The notes below the pieces were generated by a model. The model was not told the DNA's origin. It worked only from the letters and a program-made list of their open reading frames with translations, and did no database searches. A stretch of 64,000 bases of DNA, taken from the NCBI GenBank assembly GCA_030693325.1, contig JAUYAV010000019.1, positions 1,324-65,323 of the forward strand, in the 5' to 3' direction. The position numbers and the translations under genes are program-made. The stretch comes from a bacterium (GTDB taxonomy: Bacteria; Patescibacteriota; Minisyncoccia; UBA6257; MFKM01). Shown piece by piece: positions 1 through 64,000 of the stretch; the stretch's first letter is position 1; the number at the start of each line of letters is the position of its first letter.

Positions 1-744
1 CAACATCGCCAAGGTCTTAACGGCCACCTCTTCGTCAATTTTCCCGTGAGAATAAACCTCGGTGAAATCCCGCGCTCTTTTCAAAAGCCGGTTAGCCACC
101 CGGGGCGTGAAACGCGAAGCCCGCGCCAAAATTTTCAAAGCCGGCGTATCTAATTCCACTCCCAGTAACCGCGCCGAACGCTGGAGGATTTTTTCAACGT
201 TTTCTAAATTATAATAGTCCAGCTTAAAAGTCGCTCCGAAACGGGAACGAAAAGGATTGGAAAGCAAACTGACTCTGACAGTTGCTCCCACTAAAGTGAA
301 GGGCGGCAAATCCAGGGAAAAACTCCGGGCCGATGGGCCTTTGCCGATAATTAAATGAATCTTCCGGCTTTCCATCGCCGGATAAAAAATTTCTTCAATT
401 AATTTATTAACGCGGTGAATTTCGTCAATAAAAAGAATATCGTTTGGCTCCAAATTGGTTAAAATCGCCACCAAGTCGCCGGCTTTTTCCAAAGCCGGAC
501 CGGTGGTGGTTTTGATATTCGTGCCCATTTCTTTAGCCAGTAAATTAGCCAAAGTGGTTTTACCCAAACCCGCCTGGCCGTAAAAAAGCAGGTGGTCGCA
601 GACCTCGCCCCGCTTTCTGGCCGCATCCATAATCATTTTCAAATTCTTTTTGACATTTTCCTGACCGACATAATCAGACCAGCTTGTCGGCCGCAGAATC
701 AAATCAATATTTTTATCCTCGTGATTATTTTTTTCTTTAGTCAT
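1..744 (-). CDS. ruvB: Holliday junction branch-migration helicase RuvB (C-terminus cut by window edge)
   Basis: Minus-strand translation from ATG at 744: MTKEKNNHEDKNIDLILRPTSWSDYVGQENVKK...; Walker A GQAGLGKTTLA; FIDEIHRV motif. ORF runs off the window start. Confidence 0.9.
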   Translation of the reverse strand, partial: MTKEKNNHEDKNIDLILRPTSWSDYVGQENVKKNLKMIMDAARKRGEVCDHLLFYGQAGLGKTTLANLLAKEMGTNIKTTTGPALEKAGDLVAILTNLEPNDILFIDEIHRVNKLIEEIFYPAMESRKIHLIIGKGPSARSFSLDLPPFTLVGATVRVSLLSNPFRSRFGATFKLDYYNLENVEKILQRSARLLGVELDTPALKILARASRFTPRVANRLLKRARDFTEVYSHGKIDEEVAVKTLAML

Positions 745-747
745 GAT

Positions 748-815
748 ATTTTTGGTAATTAAGTAATTATTGTAATTACGGCAATTGTTTAATTACTTAT
801 TTACCTGATTACTCA
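748..815. repeat. Degenerate array of GTAATTAC-type palindromic 9-mers (intergenic ruvB/pilB)
   Basis: ggtaattaagtaattattgtaattacggcaattgtttaattacttatt... read directly. Confidence 0.6.
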
Positions 816-823
816 ATTACTTT

Positions 824-2524
824 TTAAAAAACCAACGGCCCGGTCAATTTTTCCACCTCTTCAAAAGTGGTCAAGCCGGAAAGAACTTTAATAATGCCGT
901 CCTGCTGCATGTTCACCATATCTTGTTCTTTGGTCAATTTTTGAAGGTCTAAATCCGTGACTTTTTCTGAAATCGCTCTCATCACTTCCGGGGTCATCAA
1001 GAACAATTCAAAAATACCAAGCCGCCCCTGATAACCCAAACCACCGCACCACTGACAGCCCTCGGCTTCAAAAATTTTTCCGCCAGAGGCGGATCCGCCT
1101 TGGGCGGAGAAATTATCAAAACTGCTTTTATCCACCCTTGCCGGCAATTGGCTGATAAATTTTTTAATTTTCTTGGCCAATAAATCATCAATTTTTGCCT
1201 CTTTTCTGCAAACCGGACAAAGTTTTCTGACCAAACGCTGAGCGATAATCAGATTAATGGAAGGCGAAATCACCGAGGGCTGAACGCCCAAGTCAATCAA
1301 GCGGGGAATAGCGCCCACTGCTTCGTTGGTGTGAAGCGTGGAGAAAACCAAATGACCGGTCAAAGCCGCGTGCATGGCGATCTGGGCGGTTTCCAAGTCG
1401 CGAATTTCGCCGACTAAAATAACATCCGGGTCCTGCCGCAAAATTGAACGCAGACCGTTGGAAAAATCATAACCGGCTTTAGGGTTAACCTGCGTCTGTT
1501 CAATTCCTTCAATATGATATTCTATCGGGTCTTCAATGGTAATAATTTTTATTTCCGGCTGATAAATTTTTTTGAGGAAAGCATAAAGAGTGGTAGTTTT
1601 ACCCGAGCCGGTCGGGCCGGTATTGAGAATCATTCCATTGGGACGCTTTAATTCTTTTCCGATAATTTCCAAATCGTCTTTTCGCAAACCCAGTTTTGCA
1701 AAATCAACTTTTATAATAGCGGGGTCTAAAATCCTCAAAACAATGGTTTCGCCGAACTCCGAGGGAATAATTGAAGTCCTGATTTCAATATCCACATTTT
1801 CCAAACCGATGGTGAAACGGCCGTCCTGCGGCTGGTCATGAATATTTAATTTCATTTTTGAAAGAAGTTTTATCCGGGAAACCAGCGCCAAATAAACAGA
1901 GGAAGATAAATCATATAAATCATAAAGCAAACCGTCTATCCGCAGCCGCAGTTTGGCGTTGGCCCGGGCCGGTTCAAAATGAATATCCGAAGCCCGGCTG
2001 ACGAAAGCGCCGGCTAAAATAATTTCCAAAATCTGGGAAATCTGCGGCTCTTTGAATTCCTGAAGCTGAATTTTAAATTTTTCAAGGTCGCTTATTTTTT
2101 TTGTTAATTCCTTTATTCTGTCGGAGGCAATTTCCACCTTGCCGGTGATTTCTTTAGCATCCGGAGTGACAAATTGATAAAAAGTCCAGGCGTAATTCAA
2201 ACTTTCCTGGGAAACAATAAATATTTCCGGTTCATAGCCGTCAATTTTTAATTTGGCAATTATTTTTTTGGCTTCGGAAGTATTCGGGTCAAAAACCGCC
2301 AAACTTAATTGTTTTTTCTTTAAAAGAAACGCGGCCAATTTGGCTTCCTCCGCTTCTTTGTTGTTTATCAAACGCAGGGCTTTGGTCTGAACCGGCACGG
2401 TCGCCAAACTGATATAAGAATAATTTAATTTAGTCGCCCGGCGCTGGGCTTCCCGCTCCTGGGCTTCGTGGCGCTCTTTGGCCAATATTTCCCCTAAATT
2501 AGAATTTTTTTGTTCCCCGATCAT
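824..2524 (-). CDS. pilB: Type IV pilus assembly / type II secretion ATPase (PilB/GspE family)
   Basis: 566 aa; Walker A GPTGSGKTTTLYA; N-terminal GspII-like region; C-terminal CPVC...CQWC tetracysteine zinc motif typical of GspE/PilB. Confidence 0.85.
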   Translation of the reverse strand: MIGEQKNSNLGEILAKERHEAQEREAQRRATKLNYSYISLATVPVQTKALRLINNKEAEEAKLAAFLLKKKQLSLAVFDPNTSEAKKIIAKLKIDGYEPEIFIVSQESLNYAWTFYQFVTPDAKEITGKVEIASDRIKELTKKISDLEKFKIQLQEFKEPQISQILEIILAGAFVSRASDIHFEPARANAKLRLRIDGLLYDLYDLSSSVYLALVSRIKLLSKMKLNIHDQPQDGRFTIGLENVDIEIRTSIIPSEFGETIVLRILDPAIIKVDFAKLGLRKDDLEIIGKELKRPNGMILNTGPTGSGKTTTLYAFLKKIYQPEIKIITIEDPIEYHIEGIEQTQVNPKAGYDFSNGLRSILRQDPDVILVGEIRDLETAQIAMHAALTGHLVFSTLHTNEAVGAIPRLIDLGVQPSVISPSINLIIAQRLVRKLCPVCRKEAKIDDLLAKKIKKFISQLPARVDKSSFDNFSAQGGSASGGKIFEAEGCQWCGGLGYQGRLGIFELFLMTPEVMRAISEKVTDLDLQKLTKEQDMVNMQQDGIIKVLSGLTTFEEVEKLTGPLVF

Positions 2525-2699
2525 TTTAATTATTATACTCCGACTCTTAATTAAATAAAAAGGGCAGAATTAACCTTGTTTTCTCGCCAATATATCTTAT
2601 TTCGCCCTTAATATTGACAAACTTCTAAAAATATGTATTATTATAGATAGGCTCTATATTAAGTTCATTTACATAAACCAATAAAAACGGAGGTGGAAA

Positions 2700-2954
2700 A
2701 TGAAAAAAACAGGTTTAATCCTTAGTTTCGTGTTTTTCGTATTAACGCTAAGCGGCTGCGCGATAACAATGGGGCGGCCTCAAAGTCCTTTAATAATAGA
2801 TTTCAAACAACCCGAGATAACGTTTTGGGGAAATCCTAATCCTTACCCTTACTGGTATGGATATTACCCAAATACTTATGTCGTGCAAAAAACATTAATT
2901 TACAGAAACTATGGAAACTATCGTCCCCGCCACTATCCGCGCCACAGGAGATGA
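2700..2954 (+). CDS. Small lipoprotein, Tyr/Pro-rich (hypothetical)
   Basis: Signal peptide with lipobox LTLSGC; NPNPYPYWYGYYP low-complexity core; followed by a hairpin terminator. Confidence 0.55.
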   Translation: MKKTGLILSFVFFVLTLSGCAITMGRPQSPLIIDFKQPEITFWGNPNPYPYWYGYYPNTYVVQKTLIYRNYGNYRPRHYPRHRR

Positions 2955-2976
2955 CATCTCCGACAAAATCAATTTA

Positions 2977-3010
2977 CCCCGACTCAATTTAACGAGTCGG
3001 GGTTTTTATT
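2977..3010 (+). terminator. Rho-independent terminator
   Basis: ccccgactc-aatttaac-gagtcgggg followed by tttttatttt. Confidence 0.7.
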
Positions 3011-3058
3011 TTGAATAGATATTTTTGCGCTTTCGCTTAAAATTTATATAATTATGGC

Positions 3059-3583
3059 ATGTCAGGACATTCTCACTCTAAAACCATAAAACACGAAAAA
3101 AATGCCACCGACCAAAACCGCGGCCGGTTGTTCTCAAAATTGCTTAATGCGGTGGCAATTGCCGCCCGAGAAGAACCCAATCCCCAATTCAATCCCCGGT
3201 TGCGGACCACTATTGAAAAAGCCCGCCAAAACAATGTTCCCCAGGAAAATATTGAACGGGCGGTCAAACGCGCTTCGGAAGATAAAACTCTGGAAGAATT
3301 GATTATCGGCGCCTATGGCCCGGAAGGAGTCGCGGTTTTAGTTGAGGCCATCACTGATAATAAAAACCGCACCATCCCTGAAATAAAAAAAATCCTCAGC
3401 GACCATGATGCTAAGTTTACCGAGCCGGAAAGCGTTCTTTGGGCTTTTGAAAACAAAGACGGTCAATGGCAAGCCAAATTCAAACAACCGGTTTCCGAGG
3501 AAAGTAAAAACAAAATAAACGAACTTATTGAGACGCTGGAAGAGCAAGATGATGTTCAAAAAATAATAACGAATAGTAATTGA
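3059..3583 (+). CDS. yebC: YebC/PmpR-family DNA-binding regulatory protein (short form)
   Basis: N-terminus MSGHSHSKTIKHEKNATDQNRGRLFSKL matches the YebC signature MAGHSKWANIKHRK...RGKIFTKL. Only 174 aa, shorter than the canonical ~240. Sits immediately upstream of ruvC as in many bacteria. Confidence 0.75.
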   Translation: MSGHSHSKTIKHEKNATDQNRGRLFSKLLNAVAIAAREEPNPQFNPRLRTTIEKARQNNVPQENIERAVKRASEDKTLEELIIGAYGPEGVAVLVEAITDNKNRTIPEIKKILSDHDAKFTEPESVLWAFENKDGQWQAKFKQPVSEESKNKINELIETLEEQDDVQKIITNSN

Positions 3584-3627
3584 GTAATTGGGTAATTACT
3601 GTAATTACGGTAATTACTTAATTACTA
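3577..3627. repeat. GTAATTAC palindromic 9-mer array (yebC/ruvC spacer)
   Basis: tagtaattgagtaattgggtaattactgtaattacggtaattacttaattact. Confidence 0.7.
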
Positions 3628-3636
3628 AAATTTTCT

Positions 3637-4137
3637 ATGAAAATTTTAGGTATTGACCCCGGCAGTACTCGCATCGGTTACGGCTTAATTGATAAAAAGG
3701 GAAGTGATTTAAAATTTCTTAAAGCCGGCCTTTTAAAAATTTCATCTACAAACAAAAACCAGCGATTACTGGACTTGGAAAATTCATTTACTCAACTGCT
3801 TAAAAAAGAAAAACCTGACTTAGTCGCCTTGGAAAAACTTTATTTTGCCAAAAATCTAAAGACCGCCCTGGAAGTCAGCCAGTCGCGGGGAGTTTTGATT
3901 TTGATAATTTTAAAAAATAAACTGCCGCTGATTGAAATCTCTCCTTCCGAAGCCAAGCTGATAGTCGCCGGCGACGGCCGGGCCTCAAAAGAAGCCGTCG
4001 CTAAAATGGTTGGCCATTGTTTAAAAATTAATACCGCCAAACAAATTGATGATATTACCGACGCGCTCGCTTTAGCGATCGCCGCCGTCAATATTTACCG
4101 CAATTCCCTGCGGGGGTTGACCCCGTTAGAAGTCTAA
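3637..4137 (+). CDS. ruvC: Holliday junction resolvase RuvC
   Basis: MKILGIDPGSTRIGYGLID... RuvC N-terminal catalytic-Asp motif; 166 aa. The last codons and the stop lie inside a repeat element. Confidence 0.85.
   Translation: MKILGIDPGSTRIGYGLIDKKGSDLKFLKAGLLKISSTNKNQRLLDLENSFTQLLKKEKPDLVALEKLYFAKNLKTALEVSQSRGVLILIILKNKLPLIEISPSEAKLIVAGDGRASKEAVAKMVGHCLKINTAKQIDDITDALALAIAAVNIYRNSLRGLTPLEV
4112..4136. repeat. Inverted-repeat element arm GGGGGTTGACCCCGTTAGAAGTCTA
   Basis: Identical 25-mer at 38042..38066; partners at 4219..4236 and 4290..4311 in opposite orientation. Confidence 0.8.
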
Positions 4138-4289
4138 CTTAATCTGATGTAGCATAAAATAAATATTTAGATATAATTTAAGATTAATCCTAATAAATGC
4201 CAAGTATAAAAATTTAATAAACCCCGTTAGAAAGAGTAAGAATTTAAGTCTATCCGTCCTTTCCGAAAACAGAGCTATAAACTGAAAAA

Positions 4290-4331
4290 CTTTCTAACGG
4301 GGGTTGACAGGCGCTAGTTTATTAATATAAT
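4290..4331 (+). promoter_or_regulatory. Repeat arm CTTTCTAACGGGGGTTGACAGG carrying a sigma70-like promoter (TTGACA-16-TATAAT)
   Basis: TTGACA at 4304..4309, 16-nt spacer, TATAAT at 4326..4331, about 38 nt upstream of the ATG at 4370. Confidence 0.6.
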
Positions 4332-4369
4332 GACCGCAAAGAATAAAGGTCGTTAAAATTTTAAAACAT

Positions 4370-4489
4370 ATGGCCGAAGATATTTGCCCGGAATGCGGCA
4401 ACACATTAGCAAACAACTCCTGCCCTGTTTGCGGCTTTGAAAAAGAAACAGAGAAAGAAGAGCCAGTAGAAACCCAGGAGGCAGAATAA
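4370..4489 (+). CDS. Small zinc-ribbon protein (39 aa, CxxC...CxxC)
   Basis: MAEDICPECGNTLANNSCPVCGFEKETEKEEPVETQEAE. Not in the ORF track because it is short. Preceded by a consensus promoter and followed by a hairpin. Confidence 0.5.
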   Translation: MAEDICPECGNTLANNSCPVCGFEKETEKEEPVETQEAE

Positions 4490-4511
4490 TAAAAAAGAAT
4501 CAGGGACCAAG

Positions 4512-4560
4512 CCCCGTAGGTACCTTCCAAGCAGGACTACGGGGTAAGTTTTATAAAATG
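4512..4560. terminator. Hairpin between convergent small ORF and tyrS
   Basis: ccccgtag ... ctacgggg stem followed by taagtttt; overlaps the tyrS stop. Confidence 0.4.
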
Positions 4561-5709
4561 ATGCTTCCCTGCTTTTAAGATACTGGGTTTGTTGATAGAA
4601 ATTTTTTGACGCCAATCTTTAACGGTTTGGCCGTCTAAAGAAACCGCCCCCTGCTCAATTAATCGCTGGGCATCGGAAAGAGATTTAGCTAAATCGCATT
4701 TAACTAACAACTCTTTGGCCCCGATTGAGCAAGGGGTTATTTTTATGGTTTTGATTTGACTTGGGGGTTCTCCCTCTCTAAAAACTTTGATAAATTCTTC
4801 CTGGGCTTGGCCGGCTGTTTTATCTCCGTGATAAAATTTAACGATTTCCCGGGCTAATCTCAATTTTTGGTCTCGGGGGTTAAGACTGGCAATCTCTTCT
4901 TGCGACACATCGGTAAGTAATTCAAAATATCTGCTCATAATCTTATCCGGGATAGACATAATTTTTCCAAACATTTTAAACGGATCTTCGGTCAAGCCAA
5001 TATAATTATCGGAACTTTTACTCATTTTTTTTATCCCATCAATTCCCTCCAGTAAAGGCACCGTAATAATATCTTGCTCCGGCTGATTAAATTTCTGCTG
5101 GACTTTGCGGCCCATCAGCAGATTAAATTTTTGGTCTGTTCCTCCAATTTCCACGTCTGCCTTGAGTTCAACAGAGTCATAGCCCTGCAAAAGGGGATAA
5201 ATCAACTCTAAAAGGCTTATATCGGCTTTCGCTTCTATTCGGCGCTGGAATTCTTCTCTTTCAATTAATTGGGCGTAAGTAAAACGGGAAGTAATTTTAA
5301 CAACGAAATCCATTCCTTTTTTGGCATACCATTCGCTGTTGTAACGGATTTCAACTTTTTTTATATCTAAAATTTTAGCGGCCTGTTGGATATAATCCGC
5401 CATATTTTTTTGAACCTCGGCTTTCGTTAATGGTTTCCGGGCGTTGGCTCTGCCAGACGGATCGCCGATCATCGCCGTGAAATCGCCCACCAAAAGAATA
5501 ACCTGGTGGCCTAAATCCTGAAATTGTTTTAATTTCAAAAGAGAAACACTATGGCCCAAATGAAAATCTGGTGAAGTCGGGTCAATGCCGAATTTTACTC
5601 TCAATTTCGCTCCGGATTTTAATTTCTCTTCTAAGTGTTTTTTTAGAATCACCTCTTCCACTCCTTTGGTCAGTAAATTTTTAACTTTGTCCTCTAATTT
5701 ATCTTTCAT
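4537..5709 (-). CDS. tyrS: Tyrosyl-tRNA synthetase
   Basis: HIGH-type motif DFHLGH and KMSKS motif (KMSKSS); C-terminal S4-like region. Confidence 0.9.
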   Translation of the reverse strand: MKDKLEDKVKNLLTKGVEEVILKKHLEEKLKSGAKLRVKFGIDPTSPDFHLGHSVSLLKLKQFQDLGHQVILLVGDFTAMIGDPSGRANARKPLTKAEVQKNMADYIQQAAKILDIKKVEIRYNSEWYAKKGMDFVVKITSRFTYAQLIEREEFQRRIEAKADISLLELIYPLLQGYDSVELKADVEIGGTDQKFNLLMGRKVQQKFNQPEQDIITVPLLEGIDGIKKMSKSSDNYIGLTEDPFKMFGKIMSIPDKIMSRYFELLTDVSQEEIASLNPRDQKLRLAREIVKFYHGDKTAGQAQEEFIKVFREGEPPSQIKTIKITPCSIGAKELLVKCDLAKSLSDAQRLIEQGAVSLDGQTVKDWRQKISINKPSILKAGKHHFIKLTP

Positions 5710-5746
5710 TTTATTATTGTTATTATTAACAATAATAACACAACAA

Positions 5747-8212
5747 ATGAAGCCAAAAAAGAAAAAAATTATAAAAATATTCGGTTTGACAACGCTGGTT
5801 GTTTTAGTTTTAGCGGCAACCGGTTTAATATACCTGTCTTCGCTGATAAAAAATTTACCAGTTTTAGACCAAATCAGCGACTACCAACTGGCCCAGTCAA
5901 CTCAAATTTACGACCGGACAGGCAAAGTCCTGCTCTACGAAATCCACGGTCAGGAGAAAAGGACGGTCATTCCTTTTGAAGAAATCCCTGATTATGTCAA
6001 AAAAGCGACTATCGCTATTGAAGACCACGGTTTTTACAACCATCCTGCTTTTGACCTTAAAGCCATTGTCCGGGCCCTTTTTAATAATTTAATTCATGGC
6101 CAATCCAAGGGCGCATCCACTATTACCCAGCAATTAGCCAAAAATGCTTTCCTTTCGCCGGAAAAAACAATTCAAAGAAAAATAAAAGAACTCGCCTTGG
6201 CCATTGAGTTGGAGCGTTATTACGCCAAAGACGAAATTTTAACTTTTTATCTTAACCAAATCCCTTACGGCTCAAATATTTACGGCATTGAAGCCGCCGC
6301 CCAGGCCTATTTCGGCAAACCAGCCAAAGAACTTGACTTAGCCGAAGCCGCCGTTTTGGCCGCCGCGATCCAGGCGCCCAGTTATTATTCTCCCTGGGGT
6401 TCTCGTTTGGACGAACTTAAAAAACGCCAAGAACTTGTTTTGGACGAAATGTTAAAACAGGGTTTTATTGATGCCGGGCAAAAAGAACAAGCCATAAAAA
6501 CCAAACTGGTTTTCGCCTCTCCGTCTCTTAGCGGCATTAAAGCCCCGCATTTTGTTATGGAAGTGAAAGAATATCTGGTCAACCGCTACGGAGAAGAAAT
6601 GGTCCAAAAAGGCGGTTTAAAAGTTATCACGACACTTAATTACGAACTGCAGAAATCAGCGGAAACAGCGGTGACTGAAGGCGCCCAACGCAATGATACT
6701 CTCTATAAGGGAAAGAACGCCGCCTTGGTGGCTCAAGACGCTAAAACAGGCCAAATTTTAGCGCTGGTTGGCTCTCGCAACTATTATGATATTGAGAACG
6801 AGGGCAACTTTAATGTCGCTACCCAGGGCCTGCGCCAGCCCGGTTCCGCGCTCAAGCCCTTCGTTTATCTGACCGCTTTTGAAAGGGGGTATACTCCGGA
6901 CACGATATTATTTGATGTGCCTACTGAATTTACCGCCAACAATCCACTCTGTCCCGCGATAGTTGATTTCAACAATGAGAATCCGGTTTGTTTTCATCCT
7001 CGTAATTTCGATAAACAATTCCGTGGTCCGGTTGATTTAAAAAATGCCCTAGCTCAATCAATCAACATACCTGCGGTCAAGATGCTTTACCTGTCCGGTT
7101 TGGATAATGTTGTAAAAACTCTTCACAATTTCGGCATCACCACCTTGACCGATCCCCGGCGTTACGGCTTATCGCTGGTTTTAGGCGGCGGCGAAGTCAA
7201 GCTTATAGATTTAGTTGAGGCCTATTCCGTTTTAAGCCAGGAAGGGATCAAACATCCCCAGACCATAATTTTGGAAGTTAAAGACAGTAATGGAAAAATT
7301 CTGGAAGAATATCAAGACCGAAGTACAAAAATCGTTGATCCGCTTTATCCGCAATTAATAAACAATATTCTTTCCGACAAGGATTTGCGCCAGCCGCTTT
7401 TTTCTTCCAGTTTGAATCTCACGGTTTTCCCAGACCAGGAAGTCGCCTTGAAAACGGGAACCAGCAACAACTTCCACGATGCCTGGGCTTTGGGCTACAC
7501 CCCCTCTTTTGTGGTCGGGGTTTGGGCCGGAAATAATAATAATGCCCCGATGCAACAGCAAGCCGGCAGTATTCTGGCTGCCGTTCCTATCTGGCACGCT
7601 TTTATGGAAGAGATTTTAAAAAATGCGACCACTACCGAAACCTTCACCCGGCCGTATTCGATTTCAGCCGAAAAACCCATTCTCCGCGGCGAAGCCGTTA
7701 TTAACTATCAAGTCAATGGCGTGGAATATCCTCAAATTCATGACATTCTTTATTATATAGACAAAAACAACCCCCAAGGGCCAATCCCTCAAAACCCCCA
7801 AGACGATCCGCAATTTCAAAACTGGGAAGAAGAATTAATGGAATGGTTGAAACAGAATCTTCCGGATTTCAGCCGTTATAATCAAACGCCGCCGGGGTTA
7901 ACCCAGAATTCCAATACCGGACAAAATTCCAAACTGGAAATTGCCGCCTTTTCGCCTAATAATGGGGATTTCGTGAAAGACGCGATAAATATTAAGGCCA
8001 CAATAAAATCAGATGTTAATCTGGATAAAATTGAACTCTATTTTAATAATCAATTAATTGACCGCAAAAGTCCGGGGTCTCTTGGAGTATATGAATACCA
8101 ATACCAAATTGCCAATCAAAAATTTGATCTCCAAAATTCTCTTAAAATAAAAGTCAGTGATGTTTACGGAAATTCCGCCGAAAAAGAAGTAATAGTTTTT
8201 CAATTACTGTAA
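5747..8212 (+). CDS. Class A penicillin-binding protein (glycosyltransferase + transpeptidase) with C-terminal Ig-like extension
   Basis: Start moved to the in-frame ATG at 5747 (MKPKKKKIIKIFGLTTLVVL... TM anchor); the upstream part of the track ORF overlaps divergent tyrS. GT51 motifs (EDHGFYNH, QQLAKN); transpeptidase motif SALKP (Ser-x-x-Lys). Confidence 0.85.
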   Translation: MKPKKKKIIKIFGLTTLVVLVLAATGLIYLSSLIKNLPVLDQISDYQLAQSTQIYDRTGKVLLYEIHGQEKRTVIPFEEIPDYVKKATIAIEDHGFYNHPAFDLKAIVRALFNNLIHGQSKGASTITQQLAKNAFLSPEKTIQRKIKELALAIELERYYAKDEILTFYLNQIPYGSNIYGIEAAAQAYFGKPAKELDLAEAAVLAAAIQAPSYYSPWGSRLDELKKRQELVLDEMLKQGFIDAGQKEQAIKTKLVFASPSLSGIKAPHFVMEVKEYLVNRYGEEMVQKGGLKVITTLNYELQKSAETAVTEGAQRNDTLYKGKNAALVAQDAKTGQILALVGSRNYYDIENEGNFNVATQGLRQPGSALKPFVYLTAFERGYTPDTILFDVPTEFTANNPLCPAIVDFNNENPVCFHPRNFDKQFRGPVDLKNALAQSINIPAVKMLYLSGLDNVVKTLHNFGITTLTDPRRYGLSLVLGGGEVKLIDLVEAYSVLSQEGIKHPQTIILEVKDSNGKILEEYQDRSTKIVDPLYPQLINNILSDKDLRQPLFSSSLNLTVFPDQEVALKTGTSNNFHDAWALGYTPSFVVGVWAGNNNNAPMQQQAGSILAAVPIWHAFMEEILKNATTTETFTRPYSISAEKPILRGEAVINYQVNGVEYPQIHDILYYIDKNNPQGPIPQNPQDDPQFQNWEEELMEWLKQNLPDFSRYNQTPPGLTQNSNTGQNSKLEIAAFSPNNGDFVKDAINIKATIKSDVNLDKIELYFNNQLIDRKSPGSLGVYEYQYQIANQKFDLQNSLKIKVSDVYGNSAEKEVIVFQLL

Positions 8213-8240
8213 TTACGGTAATTACGGTAATTACGGTAAT
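8202..8240. repeat. GTAATTAC palindromic 9-mer array (PBP/dnaN spacer; includes PBP stop codon)
   Basis: caattactgtaattacggtaattacggtaattacggtaatt. Confidence 0.8.
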
Positions 8241-8241
8241 T

Positions 8242-9351
8242 TTAAGCCCTGATCGGCATCAGAATATAAAACCAATTTTTGTCAGCCGGAGACTTAACCA
8301 CCGCCGGTTGATTGTCATTATTGAATCCCAGGATAATTTCTTTGTCCTCCAATGATTTCAGCCCGTCAAGCAAATACCGGCCATTAAATGAAATATCCAG
8401 ATTATGCCCGTTAATTTTAGCCGGCAATAAATAATGGTTTTCCCCCACGGCGCTATCGGCGGAATAAATTTCCAAAAATTTTTTATTTTCTCCGATTTTT
8501 AATTTTATCTCGTTGACCCTGCCGGAAAAAATACTGGTCAATTTTAAAGCATTCACTAATTCGCTTTTATTAATCACTAATTCGCTTTTAAGCTCCTGAG
8601 GGATAATGCTTTGATAATCGGGAAATTTTCCTTCTATCAACCGCGAAATAATTTCCAATTCCCCTGTTTTGAAAAGTATCTGGTTTTGGTTTATAGAAAT
8701 ATCCAATTCGCTGTCATTAGGGACTGTTTTTAAAATCTCTTGAAGAGTTTTTAGGGGAATTATAATTTCAAACCCTTCTTCAAAATTACTTTTAAATTGG
8801 TCGGCGGAAATAATTTTCTCCGATAATCTAAAACTATCCGTGCCGGTCAATTTTAGATAATCAAGCTGATAACTAAATAAACACCCGTTGATTTCCGGCC
8901 GAATTTCAGAATACTGAATACTATTAATAATTTTTAATAAGGCTGATTTAAAAATCCCTGAATTTATTTTTATAAATTTATCAGTGTGGTTGATCTTTGG
9001 AATAATCGGAAAATCCTCGGGATTCAACCCTTGAATAGTCGCTTCGTAATTATCGGTTTTTATTAATAAATTAAAATCTTTATTTTCTAAGGTAATTCTC
9101 TCAGTTGTTAAATTATTGACGATATTGGAAAAAATATTTAAAGGGACCGTTATTAAGCCGCCTTCTATGATTTTCCCGGGCGCCCGATAATTAACCGCTA
9201 ATTCCAAATTAGTGCCCGAAAAATTAATTTTATTATCCTCGCTCTTAATGAGAATATTTTTTAAAATCGGCAAATTTAAGTTATCCCCAATTGCGCCCTC
9301 AATAGAACGCAATGCTTCTTTTAAATTATTATTTAATATAATTAATCTCAT
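8242..9351 (-). CDS. dnaN: DNA polymerase III beta sliding clamp
   Basis: 369 aa with three-domain length; MRLIILNNNLKEALRSIEGAIG...; directly downstream of dnaA. Confidence 0.85.
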   Translation of the reverse strand: MRLIILNNNLKEALRSIEGAIGDNLNLPILKNILIKSEDNKINFSGTNLELAVNYRAPGKIIEGGLITVPLNIFSNIVNNLTTERITLENKDFNLLIKTDNYEATIQGLNPEDFPIIPKINHTDKFIKINSGIFKSALLKIINSIQYSEIRPEINGCLFSYQLDYLKLTGTDSFRLSEKIISADQFKSNFEEGFEIIIPLKTLQEILKTVPNDSELDISINQNQILFKTGELEIISRLIEGKFPDYQSIIPQELKSELVINKSELVNALKLTSIFSGRVNEIKLKIGENKKFLEIYSADSAVGENHYLLPAKINGHNLDISFNGRYLLDGLKSLEDKEIILGFNNDNQPAVVKSPADKNWFYILMPIRA

Positions 9352-9554
9352 AATAGTAGTAGTGTTGGTTTAATTTGTGGAAATATTATTTTTTTTGTTT
9401 CTAAATATAGATTTTTACTTAAAATAACTTGTGGAAATTTATTGGAAAACCGGGGATAAAATAAATTATTTTTTTCCGCCCGCCGGCGGATATATTTTTT
9501 TATCCTCTTTTTATTAAGTTAATATTAACAATAAATTCACAACTTATCCAGATA
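9352..9554. promoter_or_regulatory. AT-rich dnaA-dnaN spacer with DnaA-box-like motifs (candidate oriC part)
   Basis: tttgtggaaat (x2; reverse complement ATTTCCACA), cacaacTTATCCAGA, ggggataaaat; strongly AT-rich. Confidence 0.5.
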
Positions 9555-10952
9555 TTAAACAGATTTATTTATTAATTCTTTTATTAAAATTATCTTTTGG
9601 TTTAAAACCGGATTTTGGTTAATTTCTTTGGAAATTTTTTCGCAGGCGTGAATAACAGTGGTGTGGTCTCTTTTCCCGAGTTTTTCTCCGATAAAAGGAT
9701 AGGAGGCGTTAAGCATTTCCCGAAGCAGGTACATGGCAATCTGGCGCGGTTCAACTACCTCTTTCTTTTTACATTTGGCGATTAAATCGGGTAGTGAGAT
9801 TTCAAAAAATTCAGCTACGGTTTTAACTACGTCATTGGGGTTGATGTTCTTTGTATTAACCCGCACCACTTCATTAATAATTTCTTCCAGTTTCTGGCCG
9901 TCAATTTTCTCTTTCCTGACATCCTCTAAAAAAACAACCTTATTTAAAACTCCTTCTAATTCCCGAATGTTCTTTTTAACCTTACTGGCTATTAATTCCA
10001 GGGTTTTGTCGTCTATTTGCCATCCATTTTCCTGGGATTTTGCCCTTAAAATGGCTAATCTGGTCTCATAATCGGGATAGCTGATATCAGCTATCATTCC
10101 GCCCTCAAAACGCGAGCGCAATCGTTCTTCAATAGTGGGGATGGCGGCCGGCGGGCGGTCTGAGGACATTATTATCTGTTTGTTGTTCTCATATAAAGCA
10201 TTAAACGTATGGAAAAATTCTTCTTCGGTTCTTTCTTTGCCGCCGATAAATTGAATATCGTCAATTATTAAAACATCAACATCCCGATATTTTCTTTTAA
10301 TATCGTCCATTTTTTTATTGCGAATCGCCCAAATAACATCATTGACGAATTTTTCCGAAGTGACATAAAAAACTTTTACTTTATTTTTATAAATACTTTT
10401 AATTTCATTGCCGACTGCCTGGAGAAGGTGGGTTTTGCCCAAGCCAACGCCGCCGTAAATAAAAAGAGGATTGTATTTTTTGCCAACATCTTTCATCACC
10501 GCCATCATCGCGGCATAAGCCAATTCATTGGAAGAGCCGACAATAAAAGATTTCAAGGTATAGCGGGGGTTGAGATTTGATTCCGGGTCAATTTTTAATT
10601 CAATCAGTGGTCTTTGATTGTCGGTTTCAATAATAGCTTCCGAATCAATCCCCTTCTTGATTTTTATCAAATTTTTTTGAGGCTGGCTTTCAACAGTGTA
10701 TTCAACAACCCTGATAGAACTGTCTAAATTTCTTAATGACCCTAAAATTAATTTATGATAACGGTTTTTTACCCACTCTTTCGCAAAATTATTCGGCAGT
10801 CCGACTAATACCGTGCCGTCGCCTTCTTTTTTATCAATAAGACGACTGTTCTTTAGCCAAGTGAGAAAATCCGGCCGCGAAAGTTGGATTTCGATTTCTC
10901 CTAAAACGCCTTGCCAGAGATCGTTAAGGTTTATGTCAGTCATTGTTTTCAT
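9555..10952 (-). CDS. dnaA: Chromosomal replication initiator DnaA
   Basis: Walker A GGVGLGKTHLLQAVG; Walker B VLIIDDIQF; C-terminal DNA-binding domain; divergent from rpmH. Confidence 0.93.
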   Translation of the reverse strand: MKTMTDINLNDLWQGVLGEIEIQLSRPDFLTWLKNSRLIDKKEGDGTVLVGLPNNFAKEWVKNRYHKLILGSLRNLDSSIRVVEYTVESQPQKNLIKIKKGIDSEAIIETDNQRPLIELKIDPESNLNPRYTLKSFIVGSSNELAYAAMMAVMKDVGKKYNPLFIYGGVGLGKTHLLQAVGNEIKSIYKNKVKVFYVTSEKFVNDVIWAIRNKKMDDIKRKYRDVDVLIIDDIQFIGGKERTEEEFFHTFNALYENNKQIIMSSDRPPAAIPTIEERLRSRFEGGMIADISYPDYETRLAILRAKSQENGWQIDDKTLELIASKVKKNIRELEGVLNKVVFLEDVRKEKIDGQKLEEIINEVVRVNTKNINPNDVVKTVAEFFEISLPDLIAKCKKKEVVEPRQIAMYLLREMLNASYPFIGEKLGKRDHTTVIHACEKISKEINQNPVLNQKIILIKELINKSV

Positions 10953-11047
10953 TTTAAACTATAAAATCCACAAAGCAAGATTGCAAAAAAATACCTTTTG
11001 TGATTTACTTGTTGATAAGTTGGGGATAAGTGTTAAAATTAAACAAA
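10953..11047. promoter_or_regulatory. dnaA-rpmH divergent spacer with DnaA-box-like motifs (candidate oriC / dnaA promoter)
   Basis: aaATCCACAaa; ttgttgataag (reverse complement TTATCAACA); ggggataagtg (reverse complement TTATCCCCA). Confidence 0.5.
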
Positions 11048-11182
11048 ATGTCAGTTACCTATCAGCCAAAAAAGAAAAAAAGAAGCAGATCTCACGGGTT
11101 TCTGAAAAGAAAGCGAACTGTTGGAGGCCGACGAACGATAACCAGGCGCCGACAAAAAAATCGGAAAAAATTAACGGTTTAA
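11048..11182 (+). CDS. rpmH: 50S ribosomal protein L34
   Basis: [44 protein letters not shown] (44 aa). Not in the ORF track because it is short; classic position next to dnaA. Confidence 0.9.
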
Positions 11183-11188
11183 TTCATT

Positions 11189-11875
11189 ATGTTTAATAAG
11201 CTGCTCTACCAGCCGATTCTTGAGTTTTTGATATTTATTTATAAATTTATCGCTTTTCATGATTTGGGCTTGGCTATTATTTTATTGACAATCTTCATAA
11301 GATTGTTGCTTTTGCCGTTTTTTTATCACGGGGCGAAGGAACAGACAAAAATTCAAAGATTGCAGCCCTTGGTTAAGAAAATCCAGGAAGACCACAAACA
11401 CGACAAAGAAAAACAAACTCAGGCCTTAATGGCGCTTTATAAAGAACACAGTATCAATCCCTTCTCCAGTATTTTGCTTTTGATTATTCAATTGCCGATT
11501 TTAATCGCTCTTTATCGGGTTTTTCTAACCGGACTTTCCAATACCATTTTTGATAGTCATAATTTTTTGGGGTTAATTAATTTAAACCAAAAAAGTTTAT
11601 TGATAACGGTTTTGGCGGTTTTGGCGCAATATCTGCAGGGACGAATGATGTTGCCGAAAAATACCGGTCAGGCCACAGGTGCTGACAAAACCAGCCAGGC
11701 AATGCTATTATATATCGGACCGGCGCTGACTCTTATTATCTTGACCAATCTTCCGTCTGCTCTCGGTCTTTATTGGTTGGTTTCTTCTGTTTTTTCTTTG
11801 GGTCAGCAAATTTTTATTAATAAAAATTTAGAAAAACATGGAACAATTATCGGAGAAAATAAAAAAACTGCTTGA
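11189..11875 (+). CDS. yidC: Membrane protein insertase YidC (short form)
   Basis: 228 aa polytopic protein; follows rpmH; conserved YidC/Oxa1 C-terminal helices. Confidence 0.8.
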   Translation: MFNKLLYQPILEFLIFIYKFIAFHDLGLAIILLTIFIRLLLLPFFYHGAKEQTKIQRLQPLVKKIQEDHKHDKEKQTQALMALYKEHSINPFSSILLLIIQLPILIALYRVFLTGLSNTIFDSHNFLGLINLNQKSLLITVLAVLAQYLQGRMMLPKNTGQATGADKTSQAMLLYIGPALTLIILTNLPSALGLYWLVSSVFSLGQQIFINKNLEKHGTIIGENKKTA

Positions 11876-12290
11876 GTTGATGGGAGCGGAGGATTTTGAA
11901 ATCAATTTTAATGAACCGTCTAAAAGATTTTCAATCACCACCAATGACCAGTTAATCGCTGAGAATTTGCAGGGTTTTCTGGAGGATTTTGAATATATGA
12001 TTAATCTGATCTCCCAGAAAGAAAACCAGCAAAAAGTGTGGCTGGATGTGAATAATTACCGCCGGGAGCGTGAACGATTAATCGCTGAATTAGCCAAAGC
12101 CGCCGCCCACAAAGCGATTATTAATAAGGAAGAAATTCAATTGCCGCCGATGAACGCTTATGAGCGCCGGCTGGTCCATTTAGAGATTGTCAATCATCCC
12201 GATTTAAAAACCGAGAGTGTCGGTGAGGGAAAAGAGAGGCACGTAATAATTAAACCGATAGAATTACAGCAATTACAGCAATTACAGTAA
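11838..12290 (+). CDS. jag: Jag/KhpB-like KH+R3H RNA-binding protein
   Basis: yidC-jag synteny; R3H-like C-terminal motif (YERRLVHLEIVNHPDLKTESVGEG). Start could instead be the in-frame ATG at 11880. Confidence 0.7.
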   Translation: MEQLSEKIKKLLELMGAEDFEINFNEPSKRFSITTNDQLIAENLQGFLEDFEYMINLISQKENQQKVWLDVNNYRRERERLIAELAKAAAHKAIINKEEIQLPPMNAYERRLVHLEIVNHPDLKTESVGEGKERHVIIKPIELQQLQQLQ

Positions 12291-12315
12291 TTACGGTAAT
12301 TGCTGTAATTACTCA
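12262..12315. repeat. GTAATTAC palindromic 9-mer array (jag end / convergent gene)
   Basis: gaattacagcaattacagcaattacagtaattacggtaattgctgtaattact; also encodes a QQL repeat at the jag C-terminus. Confidence 0.8.
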
Positions 12316-13421
12316 ACTTCCAAAGAATATAATTGATTATCGTAGCGATTGATGAAAAGAATTTGATCGCCGAGAATTTTTAAATCAGAGGCATCGATTA
12401 TTTTCCCTTCGGTAGGGGCGAAAATCAGTTCCGGGGCGACTAAGTTATTTAAGTTAAATTTATAAAGCGCGTCTATAGTGTAAATTGATTTTTGAAGATA
12501 ATCATCCGGCCAGTTTATTTTGGGATTAGCTGAGGTGAAAAGAAAGCAATAAAGAGAATCTGATTTTAAAACGCATTTATCCGGCAGAACCATTATTGAA
12601 AAATTATTTATTGTTTGCCCGGTCCAATTTATTAAACTGCTTTTTTGGTTTTGGAATTTCAGGCCCGAATCTTCTTTCAGCCATTTAATCATCAAACCGG
12701 TTCCCGGCGGGACAATTTCGGTAAAAGTTGTCTTAGTCGGCTTGGCAAAATTAAGACGCCAAGCCGAACCCATTACTGAATTAGACGGTTTGCCGGTAAA
12801 AATTATCTCATCCGGTATCAGCCAATTCATTTTTAAATCTTGAAGAGAAAAGTTTTTGACAATTGTTGTTGAGGACTTCGCTTTTTGCTTGGGATCGCTT
12901 GATAAATACTTGGCCAAATCAAGAATAATTAAATCGGTCTGGTTATTTTGGTTTATGATAGCGGCTAATCTTTTTCCTTCAGGCGACCAGGCCACAGATT
13001 TAATCTCCAAAGGCAGAGGCGACCAGGTACTGCTCGCTAAATCAAAAATACTGAATTGCGGTTGGCGAGAATCGCCGAAAGCGGCAATGACTTTTTGGCT
13101 GTCAGGCGACGGCAAGGCGAAATTGAGATTAGTAATTGTTTGTTCCGAGAGATAAGTATTTTGAGGAGCGCCGATTTTGGCGATTTTCCCTTCAGGAGTA
13201 ATATAAAAAATTTCTTGGCTCGTGGAGGCCGTCCAATAGTCAAAAACCGGTTCCTGGGAAACAATTTTTAGTTGGCTTGCCGCTTGTTGCGCGCTTGTTG
13301 ATTCTGTTTCCGGTTTAGCGGTGATAATCGGTGAAGCTGCTCGGCTTATAAAATAGTAAATAACCCAGCCAAGCGCTAGAACTCCGACTACCCCTATGAT
13401 GATTGCTAAAATTTTGCGCAT
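12309..13421 (-). CDS. Membrane-anchored protein with TolB-like beta-propeller repeats (hypothetical)
   Basis: N-terminal TM helix; WSPEGKRLAAII-type propeller repeat; last gene of the minus-strand block that follows the T4SS-like genes. Confidence 0.45.
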   Translation of the reverse strand: MRKILAIIIGVVGVLALGWVIYYFISRAASPIITAKPETESTSAQQAASQLKIVSQEPVFDYWTASTSQEIFYITPEGKIAKIGAPQNTYLSEQTITNLNFALPSPDSQKVIAAFGDSRQPQFSIFDLASSTWSPLPLEIKSVAWSPEGKRLAAIINQNNQTDLIILDLAKYLSSDPKQKAKSSTTIVKNFSLQDLKMNWLIPDEIIFTGKPSNSVMGSAWRLNFAKPTKTTFTEIVPPGTGLMIKWLKEDSGLKFQNQKSSLINWTGQTINNFSIMVLPDKCVLKSDSLYCFLFTSANPKINWPDDYLQKSIYTIDALYKFNLNNLVAPELIFAPTEGKIIDASDLKILGDQILFINRYDNQLYSLEVE

Positions 13422-13464
13422 ATTATCTTAAAGATTAAGAATTAAAAGCTCAGATAATAATTAT

Positions 13465-14178
13465 TTATTTAGGTGTTTTAGAAATACAAATTTTTCCTGA
13501 TCCTTTTGCAGAATTTCCTTGGCAAGCATCCGTCTCGATACTAGGACCATACATAAGTTCCCATCCCTCTTTTTTCAATTCGTTAAATTCTTTTTCAGTA
13601 ACCCAAGTATATTGAATTTCGCCTACTCTTGTTACTTCTGTTTCGCCTATTTTGTTTCCCAAAGAATCTCTAAGGGGTATCTTTTCGGTTCCTCCCACTG
13701 TTTCAAGAACCCCTGGTTTGACCTCTTTTAAATATTCCGGTAATTTATATTCCGGCAGTTTTATAATTTCAATATTAGGGTCGGTTAAACTGACTAATTT
13801 GGGGTCAATGGTGTAAAGAATCAGATAAGCGCCAAAAAGCAGGGCAATGCCCCAAAGCGCTTGGAAAATGCGGTCAGCGGCATCTTTCTGGGTAGTAGCG
13901 TTGCCGGCTGAAACAATGTATTGAATAGCGCCGAAAATTATCATTCCAAAGGCCAGCGCCCCGGAGATCATCAAAGCGAATTGGTAAAAACGGGCGATGT
14001 AGGCCGCCGGACTTTGGGCTGTCTGCTCGGCGGTCGGGCAGGTTCCGCCGGCTATCGGCGAACAAGGAAATTGATATTTTAATTCAGCCGCAAAAACAGG
14101 CGTAGAAAGTAGAAAATAGAAAGTAGAAAATAGAAAAATAGAAGCGAAAATTATAGATTTGTATTTATTGCTGGACAT
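13465..14178 (-). CDS. TrbC/VirB2-like pilin-type protein with C-terminal extension
   Basis: Signal peptide ...STPVFA/AEL followed by two hydrophobic helices (IARFYQFALMISGALAFGMIIFGAIQYIVSAGN ... IFQALWGIALLFGAYLIL), as in VirB2/TrbC pilins. Confidence 0.5.
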   Translation of the reverse strand: MSSNKYKSIIFASIFLFSTFYFLLSTPVFAAELKYQFPCSPIAGGTCPTAEQTAQSPAAYIARFYQFALMISGALAFGMIIFGAIQYIVSAGNATTQKDAADRIFQALWGIALLFGAYLILYTIDPKLVSLTDPNIEIIKLPEYKLPEYLKEVKPGVLETVGGTEKIPLRDSLGNKIGETEVTRVGEIQYTWVTEKEFNELKKEGWELMYGPSIETDACQGNSAKGSGKICISKTPK

Positions 14179-14854
14179 TTAAATTAATTTCTTTAGACCC
14201 TAATTCCAAATCATTTTTCAAATTTTGAGCGGTAATCTTGATATTGATGTTTTGGTTTGAAGGAATAGGCGGAGTTAGCGTCAGTCCTAAGAGATTATCT
14301 CCTTTGTTTGCGAATGTCTGGCCGTTTACCAGCCAAGTAAATAGTAGTTCTCCTAAATTATTTATATTAAAGAAATAAGGAATGGCTTGGAAATCATTTT
14401 TTTTACCCAAGGGAATGGAATTATTTGCCGGAGAAGGGGTTTGAATAACGATTTTGGGATTGGCGATCGGAATATCAGCCGTGCCGTCATATTCTTGCTG
14501 ATTATAATTGACCGCGGCCCGGACAAAATGAGAATTAGTCGCGCCTTTAGTCGCGGTAAAATTTATTTGTTTTAAACCCTGACCTCGCCCCAATAATTTT
14601 CCGTCAAGATACCAGAAAATGTCGGCTTTTGATAAATCTTGGATTTTATTTGTTATTACCAATTCCAAACCGAGTTTAATATTGGTGCCGGACGCGGGCA
14701 AAATTTTTCCTTGATATTCCGCCGGAACAAAACTTTGAGCCTGCCAGGTGATTAAAACTTGGGAAGCGGTTTGAGCGGTTGCGGACAAGACAGAAAGTAA
14801 AAAGCAAAAACTTGAAAGTATAAAAAGAAATAAAATTTTATTTTTTAAATTCAT
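14165..14854 (-). CDS. Secreted beta-rich protein (T4SS-like cluster, unknown function)
   Basis: Signal peptide; 14-nt overlap with the downstream gene, consistent with an operon. Confidence 0.4.
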   Translation of the reverse strand: MNLKNKILFLFILSSFCFLLSVLSATAQTASQVLITWQAQSFVPAEYQGKILPASGTNIKLGLELVITNKIQDLSKADIFWYLDGKLLGRGQGLKQINFTATKGATNSHFVRAAVNYNQQEYDGTADIPIANPKIVIQTPSPANNSIPLGKKNDFQAIPYFFNINNLGELLFTWLVNGQTFANKGDNLLGLTLTPPIPSNQNINIKITAQNLKNDLELGSKEINLNVQQ

Positions 14855-14865
14855 AATTTGAGTTT

Positions 14866-14910
14866 CAATTACTTAATTACCCAATTACTTAATTACTGTT
14901 TAGTAATTTT
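14866..14910. repeat. TAATTAC-type repeat array
   Basis: caattacttaattacccaattacttaattactgtttagtaatt. Confidence 0.6.
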
Positions 14911-15282
14911 TTCGGTAGCGGCCCCTATTTTACCACTAGCAACTGCCGCTACTTGTGTTATTTTGGGGTGGTTAGCTAAATAAATTGTCACATTCAAACT
15001 GACGGTTTTCCCGAAAGGAAGGTCAAGCCCTAAGAAATTAGCCGCCCCATCCAACAAACTGCCGCTTAAATACCACAACCCCTTTATTCCTTTCATTATA
15101 AGCCAAAACTGAATAATTAGCCAAGTGAACCCGGCCACAATCCATTTTACTACTAAAAGAATTTGTCCGAGCACCGGTATGGCTACCAAAAGAGTTGCCG
15201 CTAATTCAAACAAATCCGCCGGGATCACAATCATATTCATCAGAATTATTTCCACTAAACCAATTTTTGGGCTTTCCTCCAT
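14893..15282 (-). CDS. Small polytopic membrane protein (T4SS-like cluster)
   Basis: 129 aa with 3 predicted TM helices. Confidence 0.4.
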   Translation of the reverse strand: MEESPKIGLVEIILMNMIVIPADLFELAATLLVAIPVLGQILLVVKWIVAGFTWLIIQFWLIMKGIKGLWYLSGSLLDGAANFLGLDLPFGKTVSLNVTIYLANHPKITQVAAVASGKIGAATEKITKQ

Positions 15283-15304
15283 TTTTCTTAATTACTAATT
15301 ACTT

Positions 15305-17056
15305 TTATCCCTCAGCTTCTTTCTTTTCTAAAATTTGCTCCGGGTTGGTGGTAATCATTTGGTCTTCGGTGTAAGAAGCGACCACTTTTAAGGCGGCGTG
15401 TTTTTGGCCGGCGAAAAACAAACCTTCGCCTACCGCCGCTTCCAGAAGAAAAGTTTTTTCCACGTCTGTCAGACCGAAAGTTTTAGCGACCAAATCAATA
15501 GTGGCTGGCGCTTGTTTCATCAAAAATTGAAGCGAAGAGTTGTTGATAATCGGCCGGCCGTAAGGAGAGCCCAGAAAATCTTCCACATCTTGGGTGATAG
15601 TCGTCACGCCCAAATAATATTTTCTCGCTCTTTTGGCTAAGCCGAAAAGGAAAGAAGCGCTGTCGGCGTATTTCATCATCCACCAGGCCTCGTCAATGAC
15701 CACGATTCTCTTTTTAAGTTCGGTTCGGATGAGATTCCAGAGAAAATTAAGAATGATGTACATTGCAATCGGCCGCAGTTCGTCTTCCAGATCGCGGATG
15801 GAAAAAACTACCAGGCGGTTTTTGATATTGACGTTGGTCGGCTGATTGGTGAAGCCGGCGTAAGAACCGCGGGTGAATTTTTCCAGACGTTTTGCCAAGC
15901 CGGACCCGCCCTCGGTATTTTCCAGAATCGTCTGGAGATCTTCCATTAAAGGCGGCTGGGCTTGGGAAAAATCTTTTTCCGGAGTGATGTCGCGGGAAGC
16001 GTAGGTTTCCAAAATCGTCCGGTCCAATATCGCGTCTTCTTCCGGGCTGACTTCGCCAAGCATTAATTTAACCAAACCAACGAGATTAAGAACGTGCGAC
16101 TTGAATACTTCCGCCGGTTCTTCGTCCTGAGGAATAACAGGGATATCAAAAGGGTTGATATGACTGGCTGAGGTTAGGGAAATTTTGAAATAACTGCCGC
16201 CGATGGTATCCGCCAGGTTTTGGTATTCGTTTTCCGGGTCAATAATAATAACGTCCGTTCCCATCATCATTGAACGCAGGACTTCCAGTTTGGCAAAATA
16301 ACTTTTTCCGGCGCCGGCTTTGGCAAAAACGGTGAAATTCGCGTTTTCCAAAGAAAACCGGTCAAAAATCACCAGACTGTTATTACTTAGATTGACGCCG
16401 TAAAGAATACCTTCATCTGAAGTCAGATCCGCCGAAATAAACGGAAAAATAGAAGAAGCGGGTCCGGAATTAAGCGGCGTGCGAATCGCTATTTTGTCCG
16501 CGCCTAAAGGCAAAACCGAAGAGAAGGCCTCCGGCTGCTGGAAAAGCGCGGGCTTGATATAAACCAGTTTGCTTTCCAAAAGTGAGACAATGAGATTTTC
16601 CAAACGCGCCAATTCTTTGGGGTCGCTTCCGTAGATAGTAATATAAATTCCAACTTCAAAAAGTTTTTCCTGGGCTTGCTGGAGCGCGTCCCGAAGATTT
16701 TCCACGTCTTGGTAAGCGGTTTCAAGCATCGGGTCGCGGACCAGTCCTTTTTCTTCCCGTACCATTATTTGAGCTTGAATTTGAGCGGTTTTTTTTCGGA
16801 GATTTCGCAAGGCCAAAGCCGTATCAATGGGATGGATATGAACGGCGATATCAAGAACTTCCGCTAAATTAATTATCGGCGAGAACCAGCCGCTGGTTAA
16901 ATAGCGGGGGTAAGTGAAAAGGAAAAAAGTTTTGACATATTTTTCTCCGAGCTTAAGATAGCCGGCGTTAACTTCCAAACCCGCCGGGGCGATGATGTCT
17001 TTGATGTCTTTCCCTGAAGCCGTATAACCTTTTGGAATTTCTATTTTTTTAGGCAT
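15305..17056 (-). CDS. VirB4/TrbE/CagE-family conjugative-type ATPase, C-terminal ATPase part
   Basis: Walker A FAKAGAGKSYFAK; Walker B with the VirB4 hallmark RIVVIDEAWWMM; 583 aa. Confidence 0.75.
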   Translation of the reverse strand: MPKKIEIPKGYTASGKDIKDIIAPAGLEVNAGYLKLGEKYVKTFFLFTYPRYLTSGWFSPIINLAEVLDIAVHIHPIDTALALRNLRKKTAQIQAQIMVREEKGLVRDPMLETAYQDVENLRDALQQAQEKLFEVGIYITIYGSDPKELARLENLIVSLLESKLVYIKPALFQQPEAFSSVLPLGADKIAIRTPLNSGPASSIFPFISADLTSDEGILYGVNLSNNSLVIFDRFSLENANFTVFAKAGAGKSYFAKLEVLRSMMMGTDVIIIDPENEYQNLADTIGGSYFKISLTSASHINPFDIPVIPQDEEPAEVFKSHVLNLVGLVKLMLGEVSPEEDAILDRTILETYASRDITPEKDFSQAQPPLMEDLQTILENTEGGSGLAKRLEKFTRGSYAGFTNQPTNVNIKNRLVVFSIRDLEDELRPIAMYIILNFLWNLIRTELKKRIVVIDEAWWMMKYADSASFLFGLAKRARKYYLGVTTITQDVEDFLGSPYGRPIINNSSLQFLMKQAPATIDLVAKTFGLTDVEKTFLLEAAVGEGLFFAGQKHAALKVVASYTEDQMITTNPEQILEKKEAEG

Positions 17057-17726
17057 TTTCTTTGGTTATTTTCAATTCTCCCCTTTCAACTAATTGGGGG
17101 TTATAAAGATTGTAAACAAGCTCAATGGATTCTTCGGTGCCGAGCGGAATCGCCCGCAAACCGATTTGCTGAAGGCCGGCAACCACTTGGTCAGTTCTCT
17201 GGCTAAGTTGCTGGAGATTTTGCTGGAGATTTTCGGTTTGAGCGGCCTGGTTTTGGGAAGCCGAAGTTTTTTCCTGCCTGTCGGCAGGCAGGGCTTTTTT
17301 AATAAAACTAATTACGCCTTTGGCGGCTTTCGGCAAATAAACCGGGTCATAAGGGACTACCACAAAAAAAGTTTTATCCATAATGGCGTTATTCGCCACA
17401 AATGATTTTATAAATTCCAGGTATTCGGCAATCTGGGTTTTCAATAATTCATTGGATTCCTGCGAATGGCGTTCCTGGAGTTTTGAAAGATAGGATTCAA
17501 TATTCAGGCGGCGGGAATGAATGAAAATCTGGATTGAAAAGTCCAGGGCATTCAAGAGATTTTGATAACCGTAAGTCATCAAGTCCTGTTCTTGTTCTGA
17601 TTTTAAATCAAAATTCACTCCGCTTACCATTAACAACTGGCGCAAAGCGCCGTTTTTAAGAAAAATTACGCCGTCGCGGATTTCCTGAAGTTCCACGAAT
17701 TCCTGGGTTGATAATGTTTTGGGCAT
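17049..17726 (-). CDS. VirB4-family N-terminal domain protein (split from ATPase part, 8-nt ATGCCTAA overlap)
   Basis: IRDGVIFLKNGALRQLLMVSGVNFDLKSEQEQ resembles Gram-positive VirB4 (PrgJ/TcpF/Orf16-type) N-termini. Its stop overlaps the downstream start. Confidence 0.55.
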   Translation of the reverse strand: MPKTLSTQEFVELQEIRDGVIFLKNGALRQLLMVSGVNFDLKSEQEQDLMTYGYQNLLNALDFSIQIFIHSRRLNIESYLSKLQERHSQESNELLKTQIAEYLEFIKSFVANNAIMDKTFFVVVPYDPVYLPKAAKGVISFIKKALPADRQEKTSASQNQAAQTENLQQNLQQLSQRTDQVVAGLQQIGLRAIPLGTEESIELVYNLYNPQLVERGELKITKENA

Positions 17727-17748
17727 TTATTTAATTATAAATTTTTAA

Positions 17749-18252
17749 TTATCTATAGTCCACTCTTTTCGCCGCTTGTTTTTCACCGGTGGATTTTCGG
17801 AAAATTTGATAGCGTTCTTGAACGTTTCGCATGGCGGATTTTTCTCCGGGCAGAGGCAAACGGCTGGTTAAAATTTTTTGGCCGAGGGATTTGATTTTTT
17901 GCTGGAAGCTCAGTTCTTTTTTAATTTCTTCAATTTGCTTCGCTTCTTCTGGCAAAATTATTTCTTCTTTTTCAATTTCTCTTTTCCAAAAATAAACTCG
18001 CGGCCGCCAGTAATAAAATAGAGCGGAAAAAAGGATTTTGGTCAGTGATTGGCCGTTGATTTCTATCAAAGCCAGCGCGCTGGCCGCTCCGAGTAAAATA
18101 ATACTGGCCATAAACCAAAGCCAAAATTGAAAAATAAAAAACATAAGAAAACTCAACCCGCATGCTGCGGCGATATAAAAAAATTGCTGGAGGGTTAAAG
18201 GTCCGACAATTCTTTCTTTAACTTCGTAATATTGAGGAACTTGAAACTGCAT
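17749..18252 (-). CDS. PrgI/VirB3-like two-TM protein
   Basis: Two adjacent TM helices (FFYIAAACGLSFLMFFIFQFWLWFMASIILLGAASALALI) and a charged C-terminus; directly upstream of VirB4 as in Gram-positive T4SS. Confidence 0.5.
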   Translation of the reverse strand: MQFQVPQYYEVKERIVGPLTLQQFFYIAAACGLSFLMFFIFQFWLWFMASIILLGAASALALIEINGQSLTKILFSALFYYWRPRVYFWKREIEKEEIILPEEAKQIEEIKKELSFQQKIKSLGQKILTSRLPLPGEKSAMRNVQERYQIFRKSTGEKQAAKRVDYR

Positions 18253-18253
18253 A

Positions 18254-18287
18254 AATTACAGTAATTACAGTAATTACTGTAATTGTT
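18254..18287. repeat. GTAATTAC palindromic 9-mer array
   Basis: aaattacagtaattacagtaattactgtaattg. Confidence 0.8.
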
Positions 18288-19290
18288 TATTATTCTTTAG
18301 ATTAATAGTGTTTCCTTCCAGTTTCACTTCGTTTGGATTTTTGTTTTCTCTTGCCACGCTAAAAGAATCAAGATTAATGACCGGCGGCGCCGATGGCGTT
18401 ATTGGTTTTGGCAGTTCCGGTTTTATAATAGGCGTCTCAATTTTCTGAGGCGCGATTTCTTTTTGGGGTTGTTCTCTTTGTTTTCCAAAAGGATCGCCTT
18501 GAGTTTTACCGAAGGGAGTGGGGATATCCACTTCTCGGTAATGAATTATTCTCTGTTTCGGGGCTTCGGTTTTGGCAACGACTGGTTCTTTTTTCTCTTC
18601 GATTTTTTGGCCGAAAGTTTCCAATTCCACTTTAATCGGCGATTCCGGCGTTTTAGAGCTTTCTTTTTTAAACCAACCCATAGTCGGCATCGTTGTTTTC
18701 TTTTTTTCGGTAAACGCTTTGGTTTCGGTTTCCTGATGGATGATAAACGGCTGTTCGGCGGAAATTGGCTTCGGAGAAATAACCGGTTCAATTTTCGGCG
18801 GCTGGATTTCGGTTTTGGGCAATTGCGCGGCTTTCGGCAGGTCGGTTATCTCAATGGGTTTGGTTGTAGCTTCTGGTCTGAGGCCTGACGGTTTAAACTC
18901 AATTTCTTTTTCAACTTTCGTTTCCGGTTCGGATTTGATTGTTGGTTTTATTTCCGTCATCGCGCTAGCCGGGCTATAAACTTTTTCTAAATCTGTTCTA
19001 AGCGGGGCAAAAATTTTTCTATTAATTTCATGGCTGATAGGATTAACAATTTGAGGATTCAAATTGAGGGCTTCCTGGATTTCCCGAGCCAGGTCATCGG
19101 GATGAAGAAACCCGAAAATTACATCGCCGACTATCATCGCCATAGTAGAAATTTTTTCCTCAGACAGATGATTAAGGGTGCCGATTTGCCAAACAATATT
19201 GGCATTAATTTCAGAGAACAAAGCCTCTCTCAGGTTATCCGGTAAAGTATCCCATCTTTCTAAAACTTGTTGTCGTGAGATTTGAAGCAT
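18274..19290 (-). CDS. Pro/Lys/Glu-rich disordered protein with structured N-terminal domain (hypothetical)
   Basis: C-terminal half is low-complexity PKxE repeats. Confidence 0.4.
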   Translation of the reverse strand: MLQISRQQVLERWDTLPDNLREALFSEINANIVWQIGTLNHLSEEKISTMAMIVGDVIFGFLHPDDLAREIQEALNLNPQIVNPISHEINRKIFAPLRTDLEKVYSPASAMTEIKPTIKSEPETKVEKEIEFKPSGLRPEATTKPIEITDLPKAAQLPKTEIQPPKIEPVISPKPISAEQPFIIHQETETKAFTEKKKTTMPTMGWFKKESSKTPESPIKVELETFGQKIEEKKEPVVAKTEAPKQRIIHYREVDIPTPFGKTQGDPFGKQREQPQKEIAPQKIETPIIKPELPKPITPSAPPVINLDSFSVARENKNPNEVKLEGNTINLKNNKQLQ

Positions 19291-19309
19291 AAATACAAAT
19301 TATTAGTTA

Positions 19310-21250
19310 TTAAGTTGTAGGTGGCGGAGTCGCTGACCCCGAAGGTGTTATTTCTTCGGCGAATAATCGCTTCCCTAATGTTTTTTTATAAACCGCTCTT
19401 GCTTGCGCGCCTAATTTCCTCATTGCCTCGTCTTTGTTTTTTTCCATAAATGATATTTCTTTTTCGATAAGCGACTTATAATTATCAACAGTTCCTTCTT
19501 TAATGTGCGGCATAACCCTGCCAAACGCTCCGGGGGTCTTTCGGGCGAAAGCGCCAATTAACTGTTTTTGAATATTTTGAAGCTTAGAATCGGTTGTCGT
19601 TTTAAAAATTTCATTCCATTGCCCTTTCGCGTAATCTTTGGGATCAAGCGATTTAAGAAATTCGTCCGTAGCAGCCACTAATTCGTCGTTTGTTTTCGCG
19701 GACACCATTCCCACGCTACGCCCGATAGCTTTTGTTATATTTCCAAAATTAAGCCCTGTGGTTTTGAAATCTTTTTCAACATTAGCCATAGTTGCTCCAT
19801 TGGAGAAGTATTTTGATATTGTTTCCGTGCTTAAATCTTTTTTCTTGGCTAATTCTTCAAGAATAACAGCTCGTTTTATGCCGGTCGCAGCTTGAGCTTC
19901 AATGTTTAACCTCTGAGGTGACAGCCCCGCGACTTGTTTCCTATATTGTTCGGCGGGCACCCGTTCCGCTTGAGCGCCCAAACGATTAATGCCTTGGCCA
20001 ACCCATTTCGCCGGAGCGAATTTTGAATTGGCTAAATTCCTGGTCCAGCCTTTGACTTTCTCGGATCCGGTTACTTTCCCAACACCTTCCCAAGCTTTTC
20101 TGCCGGCGAATCCTTTGATCCCCTTGCCAGCCGCCGACGCCACATTCAAAAAGGTTTTTGCCCCGCCGATTCCCATTTTGTCGGAGATTATCAATCCGAA
20201 CATCAAAAATCCGCCCACTATAACTAAATTAATAACACTGCCGGCAAAATCTTTCATCGGAGTGCCGCCAAATCCCATAAGGTCGTTTAGCTTTCCAACG
20301 CCTTGAGCGTCAAGAGATATTCCGCCGGTGAATGTTTTGTAGTTGTTGGCGAGATAAACCGCCAGATAAAAGAAAAATGAAGCAACGGGAGCGAATATGA
20401 TCCATTTTATGAAATTTTTCCACCACTCTTTCCACATAGATTCGGTTGAAGGTAAAATCATGGAAAGGCAAGCTAAAGGGACCAAAACCAAAAGCACGCT
20501 CAAATTAAGATATCTTAATATAAACATCGCCGCCACCGCTATCAGGCACAATGCTACCAAAAGAGTGAAAACAACCGCGAAAACAAGGCCGGCAATTATT
20601 TTTACCGCTCCGCTGAAAGTGAGGATATTTGCTGCAAAATCGGCGGCGTCTTTCACGCCCAGAAATTGTCCGACATTAAAAGCCGCGGCAAGAGACGTTC
20701 CTAACCCCCCCACTCCCGCGCCGGTAATGTTTGAAATAAAATACTTGGTCAGCATATTGGAAAAATCAATAAAAACGCCGGCGAACATTAAACTGAAGTT
20801 GACCAAAAGCGCCACCGCGATTAATTTCCCCAAAGTGCTTTTGGCTTCGTATTGCTGCATCCGGAGAATGGTAGCGATGGCGATGATAATAATGAATAAA
20901 ACAAAACCTAGATTCGCCAGGTCCCTCGTGATTTTCCAGCCGACGTCAATAATGGGGTTTTGGATAACCGCGAAATTCAAACTGAGAGCAAAATTACTCA
21001 AAAATCCGCCTATCTGAACGGCAATACTGGCTATACTGCCGGCAATAAGACTGATTCCTATAATTGTTAAAGACAATGGCACTGCCGCAATGCCACCGAC
21101 CACATCTAATCCTGTTAAAACAGGGTTAGAAGAAGAATTAGAAGTTGCCGCTGGCGAATCGGCCGCGTAAATTTTCCCCGTATTTCCAATCAATAAAAAC
21201 ATAATCAGGCCTAAAGTGACAATCGCCAATATTTTTTGTTTTTTGTTCAT
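19310..21250 (-). CDS. VirB6/TrbL-like polytopic membrane protein with C-terminal soluble domain
   Basis: Signal peptide, then at least 6 TM helices over ~350 aa, then a ~250-aa hydrophilic C-terminus. Position and topology match VirB6-like T4SS channel proteins. Confidence 0.5.
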   Translation of the reverse strand: MNKKQKILAIVTLGLIMFLLIGNTGKIYAADSPAATSNSSSNPVLTGLDVVGGIAAVPLSLTIIGISLIAGSIASIAVQIGGFLSNFALSLNFAVIQNPIIDVGWKITRDLANLGFVLFIIIIAIATILRMQQYEAKSTLGKLIAVALLVNFSLMFAGVFIDFSNMLTKYFISNITGAGVGGLGTSLAAAFNVGQFLGVKDAADFAANILTFSGAVKIIAGLVFAVVFTLLVALCLIAVAAMFILRYLNLSVLLVLVPLACLSMILPSTESMWKEWWKNFIKWIIFAPVASFFFYLAVYLANNYKTFTGGISLDAQGVGKLNDLMGFGGTPMKDFAGSVINLVIVGGFLMFGLIISDKMGIGGAKTFLNVASAAGKGIKGFAGRKAWEGVGKVTGSEKVKGWTRNLANSKFAPAKWVGQGINRLGAQAERVPAEQYRKQVAGLSPQRLNIEAQAATGIKRAVILEELAKKKDLSTETISKYFSNGATMANVEKDFKTTGLNFGNITKAIGRSVGMVSAKTNDELVAATDEFLKSLDPKDYAKGQWNEIFKTTTDSKLQNIQKQLIGAFARKTPGAFGRVMPHIKEGTVDNYKSLIEKEISFMEKNKDEAMRKLGAQARAVYKKTLGKRLFAEEITPSGSATPPPTT

Positions 21251-21251
21251 T

Positions 21252-22811
21252 TTATGGAGTCGTGACTATACAGAGAGATAAGCGGGATTGAATTGATGAA
21301 AGCTCGGCTTGCTTGTTTTTGGATTCGTCTTCGCTGGCTTTTTTGGTTGTTTCCGGGCCCGGGGCAATTTCTAAAATAAGGGACTGATATTTTGTCAGAA
21401 AATCATTATAGTGCTGGGTCAAAAGAGCCATTTCCCGGTCTCGGAAATCAGCGGAAATATTAACAGCTTCAGTTATGCCGGCTTGATTTTCATTAACAAT
21501 GATTTGATAATTAGCAACTTCATTTGTCAAACGAGTAATTTCGTTTTGAGCGCTGGTTATGTCGCTGTCAGAAACCGGCGGCTGGCAGTTACGCGTTTTT
21601 AACGCATTTAAGTTCGTAACTATTTGCTGTTCGGAAGAAAGAGAGGATTTTTTATTGGCTAAAATTGCATTGAAATAAGCAAGGAATGCCTGATAATCAC
21701 TTTTTATCCGGTCTCTTTCTTGCCTTTTCGCCAAAAGAGCGGGGTCATAATTTCCATAAGGATTATAATTGCCGGAGGCGGAACTCTGGGGCGTGGTGCT
21801 CGGTTTCATTAAACTTAAACCCTCTGTAAAAAGACGATTGATGGTGGCGTTGACCAGGGCCGCTACCCAAGATTGGATATTCTGAGCCCATTGATAATCA
21901 GATGTAACGGCTTGAGCGGCTAACGCGCCGACAGTATCGCCTGGAGTAACAATTTCTTCTTTAATACACTTTATTGTCCCATCGGGTAACTGGGTTGAAG
22001 CTAAACATCTTTTAACCGATAAAAATCCCTTACCGGCTATGGCTTCGTTTTGAGCCGCTTCTTTGGCTTTGGCGCCCTGGATCATTGCTTCATCCATCGT
22101 CATATACAAAGAACCGTAATAATTATTTTCCGGCCACCAGGATTGTTCGTAAGCTATCCAACTGCCATTTCGGAAGTCGTCGTAGAAATTTTGAATATTG
22201 GCGACAATATCGTCAAGGGTGCAGGAAATCCGGTTTTGAAATCTTTGCACCGGCAACAAACTTATTCTGACTTGCAAGCCGAAGGGCTTACAGAGAAAAT
22301 TCAAATTGCTGTTATTGATAACTTCGCCCACCCCCGTGTTAAAAGCGTCGCCTAAAAATGTGTCCCAATTGGTGACGTATCTTGGCTGGCCGCCGCCCTG
22401 AATCCAGTTCACGGTTTCGTCAACAAGCCAGTCCAAGATCATTTTAGCAACGACATCGCGGACGCAATTTTTGGATTTCATAAGAGCGTCGGAGGTTTGT
22501 TGTTTGGAAATTTCGCTCGGCAGATTCACTACCGTTGTGGGCACGGTGAGCATTAAGACGCTTGTTGCCAATTCTGTGACATCCTCCACTTTATGAATAA
22601 TTTTAGATGCCAGTCCGGCGACGAAGTTTTCCAGTTGAATTCCCAAAAAACAGCTTACCCCCGCGCCTATGGCTTGGCCAACGGCTTCTCCTGGCGTGCT
22701 TGCTCCCGCTTGAGCCGCCGCTTTAGGCGTAAAAACATTGCCCAAGCCGCCGAAAATAAGCGAAGAAATGGTTATTGTTAGAATAATTTTTTTAAAAAAT
22801 AAAGATTTCAT
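21252..22811 (-). CDS. Secreted protein, coiled-coil C-terminus (T4SS-like cluster, unknown)
   Basis: Signal peptide MKSLFFKKIILTITISSLIFGGLG...AAAQA; 519 aa. Confidence 0.4.
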   Translation of the reverse strand: MKSLFFKKIILTITISSLIFGGLGNVFTPKAAAQAGASTPGEAVGQAIGAGVSCFLGIQLENFVAGLASKIIHKVEDVTELATSVLMLTVPTTVVNLPSEISKQQTSDALMKSKNCVRDVVAKMILDWLVDETVNWIQGGGQPRYVTNWDTFLGDAFNTGVGEVINNSNLNFLCKPFGLQVRISLLPVQRFQNRISCTLDDIVANIQNFYDDFRNGSWIAYEQSWWPENNYYGSLYMTMDEAMIQGAKAKEAAQNEAIAGKGFLSVKRCLASTQLPDGTIKCIKEEIVTPGDTVGALAAQAVTSDYQWAQNIQSWVAALVNATINRLFTEGLSLMKPSTTPQSSASGNYNPYGNYDPALLAKRQERDRIKSDYQAFLAYFNAILANKKSSLSSEQQIVTNLNALKTRNCQPPVSDSDITSAQNEITRLTNEVANYQIIVNENQAGITEAVNISADFRDREMALLTQHYNDFLTKYQSLILEIAPGPETTKKASEDESKNKQAELSSIQSRLSLCIVTTP

Positions 22812-23630
22812 TTAAGATCCGATTTCTTTTATTTTTTCTCCTAAAATGGTTTGAATTTTTTCACCGCTACTAACCAAGCTATCCATGGCTTCTAAAGCCA
22901 AACCTCCCTTAGGTGGGTCAGTGGGATAATAAGCCATTGCCCGATAGACAACCGCCGAGTTTTTGGCGTAAACAATCATCATTTTATGGATATCAACCCA
23001 ATCCGCCGGGACCGTCAGATTCAAGTATTGGTCAGCCAAGTTTTTATAAATACCGGCTAAACGATTAGCTGAAGAAGGATCGATTTTTTGGTAAGTATCA
23101 ACTATTACTTGTAAATAATTTTCGTTAAAGTCGCCAAAAGTTATTTTATTGATTTCTCCGATGGCTTTTAAGTATCGGGTTTTGGCTTCTTTTGAAATCT
23201 CCGATGAAATTTTTAAGTCAGCATTATTTACGGTTGATACTAATTTGAAATCTGATAAGCTGTCATTAATAACTTTATTTACTAAATTTTCCGATGCCGT
23301 GTTTATATCAGGAGACAGGGTTCTTTTTTCCTGGTTTACGAGATTATTATTTTGGATTTCCTCAAAAAGATTTTCCCCTAAGGCTTTTACGGTGTTATTT
23401 TTTTCGTCAAAATTATAAGGAGTTCTTGGTTCTGGCGTTGGAAGAGAAGTTAATTTAATTTCTGGCGAATTTTCGTTAGGAATAGATTGTTTTTTTGGAG
23501 TGGTAACGAAATAAGCCCCGGTTAAAAATGCGATTACTACCAAAATTATAAGCCCTGATTTTAGGGTTTTCATTAATTTAATTATAACAAATTCTATGAT
23601 ATTATTGTACCATAGAATATGGTTAAACAA
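22812..23630 (-). CDS. Membrane-anchored protein, first gene of T4SS-like operon (unknown)
   Basis: Single N-terminal TM; 272 aa. Confidence 0.4.
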   Translation of the reverse strand: MFNHILWYNNIIEFVIIKLMKTLKSGLIILVVIAFLTGAYFVTTPKKQSIPNENSPEIKLTSLPTPEPRTPYNFDEKNNTVKALGENLFEEIQNNNLVNQEKRTLSPDINTASENLVNKVINDSLSDFKLVSTVNNADLKISSEISKEAKTRYLKAIGEINKITFGDFNENYLQVIVDTYQKIDPSSANRLAGIYKNLADQYLNLTVPADWVDIHKMMIVYAKNSAVVYRAMAYYPTDPPKGGLALEAMDSLVSSGEKIQTILGEKIKEIGS

Positions 23631-23948
23631 TCTTTCACCTGCTTATTTTTAGGGATTGTTTTTTTATCTTTTGTTTTTTGGGCTAAACCAGCCGAAGCTA
23701 TTTTGGGTTTCGGGGGGAGGATATTGGAGATTACGCTTTGCGATGAAGGAGAATTAATCACTATTGGGCCTCCGCGACCAGGATTGTTTTTATTGACGCC
23801 CGGCAGTCTGATTTTTTCTTGGTATCAAATAAGAAAGGGGCCTTGGGCTTTTGGCGCTTATGTTCCGGGCGGGATTTGCACTATTTTGGGCTTCCCCGTC
23901 GCCTTTCCTTTGGGCACGATAACCATTATCGGGACCTCACTTTTTTAA
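23619..23948 (+). CDS. Small secreted/membrane protein (hypothetical), divergent from T4SS-like operon
   Basis: Signal peptide ...AKPAEA; 109 aa with a hydrophobic C-terminus. Confidence 0.35.
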   Translation: MVKQSFTCLFLGIVFLSFVFWAKPAEAILGFGGRILEITLCDEGELITIGPPRPGLFLLTPGSLIFSWYQIRKGPWAFGAYVPGGICTILGFPVAFPLGTITIIGTSLF

Positions 23949-23956
23949 TCTTATTG

Positions 23957-24826
23957 TTATAGCGCAAGCCACTGTCTTGTGTTTGCCAATCTTTTTATCT
24001 GCTCAATCGTTAAATCCTGCGGCCGGTCGCCGGGATTAATTCTTAATTTCTCCAAGATTTTTATAATTTCATTTTTTGATTTTCCCGTTCCTTCTAAATT
24101 ATTAACAATCGTTTTTCTCGGTTGCTTGAAAAGAATTTTTATTAATTTATAGTAGTCTTCGGCACTATCACGCGTGATAGTGCCGAAGGGTGTTAATTTT
24201 ATGACCGCGCTATCCACTTCCGGCCGGGGCTTAAAATCAGTTTTGGGAATATAATCAATAATTTTCGGTTCGGCCCAGAACTGGACGCTGGCCGCCAGGA
24301 GATTCATTTGCGGTGGCAGAGCGCAAATCCTTTCCGCCACTTCTTTTTGGACAGTCAAAACGACAAGCGAGGGTTTATTTTCCAACTCGCCGATGATTCG
24401 CAATAGATGGCCGGTGATATAATAAGGAATATTGCCGGCAATCTTATAATTCTCATTTTTTAGTTTATTATTTTCAGCAAGTTTTGGGATGATTTTTAAG
24501 GCATCGCCTTCAATAATCTCAATGTTTTTATCTAATTTGAATTTTTTTTGGAGAAATCGGACAAGTTCTCCGTCTTTTTCAATCGCAATTATTTGAAATT
24601 TGTCTCCCTTCGGGAGATGTCCCGCAGGGACAGAAATTATAACTTCTCTCCCCTCAGGGGGTCTCCTGCAGATAGAGAAGTTATCTGACAAAAGCAGAGT
24701 CAATTCTCCGCGCCCCGGTCCGATTTCAATAATCGTCTCGCCGGAGTTTGGGCTTAAAACCTCAATAATTTCCTCTAGTTTCTTTTTATTGATTAAAAAA
24801 TGTTGCCCTAATCTCTGTTTGCTCAT
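23957..24826 (-). CDS. rsmA: 16S rRNA (adenine1518/1519-N6) dimethyltransferase RsmA/KsgA, carrying a ~25-aa in-frame insertion
   Basis: QHFL...EIGPGRGELT SAM-binding motif; NIPYYIT motif. An extra segment, SICRRPPEGREVIISVPAGHLPKGD, sits between the SAM motif and IIAIEKD and is encoded by palindromic repeat DNA. Confidence 0.85.
   Translation of the reverse strand: MSKQRLGQHFLINKKKLEEIIEVLSPNSGETIIEIGPGRGELTLLLSDNFSICRRPPEGREVIISVPAGHLPKGDKFQIIAIEKDGELVRFLQKKFKLDKNIEIIEGDALKIIPKLAENNKLKNENYKIAGNIPYYITGHLLRIIGELENKPSLVVLTVQKEVAERICALPPQMNLLAASVQFWAEPKIIDYIPKTDFKPRPEVDSAVIKLTPFGTITRDSAEDYYKLIKILFKQPRKTIVNNLEGTGKSKNEIIKILEKLRINPGDRPQDLTIEQIKRLANTRQWLAL
24600..24690. repeat. In-frame palindromic double/triple-hairpin repeat insertion inside ksgA
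   Basis: tgtctcccttcgggagatgtcccgcagggaca + ataacttctct...agagaagttat hairpin. Shares its core with copies at 28146..28182 and 51463..51495. Confidence 0.7.
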
Positions 24827-24851
24827 ATTTTGTTTATTAGTTGCTCGTTTT

Positions 24852-24888
24852 TGCTATAACAATTTTTAGACGACCGCATTGTTTTTGT
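24852..24888. promoter_or_regulatory. Inverted-repeat operator-like site TATAACAA-N-TTGTTATA
   Basis: tataacaatttttagacgaccgcattgtttttgttata; a near-identical copy sits upstream of the regulator gene at 25491..25530. Confidence 0.5.
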
Positions 24889-25481
24889 TATAGAAGTTCT
24901 TTTTCGTCGTCTATTTCACCTACCGTAATCAATTTGATGTTTTGATACAAATTGCGATTTATAAGTTCTTCAAAAAGATCCTCTGCGAGGGGCTGCTTGC
25001 CTATAAAAACACTTTTTTGTAAAAGTTTATACTCAAGATTGGCAAGCCGGCTCCGGAGCCAGTTGCGGTCTTTGCGTCTTTTTTCGGGAATATCAAACAT
25101 TATTATCCGCCATTTATTGTCCCAGGGGATTTTTTTGTTTTCTTCTTGGTATCTTTTAATAAAATTCAGGCCTTTTAATGTTGGGAGATAACTACCTTTT
25201 TTATTTTCCACTAGCCCTTTCTTCTGAAGGCGCCATAAAATAGTTCGCGCGCTATTTTCTTTCAGTTCTTTCATTTCTCTGTAATAATCCCAAAAAGATT
25301 TTCCTTTTAATCCTTTTTCCATTGCTCCGGCCATTCCCATTCTTGGATGTTTAAGCTCCAATAAGTCAATTAAAGTTGAAGCGCCGCGTTCAGCCAGGCC
25401 TAAAAGCAGCGCCATACCGGCTGAACTTATTTTTGTCGGCAAACCTAATCTTTTTTCTGTTGGCATTTTTTGTTTTAGCAC
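24888..25481 (-). CDS. PaaX-like regulator (winged HTH + Cas2/VapD-like C-terminal domain)
   Basis: C-terminus WRIIMFDIPEKRRKDRNWLRSRLANLEYKLLQKSVFIG matches the Cas2-like fold signature in PaaX-family proteins. Flanked on both sides by the same palindrome. Confidence 0.5.
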   Translation of the reverse strand: MLKQKMPTEKRLGLPTKISSAGMALLLGLAERGASTLIDLLELKHPRMGMAGAMEKGLKGKSFWDYYREMKELKENSARTILWRLQKKGLVENKKGSYLPTLKGLNFIKRYQEENKKIPWDNKWRIIMFDIPEKRRKDRNWLRSRLANLEYKLLQKSVFIGKQPLAEDLFEELINRNLYQNIKLITVGEIDDEKELL

Positions 25482-25490
25482 ATGTCAATT

Positions 25491-25530
25491 ATATAACAAT
25501 TTTCAGACGACCGCACGAAAATTGTTATAT
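25491..25530. promoter_or_regulatory. Perfect 12-bp inverted repeat TATAACAATTTT-N14-AAAATTGTTATA (candidate autoregulatory operator)
   Basis: tataacaattttcagacgaccgcacgaaaattgttata, 10-50 nt upstream of the PaaX-like gene. Confidence 0.55.
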
Positions 25531-25562
25531 TTTAGGTTTAATATTTAGCACAAGAAATTTTT

Positions 25563-27080
25563 TTAAGAGATTATTTTTAAAACGCAATTATTAAATTGTT
25601 CGCCGCGGTCAAATTCGTTTTGAAAAAGATTGAAACTAGCCGCTCCCGGAGAAAGTAAAATTATATCCCCTGTTTGGGAAGTTTGGTAGGCTTTTTTAAC
25701 CGCTTCCTCCATGTTTTTGGCTTCGGAAAAATTTACCCCGTTAGAAGTTTTAGACAGAAAAAATTTCTTAAAAATTTTTTCTGTTCCTGAACGTTGAATT
25801 GAATTCCTATTTTGGATAAAACTCGGTAAGTTGTTGTTCGATTTAATGTTCGCCAGACTTCTAACGGGGTTTATCTTCAAATATTTTTTCAGTTTTTCCG
25901 TGGCGCTGCCTGGCAAAAGAATTAATTTTTTGACTTGGCGATTGATTTTTTCCGCCAAATTTTTATAATCAAGATTTTTATTCTCGCCTCCGGCAATCAA
26001 AATAATCGGCCGCTGATATTTTTTAGCCAAAAACTCAAGGCCTGTCAAAACCGCCGTGGGGTTAGTGGCGGTTGTGTCATTGATAAAAATTATATTTTTT
26101 AATGTTCTGATTATTTCCTGGCGTCCGGCCAACCCGCGAAAATTTTTGACCACTTTGGTAATTTCTTTTTTCGGCACCCCCAAAATTTTTGCCGCCTCGG
26201 CCGCCAAAGCGATATTAATTTCCAAGGGCAATAAATTTTTATTTTTAATAAAGTGTTTTTTAGCTTTAGCCCCGTTTAGCGGGACTTTGGCATTTTTTAT
26301 CAGTTTAACCAAAAATTTATCATTGCCGTTGATAATCAAATGGTCTTTCGGTTTTTGGTATAAAAATATGTTGGTTTTAGCTTTGGCATAATTTTTTAGC
26401 GAGGCATAACGGTTAAGATGATCGGGGAAAATATTGGTAATGATGGCAATTGGCGGACTCTTTTCTATCAAAGCCAAGTCTTCCAGTTGAAAACTGGAAA
26501 GCTCGGCTACCACGGCATCTTCAGGTTTGATTTTCGAAAGTTTTCCCAAAAATGATTCCCGGATATTTCCTAAAAGCCAAACTTTGGGGTATTTTTTCTT
26601 TAAAATCTCCGCCAAAAGAGCGGCGGTGGTTGATTTTCCCTTGGTTCCGGTGATGCCGACAATTAAAGCCGGTGCATGGCTGAAAAAAATAATAGTATCG
26701 GTGGTAATCGGTATGCCCTTGGCCCGGGCTTTTTCCAAAAAGGGGTCATCCCAGGGGATAGCCGGGTTTTTGACAATTAGATCGCTGGTTAAGAAGTTAA
26801 CCAAGCGGTGTTTGCCGAGTACATATTTAATATTGGGGAAACGAGCAAGCTCATTTAGTGAAGCAGAAAGGGCTTCTTTGGTTTTTAAGTCGGTTACTGT
26901 CACTTTAGCCCCCTGACGGCTGAAAAACTTGGCGATACCTATCCCGCCGCCGTTTAAACCCAGGCCGAAAATAAGGACTTTTTGAGGGCTACCTGCTCTG
27001 TTTACCGGACAGACAGGCGATAGGCGGGGAATATTGTCTTTCTGTTTAGTTTTGCTATAATAAAAGTTATTGGTACTCAT
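25563..27080 (-). CDS. murD: UDP-N-acetylmuramoylalanine--D-glutamate ligase MurD
   Basis: Mur ligase P-loop GITGTKGKSTTAALL; N-terminal Rossmann GLGLNGGG. The N-terminal ~35 aa may be over-called. Confidence 0.8.
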   Translation of the reverse strand: MSTNNFYYSKTKQKDNIPRLSPVCPVNRAGSPQKVLIFGLGLNGGGIGIAKFFSRQGAKVTVTDLKTKEALSASLNELARFPNIKYVLGKHRLVNFLTSDLIVKNPAIPWDDPFLEKARAKGIPITTDTIIFFSHAPALIVGITGTKGKSTTAALLAEILKKKYPKVWLLGNIRESFLGKLSKIKPEDAVVAELSSFQLEDLALIEKSPPIAIITNIFPDHLNRYASLKNYAKAKTNIFLYQKPKDHLIINGNDKFLVKLIKNAKVPLNGAKAKKHFIKNKNLLPLEINIALAAEAAKILGVPKKEITKVVKNFRGLAGRQEIIRTLKNIIFINDTTATNPTAVLTGLEFLAKKYQRPIILIAGGENKNLDYKNLAEKINRQVKKLILLPGSATEKLKKYLKINPVRSLANIKSNNNLPSFIQNRNSIQRSGTEKIFKKFFLSKTSNGVNFSEAKNMEEAVKKAYQTSQTGDIILLSPGAASFNLFQNEFDRGEQFNNCVLKIIS

Positions 27081-27098
27081 TTTAAAATTTTAACTCTT

Positions 27099-28130
27099 TT
27101 GAGGAGATTTTTGAAGCAAACCGCCTCCTGGTCGGTTATTTTGGTTTTAGTGAGCGTTTTGGCGGTTAATTTCGTTATTCATCTGGCAAAAGCCGACCAG
27201 AAACCGGTTTTGACTGCCGACGGTATTCTTGGGGGTCCTGAAAATCAATCGGAGCCAGTTTTGGCTGATTCTCTGAGTTTAAACGTCAATGGCGAATCGA
27301 GCTTTAATGGCTTTGCCGGATTTATATTATTAGATAGTTCAGTCATTTTAGACCCGGGCAATCCACTGAACAGTGTTTTACCTACCCGCGATAATTTGAT
27401 GATTTATCAGATCCAGTCCGGCGATACTGTTTCCAAAATCGCGGCCAAATTTGATATTTCAAAAAATTCCATTTTTTGGAACAACCCCGGCCTTATTTCT
27501 TCCTTTATCAAACCTGGCCAGGAAATAATCATTCTACCGGTTGAGGGAGTATTGCACGAAATTAAAACAGGCGACTCTTTAGATTCCATTGCCGGTTTAT
27601 ACGGAGTCAGTTCTGAAGACATTAAAAAATATAATCCAAATTTTCAAAAACTTCTTCAAGAGCCGGGTGATAAATTGATTATTCCACAGGGCCAGCCTTT
27701 AACAAAAAATAATGCTAATACTCAGGGTACCAGCTGGGCCGGCAATTTTTTGGTAGATTTAGGCAATAATTATTTTATCAGCCCCACCAAAGGTTGGAAT
27801 TGGGGTCGGCTTCATAATTATAATGCCGTTGATATTGCTAATAGTTGCGGAACGCCGGTTTACGCCGCGGCTGACGGCGTGGTTGTTGAGGTCGCTAACG
27901 ATAATGGATGGAACAGCGGCTATGGCAATTATATTAAAATTGAGCATGTGATGGATAAAATTTATACTCGCTATGCTCACTTGGATAAAGTTCTGGTAGA
28001 TAACGGCAAATATGTTTTACAAGGCGCCGAAATTGGTTTGATGGGCAAAACCGGAAATACTGATGGTCCTACTGGCTGTCATTTGCACTTTGAGGTCTAT
28101 GGCGCCAAAAATTCTTTCGGGAAATATTAA
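27099..28130 (+). CDS. Secreted LysM-LysM-M23 peptidoglycan endopeptidase
   Basis: Two LysM motifs (YQIQSGDTVSKIAAKF; HEIKTGDSLDSIAGLYGV); C-terminal M23/LytM motifs (GYGNYIKIEH; HLHFEV). Confidence 0.85.
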   Translation: MRRFLKQTASWSVILVLVSVLAVNFVIHLAKADQKPVLTADGILGGPENQSEPVLADSLSLNVNGESSFNGFAGFILLDSSVILDPGNPLNSVLPTRDNLMIYQIQSGDTVSKIAAKFDISKNSIFWNNPGLISSFIKPGQEIIILPVEGVLHEIKTGDSLDSIAGLYGVSSEDIKKYNPNFQKLLQEPGDKLIIPQGQPLTKNNANTQGTSWAGNFLVDLGNNYFISPTKGWNWGRLHNYNAVDIANSCGTPVYAAADGVVVEVANDNGWNSGYGNYIKIEHVMDKIYTRYAHLDKVLVDNGKYVLQGAEIGLMGKTGNTDGPTGCHLHFEVYGAKNSFGKY

Positions 28131-28145
28131 AGTAAGAAATTCGCG

Positions 28146-28182
28146 AAATTTTGTCCCTTTGGGACATCTCCCGCAGTGAGAC
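28146..28182. repeat. Intergenic copy of the double-hairpin element (GTCCCnnnGGGAC + TCTCCC...GAGACA)
   Basis: tttgtccctttgggacatctcccgcagtgagacaataa shares gggacatctcccg with the ksgA insertion. Confidence 0.65.
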
Positions 28183-28193
28183 AATAATTAAAA

Positions 28194-28225
28194 AGGCCGG
28201 AATTAATTCCGGTTTTTTATTTTTT
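28194..28225. terminator. Bidirectional rho-independent terminator
   Basis: ggccggaatt/aattccgg palindrome + tttttt on the plus side and aaaaa upstream; lies between convergent genes. Confidence 0.7.
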
Positions 28226-28245
28226 AAAGTCGGACTTATAAGTTA

Positions 28246-29790
28246 TTATCTGGTTTCTTCTCTGACTCGGTATTGATAGGCCTCGGCTAAATGGTCGGCG
28301 GTGATTTTTTCCGAATTTTCAAAATCGGCGATGGTCCGGCTGATTTTTAAAATCCGGTAATAACTGCGGCCGGAAAGAAAAGTTTTTTCCAAAACATTTT
28401 TCAAAAAGTTTTCCGCTGAAGCGTCAAAATTAGCCGCGGCTTCCACTTGCTTGGAAGTCATTTCGCTGTTGGTGTAAATTTTCGGCTGGAAATTTTGGAA
28501 ACGCCGGGCTTGGATTTCTCTGGCGGCCGCGATTTTCTCTTTTAAAGTTTTATTGGCTTCGCCGGCTGAGGAATTTTTATTTCTTAATTCGCTGATTTCC
28601 ACCCGCGGCACTTCAATCTGGATATCAATGCGGTCCAGGAGCGGTCCGGAGATTTTTTTTTGATAACGGAAAACATCATAAGCGCTGCAGCGGCATTCTT
28701 TTTGCGGGTCGCCGAAATAACCGCAGGGACAGGGATTCATCGCCGCTATCAGAGAAAAATTTGCCGGAAAAGTCAAAGATTTTTTGGCGCGGCTGATATT
28801 AATAAATCCGTTTTCAAGCGGCTGGCGCAGGCTTTCCAAAAGGTCGCGGTGGAATTCCGGAAATTCATCTAAAAATAACAGGCCGCGGTGGGCCAAACTG
28901 ATTTCTCCGGGTCTGGGATTGGTTCCGCCGCCGACAAGAGAAACCAAAGAAGAACTGTGATGCGGCGACCGGAAAGGCCGATAATTAATAAAAGAATTTT
29001 TTAAAGATAATCCCGCGGCGGAATAAATTTGATTGATTTCAATGGCTTCGCTTAAAGAAAGCGGCGGCAGAAGAGAAATTAAGGCCTGGGCCATCATGGT
29101 TTTGCCGGTGCCGGGCGGACCGATCATTAAAAGATTGTGGCCGCCTGCCGCGGCGATAGCCATGGCCCGTTTGGCGTTTTCCTGGCCCTTGATATCGCCA
29201 AAATCCGTCAGAGAAAATTGGTTGTCGGGAATAAAATCAGTGGCGGGTTGAGTCGGAATAATCGCCCGGTTTTCCAGATGATTGATTAAGTCGCAAAGAT
29301 TTTTTACGGGAATAACGGAAATTTCTTTAACAATCGCCGCTTCGGCGGCGTTGGCTTCTGGCGCAAAAACATATTTGAAACCCAATTTTTTTGCCAATTG
29401 GGCAATATTCAAACCGCCGTTGATGGGCCGCAGGCCGCCGTCTAACGAAAGTTCGCCCACAAAAATTTTGTCTTTGGTCTCAAACTCTTTGACTTGCTCG
29501 CTGGCTAAAAGATAAGCCAAGGCGATGGCCAAATCAAATTGCGAGCCGGTTTTTTTGATGTCCGCCGGCGCCAGATTAACGGTGATGCGCCGGTTTTCTT
29601 TAGTTGGCGGGTTAATGCCGCTGTTTTTCAAAGCCGAATTAACCCGCTCTTTAGCTTCGGAAACCGCTTTATCCGCCAAACCGACAATATTAAAAGCGTG
29701 GAGACCGACATTGATATCGGTCTCCACTTCAATTAATTCCGCGTTAATACCGTCAAGTTCGGCTGAAAATATTCTGGCCGGGCCTTTCAT
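28246..29790 (-). CDS. comM: YifB/ComM-family Mg-chelatase-like AAA+ ATPase
   Basis: Lon-like N-terminal domain; Walker A GPPGTGKT; 514 aa as typical for ComM. Confidence 0.85.
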   Translation of the reverse strand: MKGPARIFSAELDGINAELIEVETDINVGLHAFNIVGLADKAVSEAKERVNSALKNSGINPPTKENRRITVNLAPADIKKTGSQFDLAIALAYLLASEQVKEFETKDKIFVGELSLDGGLRPINGGLNIAQLAKKLGFKYVFAPEANAAEAAIVKEISVIPVKNLCDLINHLENRAIIPTQPATDFIPDNQFSLTDFGDIKGQENAKRAMAIAAAGGHNLLMIGPPGTGKTMMAQALISLLPPLSLSEAIEINQIYSAAGLSLKNSFINYRPFRSPHHSSSLVSLVGGGTNPRPGEISLAHRGLLFLDEFPEFHRDLLESLRQPLENGFINISRAKKSLTFPANFSLIAAMNPCPCGYFGDPQKECRCSAYDVFRYQKKISGPLLDRIDIQIEVPRVEISELRNKNSSAGEANKTLKEKIAAAREIQARRFQNFQPKIYTNSEMTSKQVEAAANFDASAENFLKNVLEKTFLSGRSYYRILKISRTIADFENSEKITADHLAEAYQYRVREETR

Positions 29791-30123
29791 TTATTTTTTT
29801 ACTAATTTTTTGCATTTTTGGCAAAGCCGGGATGCCGGATAGATTCTTAAAATAATCCAGGAAATTTTTTTGCCGCAACTTTCGCAGATTCCGTATTTGC
29901 CCATTTCTATTTTCTGCAGTGTTTCGTTGATGCCTTCCAGTTTGTTTCTTAAAACCTGCTGGATGCCGAGATGCGTTCCGAATTCTTCAGCTTCGTCGGT
30001 TTCTTCAGCGCCGCGGTCTATCTCATCGCCGAATTCCGGAGGCATAGCCAGGGATTTAATCTCGGTTTCAATCGCTTTCTTTTCTTTCTCCAATTTTGCT
30101 TTTATTGAATTTAATGAAAACAT
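29791..30123 (-). CDS. DksA/TraR-family C4 zinc-finger protein
   Basis: C-terminal CESCGKKI...CQKCKK; coiled-coil N-terminus. Confidence 0.7.
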   Translation of the reverse strand: MFSLNSIKAKLEKEKKAIETEIKSLAMPPEFGDEIDRGAEETDEAEEFGTHLGIQQVLRNKLEGINETLQKIEMGKYGICESCGKKISWIILRIYPASRLCQKCKKLVKK

Positions 30124-30124
30124 T

Positions 30125-31177
30125 TTATTGAAGTTTTTTTAGAATTTCTACAAGACCGGCGTAAGAGGTGCTGATAACAAGTTTATCGTTAACCCAGCCG
30201 TAATTTATAGCCGCTCCGGTTTTGGGAAAAACCAAATAGCGGGTATTAATTGTCGGGTTGCCGGCTTTGCCGTCTTTAAAAACCGCGACAATTGGGCTGG
30301 TGTTTTCAAGAAAGATATTTTGTAAGCTGGCTGATGCTTCTAGGTTTTGTTTCATTGAGGTCTGGGACTGGAATAAAGTGGAACTTGAAGTTAATTGGGC
30401 GACATAGCCGGGCCAGACTCCGTTTTGGTCAACAAAAACCATGGCGGTGAAATTTTCCTGGAAAATCGCGGCGATATCTTCGCTTTTTATTTCTGGCAAA
30501 AGAACGGGAATGAATTTATAGAAAGCGACCAATGATTGGTCCGGGTTCCGTAAAATTACTTCCTTGAGATTATTTGCCTGGGTGGTACTGGCCGCGTCGG
30601 TTAAGGCATTTTTAATATTATCCAAGGTTAGGATGGAAACAATTTTTTCTTCCTGGAGAGTGCTTGTTGTTTTTAACAAAGAAACATATTGGGGCGCGGG
30701 CGTTAGGGCCGGAGCTACTGCTACCGGAGGAATAACGGGAGGCGTTAGGGCCGGAGCCGCGATTTGTTTTTTGTTGATAAAATAATAAATTGCTCCCGCG
30801 GTAATCGCCGCCAAAATCAAAATTATTGAAGTTATTAAAACTTTTGATGTTTTTTTCTTGGGTTTATTTCCTATTTCTGCTTGAGCCGGTTTTTGTTTCG
30901 GCGGAAGAGGGCTGATAATAGCGCCGGGCTGAAAAATCGGTTCTTCGGGTCCGGTATATCCTGAAATATTTGACTCCAGTTCAGCCGGCTGAAAAGAAAT
31001 TTCTTCCGGCGCCGAGGTTTCTTTCTTTTGTCCTTGGCCCAGTTCAGTCGTGTAGGGCTGTGGAGCTTGGCCGCCGCTTTCTTGGATGGAGTTAATATCC
31101 GACTGCATGGTTCGCACACTTACTTTAGAAGGAGGAGGGCCTGGAATTTCTTTTTTTTCTTCAAATTGATTTTCCAT
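30125..31177 (-). CDS. Membrane-anchored Pro-rich hypothetical protein
   Basis: Central TM helix; a PALTPPV repeat encoded by a direct DNA repeat at ~30690..30760. Confidence 0.4.
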   Translation of the reverse strand: MENQFEEKKEIPGPPPSKVSVRTMQSDINSIQESGGQAPQPYTTELGQGQKKETSAPEEISFQPAELESNISGYTGPEEPIFQPGAIISPLPPKQKPAQAEIGNKPKKKTSKVLITSIILILAAITAGAIYYFINKKQIAAPALTPPVIPPVAVAPALTPAPQYVSLLKTTSTLQEEKIVSILTLDNIKNALTDAASTTQANNLKEVILRNPDQSLVAFYKFIPVLLPEIKSEDIAAIFQENFTAMVFVDQNGVWPGYVAQLTSSSTLFQSQTSMKQNLEASASLQNIFLENTSPIVAVFKDGKAGNPTINTRYLVFPKTGAAINYGWVNDKLVISTSYAGLVEILKKLQ

Positions 31178-31208
31178 AAAATTTAAAAGTAATTTTTAGT
31201 AATTTCGA

Positions 31209-33251
31209 CTACTTTAATGATAAACCAATTTTGCCTTCAGGGTCAACGCGGATAACTTTTGCCTTCACCCGGTCGCCGAGCTTGACTACGTCTTCAACTT
31301 TATTCACATATCCTTCTTTCAATTCCGAAACATGAATCATTCCGTCTCTTCCAGCGCCCAAATCCACAATCGCTCCGAAATCCAAAACTCTTATCACTTC
31401 GCCTTCAACAATTTCGCCGACTTTATATTCTTTGACAATAGCTTTTATCTGGTCTAACGCCATTTGAGCCTGTTCTTTATTGGGAGCGGAGATGAAAATT
31501 TTTCCGTCTTGTTCCACGTCAATAGTGGTTTCGCCGCCGGTTGCCTGAACGATGCCCTGAATAACCCGGCCTCCGGGGCCGATCACCGCTCCGATTTTTT
31601 TCGGTTCAATTTCAAAAGTTAAAACTGCCGGAGCGAAAGGAGAGAGTTCCGGCCGGGCCTGGGATAAAGTTTGTTCTATTAGTCCAAGAATTTCGCCGTG
31701 AGCTTTTTGGGCTTGCGCTAAAGTTTTTCCAAAAATTTCTTGATTGATGCCGTCAATTTTGACGTCCATTTGAATGGCGGTTAAACCGTTCCGGGTGCCG
31801 GCCACTTTCAAATCCATATCGCCGTAATGATCTTCCGGTCCTTGAATATCGGTCAAAATTTTATATTGGTTTTCGCCGATTATTAAACCCATGGCGATGC
31901 CAGCCGCAGGTTTTTTTATTGGCACGCCGGCGTCCATCAAAGAAAGCGAACCGGCGCAAACCGAAGCCATGGAGGAAGAGCCGTTGGAAGATAAAATTTC
32001 CGAAACCAACCTAATTGTGTAAGGGAATTCTTCAACCGGCGGAATCAAATAACGAAGAGCTTTTTCCGCCAAAAGTCCGTGTCCGATTTCTCGGCGGCCG
32101 GGACCGCGGGAAGAGCCGGTTTCACCGACCGAGTACGCCGGGAAATTATAATGAAGCATAAAACGTTTTTTTCCGGAAAATTCCATTGATTCCACTAATT
32201 GCTCCGCTCCGGGCGCCGCTAGAGTTGTGATAGCGAGGGATTGAGTGTCGCCTCGGACAAAAAGCGCTGAACCGTGAGTTCTTTTGAAAAGACCGGTTTC
32301 CGCGTAAAGCGGCCGCACTTCGTCCAGTTTTCGGCCATCCGGTCTTTGATCATTTTCTAAAATTTTTTGATGGACGATTTTGTCCACTTCTTCTTCAAGA
32401 ATTTTATCAGCCCAGTCTTTGGCGCCGATTTCTTCTTTTAAATAATCCAAAAGCTCGGCTTTAAGTTCGTCCGAAAGATTATTTCTTTGACTTTTTGAAT
32501 TTTGATAAACGGCTTTTTCCAAACGGTCGCTAAGAAAATCAAGAATTTTCTTTTTGAGTTCTTCCGGCGCTTCCGCTAATTTTAATTCGGCTTTTTCCTG
32601 CCCCAAAGTTTTGATTACTCCTTTTTGAAAAGTGATTAACTCTTTAATTTTTTTCTGGCTGGATTCAAAAAATTCAATAGCGGTGTCGGCGGAAATTTCT
32701 TCGGCGCCGAGTTCAATCATATTGATTTTATCTTCGGTGCCCGCGAAAAAAGCGTCCACCTTGGGCTGGTCTTTAACGATTTTTATGCCGGCTACCGGTC
32801 CGCTCCAGGGAATATTGGAAATCGCCAAAGCCGTTGAAGCGGTTAAAAGCGCGATAAAATCAGGGTCATTTTCTCCGTCATAAGACAAAACCGTGGCTAC
32901 TACCTGAATCGCCCGGCGGATTCTTTGATCAAAAAGCGGCCGGATGGTCCGGTCAATCAAGCGACCGGAAAGAATGGCGCTATCCGAGGCCCTGCCTTCG
33001 CGGCGGATAAAACGGCTGCCGCCAATTTTTCCGGCGGCATAAAATTTTTCTTCGTAATCAACCACGAGCGGCAAATAATTTTTGAGTTCGTCATTTTTGC
33101 CCATCACTACGGTAACCAAAACCGCGGTGTCGCCGTATTTTCCCAAAACGGCGGCGTTGGCTTGGCATCCGAGGTCGGATACTTCCAAACTTAAGTTTTT
33201 GTTTTCAAATTCAGTTTGAAAAACTTGTTTTTTAAATTCTTTTATCGTCAT
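31209..33251 (-). CDS. pnp: Polyribonucleotide nucleotidyltransferase (PNPase)
   Basis: 680 aa; two RNase PH domains + KH + S1 (C-terminal EGEVIRVLDFGAIVDLGAGRDGMIHVSEL); rpsO-pnp synteny. Confidence 0.93.
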   Translation of the reverse strand: MTIKEFKKQVFQTEFENKNLSLEVSDLGCQANAAVLGKYGDTAVLVTVVMGKNDELKNYLPLVVDYEEKFYAAGKIGGSRFIRREGRASDSAILSGRLIDRTIRPLFDQRIRRAIQVVATVLSYDGENDPDFIALLTASTALAISNIPWSGPVAGIKIVKDQPKVDAFFAGTEDKINMIELGAEEISADTAIEFFESSQKKIKELITFQKGVIKTLGQEKAELKLAEAPEELKKKILDFLSDRLEKAVYQNSKSQRNNLSDELKAELLDYLKEEIGAKDWADKILEEEVDKIVHQKILENDQRPDGRKLDEVRPLYAETGLFKRTHGSALFVRGDTQSLAITTLAAPGAEQLVESMEFSGKKRFMLHYNFPAYSVGETGSSRGPGRREIGHGLLAEKALRYLIPPVEEFPYTIRLVSEILSSNGSSSMASVCAGSLSLMDAGVPIKKPAAGIAMGLIIGENQYKILTDIQGPEDHYGDMDLKVAGTRNGLTAIQMDVKIDGINQEIFGKTLAQAQKAHGEILGLIEQTLSQARPELSPFAPAVLTFEIEPKKIGAVIGPGGRVIQGIVQATGGETTIDVEQDGKIFISAPNKEQAQMALDQIKAIVKEYKVGEIVEGEVIRVLDFGAIVDLGAGRDGMIHVSELKEGYVNKVEDVVKLGDRVKAKVIRVDPEGKIGLSLK

Positions 33252-33763
33252 TAAACTTGTTTTTTGAGTAAAATTTTAGGAATGTCTTCCACCGCGGTGA
33301 AAGAATCAGCGTGTTCCTTAAGAGAGCCGGAAGTGGTTTTGCTGAAAGCGGCGACCTCAACTTGCTTTCCCAAACCCCATTTCAGATATTCAATCAAAGG
33401 CACAAAATCGCCGTCTCCCGTCACCAAAATCACCACATCCATGGAATCAGCCATTCTGATGGCGTCTACCGCCAAACCTACGTCCCAATCGGCTTTTTTT
33501 TGCCCTCCCGGATAAATCTGGAGGTCTTTAGTTCTTAATTCCAGGCCCATCTGGCTCAACGCTTCAAAAAATGATTTTTCGCCCAAAGCGGTCTCACTTT
33601 TGACCACGTAAGCCACCGCCCGGATAAGTTTGCGGTTGCCGACTAAGGTTCTAATTAGTTCTTTGAAATTAACCCGCGCCCGGTAAAGATTTTTAGCCGA
33701 ATGATAAAGATTTTGGATATCAATAAAAACACCTACTCGTTGGTCCTTATAAGCTATAGACAT
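33251..33763 (-). CDS. NYN-domain (LabA/YacP-like) protein
   Basis: VGVFIDIQNLY...VILVTGDGDFVPLI acidic-residue pattern of NYN ribonuclease-like domains. Confidence 0.6.
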   Translation of the reverse strand: MSIAYKDQRVGVFIDIQNLYHSAKNLYRARVNFKELIRTLVGNRKLIRAVAYVVKSETALGEKSFFEALSQMGLELRTKDLQIYPGGQKKADWDVGLAVDAIRMADSMDVVILVTGDGDFVPLIEYLKWGLGKQVEVAAFSKTTSGSLKEHADSFTAVEDIPKILLKKQV

Positions 33764-33765
33764 TA

Positions 33766-34029
33766 TTATTTAAGATTTAATTCTTTAAAAATTTGGCCGC
33801 AGGTTTCTTTTTTATTTTTTCGCAGATAATCCATGAATCTTTTTCTTTGGCCGACCATTCTCAAAAGTCCCCGGCGGGAATGATGATCCTTGGGGCTGGT
33901 TTTTAAATGACCGATTAACTCTTCAATTTTTTTGGTCAAAAGTCCGACCTGAACTTCCGCCGAACCCGTGTCCGTTTCTTTCAATTGAAGTTTTCTGATA
34001 ATATTAATTCTCACTTGTTTCTTTAACAT
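33766..34029 (-). CDS. rpsO: 30S ribosomal protein S15
   Basis: 87 aa; ...HLKTSPKDHHSRRGLLRMVGQRKRFMDYL. Confidence 0.9.
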   Translation of the reverse strand: MLKKQVRINIIRKLQLKETDTGSAEVQVGLLTKKIEELIGHLKTSPKDHHSRRGLLRMVGQRKRFMDYLRKNKKETCGQIFKELNLK

Positions 34030-34134
34030 TATAGGTATTATATAATAGAGTTGCTCAAAGTCAAATTTTCCGCTAAAATTCAGTATTGTTTTTATGTAAT
34101 TTAGTTTTTTAAAGTGTTTGAAAATTGTGGTAAT

Positions 34135-34207
34135 GGCCCCATCATCTAGTGGTTAGGATATTGGGTTTTCATCCCAAAAACACCGGTTCGACTCCGGTTG
34201 GGGCTAC
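34135..34207 (+). tRNA. tRNA-Glu (TTC)
   Basis: Cloverleaf: acceptor ggcccca/tggggct; anticodon stem ttggg/cccaa with loop ttTTCat; T-loop ttcgact. No encoded CCA. Confidence 0.8.
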
Positions 34208-34217
34208 TATAAAATTT

Positions 34218-34730
34218 ATGGACGATATAAAACTCAATAAAAATATCAGAAGAGAAACTAAGGCCGACAATGAAATCACCTGGCAAGCGCCGGCTTTCAA
34301 GTATTACCACAAAGATGTTTCCTGGTATTGGATGAGTTTTATTATTGCCATTTTATTAATGGCCTTTGCCATTCTTCAGAAAAATTTTCTTTTCGCCGTT
34401 TTCATTTTTCTGGCGGAAATTTCGGTTTTAATTTTAGCCCGTCGCCAGCCGGAATTGCTTAAATTTAAAATTGACGATAAAGGCGTTACCGTCATTGATA
34501 AAACTTATCAATTTAACGATTTGGAAAAATTTTGTCTCCGGCCCGATATGGAAGACAAGAATTTTGAGGAGCTAATCCTTAAAAGGAAAACTCATTTTAA
34601 TCCTTATTTAAAGATTTTTATTGATATTAAAGTTTCTTCTCAGGTCCGCGATATTCTCAGCCAAAAATTAACAGAAGAAGAATATGAGGATTCTTTAATT
34701 GAAAGTATTTTCAAGTGGCTGAGGTTTTAA
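34218..34730 (+). CDS. Two-TM hypothetical membrane protein
   Basis: Start set at the ATG at 34218 (MDDIKLNK...), because the longer track ORF overlaps tRNA-Glu. Confidence 0.45.
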   Translation: MDDIKLNKNIRRETKADNEITWQAPAFKYYHKDVSWYWMSFIIAILLMAFAILQKNFLFAVFIFLAEISVLILARRQPELLKFKIDDKGVTVIDKTYQFNDLEKFCLRPDMEDKNFEELILKRKTHFNPYLKIFIDIKVSSQVRDILSQKLTEEEYEDSLIESIFKWLRF

Positions 34731-34821
34731 GGCCGGATTTGACAACAATTTCGCAGTTGCTATCATAAAAGCATTATTAAAGGTCGCCTCGAAGGGCGAC
34801 TATTTTTATAAAAAAATAAAA

Positions 34822-36069
34822 ATGGATTTAAAAACTTTAGGTTCGGCTGTCAATCAGATTGCCGAGGAAAGAGGAATTGAGCCAAAAGAGGTCTTGTCTG
34901 GCATTGAAGAAGCAATCGCCGCGGCTTATAAAAAGCAATATCGGGAGCGCTCGGAAATCATCAAATCAAAATTTAGTTTGAAAACCGGAGCCCTGAATTT
35001 CTGGCAGGTAAAAATTGTTGTCGACGAGACCACAGTCAGAATAGAAGAAGCCGTGCCGGGAGAAGTTGCGCCCCGTTTTTTTGACCCGAGCCAGGAAGAA
35101 GAAAAGCCCAGATACAATCCCAGCCGGCATATTCTATTAGATGAAGCTAAAAAAATTAAGAAAGACGCGGTTATTGGCGAGGAATTGGAATTCCCCTTGG
35201 AAGAACACGAGGACTTCGGCCGTATTGCCGCTCAAACCGCCAAACAGGTGATTCTTCAAAAATTGAAAGAATCCGAACGGGAAGCGGTCCGCGTTGAGTT
35301 CCAGGGCAAAGAAGGTGAGGTTATGAGCGGCGTTGTCCAGCGTTTTGACCGCGGCAATGTTTACGTTGAGTTGGGCCGCGCTATCGGCATTATGTTTCCC
35401 AATGAATGTATCCCCGGCGAACATTATCGCATCAATGAGCGCTTGAGATTTCTTGTTTTGGCGGTTCAGGAAGACGCCAAACTGCCGGGCATCATTCTTT
35501 CAAGAAGCCATCCCAAATTCGTTGCTAAGCTTTTTGAGCTGGAAGTTCCGGAAATCGCCGAAGGAACAGTTGAAATAAAAGAAATGGCGCGGGAAGCAGG
35601 CCACCGCACTAAAGTCGCGGTTTATTCCAAAGAAGAAAAAGTTGACCCGGTGGGAAGCTTGGTGGGCCAGCGGGGCATGCGGGTGATGGCCGTGACTAAT
35701 GAACTGGGCAATGAAAAAATTGACATTATTGAATGGGCGCCGGAAACCGAAAAATTCATCGCCAATTCTTTTTCGCCGGCCAAAGTGATTTCGGTTGAAG
35801 TTTTGCCGCGGCGCGAAGCCCGGGTTTTCGTGGCCGAAGACCAATTGAGTTTGGCTTTGGGTAAAGGCGGCGAAAACGTGCGTCTGGCCGCCAAATTAAC
35901 TGGCTGGAGACTTGACGTTCGTTCCCAGTCCCGACCCGAAGAAATCCAGGCGGAAGGCGTGGCTGAAATTGAAGAAGCGATGGAAGAAGCTCCGGACGGA
36001 GAAGCCCCAAAAGAAACAAAAATTTCTGAACCGGTTGAAGAAACCGAAAAACTTGAGAAAACCGAATAA
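34822..36069 (+). CDS. nusA: Transcription termination/antitermination factor NusA
   Basis: N-terminal RNAP-binding domain, then S1 and two KH domains (GxxG), then an acidic tail; 415 aa. Confidence 0.88.
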   Translation: MDLKTLGSAVNQIAEERGIEPKEVLSGIEEAIAAAYKKQYRERSEIIKSKFSLKTGALNFWQVKIVVDETTVRIEEAVPGEVAPRFFDPSQEEEKPRYNPSRHILLDEAKKIKKDAVIGEELEFPLEEHEDFGRIAAQTAKQVILQKLKESEREAVRVEFQGKEGEVMSGVVQRFDRGNVYVELGRAIGIMFPNECIPGEHYRINERLRFLVLAVQEDAKLPGIILSRSHPKFVAKLFELEVPEIAEGTVEIKEMAREAGHRTKVAVYSKEEKVDPVGSLVGQRGMRVMAVTNELGNEKIDIIEWAPETEKFIANSFSPAKVISVEVLPRREARVFVAEDQLSLALGKGGENVRLAAKLTGWRLDVRSQSRPEEIQAEGVAEIEEAMEEAPDGEAPKETKISEPVEETEKLEKTE

Positions 36070-36109
36070 TTGCGTTAAGAATAAAAATTAACTAAAATAG
36101 ATTAATCAG

Positions 36110-36152
36110 AAATTACAGCAATTACTGTAATTACAGTAATTACGGAAATTAA
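36110..36152. repeat. GTAATTAC palindromic 9-mer array (nusA/clpP spacer)
   Basis: aaattacagcaattactgtaattacagtaattacggaaattaat, ending just before the clpP ATG. Confidence 0.8.
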
Positions 36153-36153
36153 T

Positions 36154-36780
36154 ATGAACAAAAAAACAATCAATCAACAAGAGGAAGAGGTTTTTAATCA
36201 GTATTTAATCCCGACCGTCATTGAAAAAGTTCCCGGCGGCGAGCGGGCTTATGATATTTATTCCCGTTTACTGAAAGAAAGAATTATTTTTTTGGCCGGG
36301 CCCATCAACGATGCCGTGGCTAATATAGTTATCGCCCAGCTTTTGTTTTTACAACATGAAGACCCCAAAAAAGACATCAGTCTCTATATAAACAGTCCGG
36401 GCGGTTCAGCCACCGCCGCTATGGCGATTTATGACACCATGCAGCACGTCAAGCCGGACGTTTCCACAATTTGTGTCGGGATGGCCGCCTCAGCCGCCGC
36501 GATTATTTTGGCTGCCGGCCAAAAAGGCAAAAGAATGGCCTTGCCTAATTCCGAAATTTTAATTCACCAGGTGATGGGCGGAGTCGAAGGTCAGGCCACC
36601 GAAGTTCAGATTGCCGCCAAACATATCCTTCTGGTCAAAAATCGTCTTAACCAAATTTTAGCCAAACACACCGGCCAGCCTATAGGCAAAATCGAAAAAG
36701 ACACCGACCGCGATTTTTTTCTTAATCCTCAGGAAGCGAGGGAATACGGTTTGATAGATCAAATTATCAAGACAAAATAA
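36154..36780 (+). CDS. clpP: ATP-dependent Clp protease proteolytic subunit
   Basis: Catalytic-Ser context [11 protein letters not shown]; His context LIHQVMGG; 208 aa. Confidence 0.92.
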
Positions 36781-36857
36781 AAAATCATAAATCATGAAGC
36801 ATGGAGCGTAAAGCATAAAGCGCTTTTTCATGTTCTATGCTTCATGTTCCATGTTTT

Positions 36858-37682
36858 ATGTTCTATTATCTCAACGGAAAAATTGTTGAAAAAGACAAGG
36901 CCGTCATTCCAGTCAACGACCTCGGCCTGCTACGGGCTTACGGTGTTTTTGATTATTTAAAAACTTACAACCGGAGACCTTTTCATTCAGAAGACCATAT
37001 TAATCGGTTTTTCCGTTCCGCTTCCCGCTTTAATCTGAAAATTCCGGTTTCCAAAAAAGAATTACAGCGGATTATTTTTGAATTGCTCGCCAGGAATAAA
37101 TCTTTGGAAGAATTGAGTTTCCGGATGGTTTTGACCGGCGGCCAAACCGAAGACACCAAGACCTCCAAAAAACCCACCTTTTTTATTCTTGTTAACGAAG
37201 CCCATTCGTATCCCGAAGAAGTTTTTGAAAAGGGAATAAAATTGGCGACTCTGGATTACGGCCGGGAATTTCCGGAAATAAAAACCATTAATTATCTTTT
37301 GGCGGTTTCGCAATGGAAAAATATTTTGAAGAAAAAGGCTTCTGAAATTCTTTATATTTCCAAAGGAAAAGTTCTGGAGGCCTCCACTTCCAATTTCTTT
37401 ATGGTGAAAAATAAAGTTTTATTCACGCCGAAAAACGAAATTTTAGAAGGAGTCACCAGAAAATTAGTCATCAAACTGGCCAAAGAAAACAAAATCAAAG
37501 TTATTGAAAAAGATATTTCTTTGAAAGAAGTTTTAAAAGCCGATGAATGTTTTCTTACCGCTACCGACAAAGAAGTTTTGCCGGCAGTTAAAATTGATAA
37601 TCAAATTATCGGTAACGGCCGGCCCGGCGAACAAACCAAAAAACTCCTAAACTTATATAGAGAACTTAGAGATAATTTTTGA
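36858..37682 (+). CDS. Class IV aminotransferase (branched-chain / D-amino-acid aminotransferase family)
   Basis: Fold-type IV PLP-enzyme pattern (RAYGVFDY...; EASTSNFF). Start set at the second ATG, after the hairpin at 36790..36850. Confidence 0.7.
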   Translation: MFYYLNGKIVEKDKAVIPVNDLGLLRAYGVFDYLKTYNRRPFHSEDHINRFFRSASRFNLKIPVSKKELQRIIFELLARNKSLEELSFRMVLTGGQTEDTKTSKKPTFFILVNEAHSYPEEVFEKGIKLATLDYGREFPEIKTINYLLAVSQWKNILKKKASEILYISKGKVLEASTSNFFMVKNKVLFTPKNEILEGVTRKLVIKLAKENKIKVIEKDISLKEVLKADECFLTATDKEVLPAVKIDNQIIGNGRPGEQTKKLLNLYRELRDNF

Positions 37683-37752
37683 GCGGGTAACGGGAGTCGA
37701 ACCCGTGTTGTCTGATTGGCAACCAGACGTAATACCGTTATACGATACCCGC
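37682..37752 (-). tRNA. tRNA-Gly (GCC)
   Basis: Minus-strand cloverleaf: acceptor gcgggta/tacccgc; anticodon loop ttGCCaa; T-arm acggg-ttcgact-cccgt. Confidence 0.8.
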
Positions 37753-37801
37753 GTTTTCTTCTAATTGTTTGGCGGCACGCTTAGCGCGCCGTTTGCCACG
37801 C

Positions 37802-37999
37802 TTAGCGTGGCGATTGCTCCGTTGGTCCCTTTACCGAAGGAGCTCCGTCCGGACCTTTAAAGCCAGACGTTTCATTTTGGTTTTCCGGCGCCGGGACAGA
37901 TTTCTCTGCGGCGGTTTTCAACGACTGCGGCGTAAAAAAGAAATACAGGCCCAGCAAAACTATCAGAATAATAATATAAATAATAATTCTTTTCCACAT
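37802..37999 (-). CDS. Small single-TM protein (65 aa, hypothetical)
   Basis: MWKRIIIYIIILIVLLGLYFFF... hydrophobic helix; weak support. Confidence 0.3.
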   Translation of the reverse strand: MWKRIIIYIIILIVLLGLYFFFTPQSLKTAAEKSVPAPENQNETSGFKGPDGAPSVKGPTEQSPR

Positions 38000-38041
38000 A
38001 GTAGTTGATTATACCAATTCCGGATTTTTCTGAAAAGGCGC

Positions 38042-38066
38042 GGGGGTTGACCCCGTTAGAAGTCTA
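38042..38066. repeat. Inverted-repeat element arm GGGGGTTGACCCCGTTAGAAGTCTA (identical to 4112..4136)
   Basis: Exact 25-mer repeat; the partner arm GACTTCTAACGGGGTTGACA at 38169..38188 gives a 14-bp inverted repeat flanking ~100 bp. Confidence 0.8.
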
Positions 38067-38168
38067 TCAAATTCTGAGTTCAGTAATAATTAGCTGAGTC
38101 TTGCCTGAAATGGAAATTTAATTCATTATTCAGGAATAGAAAAAATTTATTAAATTTTTTCTGTCCAA

Positions 38169-38215
38169 GACTTCTAACGGGGTTGACAAAAATTTTATTT
38201 TTACTATACTATAAA
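38169..38215 (+). promoter_or_regulatory. Repeat arm with TTGACA -35 and downstream TATACT -10-like box
   Basis: gacttctaacggggTTGACAaaaattttatttttacTATACTat. Confidence 0.45.
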
Positions 38216-38271
38216 AATTATATAGATCTTTAAAAATTTTAAACTATCCGTTTTAAACGAAAGGAGAAAAG

Positions 38272-38508
38272 ATGAAAAAGCCGAACCTTAATTTAAATGA
38301 GAGTGAAATTCATCAAATACTGGGAGGTGAAAAAATAGAAGAAATTTGCAACCGTCATTTACTTGCAGGCAATGAGAAAAAAACGATTAATCTTTTTTTT
38401 CAGGAAATCAGATTAAATAATTTAGAAAGGGCGAAGAGGGTCATTGCGGACATTTCTGATTTAATCAGTTTTCCGAAAAAAGAGAAAACCAAAATTAGCT
38501 GTTCTTAA
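38272..38508 (+). CDS. Small protein with double-glycine-type leader (candidate bacteriocin/pheromone precursor)
   Basis: Strong RBS aaaggagaaaagATG. N-terminus MKKPNLNLNESEIHQILGG matches the LSxxELxxIxGG leader consensus. Hairpin terminator follows. Confidence 0.5.
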   Translation: MKKPNLNLNESEIHQILGGEKIEEICNRHLLAGNEKKTINLFFQEIRLNNLERAKRVIADISDLISFPKKEKTKISCS

Positions 38509-38539
38509 AAGGCGCTTCAGTGTTTTAAAATGGAATTTC

Positions 38540-38572
38540 GCCCCGTCAATAAAATGACGGGGTTTATTTTTT
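38540..38572 (+). terminator. Rho-independent terminator
   Basis: ccccgtca-ataaaa-tgacgggg + tttatttttt. Confidence 0.75.
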
Positions 38573-38580
38573 AATAAAAT

Positions 38581-38665
38581 GAACCCCGTTAGAAATTCCA
38601 GAGATTTAATTTCAGGAAATTTTAATTTTCAAGATTAGCCCATTTGTGATTTCTAACGGGGTGAA
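38581..38665. repeat. Third inverted pair of CCCCGTTAGAA / TTCTAACGGGG arms flanking ~50 bp
   Basis: gaaccccgttagaaattcc ... gatttctaacggggtgaa. Confidence 0.7.
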
Positions 38666-38702
38666 TTAAAATTATCCCTATAACATCTATAACATATAGA
38701 CA

Positions 38703-38775
38703 GGGCGCTTAGCTCAGCTGGTAGAGCGTCGCATTTACACTGCGAAGGCCTGAGGTTCGAACCCTCAAGCGCCCA
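38703..38775 (+). tRNA. tRNA-Val (TAC)
   Basis: gggcgct...agcgccca; D-loop agctggta; anticodon stem tcgca/tgcga with loop ttTACac; T-loop ttcgaac. Confidence 0.85.
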
Positions 38776-38979
38776 CTAATTCCGAAATAAAAATCAACTC
38801 CTTTTAATAGGTGAAATATTTAGGTTAAGATCTGGCGTCTTTTTCTGTTTGGATTTAGTTTACTGGGAAATTACGATTTTTCCTTAAATAAACCCTATTT
38901 TAAAAACAACTTTAAAATCTGATAGAAAGCTTAGGTTTTATCCACTTACTGAGGAATGTAGATAAAACCTACGTTTTTA

Positions 38980-39165
38980 AAATGTTTCACATAAAAGTGT
39001 GAAACATTGGTTTTTTACAAATTTTCGCAGACAGGTCAGTAATGCGATGAAATCTACGCTTTTGGGATTTTGGGCAAAAAATGAAAAAGTGAGTGTTTGC
39101 GCAGAAACATTATTTTTTGGAAAAAGCTTCAAAAATACAAAAAAGCGATGTTTCTGCGCAAACAT
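38980..39165. repeat. Cluster of three related palindromes AATGTTTC...GAAACATT / TGTTTGCGCAGAAACA
   Basis: aatgtttcacataaaagtgtgaaacatt (38982..39009); gtttgcgcagaaacat (39092..39107) and its reverse complement atgtttctgcgcaaac (39147..39162) within a larger hairpin. Confidence 0.6.
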
Positions 39166-39199
39166 CGCTTTTTGAAAATCTTGGAAGAGATTTTTAATT

Positions 39200-39682
39200 T
39201 TAGGGAAACAAATGAATATTTTTATCAAAAATTCCCCATTTATAAAGCCGGTATAATGATTTATACCTATCAGAAACATCCGGGTCGCTTCCGATTTTCT
39301 CTAACCAATCAATAAATTGTATGGCCTTATATCCCTTTAATTTTTTATAGAAAAAGGGGATTATAATATCTTTCAACTGCTCAAAATCTCTTACTACCAA
39401 CGCCGCCATTCTTCCTCTTTTATAGCCATCGCCAGTCCATGCTTTATGATTATAAATTGGATTTTTTAAATCTAAAGAATCTCTCACCATTTTTAACAAA
39501 TTTTCGTCTCGCTCATGCATTCCTATATAAAAAGTAGGCATTTTACACTTTCTACCGTTCTTTTGGCGCCATCCAGTATGGAAACTAAAACAGCCTTCGC
39601 CAGTAACTAAGCCCCTGATATAATCATTGGTTAAAGTTTTTTTGTTCAGGATGGTTTGTTTGTTGACGAACACTTCGCTCAT
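39200..39682 (-). CDS. Free-standing LAGLIDADG-type homing-endonuclease-like protein (single-motif, 160 aa)
   Basis: IRGLVTGEGCFSF matches the LAGLIDADG_3 motif (lAGfiDGEGsF); second conserved block IGMHERDENLLKMVRDSL; size fits homodimeric single-motif enzymes. Confidence 0.55.
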   Translation of the reverse strand: MSEVFVNKQTILNKKTLTNDYIRGLVTGEGCFSFHTGWRQKNGRKCKMPTFYIGMHERDENLLKMVRDSLDLKNPIYNHKAWTGDGYKRGRMAALVVRDFEQLKDIIIPFFYKKLKGYKAIQFIDWLEKIGSDPDVSDRYKSLYRLYKWGIFDKNIHLFP

Positions 39683-39728
39683 TTGATTTATTGTAGCACG
39701 GTGCTACACTATAATAAATAATAACACA

Positions 39729-40181
39729 ATGACTCAAAAAGCAGAATTAGGAAAATCAGGCGAAGATTTGGCCTGTGGGTATCTTGTGGATAAGGGTTAT
39801 AAGATTATTGAACGCAATTTCCGCAAACCCTGGGGAGAATTGGATATTATTGCCAAAAGCCCGGACAAAACCTTGGTTTTCGTGGAAGTTAAGACAATGA
39901 GGAAATTCGGCAATGAATTCGGCGACCAATCCGGCAATGATTTTGGAAGAGGGGCAAAATTGTCTTCCTACGGGAGGTCTGTTGTAGGGAGACCGGATTC
40001 AGGCATTGAGCCGGAAATGCAAATGACCCAGGCTAAAATAAAAAAAACAAAAAGAGCCGCTTCTTTATACGCCGGCGCCTTTCCGGAAAAAATAGACGAA
40101 AAGGCCGGCTGGAGGATTGATTTGCTTGCTTTGACAATCAACACAAAAGATTGTATAATAAATCATTATGAAAATATCTGA
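39729..40181 (+). CDS. yraN: YraN/UPF0102-family endonuclease-like protein with internal insertion
   Basis: GEDLACGYLVDKGYKIIERNFR...GELDIIA...LVFVEVKT matches the UPF0102 N-terminus. A ~40-aa Gly/Ser-rich insert follows. Confidence 0.6.
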   Translation: MTQKAELGKSGEDLACGYLVDKGYKIIERNFRKPWGELDIIAKSPDKTLVFVEVKTMRKFGNEFGDQSGNDFGRGAKLSSYGRSVVGRPDSGIEPEMQMTQAKIKKTKRAASLYAGAFPEKIDEKAGWRIDLLALTINTKDCIINHYENI

Positions 40182-40275
40182 AACGCGCAAGAAAGGCAGA
40201 CTAAAATTTTAATCTGCCTTTTTATATTCTCCTTCTATTTGATTTTAAAAATTATTGAAATATAATAAAATTAAT

Positions 40276-40350
40276 GGTGACCATGGTGTAATGGCAGCAC
40301 AAGGGTTTGTGGAGCCCTTCGAGGGAGTTCAATTCTCCTTGGTCACCCCA
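40276..40350 (+). tRNA. tRNA-His (GTG) with encoded G-1 and 3' CCA
   Basis: Anticodon stem agggt/gccct with loop ttGTGga. The extra 5' G pairs with C73 (8-bp acceptor). ...ggtcacc + cca is encoded. Confidence 0.8.
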
Positions 40351-40355
40351 AAAAA

Positions 40356-40688
40356 ATGAAAATATATAAAAAAATAATTCTCGGTTTTATTGTTGTGATT
40401 ATCATTTTGGGCTTGGTGGCTTTTTATTCTCCCATTCAGAATGTTTCCCAACCGCAACCCGCGCCTGAACCCGAAGAAAATTCTTCAGCTTCGCTTGATG
40501 CGCTTCCCGCAAGTTCAACTACTCCGGATTCTAATTCTATCAATCAAGTATCAACTTCTTCAGCTTCCGAGAAATCAAATTTTGAAGATATGTCCGGCTT
40601 TTCTGATTTGGATCAGGAAAGTGATTCGCTGAAAGAAATGGGAACCAGTAGCGACACAAGTATTGTTGATGATTTTTTAACGAACTAA
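40356..40688 (+). CDS. Membrane-anchored acidic Ser/Thr-rich protein (hypothetical)
   Basis: N-terminal TM helix; low-complexity S/T/D/E-rich tail. Confidence 0.4.
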   Translation: MKIYKKIILGFIVVIIILGLVAFYSPIQNVSQPQPAPEPEENSSASLDALPASSTTPDSNSINQVSTSSASEKSNFEDMSGFSDLDQESDSLKEMGTSSDTSIVDDFLTN

Positions 40689-40692
40689 ACAA

Positions 40693-41661
40693 GTGAAGAA
40701 AAAAGAGAATAAAAAGATTGTGGTTATCGGCGGCGGAACGGGAATTTTTGCTATTCTCAATGGTCTAAAAAATTATTTTGATGATATCTCAGCTGTTGTC
40801 ACTATGGCTGATGACGGAGGCTCTACCGGAATTTTGCGCGAGGAATTCGGGATTTTGCCCCCGGGCGATGCCCGCCGGGCGATTATCGCTTTGTCGCATT
40901 CAGACAATAAAATTTTTTCCGAGCTTTTTAATTATCGGTTTAAAGAAGGCAAGGGGCTGGCCGGCCATAGCTTAGGCAACTTGATGATCACGGCCTTGGA
41001 GCGGATTACAGGAAGCTTTGACGAGGCCGTCAGAGAAGCCAGTAAGATTTTCGGCTTGAAAGGAAAGGTGATTCCGGTGACTCTCCAGCAAACCCGGCTT
41101 TACGCCGAGCTGGAAAATGGAAAAATCGTCAGCCGGGAAACTAATATTGATATTCCCCAGCATGACGGCCATTTGAAAATAAAAAAGGTTTGGTTGAAAC
41201 CGGCGGTTAAAATAAATCCTGAAGCCGAAAAAGAAATCAAAAACGCTGACTTGATTATTATCGGTCCCGGCGATCTTTATACCAGTTTAATCCCTAATCT
41301 TTTGGTGAAAGGATTAAAAAATTCTTTAAAAAATAGCAAGGCTAAAATTATTTATTTTGTTAATTTGATGACCAAATACGGGGAGACCGACGGCTTTCGG
41401 ACTTCGGATTTTTTGAAAGTTTTGGAAAATTATTTAGGGGAAGGGGTCTTGGATTATATAGTGGTCAATAATAAAAAACCCGCTCCGGCCAGATTGCGGC
41501 CTTACGCTTTGGAGAAAGCTTATTGGGTGGAAAATGATTTCAAAAAAATAAACCGAAAGCCGGTTTTAATAAAAGCTGATCTCTTGCGGCCGCGGGGTTT
41601 TGCCAGGCACGACCCCGAAAAAACCGCTGCGGTCGTGAAAAAACTTTTCGCTATGTTATAA
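40693..41661 (+). CDS. yvcK: YvcK/CofD-like (UPF0052) gluconeogenesis-factor-family protein
   Basis: KIVVIGGGTG...VVTMADDGGSTG glycine-rich nucleotide-binding signature of the family. Confidence 0.8.
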   Translation: MKKKENKKIVVIGGGTGIFAILNGLKNYFDDISAVVTMADDGGSTGILREEFGILPPGDARRAIIALSHSDNKIFSELFNYRFKEGKGLAGHSLGNLMITALERITGSFDEAVREASKIFGLKGKVIPVTLQQTRLYAELENGKIVSRETNIDIPQHDGHLKIKKVWLKPAVKINPEAEKEIKNADLIIIGPGDLYTSLIPNLLVKGLKNSLKNSKAKIIYFVNLMTKYGETDGFRTSDFLKVLENYLGEGVLDYIVVNNKKPAPARLRPYALEKAYWVENDFKKINRKPVLIKADLLRPRGFARHDPEKTAAVVKKLFAML

Positions 41662-41707
41662 TATTGTTATGAAACTATTTCACTTCTTCCAATCTTTGTC
41701 ACAGGTC

Positions 41708-41758
<51 letters not shown>

Positions 41759-41927
41759 AAAGCGGAGCCAGTAAACAGGTCCGCCGCTTAGCGATAATCA
41801 ACCTCCTCCTGATTCTCACCGTGGCCTTTTTGGTCAAGGTGGTTTTTGATTTGAACAGCAGTTTGGCCAACCCGCCCCATCAGAGCGGGGTTTTTGTTTC
41901 CCCTTCTCAGGCAGCTAACTGATAATA

Positions 41928-41990
41928 GAAATTTTCAATTTCTAATTTTCAATTTCTAATGAATTTTCAATGATTTAATTTTCAATGTTT
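41928..41990. repeat. Direct repeats AATTTTCAAT(TTCT) x5 in pilin upstream region
   Basis: aattttcaatttctaattttcaatttctaatgaattttcaatgatttaattttcaatg. Confidence 0.7.
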
Positions 41991-42059
41991 AAAAATTAAA
42001 AATTTAGTCATTGATTAAAAATTTTAAATTTAAAATTGTTTTATTGTAGAAAAAGTAAT

Positions 42060-45000
42060 ATGAATAAATCTAATACAGGATATACTCTCATCGAACTATT
42101 AATCTACACCGTTATCTTTGCCATCTCCGTCGGCGTCTTCTCCGGCGTCCTCATTACTTTCACCAGAGTTCAGACCCAGACTTCGGCTGATTCCGAGCTC
42201 ACCCAGCAGTTGTCGTTCGTCCAGTCAACTATCCAGCGGCTCGTCCGGGACAGCGCCAATATCCAAAATCCGGCCGGAGTCGCTTCTTCCAGTTTGGTCT
42301 TAAGAATGGCTTCTTCCTCTTTAGACCCCACCGTTATCTCCTCCGACGCCAACGGCATCTATCTCCAACAGGGCACAGGAGAAGTCATTCCTATCACCAA
42401 CAGCCAGGTCAAGGTTGCCCAGTTTGAGGCCATCAAATACGAAAACCCTAATGCCCACGCCATTGTCCAAGTCAATATTGCCTTAACCTACAACAGTCAG
42501 AATCCCTACCAGCAGATAACGAGAGCCCTTAAGATCGCCATCGGCAGAGTGTCCGCCGCCACCTTTGACGATAGTTTGATTCCCAATACCAACAATTCTT
42601 TTTCCCTGGGTGATGCCACTTACAAATGGAAAGACATCAACATTTCCAATCTCCTCAACGTGGGCCAGTTGATCACCGACCCCGTGGCCGGAGCCCAGAA
42701 CGGGTCTATCTATTACAATACTTCCTCCAGCGCTTTCCGGGGTTATGCCAACAGCGTTTGGTCTGTTCTTGGAGGCGTGGGCTGGGCCGCTTCCTCCACC
42801 AATATCTACAACACCAATGCCGGGAACGTGGGGATCGGCACCGCCAGCCCGGGTGATACCTTGGATGTAAACGGCTCTATTGTGACAACCGGAATCCAAG
42901 ACACCGGGAAAACTACCAAGATGTGGCTGTCAGGCGCTATAGCAGCCAAAACTCTTGATTATATGGAATACTCCTCCGACGCCAATGCACAGGTGGCGTA
43001 TGTGAGTAATGCTACTATAGCTAATCCAATATCTCATTGGAAGATGAATGATAATGCTGCTACTACAGTTGTGGTAGATTCAATGAGTGCTAACGCAGGA
43101 ACTGCTGATGCTAATACAGATACATTAGATACAACAGGAAAAATAAATGGTGCACTTTTGTGCAGTGTTTCACCAGTAAGAGCAGTAGCGATTGGTTCTA
43201 CGGGTTTTCCTGCTGTCAATACAGCGAGGTCTGTTAGTCATTGGGTATATCTTACATCAAGAAATGCTATTGGTGGAACATTCAGTTTTGGATATGGAAC
43301 AGGAGATACTAATAAGGGGTGGGCTATAGACGCAGGCGGAACATCTTCCACTACTCCATTACGAGTTGCTGGCTATTCAAATGATTGGTCTACTAATTAT
43401 ACTTTACCTTTAAATGAATGGCACCTTATTACTGTAACTTATGATGGAACGAATCTATTAAAATTATATGTGGATGGCACATTACAAGATTCTACTACAA
43501 GTTATACATTTGCTACTGTTCTTTCTACGGCGTATATTGGAGGAAATTGGGATGGCAGTGCTGCATATAGATTTAATGGTTCAATAGATGATGTTCGTAT
43601 CTATAATTTTGTTTTAACTGCAACAGAAGTCTTAGGACTCTATAATAATAATGCTGGAACTGAATTACAAAATCCTCAAGGAAATCTCCAATCCTACTCC
43701 GAAGCCACAATCAAAACTCAAGGAAGTTATGCGTTGAAGGCGGTGGCAGCGATAACGACTTCACTCAACAAAACCCTCACCCGCACCGTATCGCCTACGA
43801 TAGATTTATCTAACCAAACTCAGATCAAGTTTGATATTCGTGCCTCAAGACCTGGAAGCAATATCAAGATAGGCATCCATGATAGCGGCGGAACGACCAC
43901 TGAAACAACGCCTAATATTGCTTCAGCAGACACATATCAAACTATTACTTGGGATATATCGACGGTAACCAATGCCAATAAAGATGCGATAGACCAGATT
44001 ATAGTTACTATCATTAATGCGGACGCTGCCAATACTTTCTATATAGACAATTTGTATTCGCCTTCTGTCGGGTCGCTTGCCGATATCATATTCACGACAG
44101 CCAGTTCGGAAAGAATGAGGATTGATTCCTCCGGCAACGTCGGCATCGGGACGACGGTGCCGGGGGCGAAATTGCAAATAAGTAATGCTGACCAAACTTA
44201 TGCTCTTACGCTTGAAGATGCGAGAACTGGAAATGGACATTGGGTTAGATTTACAGAAGGCGGAACTGAAAAATGGGTTTTGGGACAAGTCGGCAGTGGA
44301 GTTGCTGGACGAGCAGATAATTTTGAAATTGTAAGTGGAAACGGCACTACTCGGTTGGCGATTGCTTCAACAACTGGCAACGTCGGCATCGGGACGACGG
44401 GGCCGGGGAGCCTTTTACACGTCAAGCATCCAAGTGGGAATCTGACGACCAGATTTGAGGGTTTGTCTAATTCGTATTCTTCAAAAATGTATTTAAGTTC
44501 CGTTTCCTCTGGCGATGGCGGCATGATGTATGATGCGGCTAGTAATCTCAGCAATATATTTTCCTACGGTGACCTCAGATTTAATGTAGGTACAGCAAAT
44601 ATATCGGGAGCAATTGGAAACGAGAGAATGGTTATACAACAAGGCGGCAACGTCGGCATCGGGACGACGGGACCGGGGTCACGTTTTACTGTTTATCAGA
44701 ATGTTTCCGGCGCTACAACGGCAGGAATGGAACTGAGATATGATGGTACTATCCACAGAAAGATGTATATGAATTACTCCGGTGATATGTATTTCTATAA
44801 TGGCACTAATGAGGGTTATCTTTCCTCAGCGGGCGTTTGGACAAACGCTTCTGACATCTCCTTAAAATCCAACATTCGGCCAATTGAGTATGGTTTGGCC
44901 GATCTATTAAAACTTCAACCGCGTTCTTACGAAATGAACGCTGACGGATTGCCTCAAATTGGGTTCGTGGCTCAAGAGGTTGAAGGGATAATTCCGGAAC

Positions 45001-45326
45001 TTGTTTCTATAGGTGGGCAAGGGTTAAAGGGTCTTTCTTATGGCAACCTGACTGCAATCAATACTAAAGGTATCCAAGAGCTTTACCAAAAGGTGCGTGG
45101 AGTTGATACGGCAGAAAATGGGGATGTAGCAATAACCGGCAACGTCGGCATCGGGACGGCGGATCCGGGAAGTTATAAATTAAAAGTCGTTGGAACTGTA
45201 AGTGTAAATAGCGGCACTAATATTATTTACAGATGCACAACCGCGGGAACGCTTCCAATCGGAGCATTAACAATAAATTCAGGAAATTGTGGCGCGAGTG
45301 CTGATACGGGGTTAAGTGTGAATTAG
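42060..45326 (+). CDS. Giant type IV pilin-like protein: class III signal + LamG-like lectin domain + GNVGIGTTxPG tail-fibre-like repeats + C-terminal S74 intramolecular chaperone domain
   Basis: Start at ATG 42060: MNKSNTG/YTLIELLIYTVIFAISVG prepilin signature with Glu at +5. LamG_3-like block (WHLITVTYDG...LYVDG...FNGSIDDVRIYN). Five GNVGIGT(A/T)xPG repeats. C-terminal SDISLKSNIRPIEYGLADLLKLQPRSYEMNADGLPQIGFVAQEVEGIIPELV matches the endosialidase-chaperone (Peptidase S74) consensus SDxRxK...GfIAQEVeevlPelV. Confidence 0.75.
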   Translation: MNKSNTGYTLIELLIYTVIFAISVGVFSGVLITFTRVQTQTSADSELTQQLSFVQSTIQRLVRDSANIQNPAGVASSSLVLRMASSSLDPTVISSDANGIYLQQGTGEVIPITNSQVKVAQFEAIKYENPNAHAIVQVNIALTYNSQNPYQQITRALKIAIGRVSAATFDDSLIPNTNNSFSLGDATYKWKDINISNLLNVGQLITDPVAGAQNGSIYYNTSSSAFRGYANSVWSVLGGVGWAASSTNIYNTNAGNVGIGTASPGDTLDVNGSIVTTGIQDTGKTTKMWLSGAIAAKTLDYMEYSSDANAQVAYVSNATIANPISHWKMNDNAATTVVVDSMSANAGTADANTDTLDTTGKINGALLCSVSPVRAVAIGSTGFPAVNTARSVSHWVYLTSRNAIGGTFSFGYGTGDTNKGWAIDAGGTSSTTPLRVAGYSNDWSTNYTLPLNEWHLITVTYDGTNLLKLYVDGTLQDSTTSYTFATVLSTAYIGGNWDGSAAYRFNGSIDDVRIYNFVLTATEVLGLYNNNAGTELQNPQGNLQSYSEATIKTQGSYALKAVAAITTSLNKTLTRTVSPTIDLSNQTQIKFDIRASRPGSNIKIGIHDSGGTTTETTPNIASADTYQTITWDISTVTNANKDAIDQIIVTIINADAANTFYIDNLYSPSVGSLADIIFTTASSERMRIDSSGNVGIGTTVPGAKLQISNADQTYALTLEDARTGNGHWVRFTEGGTEKWVLGQVGSGVAGRADNFEIVSGNGTTRLAIASTTGNVGIGTTGPGSLLHVKHPSGNLTTRFEGLSNSYSSKMYLSSVSSGDGGMMYDAASNLSNIFSYGDLRFNVGTANISGAIGNERMVIQQGGNVGIGTTGPGSRFTVYQNVSGATTAGMELRYDGTIHRKMYMNYSGDMYFYNGTNEGYLSSAGVWTNASDISLKSNIRPIEYGLADLLKLQPRSYEMNADGLPQIGFVAQEVEGIIPELVSIGGQGLKGLSYGNLTAINTKGIQELYQKVRGVDTAENGDVAITGNVGIGTADPGSYKLKVVGTVSVNSGTNIIYRCTTAGTLPIGALTINSGNCGASADTGLSVN

Positions 45327-45351
45327 GAGTCACGGGAAAAAACAATTCTTC

Positions 45352-45376
45352 TATCAAGGTTGAGCCTCAATAATTT
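45352..45376. repeat. Cassette-boundary imperfect palindrome TATCAAGGTTGA(A/G)CCTCAATAAT (copy 1 of 5)
   Basis: Further copies at 45727..45746 (inverted), 46227..46250, 46448..46473 and 47260..47282 (inverted). Confidence 0.7.
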
Positions 45377-45650
45377 AGAATTTATAGGTAGTCCTAAAAC
45401 TCATCGCAGTCTCCATCCGCAAACCTACCCCTCGAAGCCTTTCAACGGAGACAGCCTGCCGCCTATAATTTAATCTTGCTTTTTATCCCCCTCTCCCGTT
45501 CCCTTCAATTTCCTTATCTCCTCCCCGATCTCATCAAAAAATCCCTCATAGAATTTCTTGTCTTCTACGGTTATTTCCCCTTCTTTCAATCTCTCCGCGG
45601 CTTTCTTTTAATCTCTTGGTGTTTTCACCCCCGCCACCGGGTAATAAGTT

Positions 45651-45682
45651 CCTCACTGATATACTTAAGTATATCAGTGAGG
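45651..45682. repeat. Perfect 32-bp palindrome CCTCACTGATATACTTAAGTATATCAGTGAGG
   Basis: Read directly; a 22-bp core copy is at 46358..46379. Confidence 0.9.
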
Positions 45683-45787
45683 AAGAATATCTTTTTATTT
45701 TATAATTATCTAAGAAGTACATTATCGAGGTCGAACCTTGATAATTCAAATTGACAAAAAGTTTTAACACGCTAAAATAATAATTAT

Positions 45788-46009
45788 ATGTCTAGACAAT
45801 TTACGGCAATATACAAAAAAAGCGGAAAATGGTATCTTGGCTGGATTGAAGAAATCCCGGGAGTGAATACACAAGGGAAAACCCTCAAAGAAACCAAAGA
45901 AAACCTCAAAGAGGCGGTTTTGTTGATTCTTGAAACCAACCGCGCTCTCGCGAAAAAAGAAGCTCGCGCCGGCGGAATAACTCGTGAATCAATTTCAGTT
46001 TCTTTATAG
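45788..46009 (+). CDS. hicB: HicB-family antitoxin
   Basis: TAIYKKSGKWYLGWIEEIPGVNTQGKTLKETKENLKEAVLLILE matches the HicB/UPF0150 fold signature. Promoter TTGACA-16-TAAAAT lies upstream. Confidence 0.7.
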   Translation: MSRQFTAIYKKSGKWYLGWIEEIPGVNTQGKTLKETKENLKEAVLLILETNRALAKKEARAGGITRESISVSL

Positions 46010-46019
46010 ATTATTTATA

Positions 46020-46217
46020 ATGAAGCGGAAAACCTTAATCAGTTATATTGTTAAAAACGGATGCATATTCATCAGAGAAGGCGCGAAACACAGCGTCTTT
46101 TTTAATCCCTTGATCAAACGTTCTTCTACCGTGCCGCGGCATAATGAAATTGATGATTTTTTAGCCAGAAAAATTTGCCGCGATTTAGGAGTTAGCGAGT
46201 TCAAAAAACAAAAATAG
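46020..46217 (+). CDS. hicA: HicA-family mRNA interferase toxin
   Basis: Start moved to MKRKTLISYIVKNGC... REGAKHSVFFNP...VPRHNEID fits the HicA (YcfA-like) pattern around the catalytic His. Directly follows hicB. Confidence 0.65.
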   Translation: MKRKTLISYIVKNGCIFIREGAKHSVFFNPLIKRSSTVPRHNEIDDFLARKICRDLGVSEFKKQK

Positions 46218-46473
46218 ATTGTAATATATCAAGGTTGAACCTCAATAGTTTCTAGAAGCGATTCAAAATTGTCCCGATTTCATCGAGGTCCGATGACTCG
46301 CGACTCCTGTCGGAGACTCTCGACAAAGTCGGAGCAAATCCATCGTAATCTACGAAGCTGATATACTTAAGTATATCAGTACGAATTAATGCGAGATTTC
46401 AAAATCAACGGCTCAACGGGAATTCCCGTTGAGCCGTTGAAATATTTTATCAAGGTTGAACCTCAATAATTTT

Positions 46474-46560
46474 TTGAGATTTTTATTATACTTTAGCCGG
46501 TGTTTGGGCTATTACTAAGGTCTGTTTTTTTATTTCTTCCAAAAGTTTTTTGTCTTCAAT
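46474..46560. repeat. Partial duplicate of the recA 3' end and downstream sequence (direct repeat with 47296..47395)
   Basis: 38 + 33 identical nt blocks (gagatttttattatactttagccggtgtttgggc ... tttttttatttcttccaaaagttttttgtcttc). Its minus-strand reading frame ends ...[23 protein letters not shown], like RecA. Confidence 0.85.
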
Positions 46561-46596
46561 TGACTTTCGATTTTTGGGTATGATAAAATAAGACAT

Positions 46597-46827
46597 ATGG
46601 TCACTATCACTATTCCTAAAAAAGAATATCAAAACATCATTCAGAGACAATCGCTTCTTGAAAAGGAAATGGGGTTTTTGAGAAAGACCCTTTTCGAGCT
46701 GGATGAGATAAATATTAAGCCGTCTGTCTTGCGCCGATGGGAGCGTATTAGCCGTGAGCTTGATCGGGGACACGGCCGTTCTTTTTCTTCGTTTAGTGAG
46801 ATGAAAGGATGGTTAAGAAATCTCTGA
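46597..46827 (+). CDS. Putative antitoxin of RelE/ParE-type module
   Basis: 76 aa; immediately upstream of the toxin with 1-nt spacing. Confidence 0.5.
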   Translation: MVTITIPKKEYQNIIQRQSLLEKEMGFLRKTLFELDEINIKPSVLRRWERISRELDRGHGRSFSSFSEMKGWLRNL

Positions 46828-46828
46828 T

Positions 46829-47122
46829 ATGGCCGAGAATGTCTATAGAGATATTGTAAGAATTATATATTCCCGTGAGGTTGAAGACGCTCTCAAGAAA
46901 CTCAAAAAGAGAAATAAAGATATATTTGATAGAGTCGAAAAACAGATAATCAAAATTCTTCGCGAGCCGAATATCGGCAAGCCGCTCCGCTACACTTTAA
47001 GAAACCGCCGACGGGTGCATGTCGGCTCTTTTGTTTTAATCTACGAATTTCATCAGGGCGAGTTGCGCTTTATTGATTTTGATCACCATGATTTAATTTA
47101 TAAGAAGTCCAAGCAGCAATAA
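46829..47122 (+). CDS. RelE/ParE-family toxin
   Basis: ...EPNIGKPLRYTLRNRRRVHVGSFVLIYEF... fits the RelE/StbE fold pattern; 97 aa. Confidence 0.6.
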   Translation: MAENVYRDIVRIIYSREVEDALKKLKKRNKDIFDRVEKQIIKILREPNIGKPLRYTLRNRRRVHVGSFVLIYEFHQGELRFIDFDHHDLIYKKSKQQ

Positions 47123-47317
47123 TTAAATGAGAAAGCCCGAATTTGCAAGCAAGAAATCAATATCGTACACAGCATATTGGGAACATCCGCGAAAATTAGG
47201 CAAACGTGCGGCAAACAAAAGCGAACGGCAGGGCGCGAAACGGAAATTATGGGTTTCTCTTGAGGTTAAACCTTGATAATAGATAACATTAATAGATGTT
47301 TCTTTTTGAGATTTTTA

Positions 47318-48319
47318 TTATACTTTAGCCGGTGTTTGGGCCGCGGTGAGGGTCTGTTTTTTTATTTCTTCCAAAAGTTTTTTGTCTTCTTTTAATTTTA
47401 ATTTGGCGGCTTCAAGACCGACACCTAATTTTTCTTTATTGAAACTGTAAGTGTTGCCGGATTTGATGACACTGCCGTATTTAATAGCGGTATTCAAAAC
47501 ATCGGCTTCCGGGACGATTCCTTCGCCGAAAATAATTTCAAACTCGGCGATTTTAAAAGGCGCTGCCACTTTATTTTTGACTACCTTAGCATGCACCAGC
47601 TGGCCGATTATTTCTTCGCCTTTTTTCAGTTTGGCTTTGGCCCGGATATCAATTCTAATTGAAGAGAAAAATTTCAAAGCGCGGCCGCCGGGAGTCGTTT
47701 CGGGATTGCCGAACATAATTCCGATTTTCATCCGGATTTGGTTGATAAAAATAATGACGGTTTTTGATTTGGAAGTAATGGCAGTTAATTTTCGCAGGGC
47801 CTGGCCCATCATCCGGGCTTGCAAGCCCATAAATTGATCGCCCATTTCGCCTTCAATTTCCGCGCGGGGAGTAAGAGCCGCCACCGAGTCCACTACGATT
47901 AAGTCAATTATTCCTGACCTTACCAGACTTTCAACGATATTCAGGGCCTCTTCGCCGCTGTCCGGCTGAGAAAGTAAGAGGTCGTCGGTTTTTACCCCAA
48001 GTTTTCTTGCGTAATCAATATCAAAAGCGTGTTCGGCGTCAATATAAGCGGCTTTGCCGCCTTTTTTTTGAAGCTCGGCAATGGCATGAAGAGTTAAAGT
48101 GCTTTTGCCCGACATTTCCGGGCCGTAAATTTCCACCATCCGGCCGCAGGGCAGACCGCCTACTCCCAAAGCCAAATCCAGAGAAAAAGAGCCGGAAGGG
48201 ATGACCTCGGTTTTGCCGATTTTTTTATCTCCGAGCCGCATTATAGATCCTTCGCCGAATTTAGTTTTTAAACTTTCAATTAAATCGGAAAAATCTTTGT
48301 CTTTATTGGTTTTGTCCAT
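47318..48319 (-). CDS. recA: Recombinase RecA
   Basis: Walker [11 protein letters not shown]; L1/L2 loop regions; 333 aa. Confidence 0.95.
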
Positions 48320-48331
48320 AATAGTGTTCGC

Positions 48332-48376
48332 GAATTACTGTAATTACTGTAATTGCTGTAATTGCTGTAATTACTT
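48332..48376. repeat. GTAATTAC/GTAATTGC palindromic 9-mer array
   Basis: gaattactgtaattactgtaattgctgtaattgctgtaattact. Confidence 0.8.
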
Positions 48377-48979
48377 TGGTAAGTATAAAACTTGTTTAGT
48401 AATTGTTATTTCCCGACCGAGAAATCTTTTTATTTGAAATTGAATATTGTTTTGCCCCGGCTGAAGAGGAAAATCTTTTTGAAAATATCCGTTTTCATCA
48501 ATATAAGTGTTTTCTTTATTTATCATTAATTGGTCTCCGGATTTCACGCGGCCTTCTATTTTGAGATTAGGGTCGGTAATCGGACTGGTTGAACTGGCTA
48601 ATTGGCCGAGAAGCGATAAGGTCGGTTTTCCCAAAAAAAAGTTGTATTGAAAAGCCAGATAGCCGGCTAAAATTACGAAAATCAGCGCGAAAATAATTTT
48701 TTTGTTTAAGGGCTTGGGGCTGAAGCGATTAATTGGCAGATGATCGTTTGTTCCGGATTTTCTAAGTTGGGTATTTTTTTGGTATTCCTGCCAAAGTTTT
48801 TGCCCGTCAACGTTCAAGGCATCCGCGATTTTAAAAAGATAACTTCGGATGTAAGGCGCCGCCGGCAATTTTTCGTATTTTTCTTCAATAAGCGCTTTTA
48901 AAAATCTTTCCGAGATGCCGGTTGATTCCGAAAGTTTGGCTAAATTAATATTTTTATCCTGAAGAATTTCGGTTAACAT
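48371..48979 (-). CDS. RodZ-like HTH (XRE) + TM cytoskeleton-associated protein
   Basis: N-terminal HTH (LAKLSESTGISERFLKALIE); central TM; C-terminal periplasmic domain. Confidence 0.6.
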   Translation of the reverse strand: MLTEILQDKNINLAKLSESTGISERFLKALIEEKYEKLPAAPYIRSYLFKIADALNVDGQKLWQEYQKNTQLRKSGTNDHLPINRFSPKPLNKKIIFALIFVILAGYLAFQYNFFLGKPTLSLLGQLASSTSPITDPNLKIEGRVKSGDQLMINKENTYIDENGYFQKDFPLQPGQNNIQFQIKRFLGREITITKQVLYLPK

Positions 48980-48984
48980 AGTAA

Positions 48985-49028
48985 AAATTACAGTAATTAC
49001 TGTAATTACGTAATTACAGTAATTGTTG
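48985..49028. repeat. GTAATTAC palindromic 9-mer array
   Basis: aaattacagtaattactgtaattacgtaattacagtaattg. Confidence 0.8.
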
Positions 49029-49047
49029 ATTTTGAATTTTACATTTA

Positions 49048-51156
49048 TTATAACGGGTTGCTGTCGTCGCTGTCCACTTTATCAAAATAAACCTCTCTCG
49101 GTTTTGCGCCTTCGCCCGGACCGATCAACCCTCTATTCTCCATAATATCCAAGAGCCGGGCCGCCCGGGCATAACCGACTTTCAAGCGGCGCTGGAGTAG
49201 TGAAGCCGACGCTTTTTGAGCCGCTTTGACCACTTCCAGGGCTTCGTCAAAAAGTTCATCATCGTCGTCTTCATCGGACCTATTAAAAATAGAAAAAGGC
49301 GATTCGTTATTATTCTGGTCATTGTCCGGTAATTCCAATTCTTTTTCCGAATCGCTTGCCTCCGGTTTATTATTGGTTTTGATAAAGTTGATGACTTTTT
49401 TTATTTCTTCTTCAGTGACATAACAGCTTTGGATTCTTTTCGGCTTGGAAAATTCCGAGGATACAAAAAGCAAATCGCCTCGGCCCAGAAGTTTTTCCGC
49501 GCCGGCGGTATCAAGAATCGTTCGTGAATCTATCTGGCTTGCCACCTGTAAGGCGATACGGCAGGTGATGTTGGCTTTGATGAGGCCGGTGACCACTTCA
49601 ACCGACGGCCTTTGAGTGGAAACAACCAGGTGTAAACCCGTGGCGCGGGCCATTTGCGCCAGGCGGATGATTAACCCTTCCACTTCCCGGCCATAGGTCG
49701 CCATCAAATCTGCCAGTTCATCTATTACGATTAAAATATAAGGCAGCGGTTCTTCGGCTTTGGCCCCGCTGAGCGAGGCTTTGGCATTATATCCTTGAAT
49801 GTCGCGGTTGCCGGCTTCCAAAAGAATTTTATAGCGCCGATCCATCTCCTCTATGGCCCAGCGGAAAACATTGATGGCTAATTTGCTTTCGGTGATGACC
49901 GGAGCGATAAGGTGGGGAATGCCGTCATAATTTGAAAGTTCCACTCTTTTTGGGTCAATTAAAATAAGTTTAAGGGTGGAAGGAGAATTTTTATAAAGCA
50001 GGGAAATTAGAAGCGAATGAATGATTACCGATTTGCCGCTACCGGTCGCGCCGGCGATAAGCAAATGAGGCATTTTATCAATATTGGAGAAAATCGGTTT
50101 GCCGTCAATATCTCTTCCCAAAACAAAACCTAAAGGCCCGGAATTTTGGAATTCCGGCGAAGCTATTAAACTGCCCAATCTCACTAAGGCCGCGGCTTTG
50201 TTCGGGACTTCAACGCCGACCAATGATTTGCCCGGTATCGGGGCTTCAATTCTTATGGGGTGGCTGGCCAAGGCTAAAGACAGGTCCTGGTTTAAGCCGG
50301 TGATTCTTGAAAGTTTGACGCCTTCAGCCGGTTTTAAGGTATAACGGGTTACCGCCGGCCCGACGGTGATTTCACCCATTTCCACCGGAATACCGAATCC
50401 CTCTAAAGTTCTTTTAATGATATTGGCGTTGGCCCGCAGGTCGCCGATGCTGGGTTTTTCGCTGAAAGATTTTAACAAATCCAACGGCGGCGCCACATAA
50501 TTTTTAAAAACCAAAGGTTTTTTAGGGATGATAATTTCCTCAGCTTCTTCTTTCTCTTCTTTTCTTTCTTTCTTTTCTTGTCTAGATAAAGGAATTTCCG
50601 AAGTTTTTGCTATAGCGACATGGGTTTCCTCAGCCGGTTCTTTCATATCCGGTTCCTCGGGTTCTTCTTCTATGTCTTTTTCCTTAACTCGCCGCGGAAT
50701 TCTTAAAGGAACGTTAAAAGTGATGATTATTGAAGCAATTAATAAAGTTGCAGTGATAACCAAACTGGCGGTTTTTCCGAAAGGAATTTCCAAGGCGCCG
50801 ACAAATTTTCCTATAAAACCTCCGCCGTCGCTCGCCAATAAATCAATTATGCCCAAACCGGAAAGCACAAACAAAACAGCGCCCACTAAAGTGTTACCGA
50901 CTATTTTTTTTTGCCTTGCAGTGAGAATGGCCAAAGCGGTCAATAATAAAATCATGGGCAGAAGATAATATCCCCAGCCCAGAAGATAATCCAAGGCGCG
51001 GTAAAGAAAATTGCCGGCCGGGCCGGCTTGTCTGAAACTGGCCAAAAGCAGAATTGCCGCCAGGCCGATGAAGATTATCGCGAAAACGCTTTTTTTGGCT
51101 TCGGGATGAAGCGAAGAATTCATTTCTTTCATCTTTGCTCTTTTTTCTTTTGCCAT
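49048..51156 (-). CDS. ftsK: DNA translocase FtsK/SpoIIIE
   Basis: N-terminal TM segments; Walker A GATGSGKSV; Walker B LIVIDELAD; C-terminal winged-helix gamma domain. Confidence 0.92.
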   Translation of the reverse strand: MAKEKRAKMKEMNSSLHPEAKKSVFAIIFIGLAAILLLASFRQAGPAGNFLYRALDYLLGWGYYLLPMILLLTALAILTARQKKIVGNTLVGAVLFVLSGLGIIDLLASDGGGFIGKFVGALEIPFGKTASLVITATLLIASIIITFNVPLRIPRRVKEKDIEEEPEEPDMKEPAEETHVAIAKTSEIPLSRQEKKERKEEKEEAEEIIIPKKPLVFKNYVAPPLDLLKSFSEKPSIGDLRANANIIKRTLEGFGIPVEMGEITVGPAVTRYTLKPAEGVKLSRITGLNQDLSLALASHPIRIEAPIPGKSLVGVEVPNKAAALVRLGSLIASPEFQNSGPLGFVLGRDIDGKPIFSNIDKMPHLLIAGATGSGKSVIIHSLLISLLYKNSPSTLKLILIDPKRVELSNYDGIPHLIAPVITESKLAINVFRWAIEEMDRRYKILLEAGNRDIQGYNAKASLSGAKAEEPLPYILIVIDELADLMATYGREVEGLIIRLAQMARATGLHLVVSTQRPSVEVVTGLIKANITCRIALQVASQIDSRTILDTAGAEKLLGRGDLLFVSSEFSKPKRIQSCYVTEEEIKKVINFIKTNNKPEASDSEKELELPDNDQNNNESPFSIFNRSDEDDDDELFDEALEVVKAAQKASASLLQRRLKVGYARAARLLDIMENRGLIGPGEGAKPREVYFDKVDSDDSNPL

Positions 51157-51253
51157 TAATTTAATTCTAATTTAGAATTAACAAGATGACAACAGATAAT
51201 AATAGCGACTAGTAACAAGTAATCAGTAACTAGGGAATAGGGACTAATAACAA

Positions 51254-51682
51254 ATGATTAAAATTAATCCTAACATCTTCAAGGCCAATGATATCAGGGG
51301 AAAATATCCGTCCGAGATTAATGAAAGAGTAATTTCGGAAATCGTTGGTAAATTGGCTGATTTTTTTCCGGAAGGAAAAATCGTAGTCGCCCATGATGCC
51401 CGTTTGAGTTCCCCTGTTTTATACAAAGCGGTTATAACGGGATTCAAAAATAAAAATTTATCCCTACGGGATATCTCCCGAAGGGAGACAAAACTCAAAA
51501 CTATTGAAGTGGGTTTGGCCACCACGCCGATGTTTTATTTTTTGGTGAAAAAATTAAAAGCCGGCGGCGGAATAATGATTACCGCTTCCCATAACCCGAA
51601 AAATTATAACGGCTTGAAAATTGTCGATAAAAACGCTTTGCCGATCAGCGGCTTGGAAGTAAAAAAATTATTTAAATTCTAA
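51254..51682 (+). pseudogene. Phosphoglucomutase/phosphomannomutase domain-I fragment (truncated), with in-frame repeat insertion
   Basis: Active-site loop GGIMITASHNP is present, but the ORF stops after ~140 aa; full enzymes are ~450 aa. The internal segment LSLRDISRRETK is encoded by the double-hairpin repeat at 51463..51495. Confidence 0.65.
51463..51495. repeat. In-frame copy of the double-hairpin element inside the PMM fragment
   Basis: atccctacgggatatctcccgaagggagacaaaa; the reverse complement of the ksgA copy reads ...tgtccctgcgggacatctcccgaagggagacaaa. Confidence 0.75.
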
Positions 51683-51701
51683 GATTCCCGAGATTGATTT
51701 T

Positions 51702-52625
51702 TTATAGATATTTTTGAGATAAAGCTTTTATCAAATCTTTTTCTTCCTCAATTTTTTTAAATCTTTTATAATTCCACTTGAATATCCTATCGTCGAAATA
51801 AATATTTTCCGCGCAGGCCAACATAGCCATTTGGGGTAAAATTTCTATGTCTTTTTTTGACAATTTAATTTTTTGAGAATAGTTTTTCAAAAAAAGCTCA
51901 AATTCGCTTTTTAAAAAAAAAGGTTTTGATATTTTTTCCATTTTCATTCCAAGTTTAGGAAAATCAAAAGGAATAATATTGAACATAAAAGCAATCATTA
52001 TCCCAAGATCATAAACAATCGGGCCCCACGATATATCATCAAGGTCAATTAAAAAAAGTTTTTTTCTGCCTAAAACATTGAAATAACTAATATCGCCATG
52101 GACTAAGCCGGTTGTTGCGCCAAATATGGGCGGAAATGAATCACAAAAAGAGATTATTTCTTTTCTGATTTTGATTTCTATCTTCTTTTTCGAAAAGGTT
52201 GCTCTCAGTCTTTTAATTTTTCCTTTAACATCTACTTCAGGAATTTTACTGTTTCCAATTTTAATTTTGTGTAATTCGCCGACAATGCGACCAAGCTCCG
52301 AAAAAAAATATCGCGATGGACGATTTTCTTTTTGATTAATAAATTTTGACAAAAATAAGATATCACCTGATTGCAAAAAATATTTTTTGTTTGATTTCGT
52401 GCTAATAATAGCAGGAAGATTAACGCCTTGTTTCTTAATTTTAGATACAAATTCCAATCTCTCAATCAATTCTTTGTTATTTGGAACAGCTTTAATAACA
52501 TATTTATTTTTGTCGTTTCCGATTAAAAAAGCGCTCCGTTTTCCTCGTGTCTCAAGTTTTTTCAAAAAAACAGGATTTTTGAGATTATATTCTTTTTTAA
52601 TTTTTTCAATTATCAGAGAAATCAT
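51702..52625 (-). CDS. APH/choline-kinase-family phosphotransferase
   Basis: Brenner motif LVHGDISYFN and DFG-like LIDLDD; 307 aa; very AT-rich. Confidence 0.7.
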   Translation of the reverse strand: MISLIIEKIKKEYNLKNPVFLKKLETRGKRSAFLIGNDKNKYVIKAVPNNKELIERLEFVSKIKKQGVNLPAIISTKSNKKYFLQSGDILFLSKFINQKENRPSRYFFSELGRIVGELHKIKIGNSKIPEVDVKGKIKRLRATFSKKKIEIKIRKEIISFCDSFPPIFGATTGLVHGDISYFNVLGRKKLFLIDLDDISWGPIVYDLGIMIAFMFNIIPFDFPKLGMKMEKISKPFFLKSEFELFLKNYSQKIKLSKKDIEILPQMAMLACAENIYFDDRIFKWNYKRFKKIEEEKDLIKALSQKYL

Positions 52626-52658
52626 TATTTTTAAATAATAACATTCTGCTTACTAAAT

Positions 52659-52696
52659 AAAAAATCGGGAAAGTGAATGAGCCACTTTCCCGATTT
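52659..52696 (-). terminator. Rho-independent terminator after rSAM-peptide pair
   Basis: Minus strand: aaatcgggaaagtggctcattcactttcccgatt + tttttt. Confidence 0.7.
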
Positions 52697-52712
52697 GCTG
52701 TTAGCGTAATTA

Positions 52713-52808
52713 CTACTTTGAGATATTACGCGAACGACATCCTCCATGGGAAGATGCCTTAGTCGATGACCAAACCGTTTTTACCGATTTTTTCACTGAC
52801 TTTTTCAT
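52713..52808 (-). CDS. 31-aa peptide co-transcribed with radical SAM/SPASM enzyme (candidate RiPP precursor)
   Basis: Perfect SD GAAAGGAGGcaaaaaATG. MKKSVKKSVKTVWSSTKASSHGGCRSRNISK. Start is 13 nt after the rSAM stop. Not in the ORF track because it is short. Confidence 0.5.
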   Translation of the reverse strand: MKKSVKKSVKTVWSSTKASSHGGCRSRNISK

Positions 52809-52821
52809 TTTTTGCCTCCTT

Positions 52822-54009
52822 TCATTTTTTGCAAAAATGCATTATCGCATTCAGCATATACTTTGGTTGTATTAACATATTCCCCGTATCGGTATAATTG
52901 ATACCCGGACAAAAATTAAAAACTTTTTTTGCCGGAATATCTTTCCATTTTAACGACCCGATTTTTAGCATGCTTTTCCCGTAAACAATTTCTTTGATTT
53001 TATTTTTCAAAAAAATATTCCCAACTGGCAAAGGCAACTGACCACACGGAAAAACATCGCCATTTCCCGATATTGCAAATATGGCTTTTCCAGCTTCACA
53101 AACATGCTCATTGCGATTAGAATTTTGTGTCTCCGAAATAAAACCCGGATTCTTCATTACAAAATCTCTTAGGTTCTCACTGGAAATATTTAATTGGCTC
53201 TTTTTTGCCTGACCATAATATTCATTGGTTATCGGCCAAGAAAAATTTTGAGCAATTTTATTTTCCTCAAAGAAAAGTTTAGTACTTTCCCACGAGTCAA
53301 AATTTCTTTTCATTAGAGGTGTTGCCACTTCAACAAAATATCCCATTTTTACCAGTGAATGAAGATTCCCGAGAGTACGCTTTAGCGACCCCGAACTTTT
53401 TGTTATATCATCATGAATTTTTGGAACAGAAGAATAAACTGATGTCTGTATTCTGCCTATTCTAAAATTTCCGCATTCATTAGATAGAAACCATCCAGGC
53501 AAGTATTGCAAATTACTAAATATTTCTACCAAAAACCCTTTTTCTGTCGCTATTTGCAATAGACTCCGAAGACTTTTGCTAATAAACGGCTCGCCGCCAC
53601 TTATAACAATAAGAAAAACTCCCAAAGCTTTAAGTTCGTCAAAAAAATCGCCGATACCAGATTCGTTCATCCGCTCAAGAAAGCCCAGTTCAGAAGAACA
53701 CAAATTTTTATTCCCAACGTAGCAATGGATACATCTTAATGAGCATCTTCGGCTTAATTCAATGTTTACCGTTGTCGGGAAATCAAACGCAAGACCAAGC
53801 TTAATCAAATTTTTTCGGCACAACCTAGAATTATATTGGCCGCTTATATTTTTGAAAAAGTTTTTGGTGTCGCTGTCAAATTCATAATCATCCGGCTTAT
53901 TTGCAATCCTTTTCGCTTTGATATCGTCTGCTTTAATTGAAACAATCTGTCCGTTTTTGCAATTCAAAAAATGAGTATGACTTCCTATATTCCGCCATAT
54001 AATAGACAT
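52822..54009 (-). CDS. Radical SAM enzyme with C-terminal SPASM/twitch-like Cys cluster and ~85-aa N-terminal extension (possible RRE)
   Basis: CSLRCIHCY = Cx3Cx2C at residues ~89-96; GGEP motif (ISGGEPF); C-terminal Cys cluster CEAGKAIFAISGNGDVFPCGQL ... FNFCPG. Confidence 0.75.
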   Translation of the reverse strand: MSIIWRNIGSHTHFLNCKNGQIVSIKADDIKAKRIANKPDDYEFDSDTKNFFKNISGQYNSRLCRKNLIKLGLAFDFPTTVNIELSRRCSLRCIHCYVGNKNLCSSELGFLERMNESGIGDFFDELKALGVFLIVISGGEPFISKSLRSLLQIATEKGFLVEIFSNLQYLPGWFLSNECGNFRIGRIQTSVYSSVPKIHDDITKSSGSLKRTLGNLHSLVKMGYFVEVATPLMKRNFDSWESTKLFFEENKIAQNFSWPITNEYYGQAKKSQLNISSENLRDFVMKNPGFISETQNSNRNEHVCEAGKAIFAISGNGDVFPCGQLPLPVGNIFLKNKIKEIVYGKSMLKIGSLKWKDIPAKKVFNFCPGINYTDTGNMLIQPKYMLNAIMHFCKK

Positions 54010-54161
54010 AACAATCTCCTTTTTAATTTTTAATGTTCAATCAAATACTTATATACCTATTTTTTAGTATCTAACAAATTAATTGTTTTGTCAAATTTTG
54101 TGGCTAAAACACCCAAAATATAGCCAAAACAAGAAAATTTGAGTATAATAACAGTATTCTT

Positions 54162-55430
54162 ATGCGCTATATTGCCGATTTTCACATTCATTCTCCTTAC
54201 TCGCGGGCGGTTTCCAAGGAAATGACTTTGGAAAATTTGGATATCTGGGCGCAGAAAAAAGGCATCACTATTTTAGGCACGGGCGACTTTACTCATCCCG
54301 CCTGGTTTAAAGAAATTCAAAAAAAACTTGAGGAACGCGAGCCGGGACTTTTTGCTTTAAAATCCAACAAATCGGCGGACGCCACTCGATTTATTTTAAC
54401 TTCCGAGATTTCCAGTATTTATACCAAATATAATAAAGGACGGCGCGTTCATAATCTGATTTTTGCGCCGAATTTGGAAGCGGTTAAAAAAATAAATACT
54501 CAGCTCGGCTTTATAGGCAATATTAAATCTGACGGCCGGCCGATTTTGGGCCTTGACCCCAAAGAACTTTTGAAAATTATTTTAGAGGTTGACCCGAAAT
54601 GTTTTTTAATACCTTGCCATGCCTGGACGCCCTGGTTCTCCATTTTTGGTTCAATGTCCGGTTTTAATTCGGTTGAAGAATGTTTTGAGGAAATGTCCGG
54701 TGAAATTTTCGCCTTAGAGACTGGCCTTTCCAGCGACCCGGCCATGAACTGGCGTTTGTCTCAATTGGATAAATACACTTTGATTTCCAATTCAGACGCT
54801 CACAGCTTGCCTAATCTCGGCCGCGAGGCCTGCGTTTTTGAAATCAAGCCGGAAAAACTTTCTTTTGACGAAATTAAAAGAATTCTCAAAGAGAAAGACA
54901 AAGAAAAATTTTTATACACCATTGAATTTTTTCCCGAAGAAGGAAAATATCATTACGACGGCCATCGGCTTTGCCAGGTGAGATTGTCTCCTAAAGAAAC
55001 CAAAAAATGCCACGGCCTCTGCCCTGTTTGCGGCAAACGATTAACTATCGGCGTAATGTCGCGGGTGGAGGAATTGGCGGATCGCGAAGAAAATTTTAAG
55101 CCCAAAAACCCGATTCCTTTCAAAAGTTTGGTGCCTTTGCGGGAAATTATTGCCGAATCTTTGGGTCGTGGCAAAGCGACAAAATTAGTGGTGGAAGAAT
55201 ATGAAAATTTGGTTTTCAAAGGCGGCAATGAATTTAAAATCCTTTTGGATTTAGCCGAAGCCGAGCTGTCAAAAATAACTTTGCCGAAAATCGTTGAAGG
55301 AATTATGAAAGTCAGAAAAAAAGAATTATTTGTTTTGCCCGGCTATGACGGCGAATACGGCACTGTCAAAATTTTTTCCGAGGGAGAAAAAAATAAACCG
55401 CCTTTGGCTCAAAAAAATTTGTTTGGCTAA
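54162..55430 (+). CDS. PHP-domain nuclease of the TIGR00375 / endonuclease Q-like family
   Basis: N-terminal PHP signature ADFHIHSPYSRAVS; internal zinc-finger CHGLCPVCGKRL; 422 aa. Confidence 0.55.
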   Translation: MRYIADFHIHSPYSRAVSKEMTLENLDIWAQKKGITILGTGDFTHPAWFKEIQKKLEEREPGLFALKSNKSADATRFILTSEISSIYTKYNKGRRVHNLIFAPNLEAVKKINTQLGFIGNIKSDGRPILGLDPKELLKIILEVDPKCFLIPCHAWTPWFSIFGSMSGFNSVEECFEEMSGEIFALETGLSSDPAMNWRLSQLDKYTLISNSDAHSLPNLGREACVFEIKPEKLSFDEIKRILKEKDKEKFLYTIEFFPEEGKYHYDGHRLCQVRLSPKETKKCHGLCPVCGKRLTIGVMSRVEELADREENFKPKNPIPFKSLVPLREIIAESLGRGKATKLVVEEYENLVFKGGNEFKILLDLAEAELSKITLPKIVEGIMKVRKKELFVLPGYDGEYGTVKIFSEGEKNKPPLAQKNLFG

Positions 55431-55516
55431 AAATAAAAGCCCCGATTTAATCGGGGCTTTTTAAATTATTGTTCGTAGTTAAAATCTTTTTTTTTGAGGC
55501 CTGCCAGAATTTCCGG

Positions 55517-56767
55517 TCAGTTTGCTATTTTTTCCGCTATTTTATAAACATCACCCGCGCCCAAGGTTAGGATAATCAATTTTGAGTTAATTTTCTTTAA
55601 TTTCCTTACCTCATTAGCAAAAAATTTGGTTTCAAAAGGCGTGGATTTGGCCTGGGTATGGTGTTTTCTTACTTCTTTCAAAAGAAGCCCATCTATATTT
55701 TTTTTCGGTTTTTGTTCGCGGGCCGAAGCAAAAGTGGGCAAAAGATAAACAAAATCGGCTTTTTGGAAACATCGGCCGAATTCTTTAAGCAGAATTTTGG
55801 TGCGCGAAAAAGTGTGAGGCTGGAAAATCGCTAAAAGTTTGTAATCAGGATATTTTTCTTTAAGCGCGGCTAAAGTAGCCTTGATTTCTTCTGGATGATG
55901 GGCGTAATCATCAACAATTATTATTTTTTGTTTTTTGATATAAAATTCCAGCCGGCGTTTTACTCCTTTGAAAGTTTCAAAAGCGGTTTTGATTTTACGG
56001 TCAGGGATTTTCAATTCTTTGGCCAGCCGATAAACCAAGAAAGCGTTTTCTTTGTTTTTATCTCCCAATAAAGGAAAATCAATTTTCGTCAAGAATTTTT
56101 TGAAGGCCGGAGAAATTTTTTGACCGGCCAAAACTTTTTTCGCGGTTTGTTTTTTTAATTGTTCAAAAGCCAGCCGGTATTCCTTTCTATTTTTGAAAGA
56201 ATCCGGATGGTCAAAGTCAATATTGGTAATTAAAAGATAATCGGGTTTCAAGAAAAGAAATTTTTTCTGGTATTCATCGCCCTCGGCAACCAGCCATTTA
56301 TTTTCTCCTTTTTTAAAATTGCTTTGCCAATTATTACTTACGCCGCCCAGAAAAATAGTTGGTTTGAAGCCGGAAGCGCTTAAAAGATACCCTGCTAAAG
56401 CCGTGGTCGTGGTTTTGCCGTGAGAGCCGGCGATTAAAATTTTATTTTCTCCTTGATTAAAAATTTCCGCCAAGGTCTGGCCGTAGTTTTTTAAAGGAAT
56501 TCCCAGTTTAACGGCTTTTTTGATTTCGGGATGATTTTGATTATAAGCCGAAGAATAAACGACCAAATCAAGGCTTGGATTGATATTTTTGGGAGAAAAT
56601 GAATTTATCGGTATTTTCAGCCGTTTGAGAGCGGCGTCAGCCGGAAATTTTTCCTTGCTGTCTGAGCCGGTTATTTTAGCTCCGGCTTTCGCAAAAAACT
56701 GCGCTAAAGCCGAAATCCCGATTCCTTTGACTCCGATTATATGGATTTTTTCGCCTTTTGTTTGCAT
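55517..56767 (-). CDS. murC: UDP-N-acetylmuramate--L-alanine ligase MurC
   Basis: N-terminal IHIIGVKGIGISALAQFF; P-loop GSHGKTTTTAL. Confidence 0.85.
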   Translation of the reverse strand: MQTKGEKIHIIGVKGIGISALAQFFAKAGAKITGSDSKEKFPADAALKRLKIPINSFSPKNINPSLDLVVYSSAYNQNHPEIKKAVKLGIPLKNYGQTLAEIFNQGENKILIAGSHGKTTTTALAGYLLSASGFKPTIFLGGVSNNWQSNFKKGENKWLVAEGDEYQKKFLFLKPDYLLITNIDFDHPDSFKNRKEYRLAFEQLKKQTAKKVLAGQKISPAFKKFLTKIDFPLLGDKNKENAFLVYRLAKELKIPDRKIKTAFETFKGVKRRLEFYIKKQKIIIVDDYAHHPEEIKATLAALKEKYPDYKLLAIFQPHTFSRTKILLKEFGRCFQKADFVYLLPTFASAREQKPKKNIDGLLLKEVRKHHTQAKSTPFETKFFANEVRKLKKINSKLIILTLGAGDVYKIAEKIAN

Positions 56768-56850
56768 TTCTCTTTATTCTACTTTATAATTTTTAAAAGT
56801 CGAAACTTTTTATTTTTTATTAATGAATTTTTTAATTAACAATCATATTT

Positions 56851-58374
56851 ATGACTCTAACCCCTTTGTTAGCGGGAGGTTTGGTAGTGGTGGGGTTGAT
56901 TTTGGGTTATCTTATCAGGCAATTCTTCGCGCTTCGCCAGCTGGATTCAACCGAAGTCAAACTCCGGGAGCAGGTCAAAACCGCCAAATCTCAGGCTGAA
57001 GAAATAATTTCAGCCGCCAAAGATAGGGCGATAAATCTCTTAGAAGAAGCCCAGCAGGAAGACAAAAATCACAAGGTTCAACTTGACCGAGTTGAAGAAA
57101 GATTACTAAAAAAAGAAGACCTTTTAGACCAACGAGGCTTGGATGTTGACGGCCGGGAAAAAAATCTGGGAATAGGATTGGAGGAATTGAAGGTCGCGAA
57201 AACCAAGATTGAAGAACTGGAAAAAGACGCCGTTGGAAAATTGGAAAAAATTTCCGGGCTCAGCCATCAGGAAGCCCGCGAGCAACTTCTTAAAAATTTG
57301 GAAAATTTTCATCACGATGAATTGGTTTCTGTGCTACAGAAATTTGAAAAAGAAAAAAGGGATGTAGTTGAAAAGAAGTCCCTGGAGGTAATCACGACGG
57401 CGCTCCAGCGTTATAGCCGTTCTCATGTGGCTGACCTGACAACCAGCACGGTAACTATCCCCAATGAAGAACTTAAGGGTAAAATTATCGGCCGGGAAGG
57501 CAGAAATATCAGGGCTTTGGAGCGTTTAACCGGAGTTGAAGTGATTATTGACGAAACTCCCGAAAGCATCACCATCTCTTCTTTTGATCCATTGCGGCGT
57601 GAAATCGCCAAAATGGCTTTAGAGAAATTGATTCGCGACGGCCGCATTCAGCCGGTGAAAATTGAAGAAAAAGTTGAAGAAGCCAAACAGGAGCTTGACC
57701 AGCGCATCAAAGAAATCGGAGAAGCCGCGGCTTATGAGGTTGGCATTCTTGATTTGCCCAAAGAAATTATTTTCCTTTTGGGAAAACTTAATTATCGCAC
57801 CAGTTACGGCCAGAATGTCTTGCTTCATTCCATTGAAATGACTTATTTGTCCGGAATGATGGCTTCGGAACTGGGCGTTAACGTAGAAGTAGCGAAGAAA
57901 GGAGCCCTGCTTCATGACATCGGCAAGGCCATTGACCACGAAGTTGAAGGCAGTCACGTGGAATTAGGCAGGAAAATTTTGAAAAAATACGGCATCAGCG
58001 AGGATGTAATCAAGGCGATGGAATCTCATCATGAGGATTATCCTTTCGCAACATCTGAATCTTACATCGTGGCCGCGGCCGATGTTCTTTCTACCGCGCG
58101 TCCGGGCGCCCGGCGCGACACTCTGGAAAATTATCTGCGGCGTCTTGAAGAATTGGAAAAATTAGTTTTAGGTTTTGAAGGCGTGAAAATGGCTTACGCG
58201 GTTTCCGGCGGCCGGGAAGTCAGGGTTTTCGTGGTTCCGGAAAAAATTGACGACTTCGGAGCTTTGCGTTTGGCGAAAGACATCGCCACCAAGATTCAAT
58301 CAGAATTGCAATATCCCGGCGAGATTAAGATTAATGTTATCAGAGAAATCAGGGCGGTGGAGTACGCCAGATAG
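56851..58374 (+). CDS. rny: Ribonuclease Y
   Basis: N-terminal TM, coiled coil, KH domain (IIGREGRNIRALE), HD domain (LLHDIGKAID). Confidence 0.9.
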   Translation: MTLTPLLAGGLVVVGLILGYLIRQFFALRQLDSTEVKLREQVKTAKSQAEEIISAAKDRAINLLEEAQQEDKNHKVQLDRVEERLLKKEDLLDQRGLDVDGREKNLGIGLEELKVAKTKIEELEKDAVGKLEKISGLSHQEAREQLLKNLENFHHDELVSVLQKFEKEKRDVVEKKSLEVITTALQRYSRSHVADLTTSTVTIPNEELKGKIIGREGRNIRALERLTGVEVIIDETPESITISSFDPLRREIAKMALEKLIRDGRIQPVKIEEKVEEAKQELDQRIKEIGEAAAYEVGILDLPKEIIFLLGKLNYRTSYGQNVLLHSIEMTYLSGMMASELGVNVEVAKKGALLHDIGKAIDHEVEGSHVELGRKILKKYGISEDVIKAMESHHEDYPFATSESYIVAAADVLSTARPGARRDTLENYLRRLEELEKLVLGFEGVKMAYAVSGGREVRVFVVPEKIDDFGALRLAKDIATKIQSELQYPGEIKINVIREIRAVEYAR

Positions 58375-58602
58375 GATTCGGGCGATTTTTCCCAAAACCT
58401 TTTCCGCCAGCCATTTCCGTTCAGATAAATTATCCTCGCTCGTCCTTAGAAGTCAACGAAAAATATCGAACTCAACCTCATCCGCCAACTGGCGGATTCG
58501 GGATTCAAACAGCGATATTTTTCTACTTCTTTCGTCCTCGCTCAGTAATTTATGGCTTCACTTCAACAGGCTGGCTAAGAAAAGATTTTGTGGAAAAAAT
58601 AA

Positions 58603-58749
58603 CAGCAAACCAAACTTGTCTGAGAAAATATCCCGCAGGCGCTGAAAGCTTGGTTTCGCCGCAGGCGAATTTCAGCGCCGAGGGAAAAGAAATTCCGACC
58701 GCTGGAGTCGGAATATTCTGGTTTTCGAAGGCAAGTTTGGTTTGCTGGA
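58603..58749 (+). ncRNA. Candidate structured RNA (three-stem junction) in rny-hup spacer
   Basis: Closing stem cagcaaaccaaacttg / caagtttggtttgctg (16 bp), enclosing hairpin ggcgctgaaa...tttcagcgcc (with inner ttcgcc-gcag-gcgaa) and hairpin attccgac-cgctggag-tcggaat. Function unknown. Confidence 0.35.
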
Positions 58750-58771
58750 ATCCAAGGAGACCTTACTAAAA

Positions 58772-58800
58772 CTTTGCAAACTTGTGTTTTTCTAGTATTA
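58772..58800 (+). promoter_or_regulatory. sigma70-like promoter for hup (TTGCAA-16-TATTAT)
   Basis: ttgcaaacttgtgtttttctagtattat, ~60 nt upstream of the hup ATG. Confidence 0.5.
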
Positions 58801-58859
58801 TGCTATGCTTTTAAGGCCAAAGGTCGATAAGCATTACTAAAAAGCGAATAAATTCTATT

Positions 58860-59135
58860 ATGAAAAAAGACGGATTAGTAGAAGCAGTAATGAGCGCGGC
58901 CGGCCTTGAGACCAAAAAACAATCCCAAGAGGTGGTTGATGCTCTTTTTGATACTATTGTTAAAACTTTAGCCAAAGGGGAAGAGGTGGCTATCACGGGA
59001 TTTGGCGCTTTTCGCGTAGTCAAAAGAGCGGCTCGAATGGGAGTCAATCCTAAAACTGGCGAAAAAATTCAAATTGCCGCCTCAATTAAACCAAAATTCA
59101 AAGCTGGAAAAGTTTTTAAAGAAGCGGTTAAATAA
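58860..59135 (+). CDS. hup: DNA-binding protein HU
   Basis: 91 aa; ...GFGAFRVVKRAARMGVNPKTGEKIQIAASIKPKFKAGK HU/IHF arm signature. Confidence 0.93.
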   Translation: MKKDGLVEAVMSAAGLETKKQSQEVVDALFDTIVKTLAKGEEVAITGFGAFRVVKRAARMGVNPKTGEKIQIAASIKPKFKAGKVFKEAVK

Positions 59136-59152
59136 ATCCGTGAAATAACTAA

Positions 59153-59186
59153 AAACCCCTCCGATATAATGTCGGAAGGGTTTTTA
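59153..59186. terminator. Rho-independent terminator after hup
   Basis: aaaacccctccgat-ataat-gtcggaaggg + ttttt. Confidence 0.7.
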
Positions 59187-59244
59187 GTTTTGTTTGAGTA
59201 GCTTCCTCACAAAGCTACTTATTATCAAAGGACGCTGAGCGTCC

Positions 59245-60234
59245 TCAAATGAGCAACTTTTTGACAAGATTACTCATTTCAATAAAAATCTGATAAGTTT
59301 CTTTAATTTTACTTAAAGAATTTCCTACCAGACCTTTGATTGACAAAAATTGGTCCTCAATTGAAATTGAGGGGGTGGAAGTGCTGTTAGTCGAGCTGGT
59401 ATTCTCAATTGAAACGGATATTTCCGGAACAATTATTTTTTCGGTGGAAGAAGTGGTAATCGGAGTTGAAGCGCCGGTGAGCGTTGAGCTGGCGACGGAA
59501 AGTTTTTCTTCAATCAGCCAAAATCCGTCTTTAGCTTTTTGATAAAAATCCTTGGCTTCTTTGAGGGAATCGGCGGCCAAGTTTAATAGTTTTTCTAATC
59601 CGTCAACGCCTTCAAGGTTGGCTTTTTTAAGTTTTTTCACATCTGAAGATATTTTAGCGAATCTGTTTCCTGCCATTTCTAAGGTGGCTTTTTGCCGGTT
59701 TATCAAAAGAAAAGCGGTGGCGGCGGCTAATTCGGAATTATAATTCGTCTCCCGCCAATCCTTGAAAGATTGAGCCATTTCTTTTATTTTTGCCAGATTG
59801 ATTTCTTCGGGTTTTCCCAAAATATCTTTTTGTTCATTATAAAACTTGAGGAATCCTTCAAATTCTCCGAGGAATTGTTCTCTCAAAGAAATGGCTCTTT
59901 CTTCCAGATTATTCAAGGCCTTGAGTTGGCTGATAGTGTCTTCGGCTTCCTTGATTGAAAGGTCTAAAATTTTTGCGAAAATATCCAATCGCTGGTTCAA
60001 TTCCTGCTGCGCTTTTTCTTCGGGACTTAAGGCATTTGAATCTTTGGTGGTTATTAAATTTGTTGTGCTGTCCTTAACTCCCTGAACGCTTTCTTTGATG
60101 GTGTCAAAAGATTGTTGGAGATTGGCGGAAGCGAAATTTACCGTTATTAAACTAGCGGCGGAAACCAGGATAAAATATGTCAGGACGCTTAGCGTCCTTT
60201 TGGCAACGCTTAGCGTTTGCAGGATTTTCTTCAT
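59245..60234 (-). CDS. Secreted coiled-coil protein with Ser/Thr-rich C-terminus (hypothetical)
   Basis: Signal/TM N-terminus, encoded partly by ACGCTTAGCGT palindromes (TLSVAKRTLSVL). Confidence 0.4.
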   Translation of the reverse strand: MKKILQTLSVAKRTLSVLTYFILVSAASLITVNFASANLQQSFDTIKESVQGVKDSTTNLITTKDSNALSPEEKAQQELNQRLDIFAKILDLSIKEAEDTISQLKALNNLEERAISLREQFLGEFEGFLKFYNEQKDILGKPEEINLAKIKEMAQSFKDWRETNYNSELAAATAFLLINRQKATLEMAGNRFAKISSDVKKLKKANLEGVDGLEKLLNLAADSLKEAKDFYQKAKDGFWLIEEKLSVASSTLTGASTPITTSSTEKIIVPEISVSIENTSSTNSTSTPSISIEDQFLSIKGLVGNSLSKIKETYQIFIEMSNLVKKLLI

Positions 60235-60818
60235 AATAAAATTTGGTCTAAAAGATTATCTATATCTTTATTATTTGAGGTATCGCTGTTTAATTGAGTT
60301 TGTTCTGACTCCAAAATAATCGGATTAAGGTGGCTGGTTTGTTTTGATGTTATCTCTTTAAGAGCCAGCGAAACCGTTTCACTGGTTTTCTGCGAATAAT
60401 CAATTTTAGCCAGTTGAATGTCAATATTTAAATTTTTAAATTCGGTTTCCAGGGCTTGAGCGTTAAGATTGGGAGCCGTGGGTTTCAAATTTGAATTATG
60501 CATCAGATTGCCGGAAATCAGGACCAAAAGCAGTCCGGCCACGGTAAAAACCAGCTGTCTATTAAACAATGGAAGTTTTCGATAAACAACCGGAGCGGCC
60601 AAAATAGCCGCTTTTGAAATTCGGCTGTATCCGGGGTCCGGTTGTATTTGCCTGAATTTTTTTAGGCTCTCAATGATATTTTCTAAGAATTTGAACCTCG
60701 CCCCGGGTTCATCTGAGGAAAAGGACGTAGCCAAAATAACCAGTTTGGAGCGCTGGCTGTATTCCGCGTCTGGCAGAATTTTTTTAAACTTCTTTAATTT
60801 TTCTATTATATTTTTCAT
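60231..60818 (-). CDS. Putative anti-sigma factor (single-TM) downstream of ECF sigma
   Basis: Start moved to MKNIIEKLKK..., giving a ~35-nt overlap with the sigma-factor stop. Central TM LVFTVAGLLLVLISG. Confidence 0.45.
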   Translation of the reverse strand: MKNIIEKLKKFKKILPDAEYSQRSKLVILATSFSSDEPGARFKFLENIIESLKKFRQIQPDPGYSRISKAAILAAPVVYRKLPLFNRQLVFTVAGLLLVLISGNLMHNSNLKPTAPNLNAQALETEFKNLNIDIQLAKIDYSQKTSETVSLALKEITSKQTSHLNPIILESEQTQLNSDTSNNKDIDNLLDQILL

Positions 60819-61335
60819 TGACGATTTTTCTAATGTTTTCAAGAGATCGGTGTTGGGCAGTCCTAATCGCTCCTTCATTTTTTCCAAGAGCTACGGCGAT
60901 TTCTTCGTTAGTCATATCTTCCACAAATCTCATGATGATAATTGATTGCTGTTCTTCCGGAAGTTCCTTAAGGGCAGCCTTTATAATGTTCAATTCAAAT
61001 TCCTGATCTATTTTTTCTTCTAAATTATTAACAGCCGCGGTTTCTGCAATACTCTCCAGATTAAGATTCTTTTTATCGGTCCGGTAATAATCAATTACGG
61101 CGTTATGGGCGATCCGGTAAAGCCAGCTTGAGAAAGGGAAACCCTGGATTTTATATTTTTCAATATTTTGCCAGGCGCTCAGGAAAACTTGATGGGCCAG
61201 GTCTTCGGTCGTGACTTTATCCCCGATTTTTAATAGAATAAACCGATAAATAGCCGGCAAGTATTGGTCATAAAGCAAACCAAAAGCTTCCGGATCTCGG
61301 GTTTGGGCCTTTTTGATTAATTCTTCTTCTTTCAT
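60784..61335 (-). CDS. ECF-type RNA polymerase sigma factor
   Basis: Region 2 (YRFILLKIGDKVTTEDLAHQVFLSAWQ; FSSWLYRIAHNAVIDYYR) and region 4 HTH (EEQQSIIIMRFVEDMTNEEIAVALG). Confidence 0.85.
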   Translation of the reverse strand: MKEEELIKKAQTRDPEAFGLLYDQYLPAIYRFILLKIGDKVTTEDLAHQVFLSAWQNIEKYKIQGFPFSSWLYRIAHNAVIDYYRTDKKNLNLESIAETAAVNNLEEKIDQEFELNIIKAALKELPEEQQSIIIMRFVEDMTNEEIAVALGKNEGAIRTAQHRSLENIRKIVNEKYNRKIKEV

Positions 61336-61370
61336 AGGTTAAAACGATAGAGCTGGGGATAAGTTACCGG

Positions 61371-61441
61371 AGCGGGTAGGGGGAATCGAACCCCCGGCAT
61401 CAGCTTGGAAAGCTGAGGTATTGCCACTATACGATACCCGC
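61371..61441 (-). tRNA. tRNA-Gly (TCC)
   Basis: Minus-strand cloverleaf: gcgggta/tacccgc; anticodon stem tcagc/gctga with loop ttTCCaa; T-arm ccggggg-ttcgatt-ccccc. Confidence 0.8.
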
Positions 61442-61563
61442 AAGTATAATCTTATTATCTTTATTGTAGTGCGGGATTTTTTCCCTCTTTATTATGACAC
61501 GATTATTGGATATAATCTATAAATACTATAAATAATAGTTTAGAAGTCAACCCCCATACTAAA

Positions 61564-62181
61564 ATGAACAAAAAATTTTTAAGAAAAACATCGAACTGGG
61601 TTATATCAATTATCATTTTGGTTTTATTGGCCGTCATTGGCTGTGGAATTTGGTTTTTGGTGAGCAGAACTCCGGCTAAGCCGCCGGTTGAATTTTTGAC
61701 TGCCCGCGAACGGGGAGCGGAAATCAGCCAAAAAATTGCCGAATTGTCTTCAGCTACCGCCGAAAAAATCGCAGAGATTAATTCTTTGGATTTAAGCAAC
61801 GATTACGATAAAGCATTGAGCTTAAGTGAGGATGCTCAAACTAAAAACCGGGAGGTGCGGAATCAAGCCGTCAAATTGGGCAATGAAGTGCAGAAAATGG
61901 CGGAATTTTTGGATAAAGTTCCTTCTTCTAAAAGTCAGGAATTGGCGATGAAAGCCATCACTACGGAAATGTCCTTGTTAACCAATCTTATGCAATACAG
62001 CTCAATTCTTGACCAGTTTTTGGGCAATCTTAATTTGGCCTTTGCCACCTCCAAATCCGAGTATCGGCAAGCCGCCGCAAATAATCTTTCCGACCTTAAT
62101 CTTAAAACCAATACTATCAACAATCTTAACCGGCAATTCAGCGACCAGATGCGGGAATTTGATGAATCTTTTTCCCGTTAA
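61564..62181 (+). CDS. Membrane-anchored coiled-coil protein (hypothetical)
   Basis: N-terminal TM; helical remainder. Confidence 0.4.
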   Translation: MNKKFLRKTSNWVISIIILVLLAVIGCGIWFLVSRTPAKPPVEFLTARERGAEISQKIAELSSATAEKIAEINSLDLSNDYDKALSLSEDAQTKNREVRNQAVKLGNEVQKMAEFLDKVPSSKSQELAMKAITTEMSLLTNLMQYSSILDQFLGNLNLAFATSKSEYRQAAANNLSDLNLKTNTINNLNRQFSDQMREFDESFSR

Positions 62182-63618
62182 CTAGAAAAGTTGATTGAGA
62201 CGAATCTGATTTCCTTGAGGCGCGTCATTAACCACAATCCCTTTCCCCATTAATTGGTTTCTGATTTTATCGGCTTCCGAATATTTTTTTTCTTTTCTCA
62301 ATTTATCCCTTTTCTCCAATAAAGATTGGATATTTTTGTTTTTGAGCAATTCAGTTTTCTTGGCTTGATATTCTTTATAAGAAGGCTCAATAAAGCCCAA
62401 AACCGAGTCAATCTCAAAAATAAACTTTTTGATTTCTTTTGTCTGGCCGGCATTAAGATTGCCCATTAAATTATTAATTCCATTCATAAAATTAAATAAT
62501 TCCGCCAGCGCCGCGCTGATGTTCAAATCGTCATCAAACGCTTCTTCAAATTTTGTCCGGCAGTCGGTTATCAGTGGTTTTATTTTCAGATTGTTTTTTT
62601 CTTTATTTTTTACGAAATCCAACTCAATGAGAAAATTCAAAAATTTTGAAGCAATGGCTTTGGCTTCGTCAAAATTTTTGAAAGAAAAATCCAAAGTTTG
62701 CCGATAATGGGTTTTTAACAAAATTAATCTTAATAATAAAGGATTTATTTTTTTCGCTTCAATATCCTGGAGCGTGTAAAAATTGCCGAGCGACTTGGAC
62801 ATTTTTTGCCCTTCCACGATTAAATGGGCGTTATGAAGCCAATAATTCACGAATTTTTTGCCGGTGGCCGCTTCGGATTGGGCGATTTCATTGGTGTGGT
62901 GGGGGAAAATCAAATCAATGCCGCCGCCATGAATATCAAAATGCGGACTCAGATATTTCATAGACATTGCCGAACATTCAATGTGCCAGCCCGGCCGGCC
63001 TTTGCCCAAATCGGTCTGCCAAAAAACTTTGCCGTCGCTCGGCTTCCATGCCTTCCATAAAACAAAATCATTGATATTTTCTTTATTGTATTCATCTTGG
63101 GCGTTCAATCTATTTTCAATGTTCGGCTTTAAATCTTGTTTTTCAATTTGGGCCAGTTCTCCGTATTGCGGAAATTTTGATATTTTAAAATAAACCGACC
63201 CGTCTTCAGCTTTATAAGCGAATCCTTTTTTGAGCAATATTTTTATAAGATTAATCATTTCTCGGACATGCTCGGTGGCTTTCGGCATAACATCGGGCAG
63301 TTTGATATTTAAGGATTTTAAATCGCCGATAAAACCCCGCAAATAAAAATCAGTGAACGCTTTGAGAGTTTTTTTCTGATTTTGGCTTTCGCGGATTGTT
63401 TTATCGTCAACATCGGTGATATTCATCACGTATTTGATTTTCAAATTGCGATATTCAAAAAAGCGTCTTAAAAGGTCGGCAAAAATATAAGCGCGGAGAT
63501 TACCGATGGTGGCATAGTTGTAAACCGTGGGGCCGCAGACATAAAGTTTAACCAAGCCGGCTTTGATGGGTTTAAATTTTTCTATTTTATGGGTTAGGGT
63601 ATTAAATAGACGCAGCAT
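62182..63618 (-). CDS. cysS: Cysteinyl-tRNA synthetase
   Basis: CGPTVYNYATIGNLRAY (HIGH region); KMSKSLGN; zinc-ligand Cys/His pattern; 478 aa. Confidence 0.9.
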   Translation of the reverse strand: MLRLFNTLTHKIEKFKPIKAGLVKLYVCGPTVYNYATIGNLRAYIFADLLRRFFEYRNLKIKYVMNITDVDDKTIRESQNQKKTLKAFTDFYLRGFIGDLKSLNIKLPDVMPKATEHVREMINLIKILLKKGFAYKAEDGSVYFKISKFPQYGELAQIEKQDLKPNIENRLNAQDEYNKENINDFVLWKAWKPSDGKVFWQTDLGKGRPGWHIECSAMSMKYLSPHFDIHGGGIDLIFPHHTNEIAQSEAATGKKFVNYWLHNAHLIVEGQKMSKSLGNFYTLQDIEAKKINPLLLRLILLKTHYRQTLDFSFKNFDEAKAIASKFLNFLIELDFVKNKEKNNLKIKPLITDCRTKFEEAFDDDLNISAALAELFNFMNGINNLMGNLNAGQTKEIKKFIFEIDSVLGFIEPSYKEYQAKKTELLKNKNIQSLLEKRDKLRKEKKYSEADKIRNQLMGKGIVVNDAPQGNQIRLNQLF

Positions 63619-63728
63619 ACTTAGTATTGGTATTTCAAATGTGATTATTAATTCTTATTTTTATTTACTATTGTGATTCCACGATCGCGGAATTACAATA
63701 GTAATCTGAAAATTTGGTTTGTTTCAAT

Positions 63729-63802
63729 TGGTCGGGGCGCCGAGATTCGAACTCGGACTAAATCTTCCCAAAAGACTCGTGCGGCCACTACACTACGCCC
63801 CG
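63729..63802 (-). tRNA. tRNA-Pro (TGG) with encoded CCA
   Basis: Minus strand: cggggcg...cgccccg; anticodon stem agtct/agatt with loop ttTGGga; T-arm ccgag-ttcgaat-ctcgg; then a-cca. Confidence 0.8.
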
Positions 63803-63931
63803 TTTCTGATGAGTGAAATCAAACCACCTATTGAAATTTTAGGTTAAAAATTTTAAACTGTAAAATGAATTCTTGTGTTTCCCTCGTAGCTTAGCGGGCC
63901 AAGAAGTGTTTTTTCCTGTTTGCTAAAATAT

Positions 63932-64000
63932 CTCCCCGTAGTTCAACGGATAGAACGGAGGACTTCTAATCCTTCGATCGAGGTTCGATTCCTCGCGGGG
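63932..64000 (+). tRNA. tRNA-Arg (TCT), 3' end cut by window edge
   Basis: ctccccg; D-arm gttc-aacggata-gaac; anticodon stem gagga/tcctt with loop ctTCTaa; T-arm cgagg-ttcgatt-cctcg. Confidence 0.75.

Follow-up and report, generated by a model that had tools for sequence, protein, structure and literature searches.

In CPR bacteria, a free-standing LAGLIDADG gene beside yraN appears to be selfish and site-specific, with one fixed address in the chromosome

The LAGLIDADG gene (LAG) described here probably encodes a homing endonuclease that is active, homodimeric and free-standing, with a fixed address at the junction between yraN and an array of parS-like palindromes in Paceibacteria-type CPR bacteria. 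We infer its cleavage activity, the identity of its target site and its route of transfer from features that were observed: the fold and catalytic motif, the address, the bracketing palindromes, presence and absence, decay, mosaicism and purifying selection. A first-pass annotation had placed the gene in a tRNA-rich accessory patch, and had suggested that it was either a domesticated homing endonuclease or what remains of a mobile element directed at a tRNA locus. The features of the region are listed in Table 1; "the window" is the whole 64-kb stretch of DNA that was analysed.

Table 1. Features around the LAGLIDADG gene (positions in the window)
Feature	Position	Strand	Basis or remark
tRNA-Gly(gcc), intact	37681..37752	minus	ARAGORN, Rfam
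MITE-like palindromic element, ~135 bp, ends TTGACCCCGTTAGAAGTCT / AGACTTCTAACGGGGTTGACA	38047..38186		Inverted repeat, core motif, full-length copy
78-aa ORF, motif LNESEIHQILGG	38272..38508	+	Resembles double-glycine leader (candidate)
Short member of the MITE-like family, ~90 bp	38578..38667		Inverted repeat; absent from L014
tRNA-Val(tac), intact	38703..38776	+	ARAGORN, Rfam
Conserved non-coding element	38793..39092		92% identity to L014; nhmmer; alignment A4
Two parS-like palindromes: TGTTTGCGCAGAAACA (39094-39109) and its reverse complement (39149-39164)	39094..39164		Directly 3' of LAG
LAG, free-standing single-motif LAGLIDADG endonuclease gene, 160 aa	39200..39682	minus	Pfam, PDB, AF2/Foldseek, homologues, dN/dS
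parS-like palindrome inside LAG codons 4-9, TGTTCGTCAACAAACA on minus strand	39657..39672	minus	Per-locus site list, alignment A1
17-bp spacer palindrome TGTAGCAC-G-GTGCTACA	39692..39708		Within 46-bp LAG-yraN spacer
yraN (UPF0102, PD-(D/E)xK nuclease)	39729..40181	+	Pfam PF02021, E=1.5e-19; divergent from LAG
tRNA-His(gtg), intact	40277..40350	+	ARAGORN, Rfam

LAG is a genuine single-motif LAGLIDADG protein that lies outside any intron or intein. As had been suspected from its sequence, it matches Pfam LAGLIDADG_1 (PF00961; E=3.5e-10, 41.1 bits with a cut-off of 23.1, residues 23-128), and its sequence matches in the PDB are halves of I-PanMI and I-OnuI (E ~1e-11). The motif is YIRGLVTGEGCFSF (YIRGLVTGEG, with the catalytic Glu29); in an alignment of 24 LAG sequences (alignment A1), G24 and G30 do not vary and at least 90% of the members have E29. 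Structure prediction confirmed the assignment: the AF2 model (pLDDT 78; elements H19-29, E32-35, E50-56, H57-69, E76-79, E92-97 and H100-110) has a predicted alpha-beta-beta-alpha-beta-beta-alpha core fold, and every one of its top 50 Foldseek matches in the PDB is a LAGLIDADG enzyme. Having a single LAGLIDADG motif per chain implies that LAG acts as a dimer. The proposal that the gene is neither intron- nor intein-borne holds, since Rfam, including the suggested covariance-model search for a group I fold, detected no intron family, group I included, between 37000 and 41000 even at E<=10, no host gene is interrupted by or fused in frame to LAG, and the three flanking tRNAs are intact, as annotated, matching Rfam over their full length with 53-72 bits. 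A promoter on one side and a terminator on the other enclose this single ORF; the probable -10 box, TACAAT, lies 7 nt upstream of the ATG, pointing to a leaderless mRNA. Its 252 homologues share 52-85% identity, and dN/dS values of 0.03-0.14 indicate strong purifying selection. An intact ORF under such selection, with the catalytic Glu kept, does not support the reading as a relic.

The protein resembles the homodimeric single-motif LAGLIDADG enzymes (I-CreI, I-MsoI, I-CeuI, and I-TnaI, PDB 5gkk) in its length (~150-170 aa), in having one LAGLIDADG helix, which ends in an acidic residue, and in its core fold; I-TnaI superimposes on the model with 3.4 Å rmsd over 118 columns. By analogy with I-CreI-type enzymes, a palindromic or pseudo-palindromic target of ~22 bp would be expected. 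The genes for those enzymes reside in group I introns within rRNA or organelle genes, whereas LAG is free-standing in an intergenic gap; its protein also has, at the C-terminus, an additional helical segment that is conserved (WLEKIGSDPDVSDRYKSLYRLYKWG). The I-ShaI-type LAGLIDADG enzymes of CPR rRNA insertion sequences are single-domain homodimers with evidence of homing (PMC11270868). LAG shares with them the bacterial radiation and the single-domain architecture, but they are inserted in 16S/23S rRNA genes. Two relatives borne by rRNA genes, L073 and L074, are only 28-29% identical to LAG. The family linked to yraN forms a clade apart from these enzymes, at an intergenic, non-rRNA address. 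A phage collection yielded no match to LAG, and IMG/VR only relatives of 32-34% identity, so that these collections gave no hint of a phage vector.

The address is defined by yraN, which adjoins LAG in 64 of the 66 informative species-level loci carrying this LAGLIDADG subfamily. The two genes are head-to-head in 60 of them, with spacers of 11-182 bp, in tandem with LAG reversed in three, and 0.9 kb apart in one; the two loci without yraN (L050, L065) still have parS-like sites upstream. The closest relative, L014, retains the entire 37.4-41.7 kb arrangement, and locally the description as an accessory patch was not borne out. The view that LAG is an inactive relic of an element that targeted a tRNA locus draws on the presence of three tRNAs within 2.7 kb and on tRNA-Val(tac), which is found downstream of LAG in about one-third of the related loci. 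However, the distance to this tRNA ranges from 10 nt to 3.6 kb, only ~9 of 59 related loci have any tRNA within ~1.3 kb downstream, and most have none nearby, whereas yraN and the palindrome array are constant neighbours; tRNA-Val(tac) therefore looks like ordinary synteny. Together with the intact, selected ORF, these comparative data largely refute the tRNA-relic reading, which we consider highly improbable.

At both ends, LAG is bracketed by TGTTT-N6-AAACA sites: in 60 loci, 29 such sites lie at -200 to +200 of the LAG start and 21 just past the stop, the background being ~0.7 per 200-bp bin. In the window, the 5' site encodes the conserved, disordered N-terminal tail F-x-(D/N)-K-Q (N-terminal pLDDT<50). 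The three related palindromes of the AATGTTTC…GAAACATT family annotated on the 3' side are present (38981-39008 and the two in Table 1) and are members of the same parS-like array; TGTTT-N(4-10)-AAACA has only three matches in the 64-kb window, two of them in this 38981-39164 cluster. The two palindromes directly 3' of LAG together form a 25-nt inverted repeat, and the second, widened to 39140-39173, also scores as the LAG intrinsic terminator; compared with L014, this block is an insertion or deletion. Beyond it, the conserved non-coding element contains the palindrome AATGTTTCAC…GTGAAACATT at 38981-39008, GTAGRTTTYATC repeats at 38931-38972 and 39046-39057, and a hairpin at 38926-38977; no consensus RNA fold was found in it. 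It is matched by nhmmer in LAG-bearing and LAG-less loci alike; its homologue in LAG-less genomes is the array directly next to yraN.

The array can be compared with ParB-parS systems and with F-plasmid sopC-type arrays: exact copies of canonical parS (TGTTTCACGTGAAACA, a 16-bp palindrome) occur upstream of yraN in the LAG-less loci L085, L104, L124 and L141, and a tandem array with a period of ~41 bp is present in the LAG-less L089. The window locus lies 28 kb from dnaA/dnaN and the GC-skew minimum, and this origin-proximal location would fit a parS centromere. In contrast, the window palindromes keep only the TGTTT/AAACA arms; they have more than 3 mismatches to canonical parS, in the central six bases, and no window site comes within 3 mismatches of it. 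A ParB gene is found near yraN in one locus only. It should be noted that, because the palindromes also occur in LAG-less genomes, they must be bound by a protein other than LAG, such as ParB, and that, as some double as terminators, their association with LAG could merely reflect the insertion point.

The gene is patchily distributed. Among 80 metagenome loci selected for yraN, only two carry LAG, and LAG-less yraN genes are up to 62-70% identical to LAG-bearing ones, the mean among carriers being 49%. In LAG-less loci of related lineages, the same palindrome array directly abuts yraN. The empty locus L076 and the filled locus L034 are homologous on both flanks and differ in the interval from the yraN ATG to the first palindrome, where LAG replaces ~70 bp. 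Relatives without the 38.8-39.7 kb segment, which the first-pass annotation suggested looking for, do exist as far as LAG is concerned, but the array of that region remains in them. Three decayed copies, of ~27 codons (L072), with an internal deletion and a frameshift (L070), and with the C-terminal 59 aa only (L069), sit beside intact yraN genes. Vertical descent with repeated loss could also produce such a distribution.

In the homing model, the address is the short gap between the yraN start and the array of parS-like palindromes and iteron-like repeats, ~28 kb from dnaA. An I-CreI-type LAG homodimer would cut a ~20-22-bp (pseudo)palindromic site at this junction in gene-less chromosomes, the yraN-proximal parS-like palindrome being, as our guess, the leading candidate. 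Repair by recombination with a gene-bearing copy would then bring LAG in, the homology coming from the 5' end of yraN on one side and the array on the other, both of them conserved. Natural transformation is the probable way in for the gene-bearing copy, given that ComM, YraN, RecA and a PilB-like ATPase are all encoded in the genome. Carriers would be immune because the site is displaced or altered by the insertion, and the same route may allow one divergent LAG allele to supplant another. In carriers, however, LAG is flanked by intact palindromes, and if they are the target, immunity needs further explanation.

Mosaic alleles bear on how LAG may move. In the flanks, the identity between the window and L014 is 85-95%; from 39731 to 39393 it falls to ~50%, the spacer and the N-terminal two-thirds of LAG having been exchanged together, in a tract ending exactly at the yraN ATG. 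LAG of L014 is 81% identical to that of L015, while YraN of L015 is only 56% identical. Between L043 and L048, a block of 78-92% identity runs from ~140 nt inside yraN through LAG to ~100 bp beyond, and the outer flanks are unalignable. The identities of LAG and YraN correlate weakly (Spearman 0.14), although such discordance is noisy in genes this short, and only 5 of 54 neighbour-joining splits, all tip pairs, are common to both trees. No recent transfer was caught, because dS between the most similar LAG alleles is already 0.7. A free-standing gene between conserved sequences, with presence/absence polymorphism and co-conversion-like mosaic flanks, recalls T4 Seg and Mob, although those are GIY-YIG or HNH enzymes of phage genomes and this is a LAGLIDADG gene in a cellular chromosome. 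Free-standing phage homing endonucleases typically target a conserved neighbouring gene, and LAG might likewise practise intronless homing by cutting LAG-less genomes within yraN, in the conserved 5' part of its coding sequence, with the palindromes as bystanders (ParB sites or terminators). This would agree with LAG always abutting the yraN 5' end and with the L043/L048 block starting inside yraN. We find it rather doubtful, given that LAG sits beside palindromes without yraN in L050 and L065, that the tract exchanged between the window and L014 stops at the yraN ATG, and that the yraN 5' end is non-palindromic, while a homodimer is expected to favour a (pseudo)palindrome.

The spacer and yraN itself raise another alternative, namely that LAG is a domesticated partner of yraN, acting as a regulator of the divergent promoter via the spacer palindrome or as a nuclease for transformation or recombination intermediates. 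The palindrome is real, 2 nt to the right of where it was first placed, and overlaps the -10 boxes of both LAG and yraN, making it a candidate operator; it is conserved in a close group of LAG alleles (L156, L157, L159), and other LAG loci have different palindromes at the same place. In YraN, the catalytic D…E-x-K residues D39, E53 and K55 are invariant (alignment A2). Its unusual insert, estimated earlier at ~40 aa, exists but is ~28-34 aa long (about 39903-40004), contains a 12-nt tandem repeat, and is lineage-specific, in a loop of varying length among relatives (alignment A2). YraN has been reported as a transformation D-loop nuclease that acts with ComM (bioRxiv 10.1101/2024.02.06.579203), and the window also contains comM and recA. 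The head-to-head layout with very short spacers in ~60 species, the joint exchange of spacer and LAG, and the low dN/dS speak in the same direction; indeed, strong purifying selection and a compact bidirectional promoter would equally suit a host-beneficial gene. WhiA/DUF199, a LAGLIDADG-derived transcription factor that binds chromosomal DNA, could serve as a model; it has two degenerate LAGLIDADG domains devoid of catalytic residues, plus an HTH domain. LAG, unlike WhiA and known domesticated binders, keeps the catalytic Glu, and it has no HTH. Moreover, the majority of yraN loci, fairly close relatives included, do without LAG, decayed copies adjoin intact yraN, LAG occurs in two orientations and twice without yraN, the two phylogenies seem discordant, and a spacer palindrome, TGTTATAC-N-GTATAACA, is common to LAGs only 51% identical and hence does not track LAG specificity. 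Domestication, the other half of the earlier proposal, is thus disfavoured, and we regard it as unlikely.

The remaining non-coding features belong to a separate, MITE-like family. Both annotated inverted pairs are real (about 38050-38183 and 38578-38667), and the core CCCCGTTAGAA occurs 9 times at 4 loci in the window versus 1.4 expected (0 of 100 shuffles reach 9). Multiple copies share ends and interior, the copy at 38047-38186 can be aligned from end to end with that at 25733-25872 (alignment A5), one lies in frame inside murD, and the absence of the short member from L014 is an insertion polymorphism. Like Rickettsia palindromic elements, they are palindromic, ~90-135 bp long, and both intergenic and in frame in a gene, but they are unrelated in sequence and belong to another host phylum, with 4 loci seen in 64 kb. 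No transposase for them was identified in the 64 kb. The right end of the longer element supplies the -35 TTGACA of an outward promoter facing the annotated small ORF. The candidate leader motif of this ORF fits the double-glycine consensus; the ORF has no Pfam match and only three homologues (100, 79 and 70% identity, GG being GA in one), restricted to this lineage, and a scan of 27 of the window ORFs, a subset, revealed no C39 transporter.

In summary, the same LAG/yraN layout recurs in ~60 related ultra-small CPR bacteria, and LAG therefore resembles a selfish gene that is specific to one site and keeps a fixed place in the chromosome, rather than a tRNA-linked relic.

In this Patescibacteria (CPR) genome, the 160-aa single-motif protein (hereafter LAG) that the first-pass annotation had likened to LAGLIDADG endonucleases is a genuine member of this family: it matches Pfam LAGLIDADG_1 above threshold (E=3.5e-10), and a sequence search of the PDB returns single domains of I-PanMI, I-OnuI and their relatives (E about 1e-11). 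Structure prediction with 24 homologues as input gave an AlphaFold model (pLDDT 78) with an alpha-beta-beta-alpha-beta-beta-alpha core, for which Foldseek retrieves LAGLIDADG enzymes exclusively, among them the homodimeric I-TnaI at 3.4 Å. In the homologue alignment, E29, the acidic end of the LAGLIDADG helix, is present in at least 90% of the members. Enzymes of the I-CreI type carry one motif per chain and act as homodimers on a roughly symmetric site of ~22 bp. Because LAG has a single motif per chain, it should, by analogy, be a homodimer acting on a roughly symmetric ~22-bp site. More than 250 homologues share 52-85% identity, every one from Parcubacteria-type CPR lineages, and the subfamily is compact (12 cluster representatives at E<=1e-30 among 1.84 billion). 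Intact copies are under strong purifying selection (dN/dS 0.03-0.14). The family has no match in the phage collection, and its nearest IMG/VR relatives are distant, at 32-34% only.

LAG lies outside any intron or intein, as had been supposed: an Rfam search found no intron around the ORF, and the downstream alignment lacks a consensus RNA structure. A group I intron had been envisaged in 38776-39199, where no known RNA was detected at Rfam gathering thresholds or at E<=10; the strong single-sequence fold of this region (z=-7) is due to its palindromes, and the 17-sequence alignment, which covers the conserved non-coding element described below, gives no consensus structure.

The three flanking tRNAs are present and intact, but the proposed link to a tRNA locus is not supported, since tRNAs occur only sporadically near related loci and the constant neighbour is yraN, which encodes a UPF0102 PD-(D/E)xK nuclease. 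Scanning one genome per species yielded 70 LAG loci, with 66 informative family members, and yraN adjoins LAG in 64 of these: head-to-head in 60 (spacers of 11-182 bp), in tandem with LAG in the opposite orientation in three, and 0.9 kb away in one. Two members (L050 and L065) have LAG without yraN, and the wider neighbourhoods vary, for example between L002 and the window. Two distant relatives (L073 and L074, 28-29% identity) are located in rRNA operons, a known CPR habitat of LAGLIDADG genes (PMC11270868). In the three tandem loci (L053, L058 and L061), LAG precedes yraN on one strand and extends over the yraN start, the reverse of its orientation in the other 60, and a parS-like palindrome is found 41-51 nt upstream; this arrangement might have arisen by independent insertion, or by inversion of the stretch between the flanking palindromes. 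The unusual insert annotated in YraN exists, but amounts to about 30 aa in a variable loop instead of ~40; this expansion, partly a 12-nt tandem repeat, is common to the window and its closest relative, L014, and in part to L033. The catalytic D/E/K residues of the window's YraN are intact.

Coordinates and sequences of the main features; L-numbers denote related loci in other genomes
Feature	Locus	Position	Strand	Remark
LAG ORF	window	39200-39682	-	160 aa, carries YIRGLVTGEGCFSF
yraN	window	39729-40181	+	
Array copy	window	38793-39092		
Array copy	L076	250-515		
Array copy	L034	5440-5760		
Array copy	L081	3163-3445		
Array copy	L089	3380-3960		
Array copy	L085	560-1190		
Empty-site junction	L076	yraN ATG to second GTAGGTTTTATC repeat		
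parS-like variants				TGTTTCGCGCGAAACA, TGTTTGCCGGCAAACA
parS-like, window's own	window			TGTTTGCGCAGAAACA
dnaN + dnaA	window	8242-10952		
comM	window	28246-29790		YifB/Mg-chelatase family helicase
recA	window	47318-48319		
murD	window	25563-27080	-	

Judged from these sequence comparisons, LAG is an accessory gene with signs of mobility. When metagenomic loci were chosen through YraN, only 2 of 80 contained LAG, in a taxonomically uncontrolled sample that included about ten loci with too little upstream sequence to judge. The YraN proteins of LAG-less loci are 62-70% identical to those of LAG-bearing ones, and carriers average 49% among themselves. An empty locus (L076) and a filled one (L034) are homologous on both sides, matching in the first palindrome, the GTAGGTTTTATC / CTTGTCCGTTTTGCGACA repeats and the yraN 5' end; between the yraN ATG and that palindrome, L034 has LAG and its small promoter where L076 has about 70 bp. 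Whether relatives lack the 38.8-39.7 kb segment had been raised as a check; LAG is absent from LAG-less loci, but the array of palindromes and repeats, which lies 3' of LAG in carriers, is retained there directly upstream of yraN. LAG is decayed in three carriers: about 27 codons remain in L072, followed by a palindrome array of five copies; the L070 gene is frameshifted and has lost an internal segment; and only the C-terminus is left in L069. Domestication of LAG, which the tight divergent promoter shared with yraN and the purifying selection would favor, is rather unlikely given the empty sites and decayed copies, the two orientations, and the loci with LAG alone.

LAG and YraN also appear to have different histories, as far as two short genes can tell: their pairwise identities are weakly correlated (Spearman 0.14), and their neighbor-joining trees have 5 of 54 splits in common, every one a tip pair. 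In L014, window 37.4-41.7 kb is matched collinearly with 85-95% DNA identity; the value is only about 50% between 39731, exactly at the yraN ATG, and 39393, and rises again beyond. This tract comprises the spacer and the N-terminal two-thirds of LAG, the site of the DNA-contacting sheets. L014 and L015 share 81% identity in LAG but only 56% in YraN. A recent horizontal transfer between loci L043 and L048 was rejected: the shared block is real, yet it is not recent because dS=0.74.

The three related palindromes noted at first pass are present between 38981 and 39164, and the 'AATGTTTC…GAAACATT' family has parS arms. The canonical ParB site, parS, is TGTTTCACGTGAAACA, a string that recurs in the ParB/parS literature. 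The window's copies depart from it in the central six bases, and the window contains no canonical parS within 3 mismatches. The pattern TGTTT-N(4-10)-AAACA has three matches in 64 kb, two of them at this locus. Across 60 LAG loci, 29 TGTTT-N6-AAACA sites lie at the LAG start and 21 just after the stop, compared with about 0.7 in each remaining bin. The first LAG codons are part of the 5' site, which there encodes F-x-D-K-Q. Since this tail is disordered in the predicted structure and shorter homologues lack it, it is probably the DNA, not the protein, that is constrained. In 78 LAG-less loci the sites peak within 200 bp upstream of yraN; the L085 array holds ten copies, several exactly canonical, and that of L089 about ten with a 41-bp period. 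The palindromes are intact in carriers and present in LAG-less genomes, and hence would be host elements first.

The conserved array next to yraN is a previously undescribed non-coding element, which combines parS-like palindromes with GTAGRTTTYATC repeats, found in either orientation, and repeats of the T-rich GGTTTTTCAG. Two of the window palindromes also score as terminators. The cumulative GC-skew minimum falls at ~9-12 kb, and an oriC function was ruled out, as dnaA, dnaN and this minimum lie 28 kb away and, in 54 loci, the array is not a point from which genes diverge. Most economically, the array may be an origin-proximal centromere-like element; a motif scan detected no ParB gene in the window and just one among 159 loci. 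The sole perfect DnaA-box consensus (TTATCCACA) in 64 kb lies within the yraN 5' coding region (39785-39793, minus strand), two one-mismatch boxes (38938-38946 and 38957-38965) form a hairpin (38926-38977), and L034 has a perfect box directly after the LAG stop (5445-5453); these placements may be due to chance.

Functional statements on LAG, the array and yraN are drawn from sequence, and within these bounds we consider it fairly likely that LAG is a homing endonuclease encoded by a free-standing gene, with the yraN/array junction as its address. It would presumably cut a symmetric site present at this junction in empty chromosomes; the break would then be repaired from a filled copy, the conserved sequences on either side serving as homology arms. 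Natural transformation is a plausible entry route, because genes for ComM, YraN, RecA and a PilB-like ATPase are present in the genome, and YraN reportedly acts with ComM in resolving transformation D-loops (bioRxiv 10.1101/2024.02.06.579203). The genes comM and recA are in the same origin-proximal window as yraN, and the three products form the set proposed for transformation D-loop processing. That the target is the parS-like palindrome is a tentative suggestion, the yraN 5' end being an alternative candidate. It is likewise doubtful, though conceivable, that LAG represents a homodimeric family specialised on the parS array, which would cut the parS-type palindrome and spread by transformation, with alleles replacing one another. 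The target would then be a symmetric sequence of 16-22 bp held constant by ParB binding, and spread among naturally competent CPR bacteria would rely on yraN and the array for homology.

A palindrome had also been annotated in the 46-bp spacer; it is 17 bp long as described, but lies at 39692-39708, displaced by 2 nt. It is conserved within the window's LAG allele group, and another spacer palindrome type, TGTTATAC-N-GTATAACA, is common to LAGs only 51% identical, so that a LAG-specific operator is not supported in general and autoregulation is not demonstrated.

The two MITE-like inverted pairs belong to a genuine palindromic repeat family built on CCCCGTTAGAA, a core motif observed 9 times in the window against 1.4 expected. 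The copy at 38047-38186 can be aligned with that at 25733-25872 over its whole length, and the one at 38578-38667 is missing in L014. The ~135-bp copy at 25733-25872 is translated in frame inside murD, in the Mur ligase C-terminal domain, where it adds about 43 residues against seven in S. agalactiae MurD (MurD 3lk7 has nothing equivalent to query residues 397-446); as an in-frame repeat within a coding gene, it resembles the Rickettsia palindromic elements. At its right end, the copy at 38047-38186 supplies a -35 TTGACA upstream of the putative GG-leader gene, a 78-aa ORF that does carry the ...ILGG motif but has just three homologues, with GG changed to GA in one. A composite copy at 4115-4308 has two direct left ends (4121 and 4222) and one right end (4292) that gives a perfect outward TTGACA-17-TATAAT promoter. 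A 65-aa ORF (37802-37999, minus strand; 77-97% DNA identity in L014), whose product has a hydrophobic helix at its N-terminus, overlaps an alternative 79-aa plus-strand ORF with a 21-nt tandem repeat (37776-37817). A 1096-aa protein (42036-45326) has a Laminin_G_3 domain and, at its C-terminus, a Peptidase_S74 (endosialidase chaperone) domain, an architecture like that of phage tail fibres but in chromosomal surroundings.

Free-standing homing endonucleases and LAGLIDADG genes within CPR rRNA insertions are already known. No report in the searchable literature was found to link a LAGLIDADG subfamily to yraN or parS-type arrays, and the LAG subfamily is separate from the rRNA-insertion genes, being free-standing, on cellular chromosomes and at one precise address in about sixty species. 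It offers a clean natural system for asking by what means a homing endonuclease can persist with neither intron nor intein, whether homing can use a centromere-type palindrome as its site, and how genes of this kind move between uncultured, probably naturally transformable bacteria. As small natural homodimeric meganucleases with diverged DNA-binding halves, these proteins could serve as scaffolds. If the parS-target reading is true, the target of a homing endonuclease would be a partition site, instead of an rRNA or protein-coding gene.

Follow-up and report, generated by a model that had tools for sequence, protein, structure and literature searches.

A probable minor type IV pilin of Patescibacteria encoded by a patchwork gene whose modules adjoin a 25-nucleotide motif

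Introduction

How does a single bacterial gene come to join the start of a type IV pilin to a lectin and to a fibre of the kind found in phage tails, and what might such a protein do? This question is raised by an open reading frame at 42060..45326 on the + strand of the window, i.e. the whole stretch of 64,000 nucleotides (64 kb) that was analysed. Counted from its ATG it encodes 1088 aa, as an earlier note on this DNA had stated, and an alternative in-frame TTG start upstream, at 42036, would give 1096 aa. The product is NCBI MDP3052754.1, the same as P0001 of our list of homologues.

We found that the gene combines, like a patchwork, modules that differ in origin and adjoin a 25-base motif. 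Its product is probably a modular minor type IV pilin from an ultra-small bacterium of the Patescibacteria (CPR), which would carry a glycan-binding fibre of the phage-tail-fibre or Bdellovibrio MAT type and whose modules would be exchanged at the junction motif. The earlier note had named four domains, a pilin signal, a LamG domain, tail-fibre-like repeats and an S74 domain, and all four calls are correct according to Pfam, a PDB sequence search and Foldseek. The unexpected part is the 25-mer, which is conserved at the nucleotide level across genomes and in uncultured phages.

The N-terminal pilin module

The class III (prepilin) signal, together with the first hydrophobic part of helix alpha1, occupies 42060..42149 (+ strand). 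The N-terminus reads MNKSNTG followed by YTLIELLIYTVIFAISVGVF, with MNKSNTG as the leader and predicted cleavage after Gly7, which places Gly at -1, Tyr at +1 and Glu at +5. All features of a class III signal are present: a short polar leader, Gly, a hydrophobic residue at +1, Glu+5 and about 20 hydrophobic residues. The consensus G-F/Y-T/S-L-x-E-L-L-x-Y was found throughout the 40 homologues listed, and their alignment shows no variation at Leu10 and Glu12 and hardly any at Tyr16. The Pfam profile N_methyl matches residues 3-26 (E 2.6e-4, 20.9 bits, slightly below the cut-off of 21.2) and is detected in 69 of 85 family members (E < 1e-3). The prepilin class III signal with Glu+5 seen by the earlier note is thus borne out by the sequence, by N_methyl and by the consensus of the homologues. 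The sub-cut-off N_methyl score of this protein counts against the reading as a minor pilin.

The signal leads into the pilin module (residues ~8-165; 42081..42554, + strand). Its predicted fold has a 55-residue alpha1 helix packed on the antiparallel beta-sheet that follows it, and it is GspJ-like. Going by this confident model, the module is a whole GspJ-like fold and more than a signal peptide. Many genomes also keep it as a free-standing pilin of ~230-290 aa. Minor pilins of the GspJ type serve at the tip or in priming. A conserved neck of the N-module (residues 166-315; 42555..43004, + strand), defined by homology ends and a change point in GC3, closes the GC3-rich block.

Lectin, fibre and chaperone modules

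The neck is followed by a LamG or concanavalin-type lectin cassette (residues 316-542; 43005..43685, + strand) with a GC3 of 0.15, recognised by Pfam, Foldseek and GC3 segmentation. The Pfam check that the earlier note had proposed for its LamG_3-like domain gave a match of Laminin_G_3 (PF13385) to residues 380-524 with E 3.5e-21. With the AF2 model of the domain, Foldseek found the carbohydrate-binding domain of AbnA, the trans-sialidase lectin domain, botulinum toxin Hc and the CBM40 of NanA (E ~1e-8). Profile and modelled jelly roll agree, and the domain is predicted to be a sugar-binding lectin. Residues 543-667 (43686..44060, + strand) form a second beta-sandwich domain in the AF2 model (pLDDT 73-93). 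It belongs to no Pfam family and has homologous copies in P0005 (three, at most 61% identity) and P0009 (one, 64%).

Five GNVGIGT repeats, the number given in the earlier note, start at residues 255, 692, 773, 863 and 1027. Residues 668-930 (44061..44849, + strand) make up three MAT-like beta-helix repeat units, delimited by the PDB sequence search and the motif positions, and each unit opens with the junction or capping-loop motif. In that search the repeat region matched 8OND (Bd2133; E 1.6e-8) and 8OML (E 1.4e-4). All five copies, N-V-G-I-G-T-x-x-P-G-x-x-L, conform to the capping-loop consensus V-G-G/N-pi-x-x-P-x-x-x-L, as defined for MAT fibres (PMC10769870). The earlier note had likened this region to phage tail fibres, but its nearest structurally characterised relatives are no phage proteins; they are the Bdellovibrio MAT fibres (PMC10769870). 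When the protein was modelled as a monomer, the fibre parts had low confidence.

The S74 intramolecular-chaperone region (residues 931-1088; 44850..45323, + strand) comes after the MAT-like beta-helix repeats. Pfam Peptidase_S74 (PF13884) matches residues 931-982 (E 3.3e-11, 43.8 bits vs a cut-off of 22), and the region matches T5 pb1 (6F45) with E 1.2e-3. Putative catalytic residues are Ser931 and Lys936 in S931-D-I-S-L-K936 (SDxxxK), a motif shared by the S74-bearing homologues. The S74 chaperone domain, for which a Pfam check had also been proposed, is confirmed by the profile score well over cut-off and by SDxxxK. The tail beyond Ser931 comprises 158 aa, compared with ~80-130 aa in most homologues and 137-227 aa in a few longer ones, and it holds the fifth motif copy (45138-45162, one mismatch). 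Because of this long, motif-containing tail, the C-terminus may be a non-functional product of recombination.

In S74 and the repeat motif the protein has typical features of tail fibres, and several relatives bear the NCBI name 'tail fiber domain-containing protein', as one would expect if the gene were a phage or prophage tail-fibre gene in a bacterial chromosome. We consider this barely credible, as the protein starts with a pilin module, the class III signal was found in none of 120 viral ORFs bearing the motif, and the scanned flanking genes had no match to phage structural, integrase or lysis families.

A family of modular pilins

A single peptide pattern gave 133 confirmed matches among 155 stretches from GTDB genomes; 80 loci were retained, nearly all of them labelled Patescibacteria-type MAGs. 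The family comprises 239 clusters at 50% identity (E <= 1e-30). Among 85 members examined, 16 contain S74, seven LamG_3, two phage Collar and one Peptidase_G2. LamG together with S74 is absent from the 119 other matches listed, and no full-length homologue was found, the best matches each spanning 25-47% of the 1088-aa protein. The architecture, which the earlier note had called notable, is not singular, since the pilin module stands at the N-terminus of a large Patescibacteria family whose C-terminal modules are many and different. Both pilin+S74 and pilin+LamG were catalogued already in 2021, when Raynaud et al. (PMC8179133) counted pilin+S74 and pilin+PF13385 among the most frequent 'modular pilins'.

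P0001, P0003, P0004 and P0023 have N-modules that are 82-88% identical and diverge downstream. The GC3-rich pilin module recurs in at least four apparent paralogues of the same MAG, a status taken from accession numbering only (the four NCBI accessions lie within a run of 343). In five other genomes (L050, L051, L055, L073, L074) a short pilin of the family is followed by two small membrane-protein genes and then by a separate fibre gene with a Sec-type signal and 5-17 motif copies. The pilin gene likewise adjoins a fibre gene in L066 and L078.

Pilus tip or surface fibre

From its modules we infer for the protein a location in a pilus, trimerisation and self-cleavage. A prepilin peptidase would cleave after Gly7, and helix alpha1 would anchor the protein in the membrane. 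S74 would zip three chains into a trimer from the C-terminus and then cleave itself off at Ser931. The three pilin modules would seed or cap a type IV filament, like the CofB/TcpB homotrimers or the GspI-J-K tip, and the lectin fibre would be pushed outward to bind surface glycans of the bacterium that carries the CPR cell. The protein may act as the 'pilus-tip adhesin' envisaged in the earlier note.

A trimeric fibre on a filament built monomer by monomer is topologically demanding, with type IVb tip pilins as the only precedent, and this counts against the pilus reading. CofB of ETEC and TcpB of V. cholerae are large homotrimeric minor pilins with C-terminal beta-rich domains; they initiate assembly, and their predicted place is the pilus tip (PMC8179133). 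These homotrimers make three pilin modules beneath one trimeric head a workable design. The isolation of the gene among housekeeping and toxin-antitoxin genes (neighbours are CofD/YvcK, tRNA-His, HicAB, ParE, RecA and FtsK) also counts against a pilus component. The 64 kb showed neither a prepilin peptidase gene nor a platform gene. The sole type IV filament gene of the window encodes a PilB/GspE-type assembly ATPase (T2SSE; 824..2524, - strand; Pfam E 2.7e-118), which lies 40 kb off and is unlinked to the pilin gene; its presence shows that type IV filament machinery exists in this genome.

The protein may instead be a surface fibre that never enters a pilus, where the class III signal serves for export and membrane anchoring only and the trimer stands on its three N-terminal helices, much as MAT fibres of Bdellovibrio rest on an anchor domain at their N-terminus. 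No pilus assembly gene adjoins, and in the seven related genomes mentioned above a separate protein bearing a Sec-type signal forms the fibre, which means that the fibre needs no pilin in cis. MAT fibres, too, are surface-displayed and have no known link to a pilus (PMC10769870). We nevertheless hold this possibility to be unlikely, given that the pilin module is complete and confidently modelled, stands free in many genomes and is accompanied by a T2SSE ATPase within the window. The tip or priming role of GspJ-type pilins speaks for a pilus as well. Moreover, host binding by Saccharibacteria needs large lectin-like minor pilins (PMC11623550).

A mosaic at synonymous sites

The best change-point model divides the gene into three segments, codons 1-315 with a GC3 of 0.63, codons 316-542 with 0.15 and codons 543-1088 with 0.42, and the mosaic in composition resides at synonymous sites. 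The 48 other ORFs in the window have a mean GC3 of 0.41 +/- 0.05, and none of their 261 100-codon windows lies above 0.60 or below 0.22. The C-terminal fibre is thus ordinary for this genome, and the LamG cassette is very AT-rich. The GC mosaic described in the earlier note is real, but its figures were exaggerated: bulk GC is 52% at 42100-43000, not 55-60%, and 37% at 43030-43680, not 33%.

Homology of the N-module ends at residue ~283 and that of the middle block begins at 299. To P0004, P0003, P0006, P0007 and P0023 homology stops at residues 272-283, and the nucleotide HSP with L001 stops at 42838. The first GC3 change point (43005) lies ~16-30 codons beyond the end of N-module homology, and the second, at residue 543 (43686), is the start of the next homology block. 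With change points near or at the limits of homology blocks, the earlier reading of the GC mosaic as domain shuffling stands. L001 and L300, which are independent assemblies, have the same GC3-rich pilin module in genomes of ~0.40-0.42 GC. Instead of recent shuffling, the GC3-rich N-module in three genomes could stem from an ancient transfer or from gene conversion with a bias.

A mosaic can also arise in assembly, when reads of different populations are joined across a shared repeat motif. The source is a metagenome-assembled genome, the first change in composition comes ~50 codons past a repeat motif common to many genomes, and the L001 contig stops 1.1 kb into the homologous gene. Such an artefact is very improbable here. 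The frame is unbroken through 1088 codons, and the first motif copy is degenerate (>3 positions off the canonical 25-mer), so that no long exact repeat was available for a false join. There is no repeat at the second change point, 43686, and several independent assemblies encode proteins that combine the N-module with LamG (P0003, P0006, P0007, P0008). A chimeric misassembly of the GC-rich stretch, one objection that the earlier note raised to its own reading, is made unlikely also by L001 and L300, where the GC3-rich module recurs inside low-GC genomes.

The junction motif and a proposed exchange of modules

The 25-mer GGCAACGTCGGCATCGGGACGACGG occurs exactly at 44133-44157, 44376-44400 and 44646-44670, and with one mismatch at 45138. 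A further, degenerate copy, the first along the gene, lies at 42822-42848 in the neck of the N-module. Shuffled sequence gave 0 matches to the 25-mer. The earlier note had listed four 25-nt repeats; four copies there are, but one has a mismatch and the coordinates were 1-4 nt off. It had also taken them for merely intragenic, conversion-prone repeats, whereas they represent a DNA motif whose conservation extends across genomes and into phages.

The canonical 24 nt are used at 34 of 92 GNVGIGTT sites (80 CPR loci), where codon usage in the same ORFs would predict 0.007. Nucleotide identity of the 25-mer spans unrelated Patescibacteria genomes, synonymous sites included. The invariant peptide RVSAATFD of the same genes is synonymously saturated, with 67 encodings in 70 copies, while a single encoding accounts for 42% of the 156 copies of GNVGIG. 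Immediately outside the 25-mer, third positions of the conserved Pro, Leu and Val carry only 0.14-0.23 bit. One 25-nt encoding is common to genomes of 0.32-0.66 GC, with saturated codons at its flanks, and to bacterial as well as viral genes. An exact copy is found in at least 107 distinct (dereplicated) IMG/VR clusters of uncultured viral contigs, and the five contigs checked have head, portal, terminase or tail genes; among 50,697 GenBank phage records there was no exact 25-mer. Near-canonical variants differ chiefly at third positions. This pattern fits decay after copying, but also a motif class that arose recently from one source.

Homology breaks off at a motif copy in all five pairs examined; one of these, L036/L053, differs by a swapped cassette with a motif copy on both sides. 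HSP ends fall within 10 nt of a motif in 56 of 170 cases (33%, with 8% expected), a statistic inflated by the tendency of BLAST extension to reach the conserved motif and then stop. In these comparisons the motif appears as a linker, conserved between variable segments and coinciding with breakpoints, the BLAST bias applying to the HSP count.

The mechanism that we infer is an exchange of modules by in-frame homologous recombination at the ~25-nt junction motif. A length of ~25 nt is about the reported minimum for efficient RecA recombination. Each recombinant junction would be a perfect motif copy by construction, and this would explain why the motif is synonymously identical across genomes and uncultured phages.

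Identity of the 25-mer may also be unrelated to recombination. The motif could have a function at the DNA or RNA level (as a target of a protein or small RNA, or in translational pausing), or it could be a young class that horizontal transfer has spread recently. The conserved block is sharply bounded, 8 of 8 codons end in G or C regardless of genome GC, and the mostly third-position decay of variants is as expected after recent spread. A 5-bp inverted repeat, CGTCG...CGACG, lies inside the motif, but such a stem is too weak as an argument for structure. This explanation seems doubtful to us, since homology blocks stop at motif copies well above chance, in paralogues the motif is found close to where constant and variable parts meet, it occurs in frame only, as GNVGIGTT, at 127 of 127 loci, and it comes with no associated candidate recombinase, RNA or binding protein.

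Relation to known systems

The repeat region shares sequence similarity (8OND, 8OML) and the capping-loop motif V-G-x-G-x-x-x-P-x-x-x-L with the MAT fibres of Bdellovibrio bacteriovorus (Bd2133, Bd3182; Caulton et al. 2024, PMC10769870). MATs likewise exist in S74 and non-S74 classes, make up a multigene family in which the N-terminal anchor is constant and the C-terminal tips are exchanged, and belong to a bacterium that must recognise other bacteria. All 21 Bdellovibrio MATs have a Sec signal and a conserved ~130-aa beta-rich N-terminal anchor of unknown partner, whereas the 1088-aa protein has a type IV pilin module, and its LamG and beta-sandwich domains lie mid-fibre and not only at the tip. 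With a class III signal and a pilin fold in place of the MAT anchor, it is a carrier of a MAT-like fibre and not a MAT member. No description of a nucleotide-level junction motif for MATs was found in the sections of that paper covered (PMC10769870).

PilB (vWA) and PilC (lectin) of S. sanguinis are similar in that a functional module is grafted on a pilin (PMC8179133). The 15 commonest architectures of the Raynaud survey include pilin+PF13385 and IPR012902-IPR030392 (pilin + S74), many of them from CPR, but S74 figures there as a 'predicted peptidase' and not as a trimerising fibre chaperone (PMC8179133). Characterised modular pilins are monomeric and bimodular (PMC8179133), while the 1088-aa protein has at least five modules and combines LamG with S74. 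CofB and TcpB differ in belonging to type IVb systems of diderm bacteria (PMC8179133). They have no S74, beta-helix repeats or sequence relation to our protein, whose trimerisation is putative.

The K1F endosialidase and T5 pb1 (6F45) share Peptidase_S74 over cut-off, SDxxxK and, for 6F45, a direct match. Unlike our protein, they are attached to a virion and not to a pilin; in ours, the region past the catalytic Ser has 158 aa and includes a further fibre motif. The GRMs of T-even gp38 (Trojet et al. 2011, PMC3157838) are comparable as short Gly-rich conserved motifs between variable receptor-binding segments, and recombination among them changes specificity. However, they are conserved within one closely related phage group (PMC3157838), whereas the 25-mer spans genomes of 0.32-0.66 GC.

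PilX1 and PilX2 of Saccharibacteria belong to another pilin family and their head is a beta-propeller or an L-type lectin, with no tail-fibre repeats or S74 described for them (PMC11623550). Like our protein, they are large minor pilins of CPR bacteria with lectin-like C-terminal domains, and PilX2 is required for efficient host binding (PMC11623550).

Domain structure and family of the fibre protein

The ORF at 42060-45326 (+) encodes 1088 amino acids counted from the ATG, and its product has the same sequence as NCBI MDP3052754.1 ('LamG-like jellyroll fold domain-containing protein'), which is assigned to a 203,842-bp contig of a MAG labelled 'bacterium'. The prepilin signal, LamG domain, five GNVGIGT repeats and S74 domain with an SDxxxK motif that the earlier note had read from the sequence were all recovered. 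Pfam searches located Laminin_G_3 at residues 380-524 (E 3.5e-21) and Peptidase_S74 at residues 931-982 (E 3.3e-11, over the cut-off), and N_methyl at residues 3-26 (E 2.6e-4) lies 0.3 bit below its cut-off. The class III consensus is found throughout the 40 homologues listed, with Leu10 and Glu12 invariant and Tyr16 nearly so in the alignment. The model of the LamG region resembles carbohydrate-binding jelly rolls (E ~1e-8), and residues 543-667 form a second beta-sandwich, modelled with confidence, which belongs to no Pfam family. The repeats start at residues 255, 692, 773, 863 and 1027.

The last 452 residues match solved mosaic adhesive trimer (MAT) fibres of Bdellovibrio (8OND (Bd2133), E 1.6e-8; 8OML, E 1.4e-4), and the S74 part of this stretch matches phage T5 pb1 (6F45, E 1.2e-3). 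The SDxxxK motif reads S931-D-I-S-L-K936. The stretch after Ser931 comprises 158 amino acids including the fifth repeat, compared with ~80-130 in most relatives; in BLAST searches the last 83 residues found matches via the motif only, and the final ~45 residues have no recognisable relative. Caulton et al. (PMC10769870) describe MATs as trimeric beta-helix fibres of S74 and non-S74 classes, with an SDxxxK motif, a capping-loop motif (V-G-G/N-pi-x-x-P-x-x-x-L), an N-terminal anchor that is invariant and tips that are exchanged. The GNVGIGTxxPGxxL repeat of our protein corresponds to the capping-loop motif given there.

In their survey of 'modular pilins', Raynaud et al. 2021 found pilin+PF13385 among the most frequent architectures, as well as IPR012902-IPR030392 (pilin+S74), in which S74 was taken as a peptidase, and many of these come from CPR genomes (PMC8179133). 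CofB and TcpB are homotrimeric minor pilins predicted at the pilus tip (PMC8179133), and host binding of Saccharibacteria is aided by lectin-like minor pilins (PMC11623550). Because of these precedents the pilin + S74 and pilin + LamG architecture is already known in kind, and the fibre protein is a variant of the modular-pilin and MAT-fibre kinds. Our literature search returned no paper linking 'pilin' with 'Peptidase_S74' and none mentioning the NVGIGT motif. The outline drawn in the earlier note stands, but the architecture is less unique than presented there, given these surveyed architectures and the large family to which the protein belongs.

The family was collected with one peptide pattern in GTDB species genomes, among which the source MAG of the window is not a representative. 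The pattern matched 155 stretches, 133 of them confirmed relatives, and the 80 loci kept come almost all from Wolfe-, Jorgensen-, Colwell-, Harrison- or Liptonbacteria or other Patescibacteria. The close relatives of the protein all occur in Patescibacteria-type MAGs. In a library of 1.84 billion representatives, 239 clusters match the N-module (pilin module and neck, residues ~8-315) at E <= 1e-30, and 783 do so at E <= 1e-10. The shortest members, of ~230 aa, consist of the pilin alone, and the longest exceed 1600 aa. Among 85 members scanned, N_methyl was present in 69, Peptidase_S74 in 16, Laminin_G_3 in seven, the phage tail Collar domain in two and Peptidase_G2 in one; LVIVD, Gly_rich_2, beta-helix, F5/8-type-C and Kelch modules were found as well.

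Four proteins whose accessions fall within a span of 343 (MDP3052476, -656, -754 and -819) have N-modules 82-88% identical and differ downstream, from which we infer that they are probably paralogues of one genome. One of them (MDP3052819.1, P0023), encoded on the same 203,842-bp contig beyond the window, has its called start at the equivalent of residue 164. It is devoid of the signal and the pilin fold. The neck and the first motif are kept, at 88% identity, and lead into Gly_rich_2 and LamG modules. Possible explanations are a silent cassette truncated at its 5' end, a pseudogene or an error of gene calling.

A shared junction motif at the nucleotide level

The unexpected part of our data, and the one most worth pursuing, is a nucleotide-level junction motif common to Patescibacteria fibre genes and uncultured phages. 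The 25-mer GGCAACGTCGGCATCGGGACGACGG, which encodes GNVGIGTT at the start of the fibre repeats, occurs in the fibre gene in exact copies at 44133, 44376 and 44646 and with one mismatch at 45138; shuffled sequence gave zero matches. In the 80 CPR loci, which were retrieved by another peptide, RVSAATFD, and not by the motif, the canonical 24 nt encode 34 of the 92 GNVGIGTT sites, where codon usage of the same ORFs predicts 0.007. The motif codons have shares of 0.71-0.90 each (background 0.14-0.39). These loci span GC 0.38-0.56, and their pilin modules are just 30-48% identical to the query.

Codon bias as the cause of this identity is ruled out by the same-ORF expectation and by the control peptide, since the 70 copies of RVSAATFD, a peptide that does not vary in these genes, are encoded in 67 ways, whereas a single encoding accounts for 42% of the 156 GNVGIG copies. 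A recent common origin of whole repeat units is ruled out as well, the conserved flanking residues being synonymously saturated: in 127 loci with the exact 25-mer, the third positions of the Pro, Leu and Val that follow hold only 0.14-0.23 bit, so the repeat units are not young as wholes. A diversity-generating retroelement, a shufflon-type invertase and DNA uptake sequences were all rejected. Every copy is direct and in frame inside ORFs, the 64-kb window has the motif solely within the fibre gene, and no recombinase or reverse transcriptase lies adjacent to that gene.

The exact 25-mer was also found in at least 107 dereplicated IMG/VR clusters, with GC 0.32-0.66 among the matches listed; none of the 120 viral motif ORFs among the matches listed has a class III signal. 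Five viral contigs that we checked carry major head, portal, terminase, protease or tail genes. When viral contigs were scanned for GNVGIGTTG in any encoding, 21 of 120 stretches had already been retrieved with the exact 25-mer, and 88 different encodings were counted at the 108 sites of the other loci. Where the canonical form occurs, it accounts for 71% of GNVGIG copies; elsewhere the most frequent encoding makes up only 4%, which suggests two gene pools. Near-canonical variants differ chiefly at third positions, a pattern that looks like decay after copying. GenBank phage records (INPHARED) do not contain the exact 25-mer; Synechococcus phages come closest, at 92% over 25 nt.

In each of the five pairs of related genes that we examined, homology of the nucleotide sequence breaks off at a copy of the motif. 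The paralogues L011 and L022, located on the same contig, share 89% identity over 964 nt, with the end of homology at 10806 and the motif at 10775-10801. Between the window and the related locus L001, the HSP ends at 42838, inside the motif at 42822-42848. In L036/L053 an unrelated block (1510-2595) has a motif copy on either side, at 1497 and 2595, and the pairs L004/L006 and L059/L065 show the same break in homology at a motif. Of 170 HSP ends in fibre ORFs, counted across all loci, 56 are no more than 10 nt away from a motif, compared with 8% for random positions; the observed share is inflated to an unknown degree by BLAST extension bias. Moreover, 1430 of 1780 inter-locus HSPs are ~49-nt blocks with the motif at the centre.

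On the simplest reading, crossing-over inside the motif would join modules in frame. Every recombinant junction would then be a perfect motif and, with exchange being frequent, the canonical form would stay common. The length of the motif is near the minimal segment for efficient RecA recombination. We tentatively propose, while regarding it as rather less probable than its opposite, that GGCAACGTCGGCATCGGGACGACGG is the standard in-frame connector of a common pool of fibre modules, from which Patescibacteria and a set of uncultured phages, possibly their own, exchange receptor-binding and stem modules by homologous recombination inside the motif. Ultra-small epibiotic bacteria might in this way refit their pilus-borne host-recognition fibres with phage-type parts. 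Identity of the motif across GC 0.32-0.66 would be the footprint of this exchange, and the raised third-position GC (GC3) of the constant pilin module and the motif a by-product of GC-biased repair at recombination sites. The nearest precedent is T-even gp38, where conserved glycine-rich motifs separate exchangeable segments (PMC3157838). If the recombination reading is true, it would make the motif a remarkably clear example of the conserved 'linker sequences' proposed by the modular theory of phage evolution, and one acting across the cell/virus boundary. In practice, one 25-mer pulls fibre genes out of metagenomes and flags likely module boundaries for the engineering of chimeric fibres.

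Composition of the fibre gene

The mosaic composition noticed earlier was borne out at synonymous sites. A change-point model of GC3 favours three segments, namely codons 1-315 (0.63), 316-542 (0.15) and 543-1088 (0.42). GC3 is 0.41 +/- 0.05 in the remaining 48 ORFs of the window, and since none of their 261 100-codon windows lies above 0.60 or below 0.22, the first two segments are outliers in opposite directions. N-module matches to other proteins stop at residues 272-283, leaving ~30 codons to the first change point. The LamG and beta-sandwich block matches the related protein P0005 from residue 299, and matches to the beta-sandwich alone start at residues 542-548, at the second change point.

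Such a mosaic might also arise from misassembly, a concern raised with the original observation. This is unlikely because the same GC3-rich module recurs in L001, from a different MAG (GC3 0.70, surroundings 0.40 GC), and in the ENA assembly locus L300 (0.61-0.71, then 0.24-0.47; surroundings 0.42 GC), and because proteins combining N-module and LamG are encoded in several independent assemblies. Across the family, N-module GC3 is not generally raised, exceeding flank GC by a median of just 0.056; a marked excess is seen in the clade of the window itself (the window, L001 and L300). Speculatively, GC-biased repair at recombining segments could account both for motif codons that end in G or C and for the high GC3 of the constant module.

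In the gene for P0005 (L301), the closest relative of the LamG and beta-sandwich block, GC3 is lowest over the LamG part (0.16-0.25, codons ~450-675; 0.3-0.4 in the rest of the gene). Judged from these sequences, the LamG cassette seems to be AT-rich wherever it is located.

Attachment and possible role of the fibre

Our data establish the domain content and folds of the protein, the structure of its family, its mosaic composition and the statistics of the motif. We infer that the protein undergoes prepilin processing, trimerises and cleaves itself at Ser931 by means of S74, has its place at a type IV filament tip and binds host-cell glycans. A serious rival is a fibre on the cell surface, held by pilin helices without a filament. 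It would fit the solitary position of the gene, between CofD/YvcK, tRNA-His and toxin-antitoxin genes, and the presence of fibres with Sec signals among the relatives. A pilus role is supported by the GspJ-like fold, GspJ-type pilins being tip or priming subunits, by free-standing short pilins in the family and by a T2SSE ATPase in the window (824-2524).

In five loci (L050, L051, L055, L073 and L074) pilin and fibre are separate genes. At ~7-20 kb in each of these loci, a ~560-680-aa membrane protein (M.RFFEI.PG.LAWLT...) precedes the short family pilin, which is followed by the genes for two small membrane proteins, a ~170-190-aa TM protein and a ~150-aa TM protein (..SEYSAVYL..GDIYFGKLSWFP..). 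Next comes a large gene for a fibre that has a Sec-type signal, 5-17 copies of the motif, many of them canonical, and in some cases S74. L066 and L078 share the adjacency of pilin and fibre only. Because of this pattern of fusion and fission, the pilin is functionally tied to the fibre.

CPR/Patescibacteria make up a large share of bacterial diversity. To our knowledge, every cultivated member lives attached to other microbes, and little is, as far as we know, understood of their host recognition. The large family described here, whose MAT-like fibres are anchored by a pilin, bear lectins and have exchangeable modules, offers a concrete candidate for a determinant of host range, parallel to the prey-recognition fibres of Bdellovibrio and to phage receptor-binding proteins.

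Flanking sequences and other features of the window

Upstream of the fibre gene, a block at 41669-41906 (+), ~200 nt before the pilin gene, consists of (GA)23, ~150 nt and a terminator-like hairpin (41871-41898). It is 95% identical to L001 9692-9932, upstream of the homologous gene, and is thus better kept than the coding sequence (82%) although the neighbouring genes differ; L001 is the sole other locus having it. The block matched no Rfam family even at E <= 1, its folding z-score is only -1.09, and its 22-nt core string was not found in a JGI metagenome scan. A 40-aa ORF in the block, MKLFHFFQSLSQVP(RE)n..., is in frame in both window and L001, and a 2-nt change in the GA repeat would join it to a transmembrane-helix tail, which suggests possible phase variation. 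Between the hairpin and the start codon lies an AT-rich tandem repeat (41914-42049; ~4 copies of the 14-nt unit AATTTTCAATTTCT and related 25-26-nt repeats), which L001 does not have and which could be a promoter or regulatory array.

Immediately 3' of the gene, 45400-45700 is strongly C-rich (GC skew -0.57) and holds no convincing ORF. A perfect 12-bp inverted repeat with an 8-nt spacer, cctcactgatat-acttaagt-atatcagtgagg, follows the C-rich stretch at ~45652-45683. The C-terminal ~20 residues of RecA (46486-46560, -) recur at 47318-47390 (-), at the end of a 95-aa ORF ~800 nt downstream, and the two copies flank a ParE-type toxin-antitoxin pair (46597-47122). This looks like a duplication from the insertion of a cassette at the 3' end of recA.

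The window as a whole resembles a CPR/Patescibacteria chromosome, with a GC content of 0.405, housekeeping genes that include murD-like, pnp, nusA, clpP, recA and ftsK, and dnaA and dnaN near a conjugation-like cluster. A free-standing LAGLIDADG homing-endonuclease ORF (39200-39682, -; Pfam E 3.5e-10) is flanked by tRNA-Val and a UPF0102/YraN gene, and Rfam found no rRNA or intron context for it in the window. The conjugation or type IV secretion-like cluster (12309-23630, -) adjoins dnaA and dnaN and encodes a TraG/VirB4-like ATPase (15305-17056), a PrgI-family protein (17749-18252), a weak match to T4SS-pilin (13465-14178) and several large ORFs without a Pfam family (19310-22811).

Follow-up and report, generated by a model that had tools for sequence, protein, structure and literature searches.

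Analysis of a 64,000-nt stretch of DNA (hereafter the window) revealed two toxin-antitoxin (TA) operons interspersed with five copies of a short palindrome, which are very probably degraded members of a REP-type repeat family that is widespread among Patescibacteria (the candidate phyla radiation, CPR). Comparison of aligned sequences indicated that close relatives likely acquire, lose and exchange modules, and that the breakpoints fall at motif copies. We somewhat favor the reading that these copies are the joints of small modules stacked in a hypervariable slot just downstream of recA.

Repeat copies, TA operons and recA ends in the window

The features of the slot and of its flanks, in order of position, were as follows.

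42036-45326, + strand: gene for a large pilin-like surface protein, left flank (Pfam: N-terminal methylation motif, LamG, S74 chaperone)
45352-45374: motif copy m1 (TATCAAGGTTGAGCCTCAATA), + match with 0 mismatches to TATCAAGGTTGARCCTCAATAAT, 26 nt past the stop of the pilin-like gene
45375-45648, - strand: non-coding relic module containing a frame-broken ORF
45649-45684: palB1, 36-nt perfect palindrome, core GATATACTTAAGTATATC
45721-45743: motif copy m2, core 45723-45743 (TATCGAGGTCGAACCTTGATA), - match with 3 mismatches, 44 nt 5' of hicB
45751-45778, + strand: predicted hicBA promoter (TTGACA, 16-nt spacer, TAAAAT; 11/12 consensus positions)
45788-46009, + strand: gene for a HicB-like antitoxin (UPF0150; Pfam PF21748, E = 8e-7)
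46020-46217, + strand: hicA toxin gene (Pfam PF07927, E = 1e-8)
46227-46249: motif copy m3, + match with 1 mismatch, 9 nt past the hicA stop
46250-46447: non-coding relic module containing palB2 and palC
46358 to about 46380: palB2, within that relic module
46405-46440: palC, 36-nt perfect G+C-rich hairpin with T-rich tails
46448-46470: motif copy m4, + match with 0 mismatches, abutting the displaced recA 3' UTR
46471-46567, - strand: duplicated, displaced recA 3' end (82 nt coding, stop included, and 15 nt of 3' UTR)
46560-46589, + strand: predicted antitoxin-parE promoter (TTGACT, 18-nt spacer, TAAAAT, TG extension)
46597-46827, + strand: gene for a putative antitoxin of 76 aa (N-terminus MVTITIPK), its stop 1 nt before the toxin start codon
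46829-47122, + strand: gene for a ParE/RelE-superfamily toxin of 97 aa (Pfam PF05016, E = 1.6e-8, above cut-off)
47127-47276, + strand: small basic ORF of 49 aa, putatively coding, ending inside m5
47258-47282: motif copy m5 (TCTTGAGGTTAAACCTTGATA), more diverged, the recA-proximal "anchor" copy
47303-47399, - strand: functional recA 3' end with 15 nt of 3' UTR, second copy of the direct repeat
47318-48319, - strand: recA, right flank (Pfam RecA, E = 6e-125)

The window motif TATCAAGGTTGARCCTCAATAAT was matched four times at three or fewer mismatches in the 64 kb, where 100 shuffles gave an expectation of 0, and no further match at this threshold was found across the 64 kb. The fifth copy, m5, was recovered by a repeat search and by the family consensus at two mismatches. 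The five copies originally predicted lie around the TA operons, within one 2-kb cluster, and none was found elsewhere in the window; other palindromes centered on GTT-N-AAC were limited to the copies already known. The window copies are decayed: m1 has two stem mismatches, and the identical two stem-breaking changes are common to m1, m3, and m4, which suggests that these spread locally by duplication or recombination and not by fresh transposition. On the + strand the central base is G in the copies at 45352, 45723, 46227, and 46448 and A in that at 47258, and thus gives no clear orientation flip; the earlier statement that copies occur in either orientation rests on one variable position that is normally paired. 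The central base of m5 is T on the recA-sense strand, as in L065, L207, and the vestige of L208, while the m4 layout of stop, UTR and motif is that of the relatives L065, L072, and L207. As RNA, the motif copies form weak hairpins (-2 to -11 kcal/mol), most of them without a T run, and no copy was called by a terminator scan; a terminator reading of the motif was rejected on these grounds.

The first operon is predicted to encode a type II HicAB system, with adjacent small HicB-like and HicA-domain genes separated by 10 nt, both above the Pfam cut-offs, and with proteins that are, respectively, 96 and 87% identical to those of L065. The second has the predicted features of a ParE/RelE type II system, a ParE/RelE-fold toxin behind a small antitoxin gene. 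In NCBIfam this toxin matched the YafQ and RelE/StbE subfamilies below their cut-offs, and the 76-aa putative antitoxin had no Pfam or NCBIfam match; the latter belongs to a recurrent "M-x-T-I-T-I-P-K" family, which precedes ParE toxins in L133 and is present in L105. The 49-aa ORF matched no family and had no homologue in the fetched loci. Each of the two operons has its own sigma-70-type promoter, and that of antitoxin-parE belongs to a conserved family, TTGACTTTTGATTTTTGG, common to unrelated motif-bounded TA operons. Both TA pairs had been described as bounded by the motif. This proved accurate for hicBA, of which the homology to L065 runs exactly from motif to motif (L065 1709-2225 equals window 46248-45722 at 88% identity); the left edge of the parE module is instead the displaced recA 3' end (46471-46567).

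The parE module is flanked on both sides by the recA 3' end, in copies of about 97 nt. The displaced end is 90.8% identical to 47303-47389 over 87 nt (gapless blastn), and the identity of the two copies to the relatives compared does not separate native from displaced. An older recA-end vestige lies further out in the window, and L072 carries an older displaced recA end. The duplication had escaped the original prediction. The pilin-like gene on the left is convergent with recA, and similar genes adjoin the motif in other loci.

A second palindrome, CTGATATACTTAAGTATATCAG, was found exactly twice, at 45656-45677 and 46358-46379 (0 expected). Both copies of this perfect palindrome had been predicted; the first version is 36 nt long, not 32. 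In L072, a copy of palB1 has outer arms that differ yet remain complementary, and a comparison of palB with viral contigs gave six single matches, near the chance estimate. The hairpin palC, which had also been overlooked, is probably a former recA terminator, now stranded, and similar hairpins are present in L094 and L108. On the left side, 45372-45413 is homologous to L065 2257-2298, and about 45603-45640 to L072, at the point where its displaced recA 3' end starts; the frame-broken ORF (45375-45650) had no related protein among the fetched loci. An Rfam scan of the window returned tRNAs only, none adjoining the islet.

Probable module turnover in relatives and TA arrays in other genomes

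In close relatives, the slot after recA contains zero, one, or two different TA modules, and every module terminates in a copy of the motif, in agreement with the proposal that the TA modules are mobile cassettes. In L072, a different parE-type operon lies between two motifs and is followed by a spacer and palB as in the window. The slot of L207 contains two other TA operons, with a motif after each; in L208 only a vestige of the motif remains, and L209 and L074-L078 have no motif there. The far flank of the slot varies among the relatives.

Motif-bounded TA operons are also found in unrelated genomes (L067, L105 with three in succession, L116, L174, L144, L185, and L133). TA operons are enriched in the intervals that the motif bounds: the 132 ORFs within 150 nt of a motif included five HicA, three DUF6922, two UPF0150, and two ParE, and one each of HEPN, DUF433, and PIN; none of those TA families was among the 25 listed for the 130 ORFs at 1500 nt or more from a motif, a control that is approximate, with ORFs called mechanically and, by eye, two to five TA components in the distant set outside the 25 listed. 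In many modules the motif lies 6-30 nt past the toxin stop and 40-130 nt ahead of the antitoxin start, and of 12 TA modules with an upstream copy, 11 have G as the central base of that copy when read on the coding strand.

The repeat family and its associated transposase

The family consensus, TATCRAGGTTNAACCTYGATA, is a 21-nt unit with two 10-nt arms and a single central base. The genome collection was searched with a loose pattern that left the central three positions free and forced the rare unpaired A...C variant. The 71 matches obtained are about as many as the roughly 70 estimated by chance. The signal is carried by 44 of them, which fit the stricter consensus (two of the central positions fixed as AA) at one mismatch or fewer. 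By their titles, the motif-bearing records of this collection were mostly Patescibacteria MAGs, and a metagenome scan placed the motif in at least 120 loci. A search of 2.9 million viral contigs (IMG/VR) gave 0 matches, on which a phage or plasmid origin of the motif was set aside.

Motif positions 5 and 17 co-vary (G-C 109, A-T 28, A-C 6, G-T 4; Fisher p = 4e-20), with 137 paired versus 10 unpaired combinations. The 221 copies, at 190 loci, comprised 133 in intergenic regions or small ORFs, 51 in or beside genes for REP-associated tyrosine transposases (RAYT), and 37 inside other long ORFs; their flanks show a weak A/T preference and no conserved tetranucleotide (GTAG-like). In other genomes the motif adjoins, and even lies within, housekeeping genes, including the RsmH gene of L069, the product of which presumably has no net length gain over its Bacillus subtilis orthologue. 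The original prediction had named, as the case against cassettes, a common terminator-like hairpin downstream of housekeeping genes: the repeat is indeed dispersed and found near or inside such genes, and it is not terminator-like.

The motif brackets an IS200-like Y1 HUH transposase of RAYT type in at least 21 of the 120 metagenomic loci listed and in four genome loci, and the bracketed genes also contain an in-frame copy. In approximately 18 loci, one motif precedes the start (-21 to -53) and an in-frame copy lies at +453 to +477; often an extra motif lies at +173 to +179, with one at the stop. The RAYT-like protein, of about 230 aa with a conserved C-terminal extension, matched Pfam Y1_Tnp (PF01797; E = 8.8e-9, above cut-off) and NCBIfam REP_Tyr_transpos (E = 4.8e-13, 49 bits, below the cut-off of 80). 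In an alignment of 16 such proteins, MPNHxH and YIHxN were invariant (P nearly so). The family comprises more than 7,000 protein clusters, for which "transposase" is the sole annotation. Variant RAYTs occur with variant palindromes of like build (L199, CTATGGGAGTTGAACTCCCATAG; L181, TTACGAAGTTNAACTTCGTAA), and a relative with 87% RecA identity has a RAYT gene flanked by a variant palindrome. Since the motif brackets RAYT and its variants co-vary with RAYT, it appears REP-like and not attC-like. RAYT genes lie beside TA arrays in L144, L185, and L181; in the window, tblastn found none.

Mechanism, rival explanations and known systems

A module would consist of a promoter, TA genes and a palindrome, and would enter at the resident palindrome beside recA by either of two routes. 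In one, a RAYT supplied in trans would cut and rejoin single-stranded hairpins; in the other, the motif copies and the conserved recA flank would serve as recombination substrates after DNA uptake. We regard it as tentative, and rather doubtful, that RAYT is the enzyme moving the modules, while passive homologous or illegitimate recombination is a plausible main route, if one that we stop short of favoring. Because of the 97-nt direct repeat, we infer that the latest event was the arrival of the parE module by recA-anchored recombination, which would have introduced the recA 3' end of a donor and pushed the resident one aside; "peel and paste" transposition by an HUH enzyme predicts no 97-nt target duplication. 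Once established, the TA operons would persist by addiction, as is general in TA biology. We found no excision product, no empty-site read, and no cassette recurring in identical form in a chromosomal slot that clearly differs. The broadest reading, an integron-like but RAYT-run capture of cassettes in CPR, would make the 21-nt GTT-N-AAC palindromes the sites and promoter-bearing TA or defense operons the cassettes; arrays would grow at an anchor beside conserved genes, recA among them, and the in-frame palindromes in RAYT and housekeeping genes would reflect self-regulation or footprints. Taken as a whole, we consider this speculative and on balance unlikely.

Several observations would also suit a minimal-mobile-element model, a possible but not a probable account, in which related cells would exchange the contents of the slot through DNA uptake, by homologous recombination in the conserved flanks and, occasionally, by illegitimate joins that homology facilitates. 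The palindromes would then be passive REPs that lie between modules by happenstance and offer short stretches of common homology, and no transposase would act. The 97-nt recA direct repeat fits a recA-anchored crossover with an illegitimate second join, and the older displaced recA end in L072 and the vestige in the window are of the same kind; genes for a type IV pilus-type ATPase and for pilin-like proteins are also present in the window, its motif copies are decayed with derived changes in common, and the far flank of the slot is variable. Breakpoints at the motif would be expected, too, if motifs were the only sequence common to unrelated modules. What such exchange leaves unexplained is the palindrome of the same architecture at nearly every module boundary in unrelated genomes, the fixed orientation of the upstream copies (11/12), and the motif-gene-motif layout of RAYT together with its position beside TA arrays. 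Another rival is a purely regulatory or structural role, as a terminator, insulator, mRNA-stabilizing hairpin, or operator for a host protein, that plays no part in rearrangement; the palindrome would lie near TA operons only through the accumulation of both in dispensable DNA. The spacing of copies from toxin stops and antitoxin starts in many modules would agree with this, as would the -35-like TTGAAC of the motif, which in L045 lies 17 nt before a TATAAT ahead of the RAYT gene, and the co-variation of the arms, which also fits a symmetric dimer-binding site. We judge it improbable, given the weak, mostly T-run-free hairpins with no terminator called, the in-frame copies inside coding regions including the RAYT gene, the change of the arms along with the RAYT variant, and the homology between relatives that starts and stops at the copies.

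Site-specific recombination was considered in two forms. An integron-like array, with the palindromes as short attC-like sites and an integron-type tyrosine recombinase encoded elsewhere, would account for a fixed site by a conserved gene and, behind it, cassettes that vary in number and each terminate in a site, for the co-orientation of the cassettes and the consistent site orientation relative to them, and for the TA content, which is typical of chromosomal integrons. The integron core consensus is GTTRRRY, and the central GTTGAAC fits it, a pattern match only, to a degenerate 7-nt sequence, that could be chance. Nevertheless, the 21-nt repeat consists of a single inverted pair and lacks a second pair of boxes, unpaired bases, and a variable loop, the cassettes carry their own promoters, the repeat is accompanied by a gene for a Y1 HUH transposase, and a Pfam search of about 50 non-nested ORFs of at least 120 aa in the 64-kb window found no integrase and no tyrosine, serine or other recombinase. 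Such an array is therefore very unlikely, and the attC-like organization of the original prediction was not borne out, nor did these ORFs include the integrase or tyrosine recombinase that it proposed to look for nearby. Modules moved by host XerC/D at dif-like sites, as in Acinetobacter pdif, are extremely unlikely. On plasmids of that genus, pdif modules are small, often TA, and bounded by short imperfect palindromes; the present TA modules resemble them, and an FtsK DNA translocase gene lies 2 kb away. The arms here are of 10 nt with a 1-nt separation, versus two 11-nt arms around a 6-8-bp spacer; the ORFs searched in the window include no Xer-type recombinase, and the strong association is with the HUH transposase instead. 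Both the dif/Xer and the attC architectures were ruled out by site geometry.

Patescibacteria have tiny genomes, which are considered to contain few mobile elements and defense systems. One REP-like repeat with a large RAYT-like transposase family is common to the CPR radiation, and the full-text open-access literature searched contained no description of REP/RAYT elements in these phyla. The repeat-punctuated TA arrays suggest a simple way in which small genomes may acquire, order and exchange accessory modules, and the RAYT genes with in-frame copies of their own repeat are unusual and may be self-regulatory. The 3' end of recA has been displaced repeatedly, which marks this site, next to a universal marker gene, as a recombination hot spot and makes module gain and loss directly testable in metagenomic populations. 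If the transposase truly moves modules, this would be an integron-like system based on a different recombinase class.

REP/REPIN elements and RAYT genes have been described in Proteobacteria (PMC5581495). The CPR repeat shares with them its dispersal as a short palindrome, its presence on both sides of a Y1 HUH transposase gene, the co-variation of its arms with the variant of the transposase, and, in some loci, adjacent inverted doublets (L027, L036, and L041). It differs in that the unit is only 21 nt without a conserved flanking tetranucleotide, that its sequence is conserved at phylum-level diversity whereas the classical repeats are species-specific, that copies are apparently few (the 64 kb has five, which form one cluster of 2 kb), and that copies lie in frame within the RAYT gene itself and housekeeping genes and bound TA operons in arrays. 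Compared with IS200/IS605 and palindrome-associated transposable elements, the Y1 HUH enzyme, the hairpin-forming ends on both sides, and the possible single-strand "peel and paste" and in-trans mobilization of hairpin-flanked cargo are alike; here, however, both ends are one symmetric palindrome and not distinct ends, no target tetranucleotide was identified, and the protein of about 230 aa has a conserved C-terminal extension.

Chromosomal integrons, including the TA cassettes of the Vibrio superintegron, likewise have small co-oriented cassettes, many of them TA with their own promoters, fixed-orientation imperfect palindromes between the cassettes, and an array anchored at a fixed site, but the present arrays have no IntI, sites of 21 nt versus about 55-140 nt, no attC boxes, and an HUH transposase as the associated enzyme. 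The pdif modules of Acinetobacter plasmids, which are Xer-dependent, share the small, often TA, modules with short imperfect palindromes; here the architecture of the site is unlike dif, the modules are chromosomal, and no link to Xer was detected. The minimal mobile and intergenic mosaic elements (dRS3) of Neisseria are similar in the slot between conserved genes with whole-gene cassettes that vary among strains, in the short repeats that punctuate the cassettes, and in exchange plausibly by DNA uptake and flanking homology, and differ in that here the recA flank is repeatedly duplicated, the far flank is not conserved, and the repeats have their own transposase family. As in the Rickettsia palindromic elements, palindromic repeats are tolerated in frame in protein-coding genes, although the unit here is 21 nt (7 codons) versus 100-150 nt.

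The islet between recA and the pilin-like gene

The islet occupies the gap between two convergent genes, and its features are as follows.

Features of the islet and its flanks
to 45326, converging on recA: large pilin-like protein gene, left side
45352-45374: motif copy m1
45649-45684: palindrome palB1
45721-45743: motif copy m2
46227-46249: motif copy m3
46358-46380: palindrome palB2
46405-46440: palC, a 36-nt perfect G+C-rich hairpin with T-rich tails
46448-46470: motif copy m4
46471-46567: displaced copy of the recA end
47258-47282: motif copy m5, recA-proximal
47318-48319, minus strand: recA, right side

Searching the 64 kb with the 23-nt boundary motif of the original prediction retrieved m1 to m4 at up to three mismatches and no further match, with 0 matches expected in shuffled sequence; the fifth predicted copy, more diverged, was recovered by a repeat finder and with the family consensus. 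The best-matching copies (m1, m3 and m4) all carry the same two stem-breaking changes, and they are therefore read as worn and locally propagated. The perfect 22-nt palindrome CTGATATACTTAAGTATATCAG occurs exactly twice in the window, as had been claimed, and its first copy does lie in a longer palindrome, which is perfect over 36 nt rather than the 32 bp reported. Pfam searches confirmed the HicB-like/HicA pair and the ParE/RelE toxin, while the 76-aa gene upstream of this toxin matched no Pfam model. The two best sigma-70-like sites of the region (45751-45778 and 46560-46589) each precede one toxin-antitoxin (TA) operon.

The original prediction had overlooked two features beside the parE module, a duplication of the recA 3' end and the palC hairpin. 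The segment 47303-47399, made up of the terminal 82 nt of recA and 15 nt of 3' UTR, recurs at 46471-46567 (gapless alignment of 87 nt, 90.8% identity), and the two copies enclose the antitoxin-parE operon as a direct repeat. The displaced recA end is followed directly by m4 and then by palC. Since the order of recA stop, 15-29 nt and motif is also present 3' of intact recA in relatives, the displaced copy, m4 and palC together look like the point where the transcription unit of recA once ended. Hairpins resembling palC were also seen in two unrelated metagenomic contigs (L094, about 602-639, and L108, about 219-253), with an identical stem (AACGGCTCAACGG...) and different loops.

Relatives were located through RecA homologues, and the slot contents were read away from recA.

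Contents of the slot after recA in the window and its relatives (RecA identity)
L065 (about 93%, assuming that protein P0002 sits on its 2,641-bp contig): motif, hicBA, motif
L072 (92%): motif, different parE operon, motif, palB, displaced recA 3' end
L207 (91%): motif, parE-like operon, motif, second relE/parE-like operon, motif
L208 (91%): motif vestige, then the next gene
L209 (90%): slot without motif
L074-L076 (89%): slot without motif
L077-L078 (87%): slot without motif
Window (query): motif, parE operon, displaced recA end, motif, relic, motif, hicBA, motif, palB relic, motif

Sequence comparison thereby showed that close relatives differ in the TA operons of the slot and that the breakpoints coincide with the motif. 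The hicBA modules of the window and L065 are 88% identical over 528 nt, and this similarity ends at the outer edges of the motif copies on either side. Before the distal motif, the operons of the window and L072 are unrelated; past it, the two sequences share a spacer, palB and the first part of an older, displaced recA end. The recA-proximal copy has a central T on the recA-sense strand in the window, L065, L207 and the L208 vestige.

The palB palindromes (core GATATACTTAAGTATATC) form a separate repeat family, limited among the loci checked to the window and L072/L073. In L072 (7630-8651), six copies surround a Trp-repressor-like ORF in a stretch of 1.1 kb, and the outer arms vary between genomes yet stay complementary.

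Elsewhere in the window, dnaN and dnaA (8242-10952), followed by yidC and jag-like genes and then by a cluster of T4SS-pilin and PrgI-like matches (13465-18252; whole region 8242-23630), place it near the replication origin. It also contains a Cas2-like/PaaX_M-domain protein (24888-25481) and a free-standing LAGLIDADG endonuclease ORF (39200-39682, minus strand) between tRNA-Val (38703-38776) and a UPF0102 gene, near which Rfam called no rRNA. Upstream of recA, the short stretch that separates its start from an HTH_25 (RodZ-like) gene holds about five units of a 9-nt tandem repeat (AATTACTGT / AATTGCTGT, 48333-48375). Within the pilin-like gene, a 43-nt segment that encodes GNVGIGT-type repeats occurs four times (44125-45172), and similar pilin-like proteins adjoin the motif or RAYT-type transposase genes in L067, L144, L096, L136, L152, L181 and L003.

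The boundary motif (motif A): a conserved palindrome with pairing arms, linked to a family of HUH transposases

A loose-pattern scan of one genome per species gave 71 matches, about our own chance estimate for that pattern, which was biased toward a rare unpaired variant. The tighter consensus TATCRAGGTTNAACCTYGATA was fitted at up to one mismatch by 44 of these 71, mostly Patescibacteria MAGs according to record titles. Scans with this consensus retrieved at least 120 metagenomic loci and no match in 2.9 million viral contigs. Among 147 unbiased copies, the variable arm position and its partner were G-C in 109, A-T in 28 and unpaired in 10 (co-variation, p = 4e-20).

In L045, five motif copies surround and interrupt an ORF of 230 aa whose product is a Y1 HUH transposase by Pfam (PF01797) and also matches the NCBIfam model ‘REP-associated tyrosine transposase’ (RAYT) below the model cut-off. 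Homologues stand beside the motif at four genome loci and at 21 of the 120 metagenomic loci listed. About 18 loci have a common gene layout, with one motif copy 21-53 nt upstream of the start codon, an in-frame copy encoding YRGSTSI at +453 to +477, often a further copy at +173 to +179, and one at the stop codon. Among 16 family members, MPNHxH and YIHxN are invariant and a proline is nearly so; the family comprises 7,343 clusters at E <= 1e-10, and the sources that name it call its members only ‘transposase’. Two diverged RAYTs are accompanied by palindromes of the same build with different arms (CTATGGGAGTTGAACTCCCATAG in L199, TTACGAAGTTNAACTTCGTAA in L181), placed, as before, upstream of the gene, within it and at its end. 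The motif family, its pairing arms, the recurrent transposase layout and these variant pairs together bear, as judged from sequence, the signature of a REP-RAYT partnership (PMC5581495).

The RAYT genes contain their own palindrome in frame at conserved positions (L045 2673-3408; L080, L084, L109, L013, L124 and others), encoding IEV(E/Q)P(Q/R)Y, YRGSTSI and a C-terminal IEVEPR at spacings of about 216, 290 and 218 nt, which may serve self-regulation or self-targeting. The RAYT gene of L199 (5001-5702), a relative with 87% identical RecA, is embedded in a type IV pilus operon, with the prepilin peptidase gene on one side and a pilin gene on the other.

Motif A also lies in frame within housekeeping-type ORFs, named by eye rather than by family search, in all three stop-free frames (YQGSTSI, SRLNLD, IKVEPR). 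Such copies were seen in L002 (2829, RsmI-like), L036 (1059, Dus-like, doublet), L069 (2868, RsmH-like) and L027 (5185/5208, glycosyltransferase-like), as well as in L015, L056 and L060. The L069 RsmH has no obvious length gain over what we take to be the length of its Bacillus subtilis orthologue, and simple insertion may therefore not explain everything.

Toxin-antitoxin arrays between motif copies

In loci selected solely for motif presence, with mechanical ORF calling, RAYT-free intervals of 150-1700 nt between two motifs often held TA operons.

Motif-bounded modules in other genomes
L067 (Jorgensenbacteria MAG): hicBA
L105: three modules in succession
L116: relE and a ribbon-helix-helix gene
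L133: at least six modules, junctions with several GTT-N-AAC-centred palindromes of differing arms
L144: AbiE-type TA; a divergent RAYT has the same motif copy upstream
L174: Panacea-type TA
L185: TA operon

Among 132 small ORFs lying no more than 150 nt from a motif, at least 15 were TA components; the same families were absent from the 25 best listed for 130 ORFs located 1500 nt or more from it in these loci, a set in which 2-5 TA components were counted by eye. In 11 of 12 modules, the upstream copy has its central G on the cassette coding strand. The promoter TTGACTTTTGATTTTTGG, with its spacer also conserved, precedes unrelated antitoxin genes in different genomes (window 46560-46577; L067 1553; L072 7558; L161; L105 992, 1581 and 2361; L133 961, 1652 and 2897; L185 11708 and 12487), which points to a shared 5' module or to regulation by a common factor.

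Differing palindromes centred on GTT-N-AAC or GTTAAC, such as CTTACGAAGTTNAACTTCGTAAG, CTATGGGAGTTCGACTCCCATAG and AAGTCCAGTTAACTGGACTT, mark array junctions in L133 (170-3490) and L207 (3800-3990). The central GTTGAAC matches, as a pattern only, what we take to be the integron core consensus GTTRRRY.

Module turnover and comparison with known systems

A module would comprise a promoter, TA genes and a palindrome, and would enter at a resident palindrome. Its movement by RAYT, acting in trans to cut and rejoin single-stranded hairpins, seems rather doubtful. The 97-nt recA duplication is not predicted by hairpin-directed HUH transposition. The orientation bias of the motif relative to TA modules, the layout common to these and RAYT genes, and the RAYT genes adjoining arrays in L144, L185 and L181 nevertheless keep this route alive. 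Passive recombination, in which DNA taken up from relatives would recombine through the conserved recA flank and short shared repeats, is a somewhat better though still tentative prospect, and the duplication fits it for the latest event. The two processes are not mutually exclusive.

The integron-like organisation of the original prediction held in so far as the modules are bounded and exchangeable; the enzyme and the site were wrong, as Pfam found no IntI among the roughly 50 non-nested ORFs of at least 120 aa in the 64-kb window and attC architecture is absent from the motif. A Xer/dif reading was rejected on motif A geometry. In a full-text search of open-access papers, neither REP/RAYT elements nor arrays of this kind turned up for these phyla, and the wider pattern of REP/RAYT-TA arrays in the candidate phyla radiation appears to be undescribed.

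The array layout is like that of an integron, but the motif-bounded cassettes bear their own promoters. As a variable slot beside a conserved gene, the islet resembles the minimal mobile elements of Neisseria. The closest known kind is REP/RAYT, from which motif A differs in its 21-nt unit without a guide tetranucleotide, its conservation across phyla with an apparently low copy number, its in-frame position within the transposase gene and housekeeping genes, and its punctuation of TA arrays.
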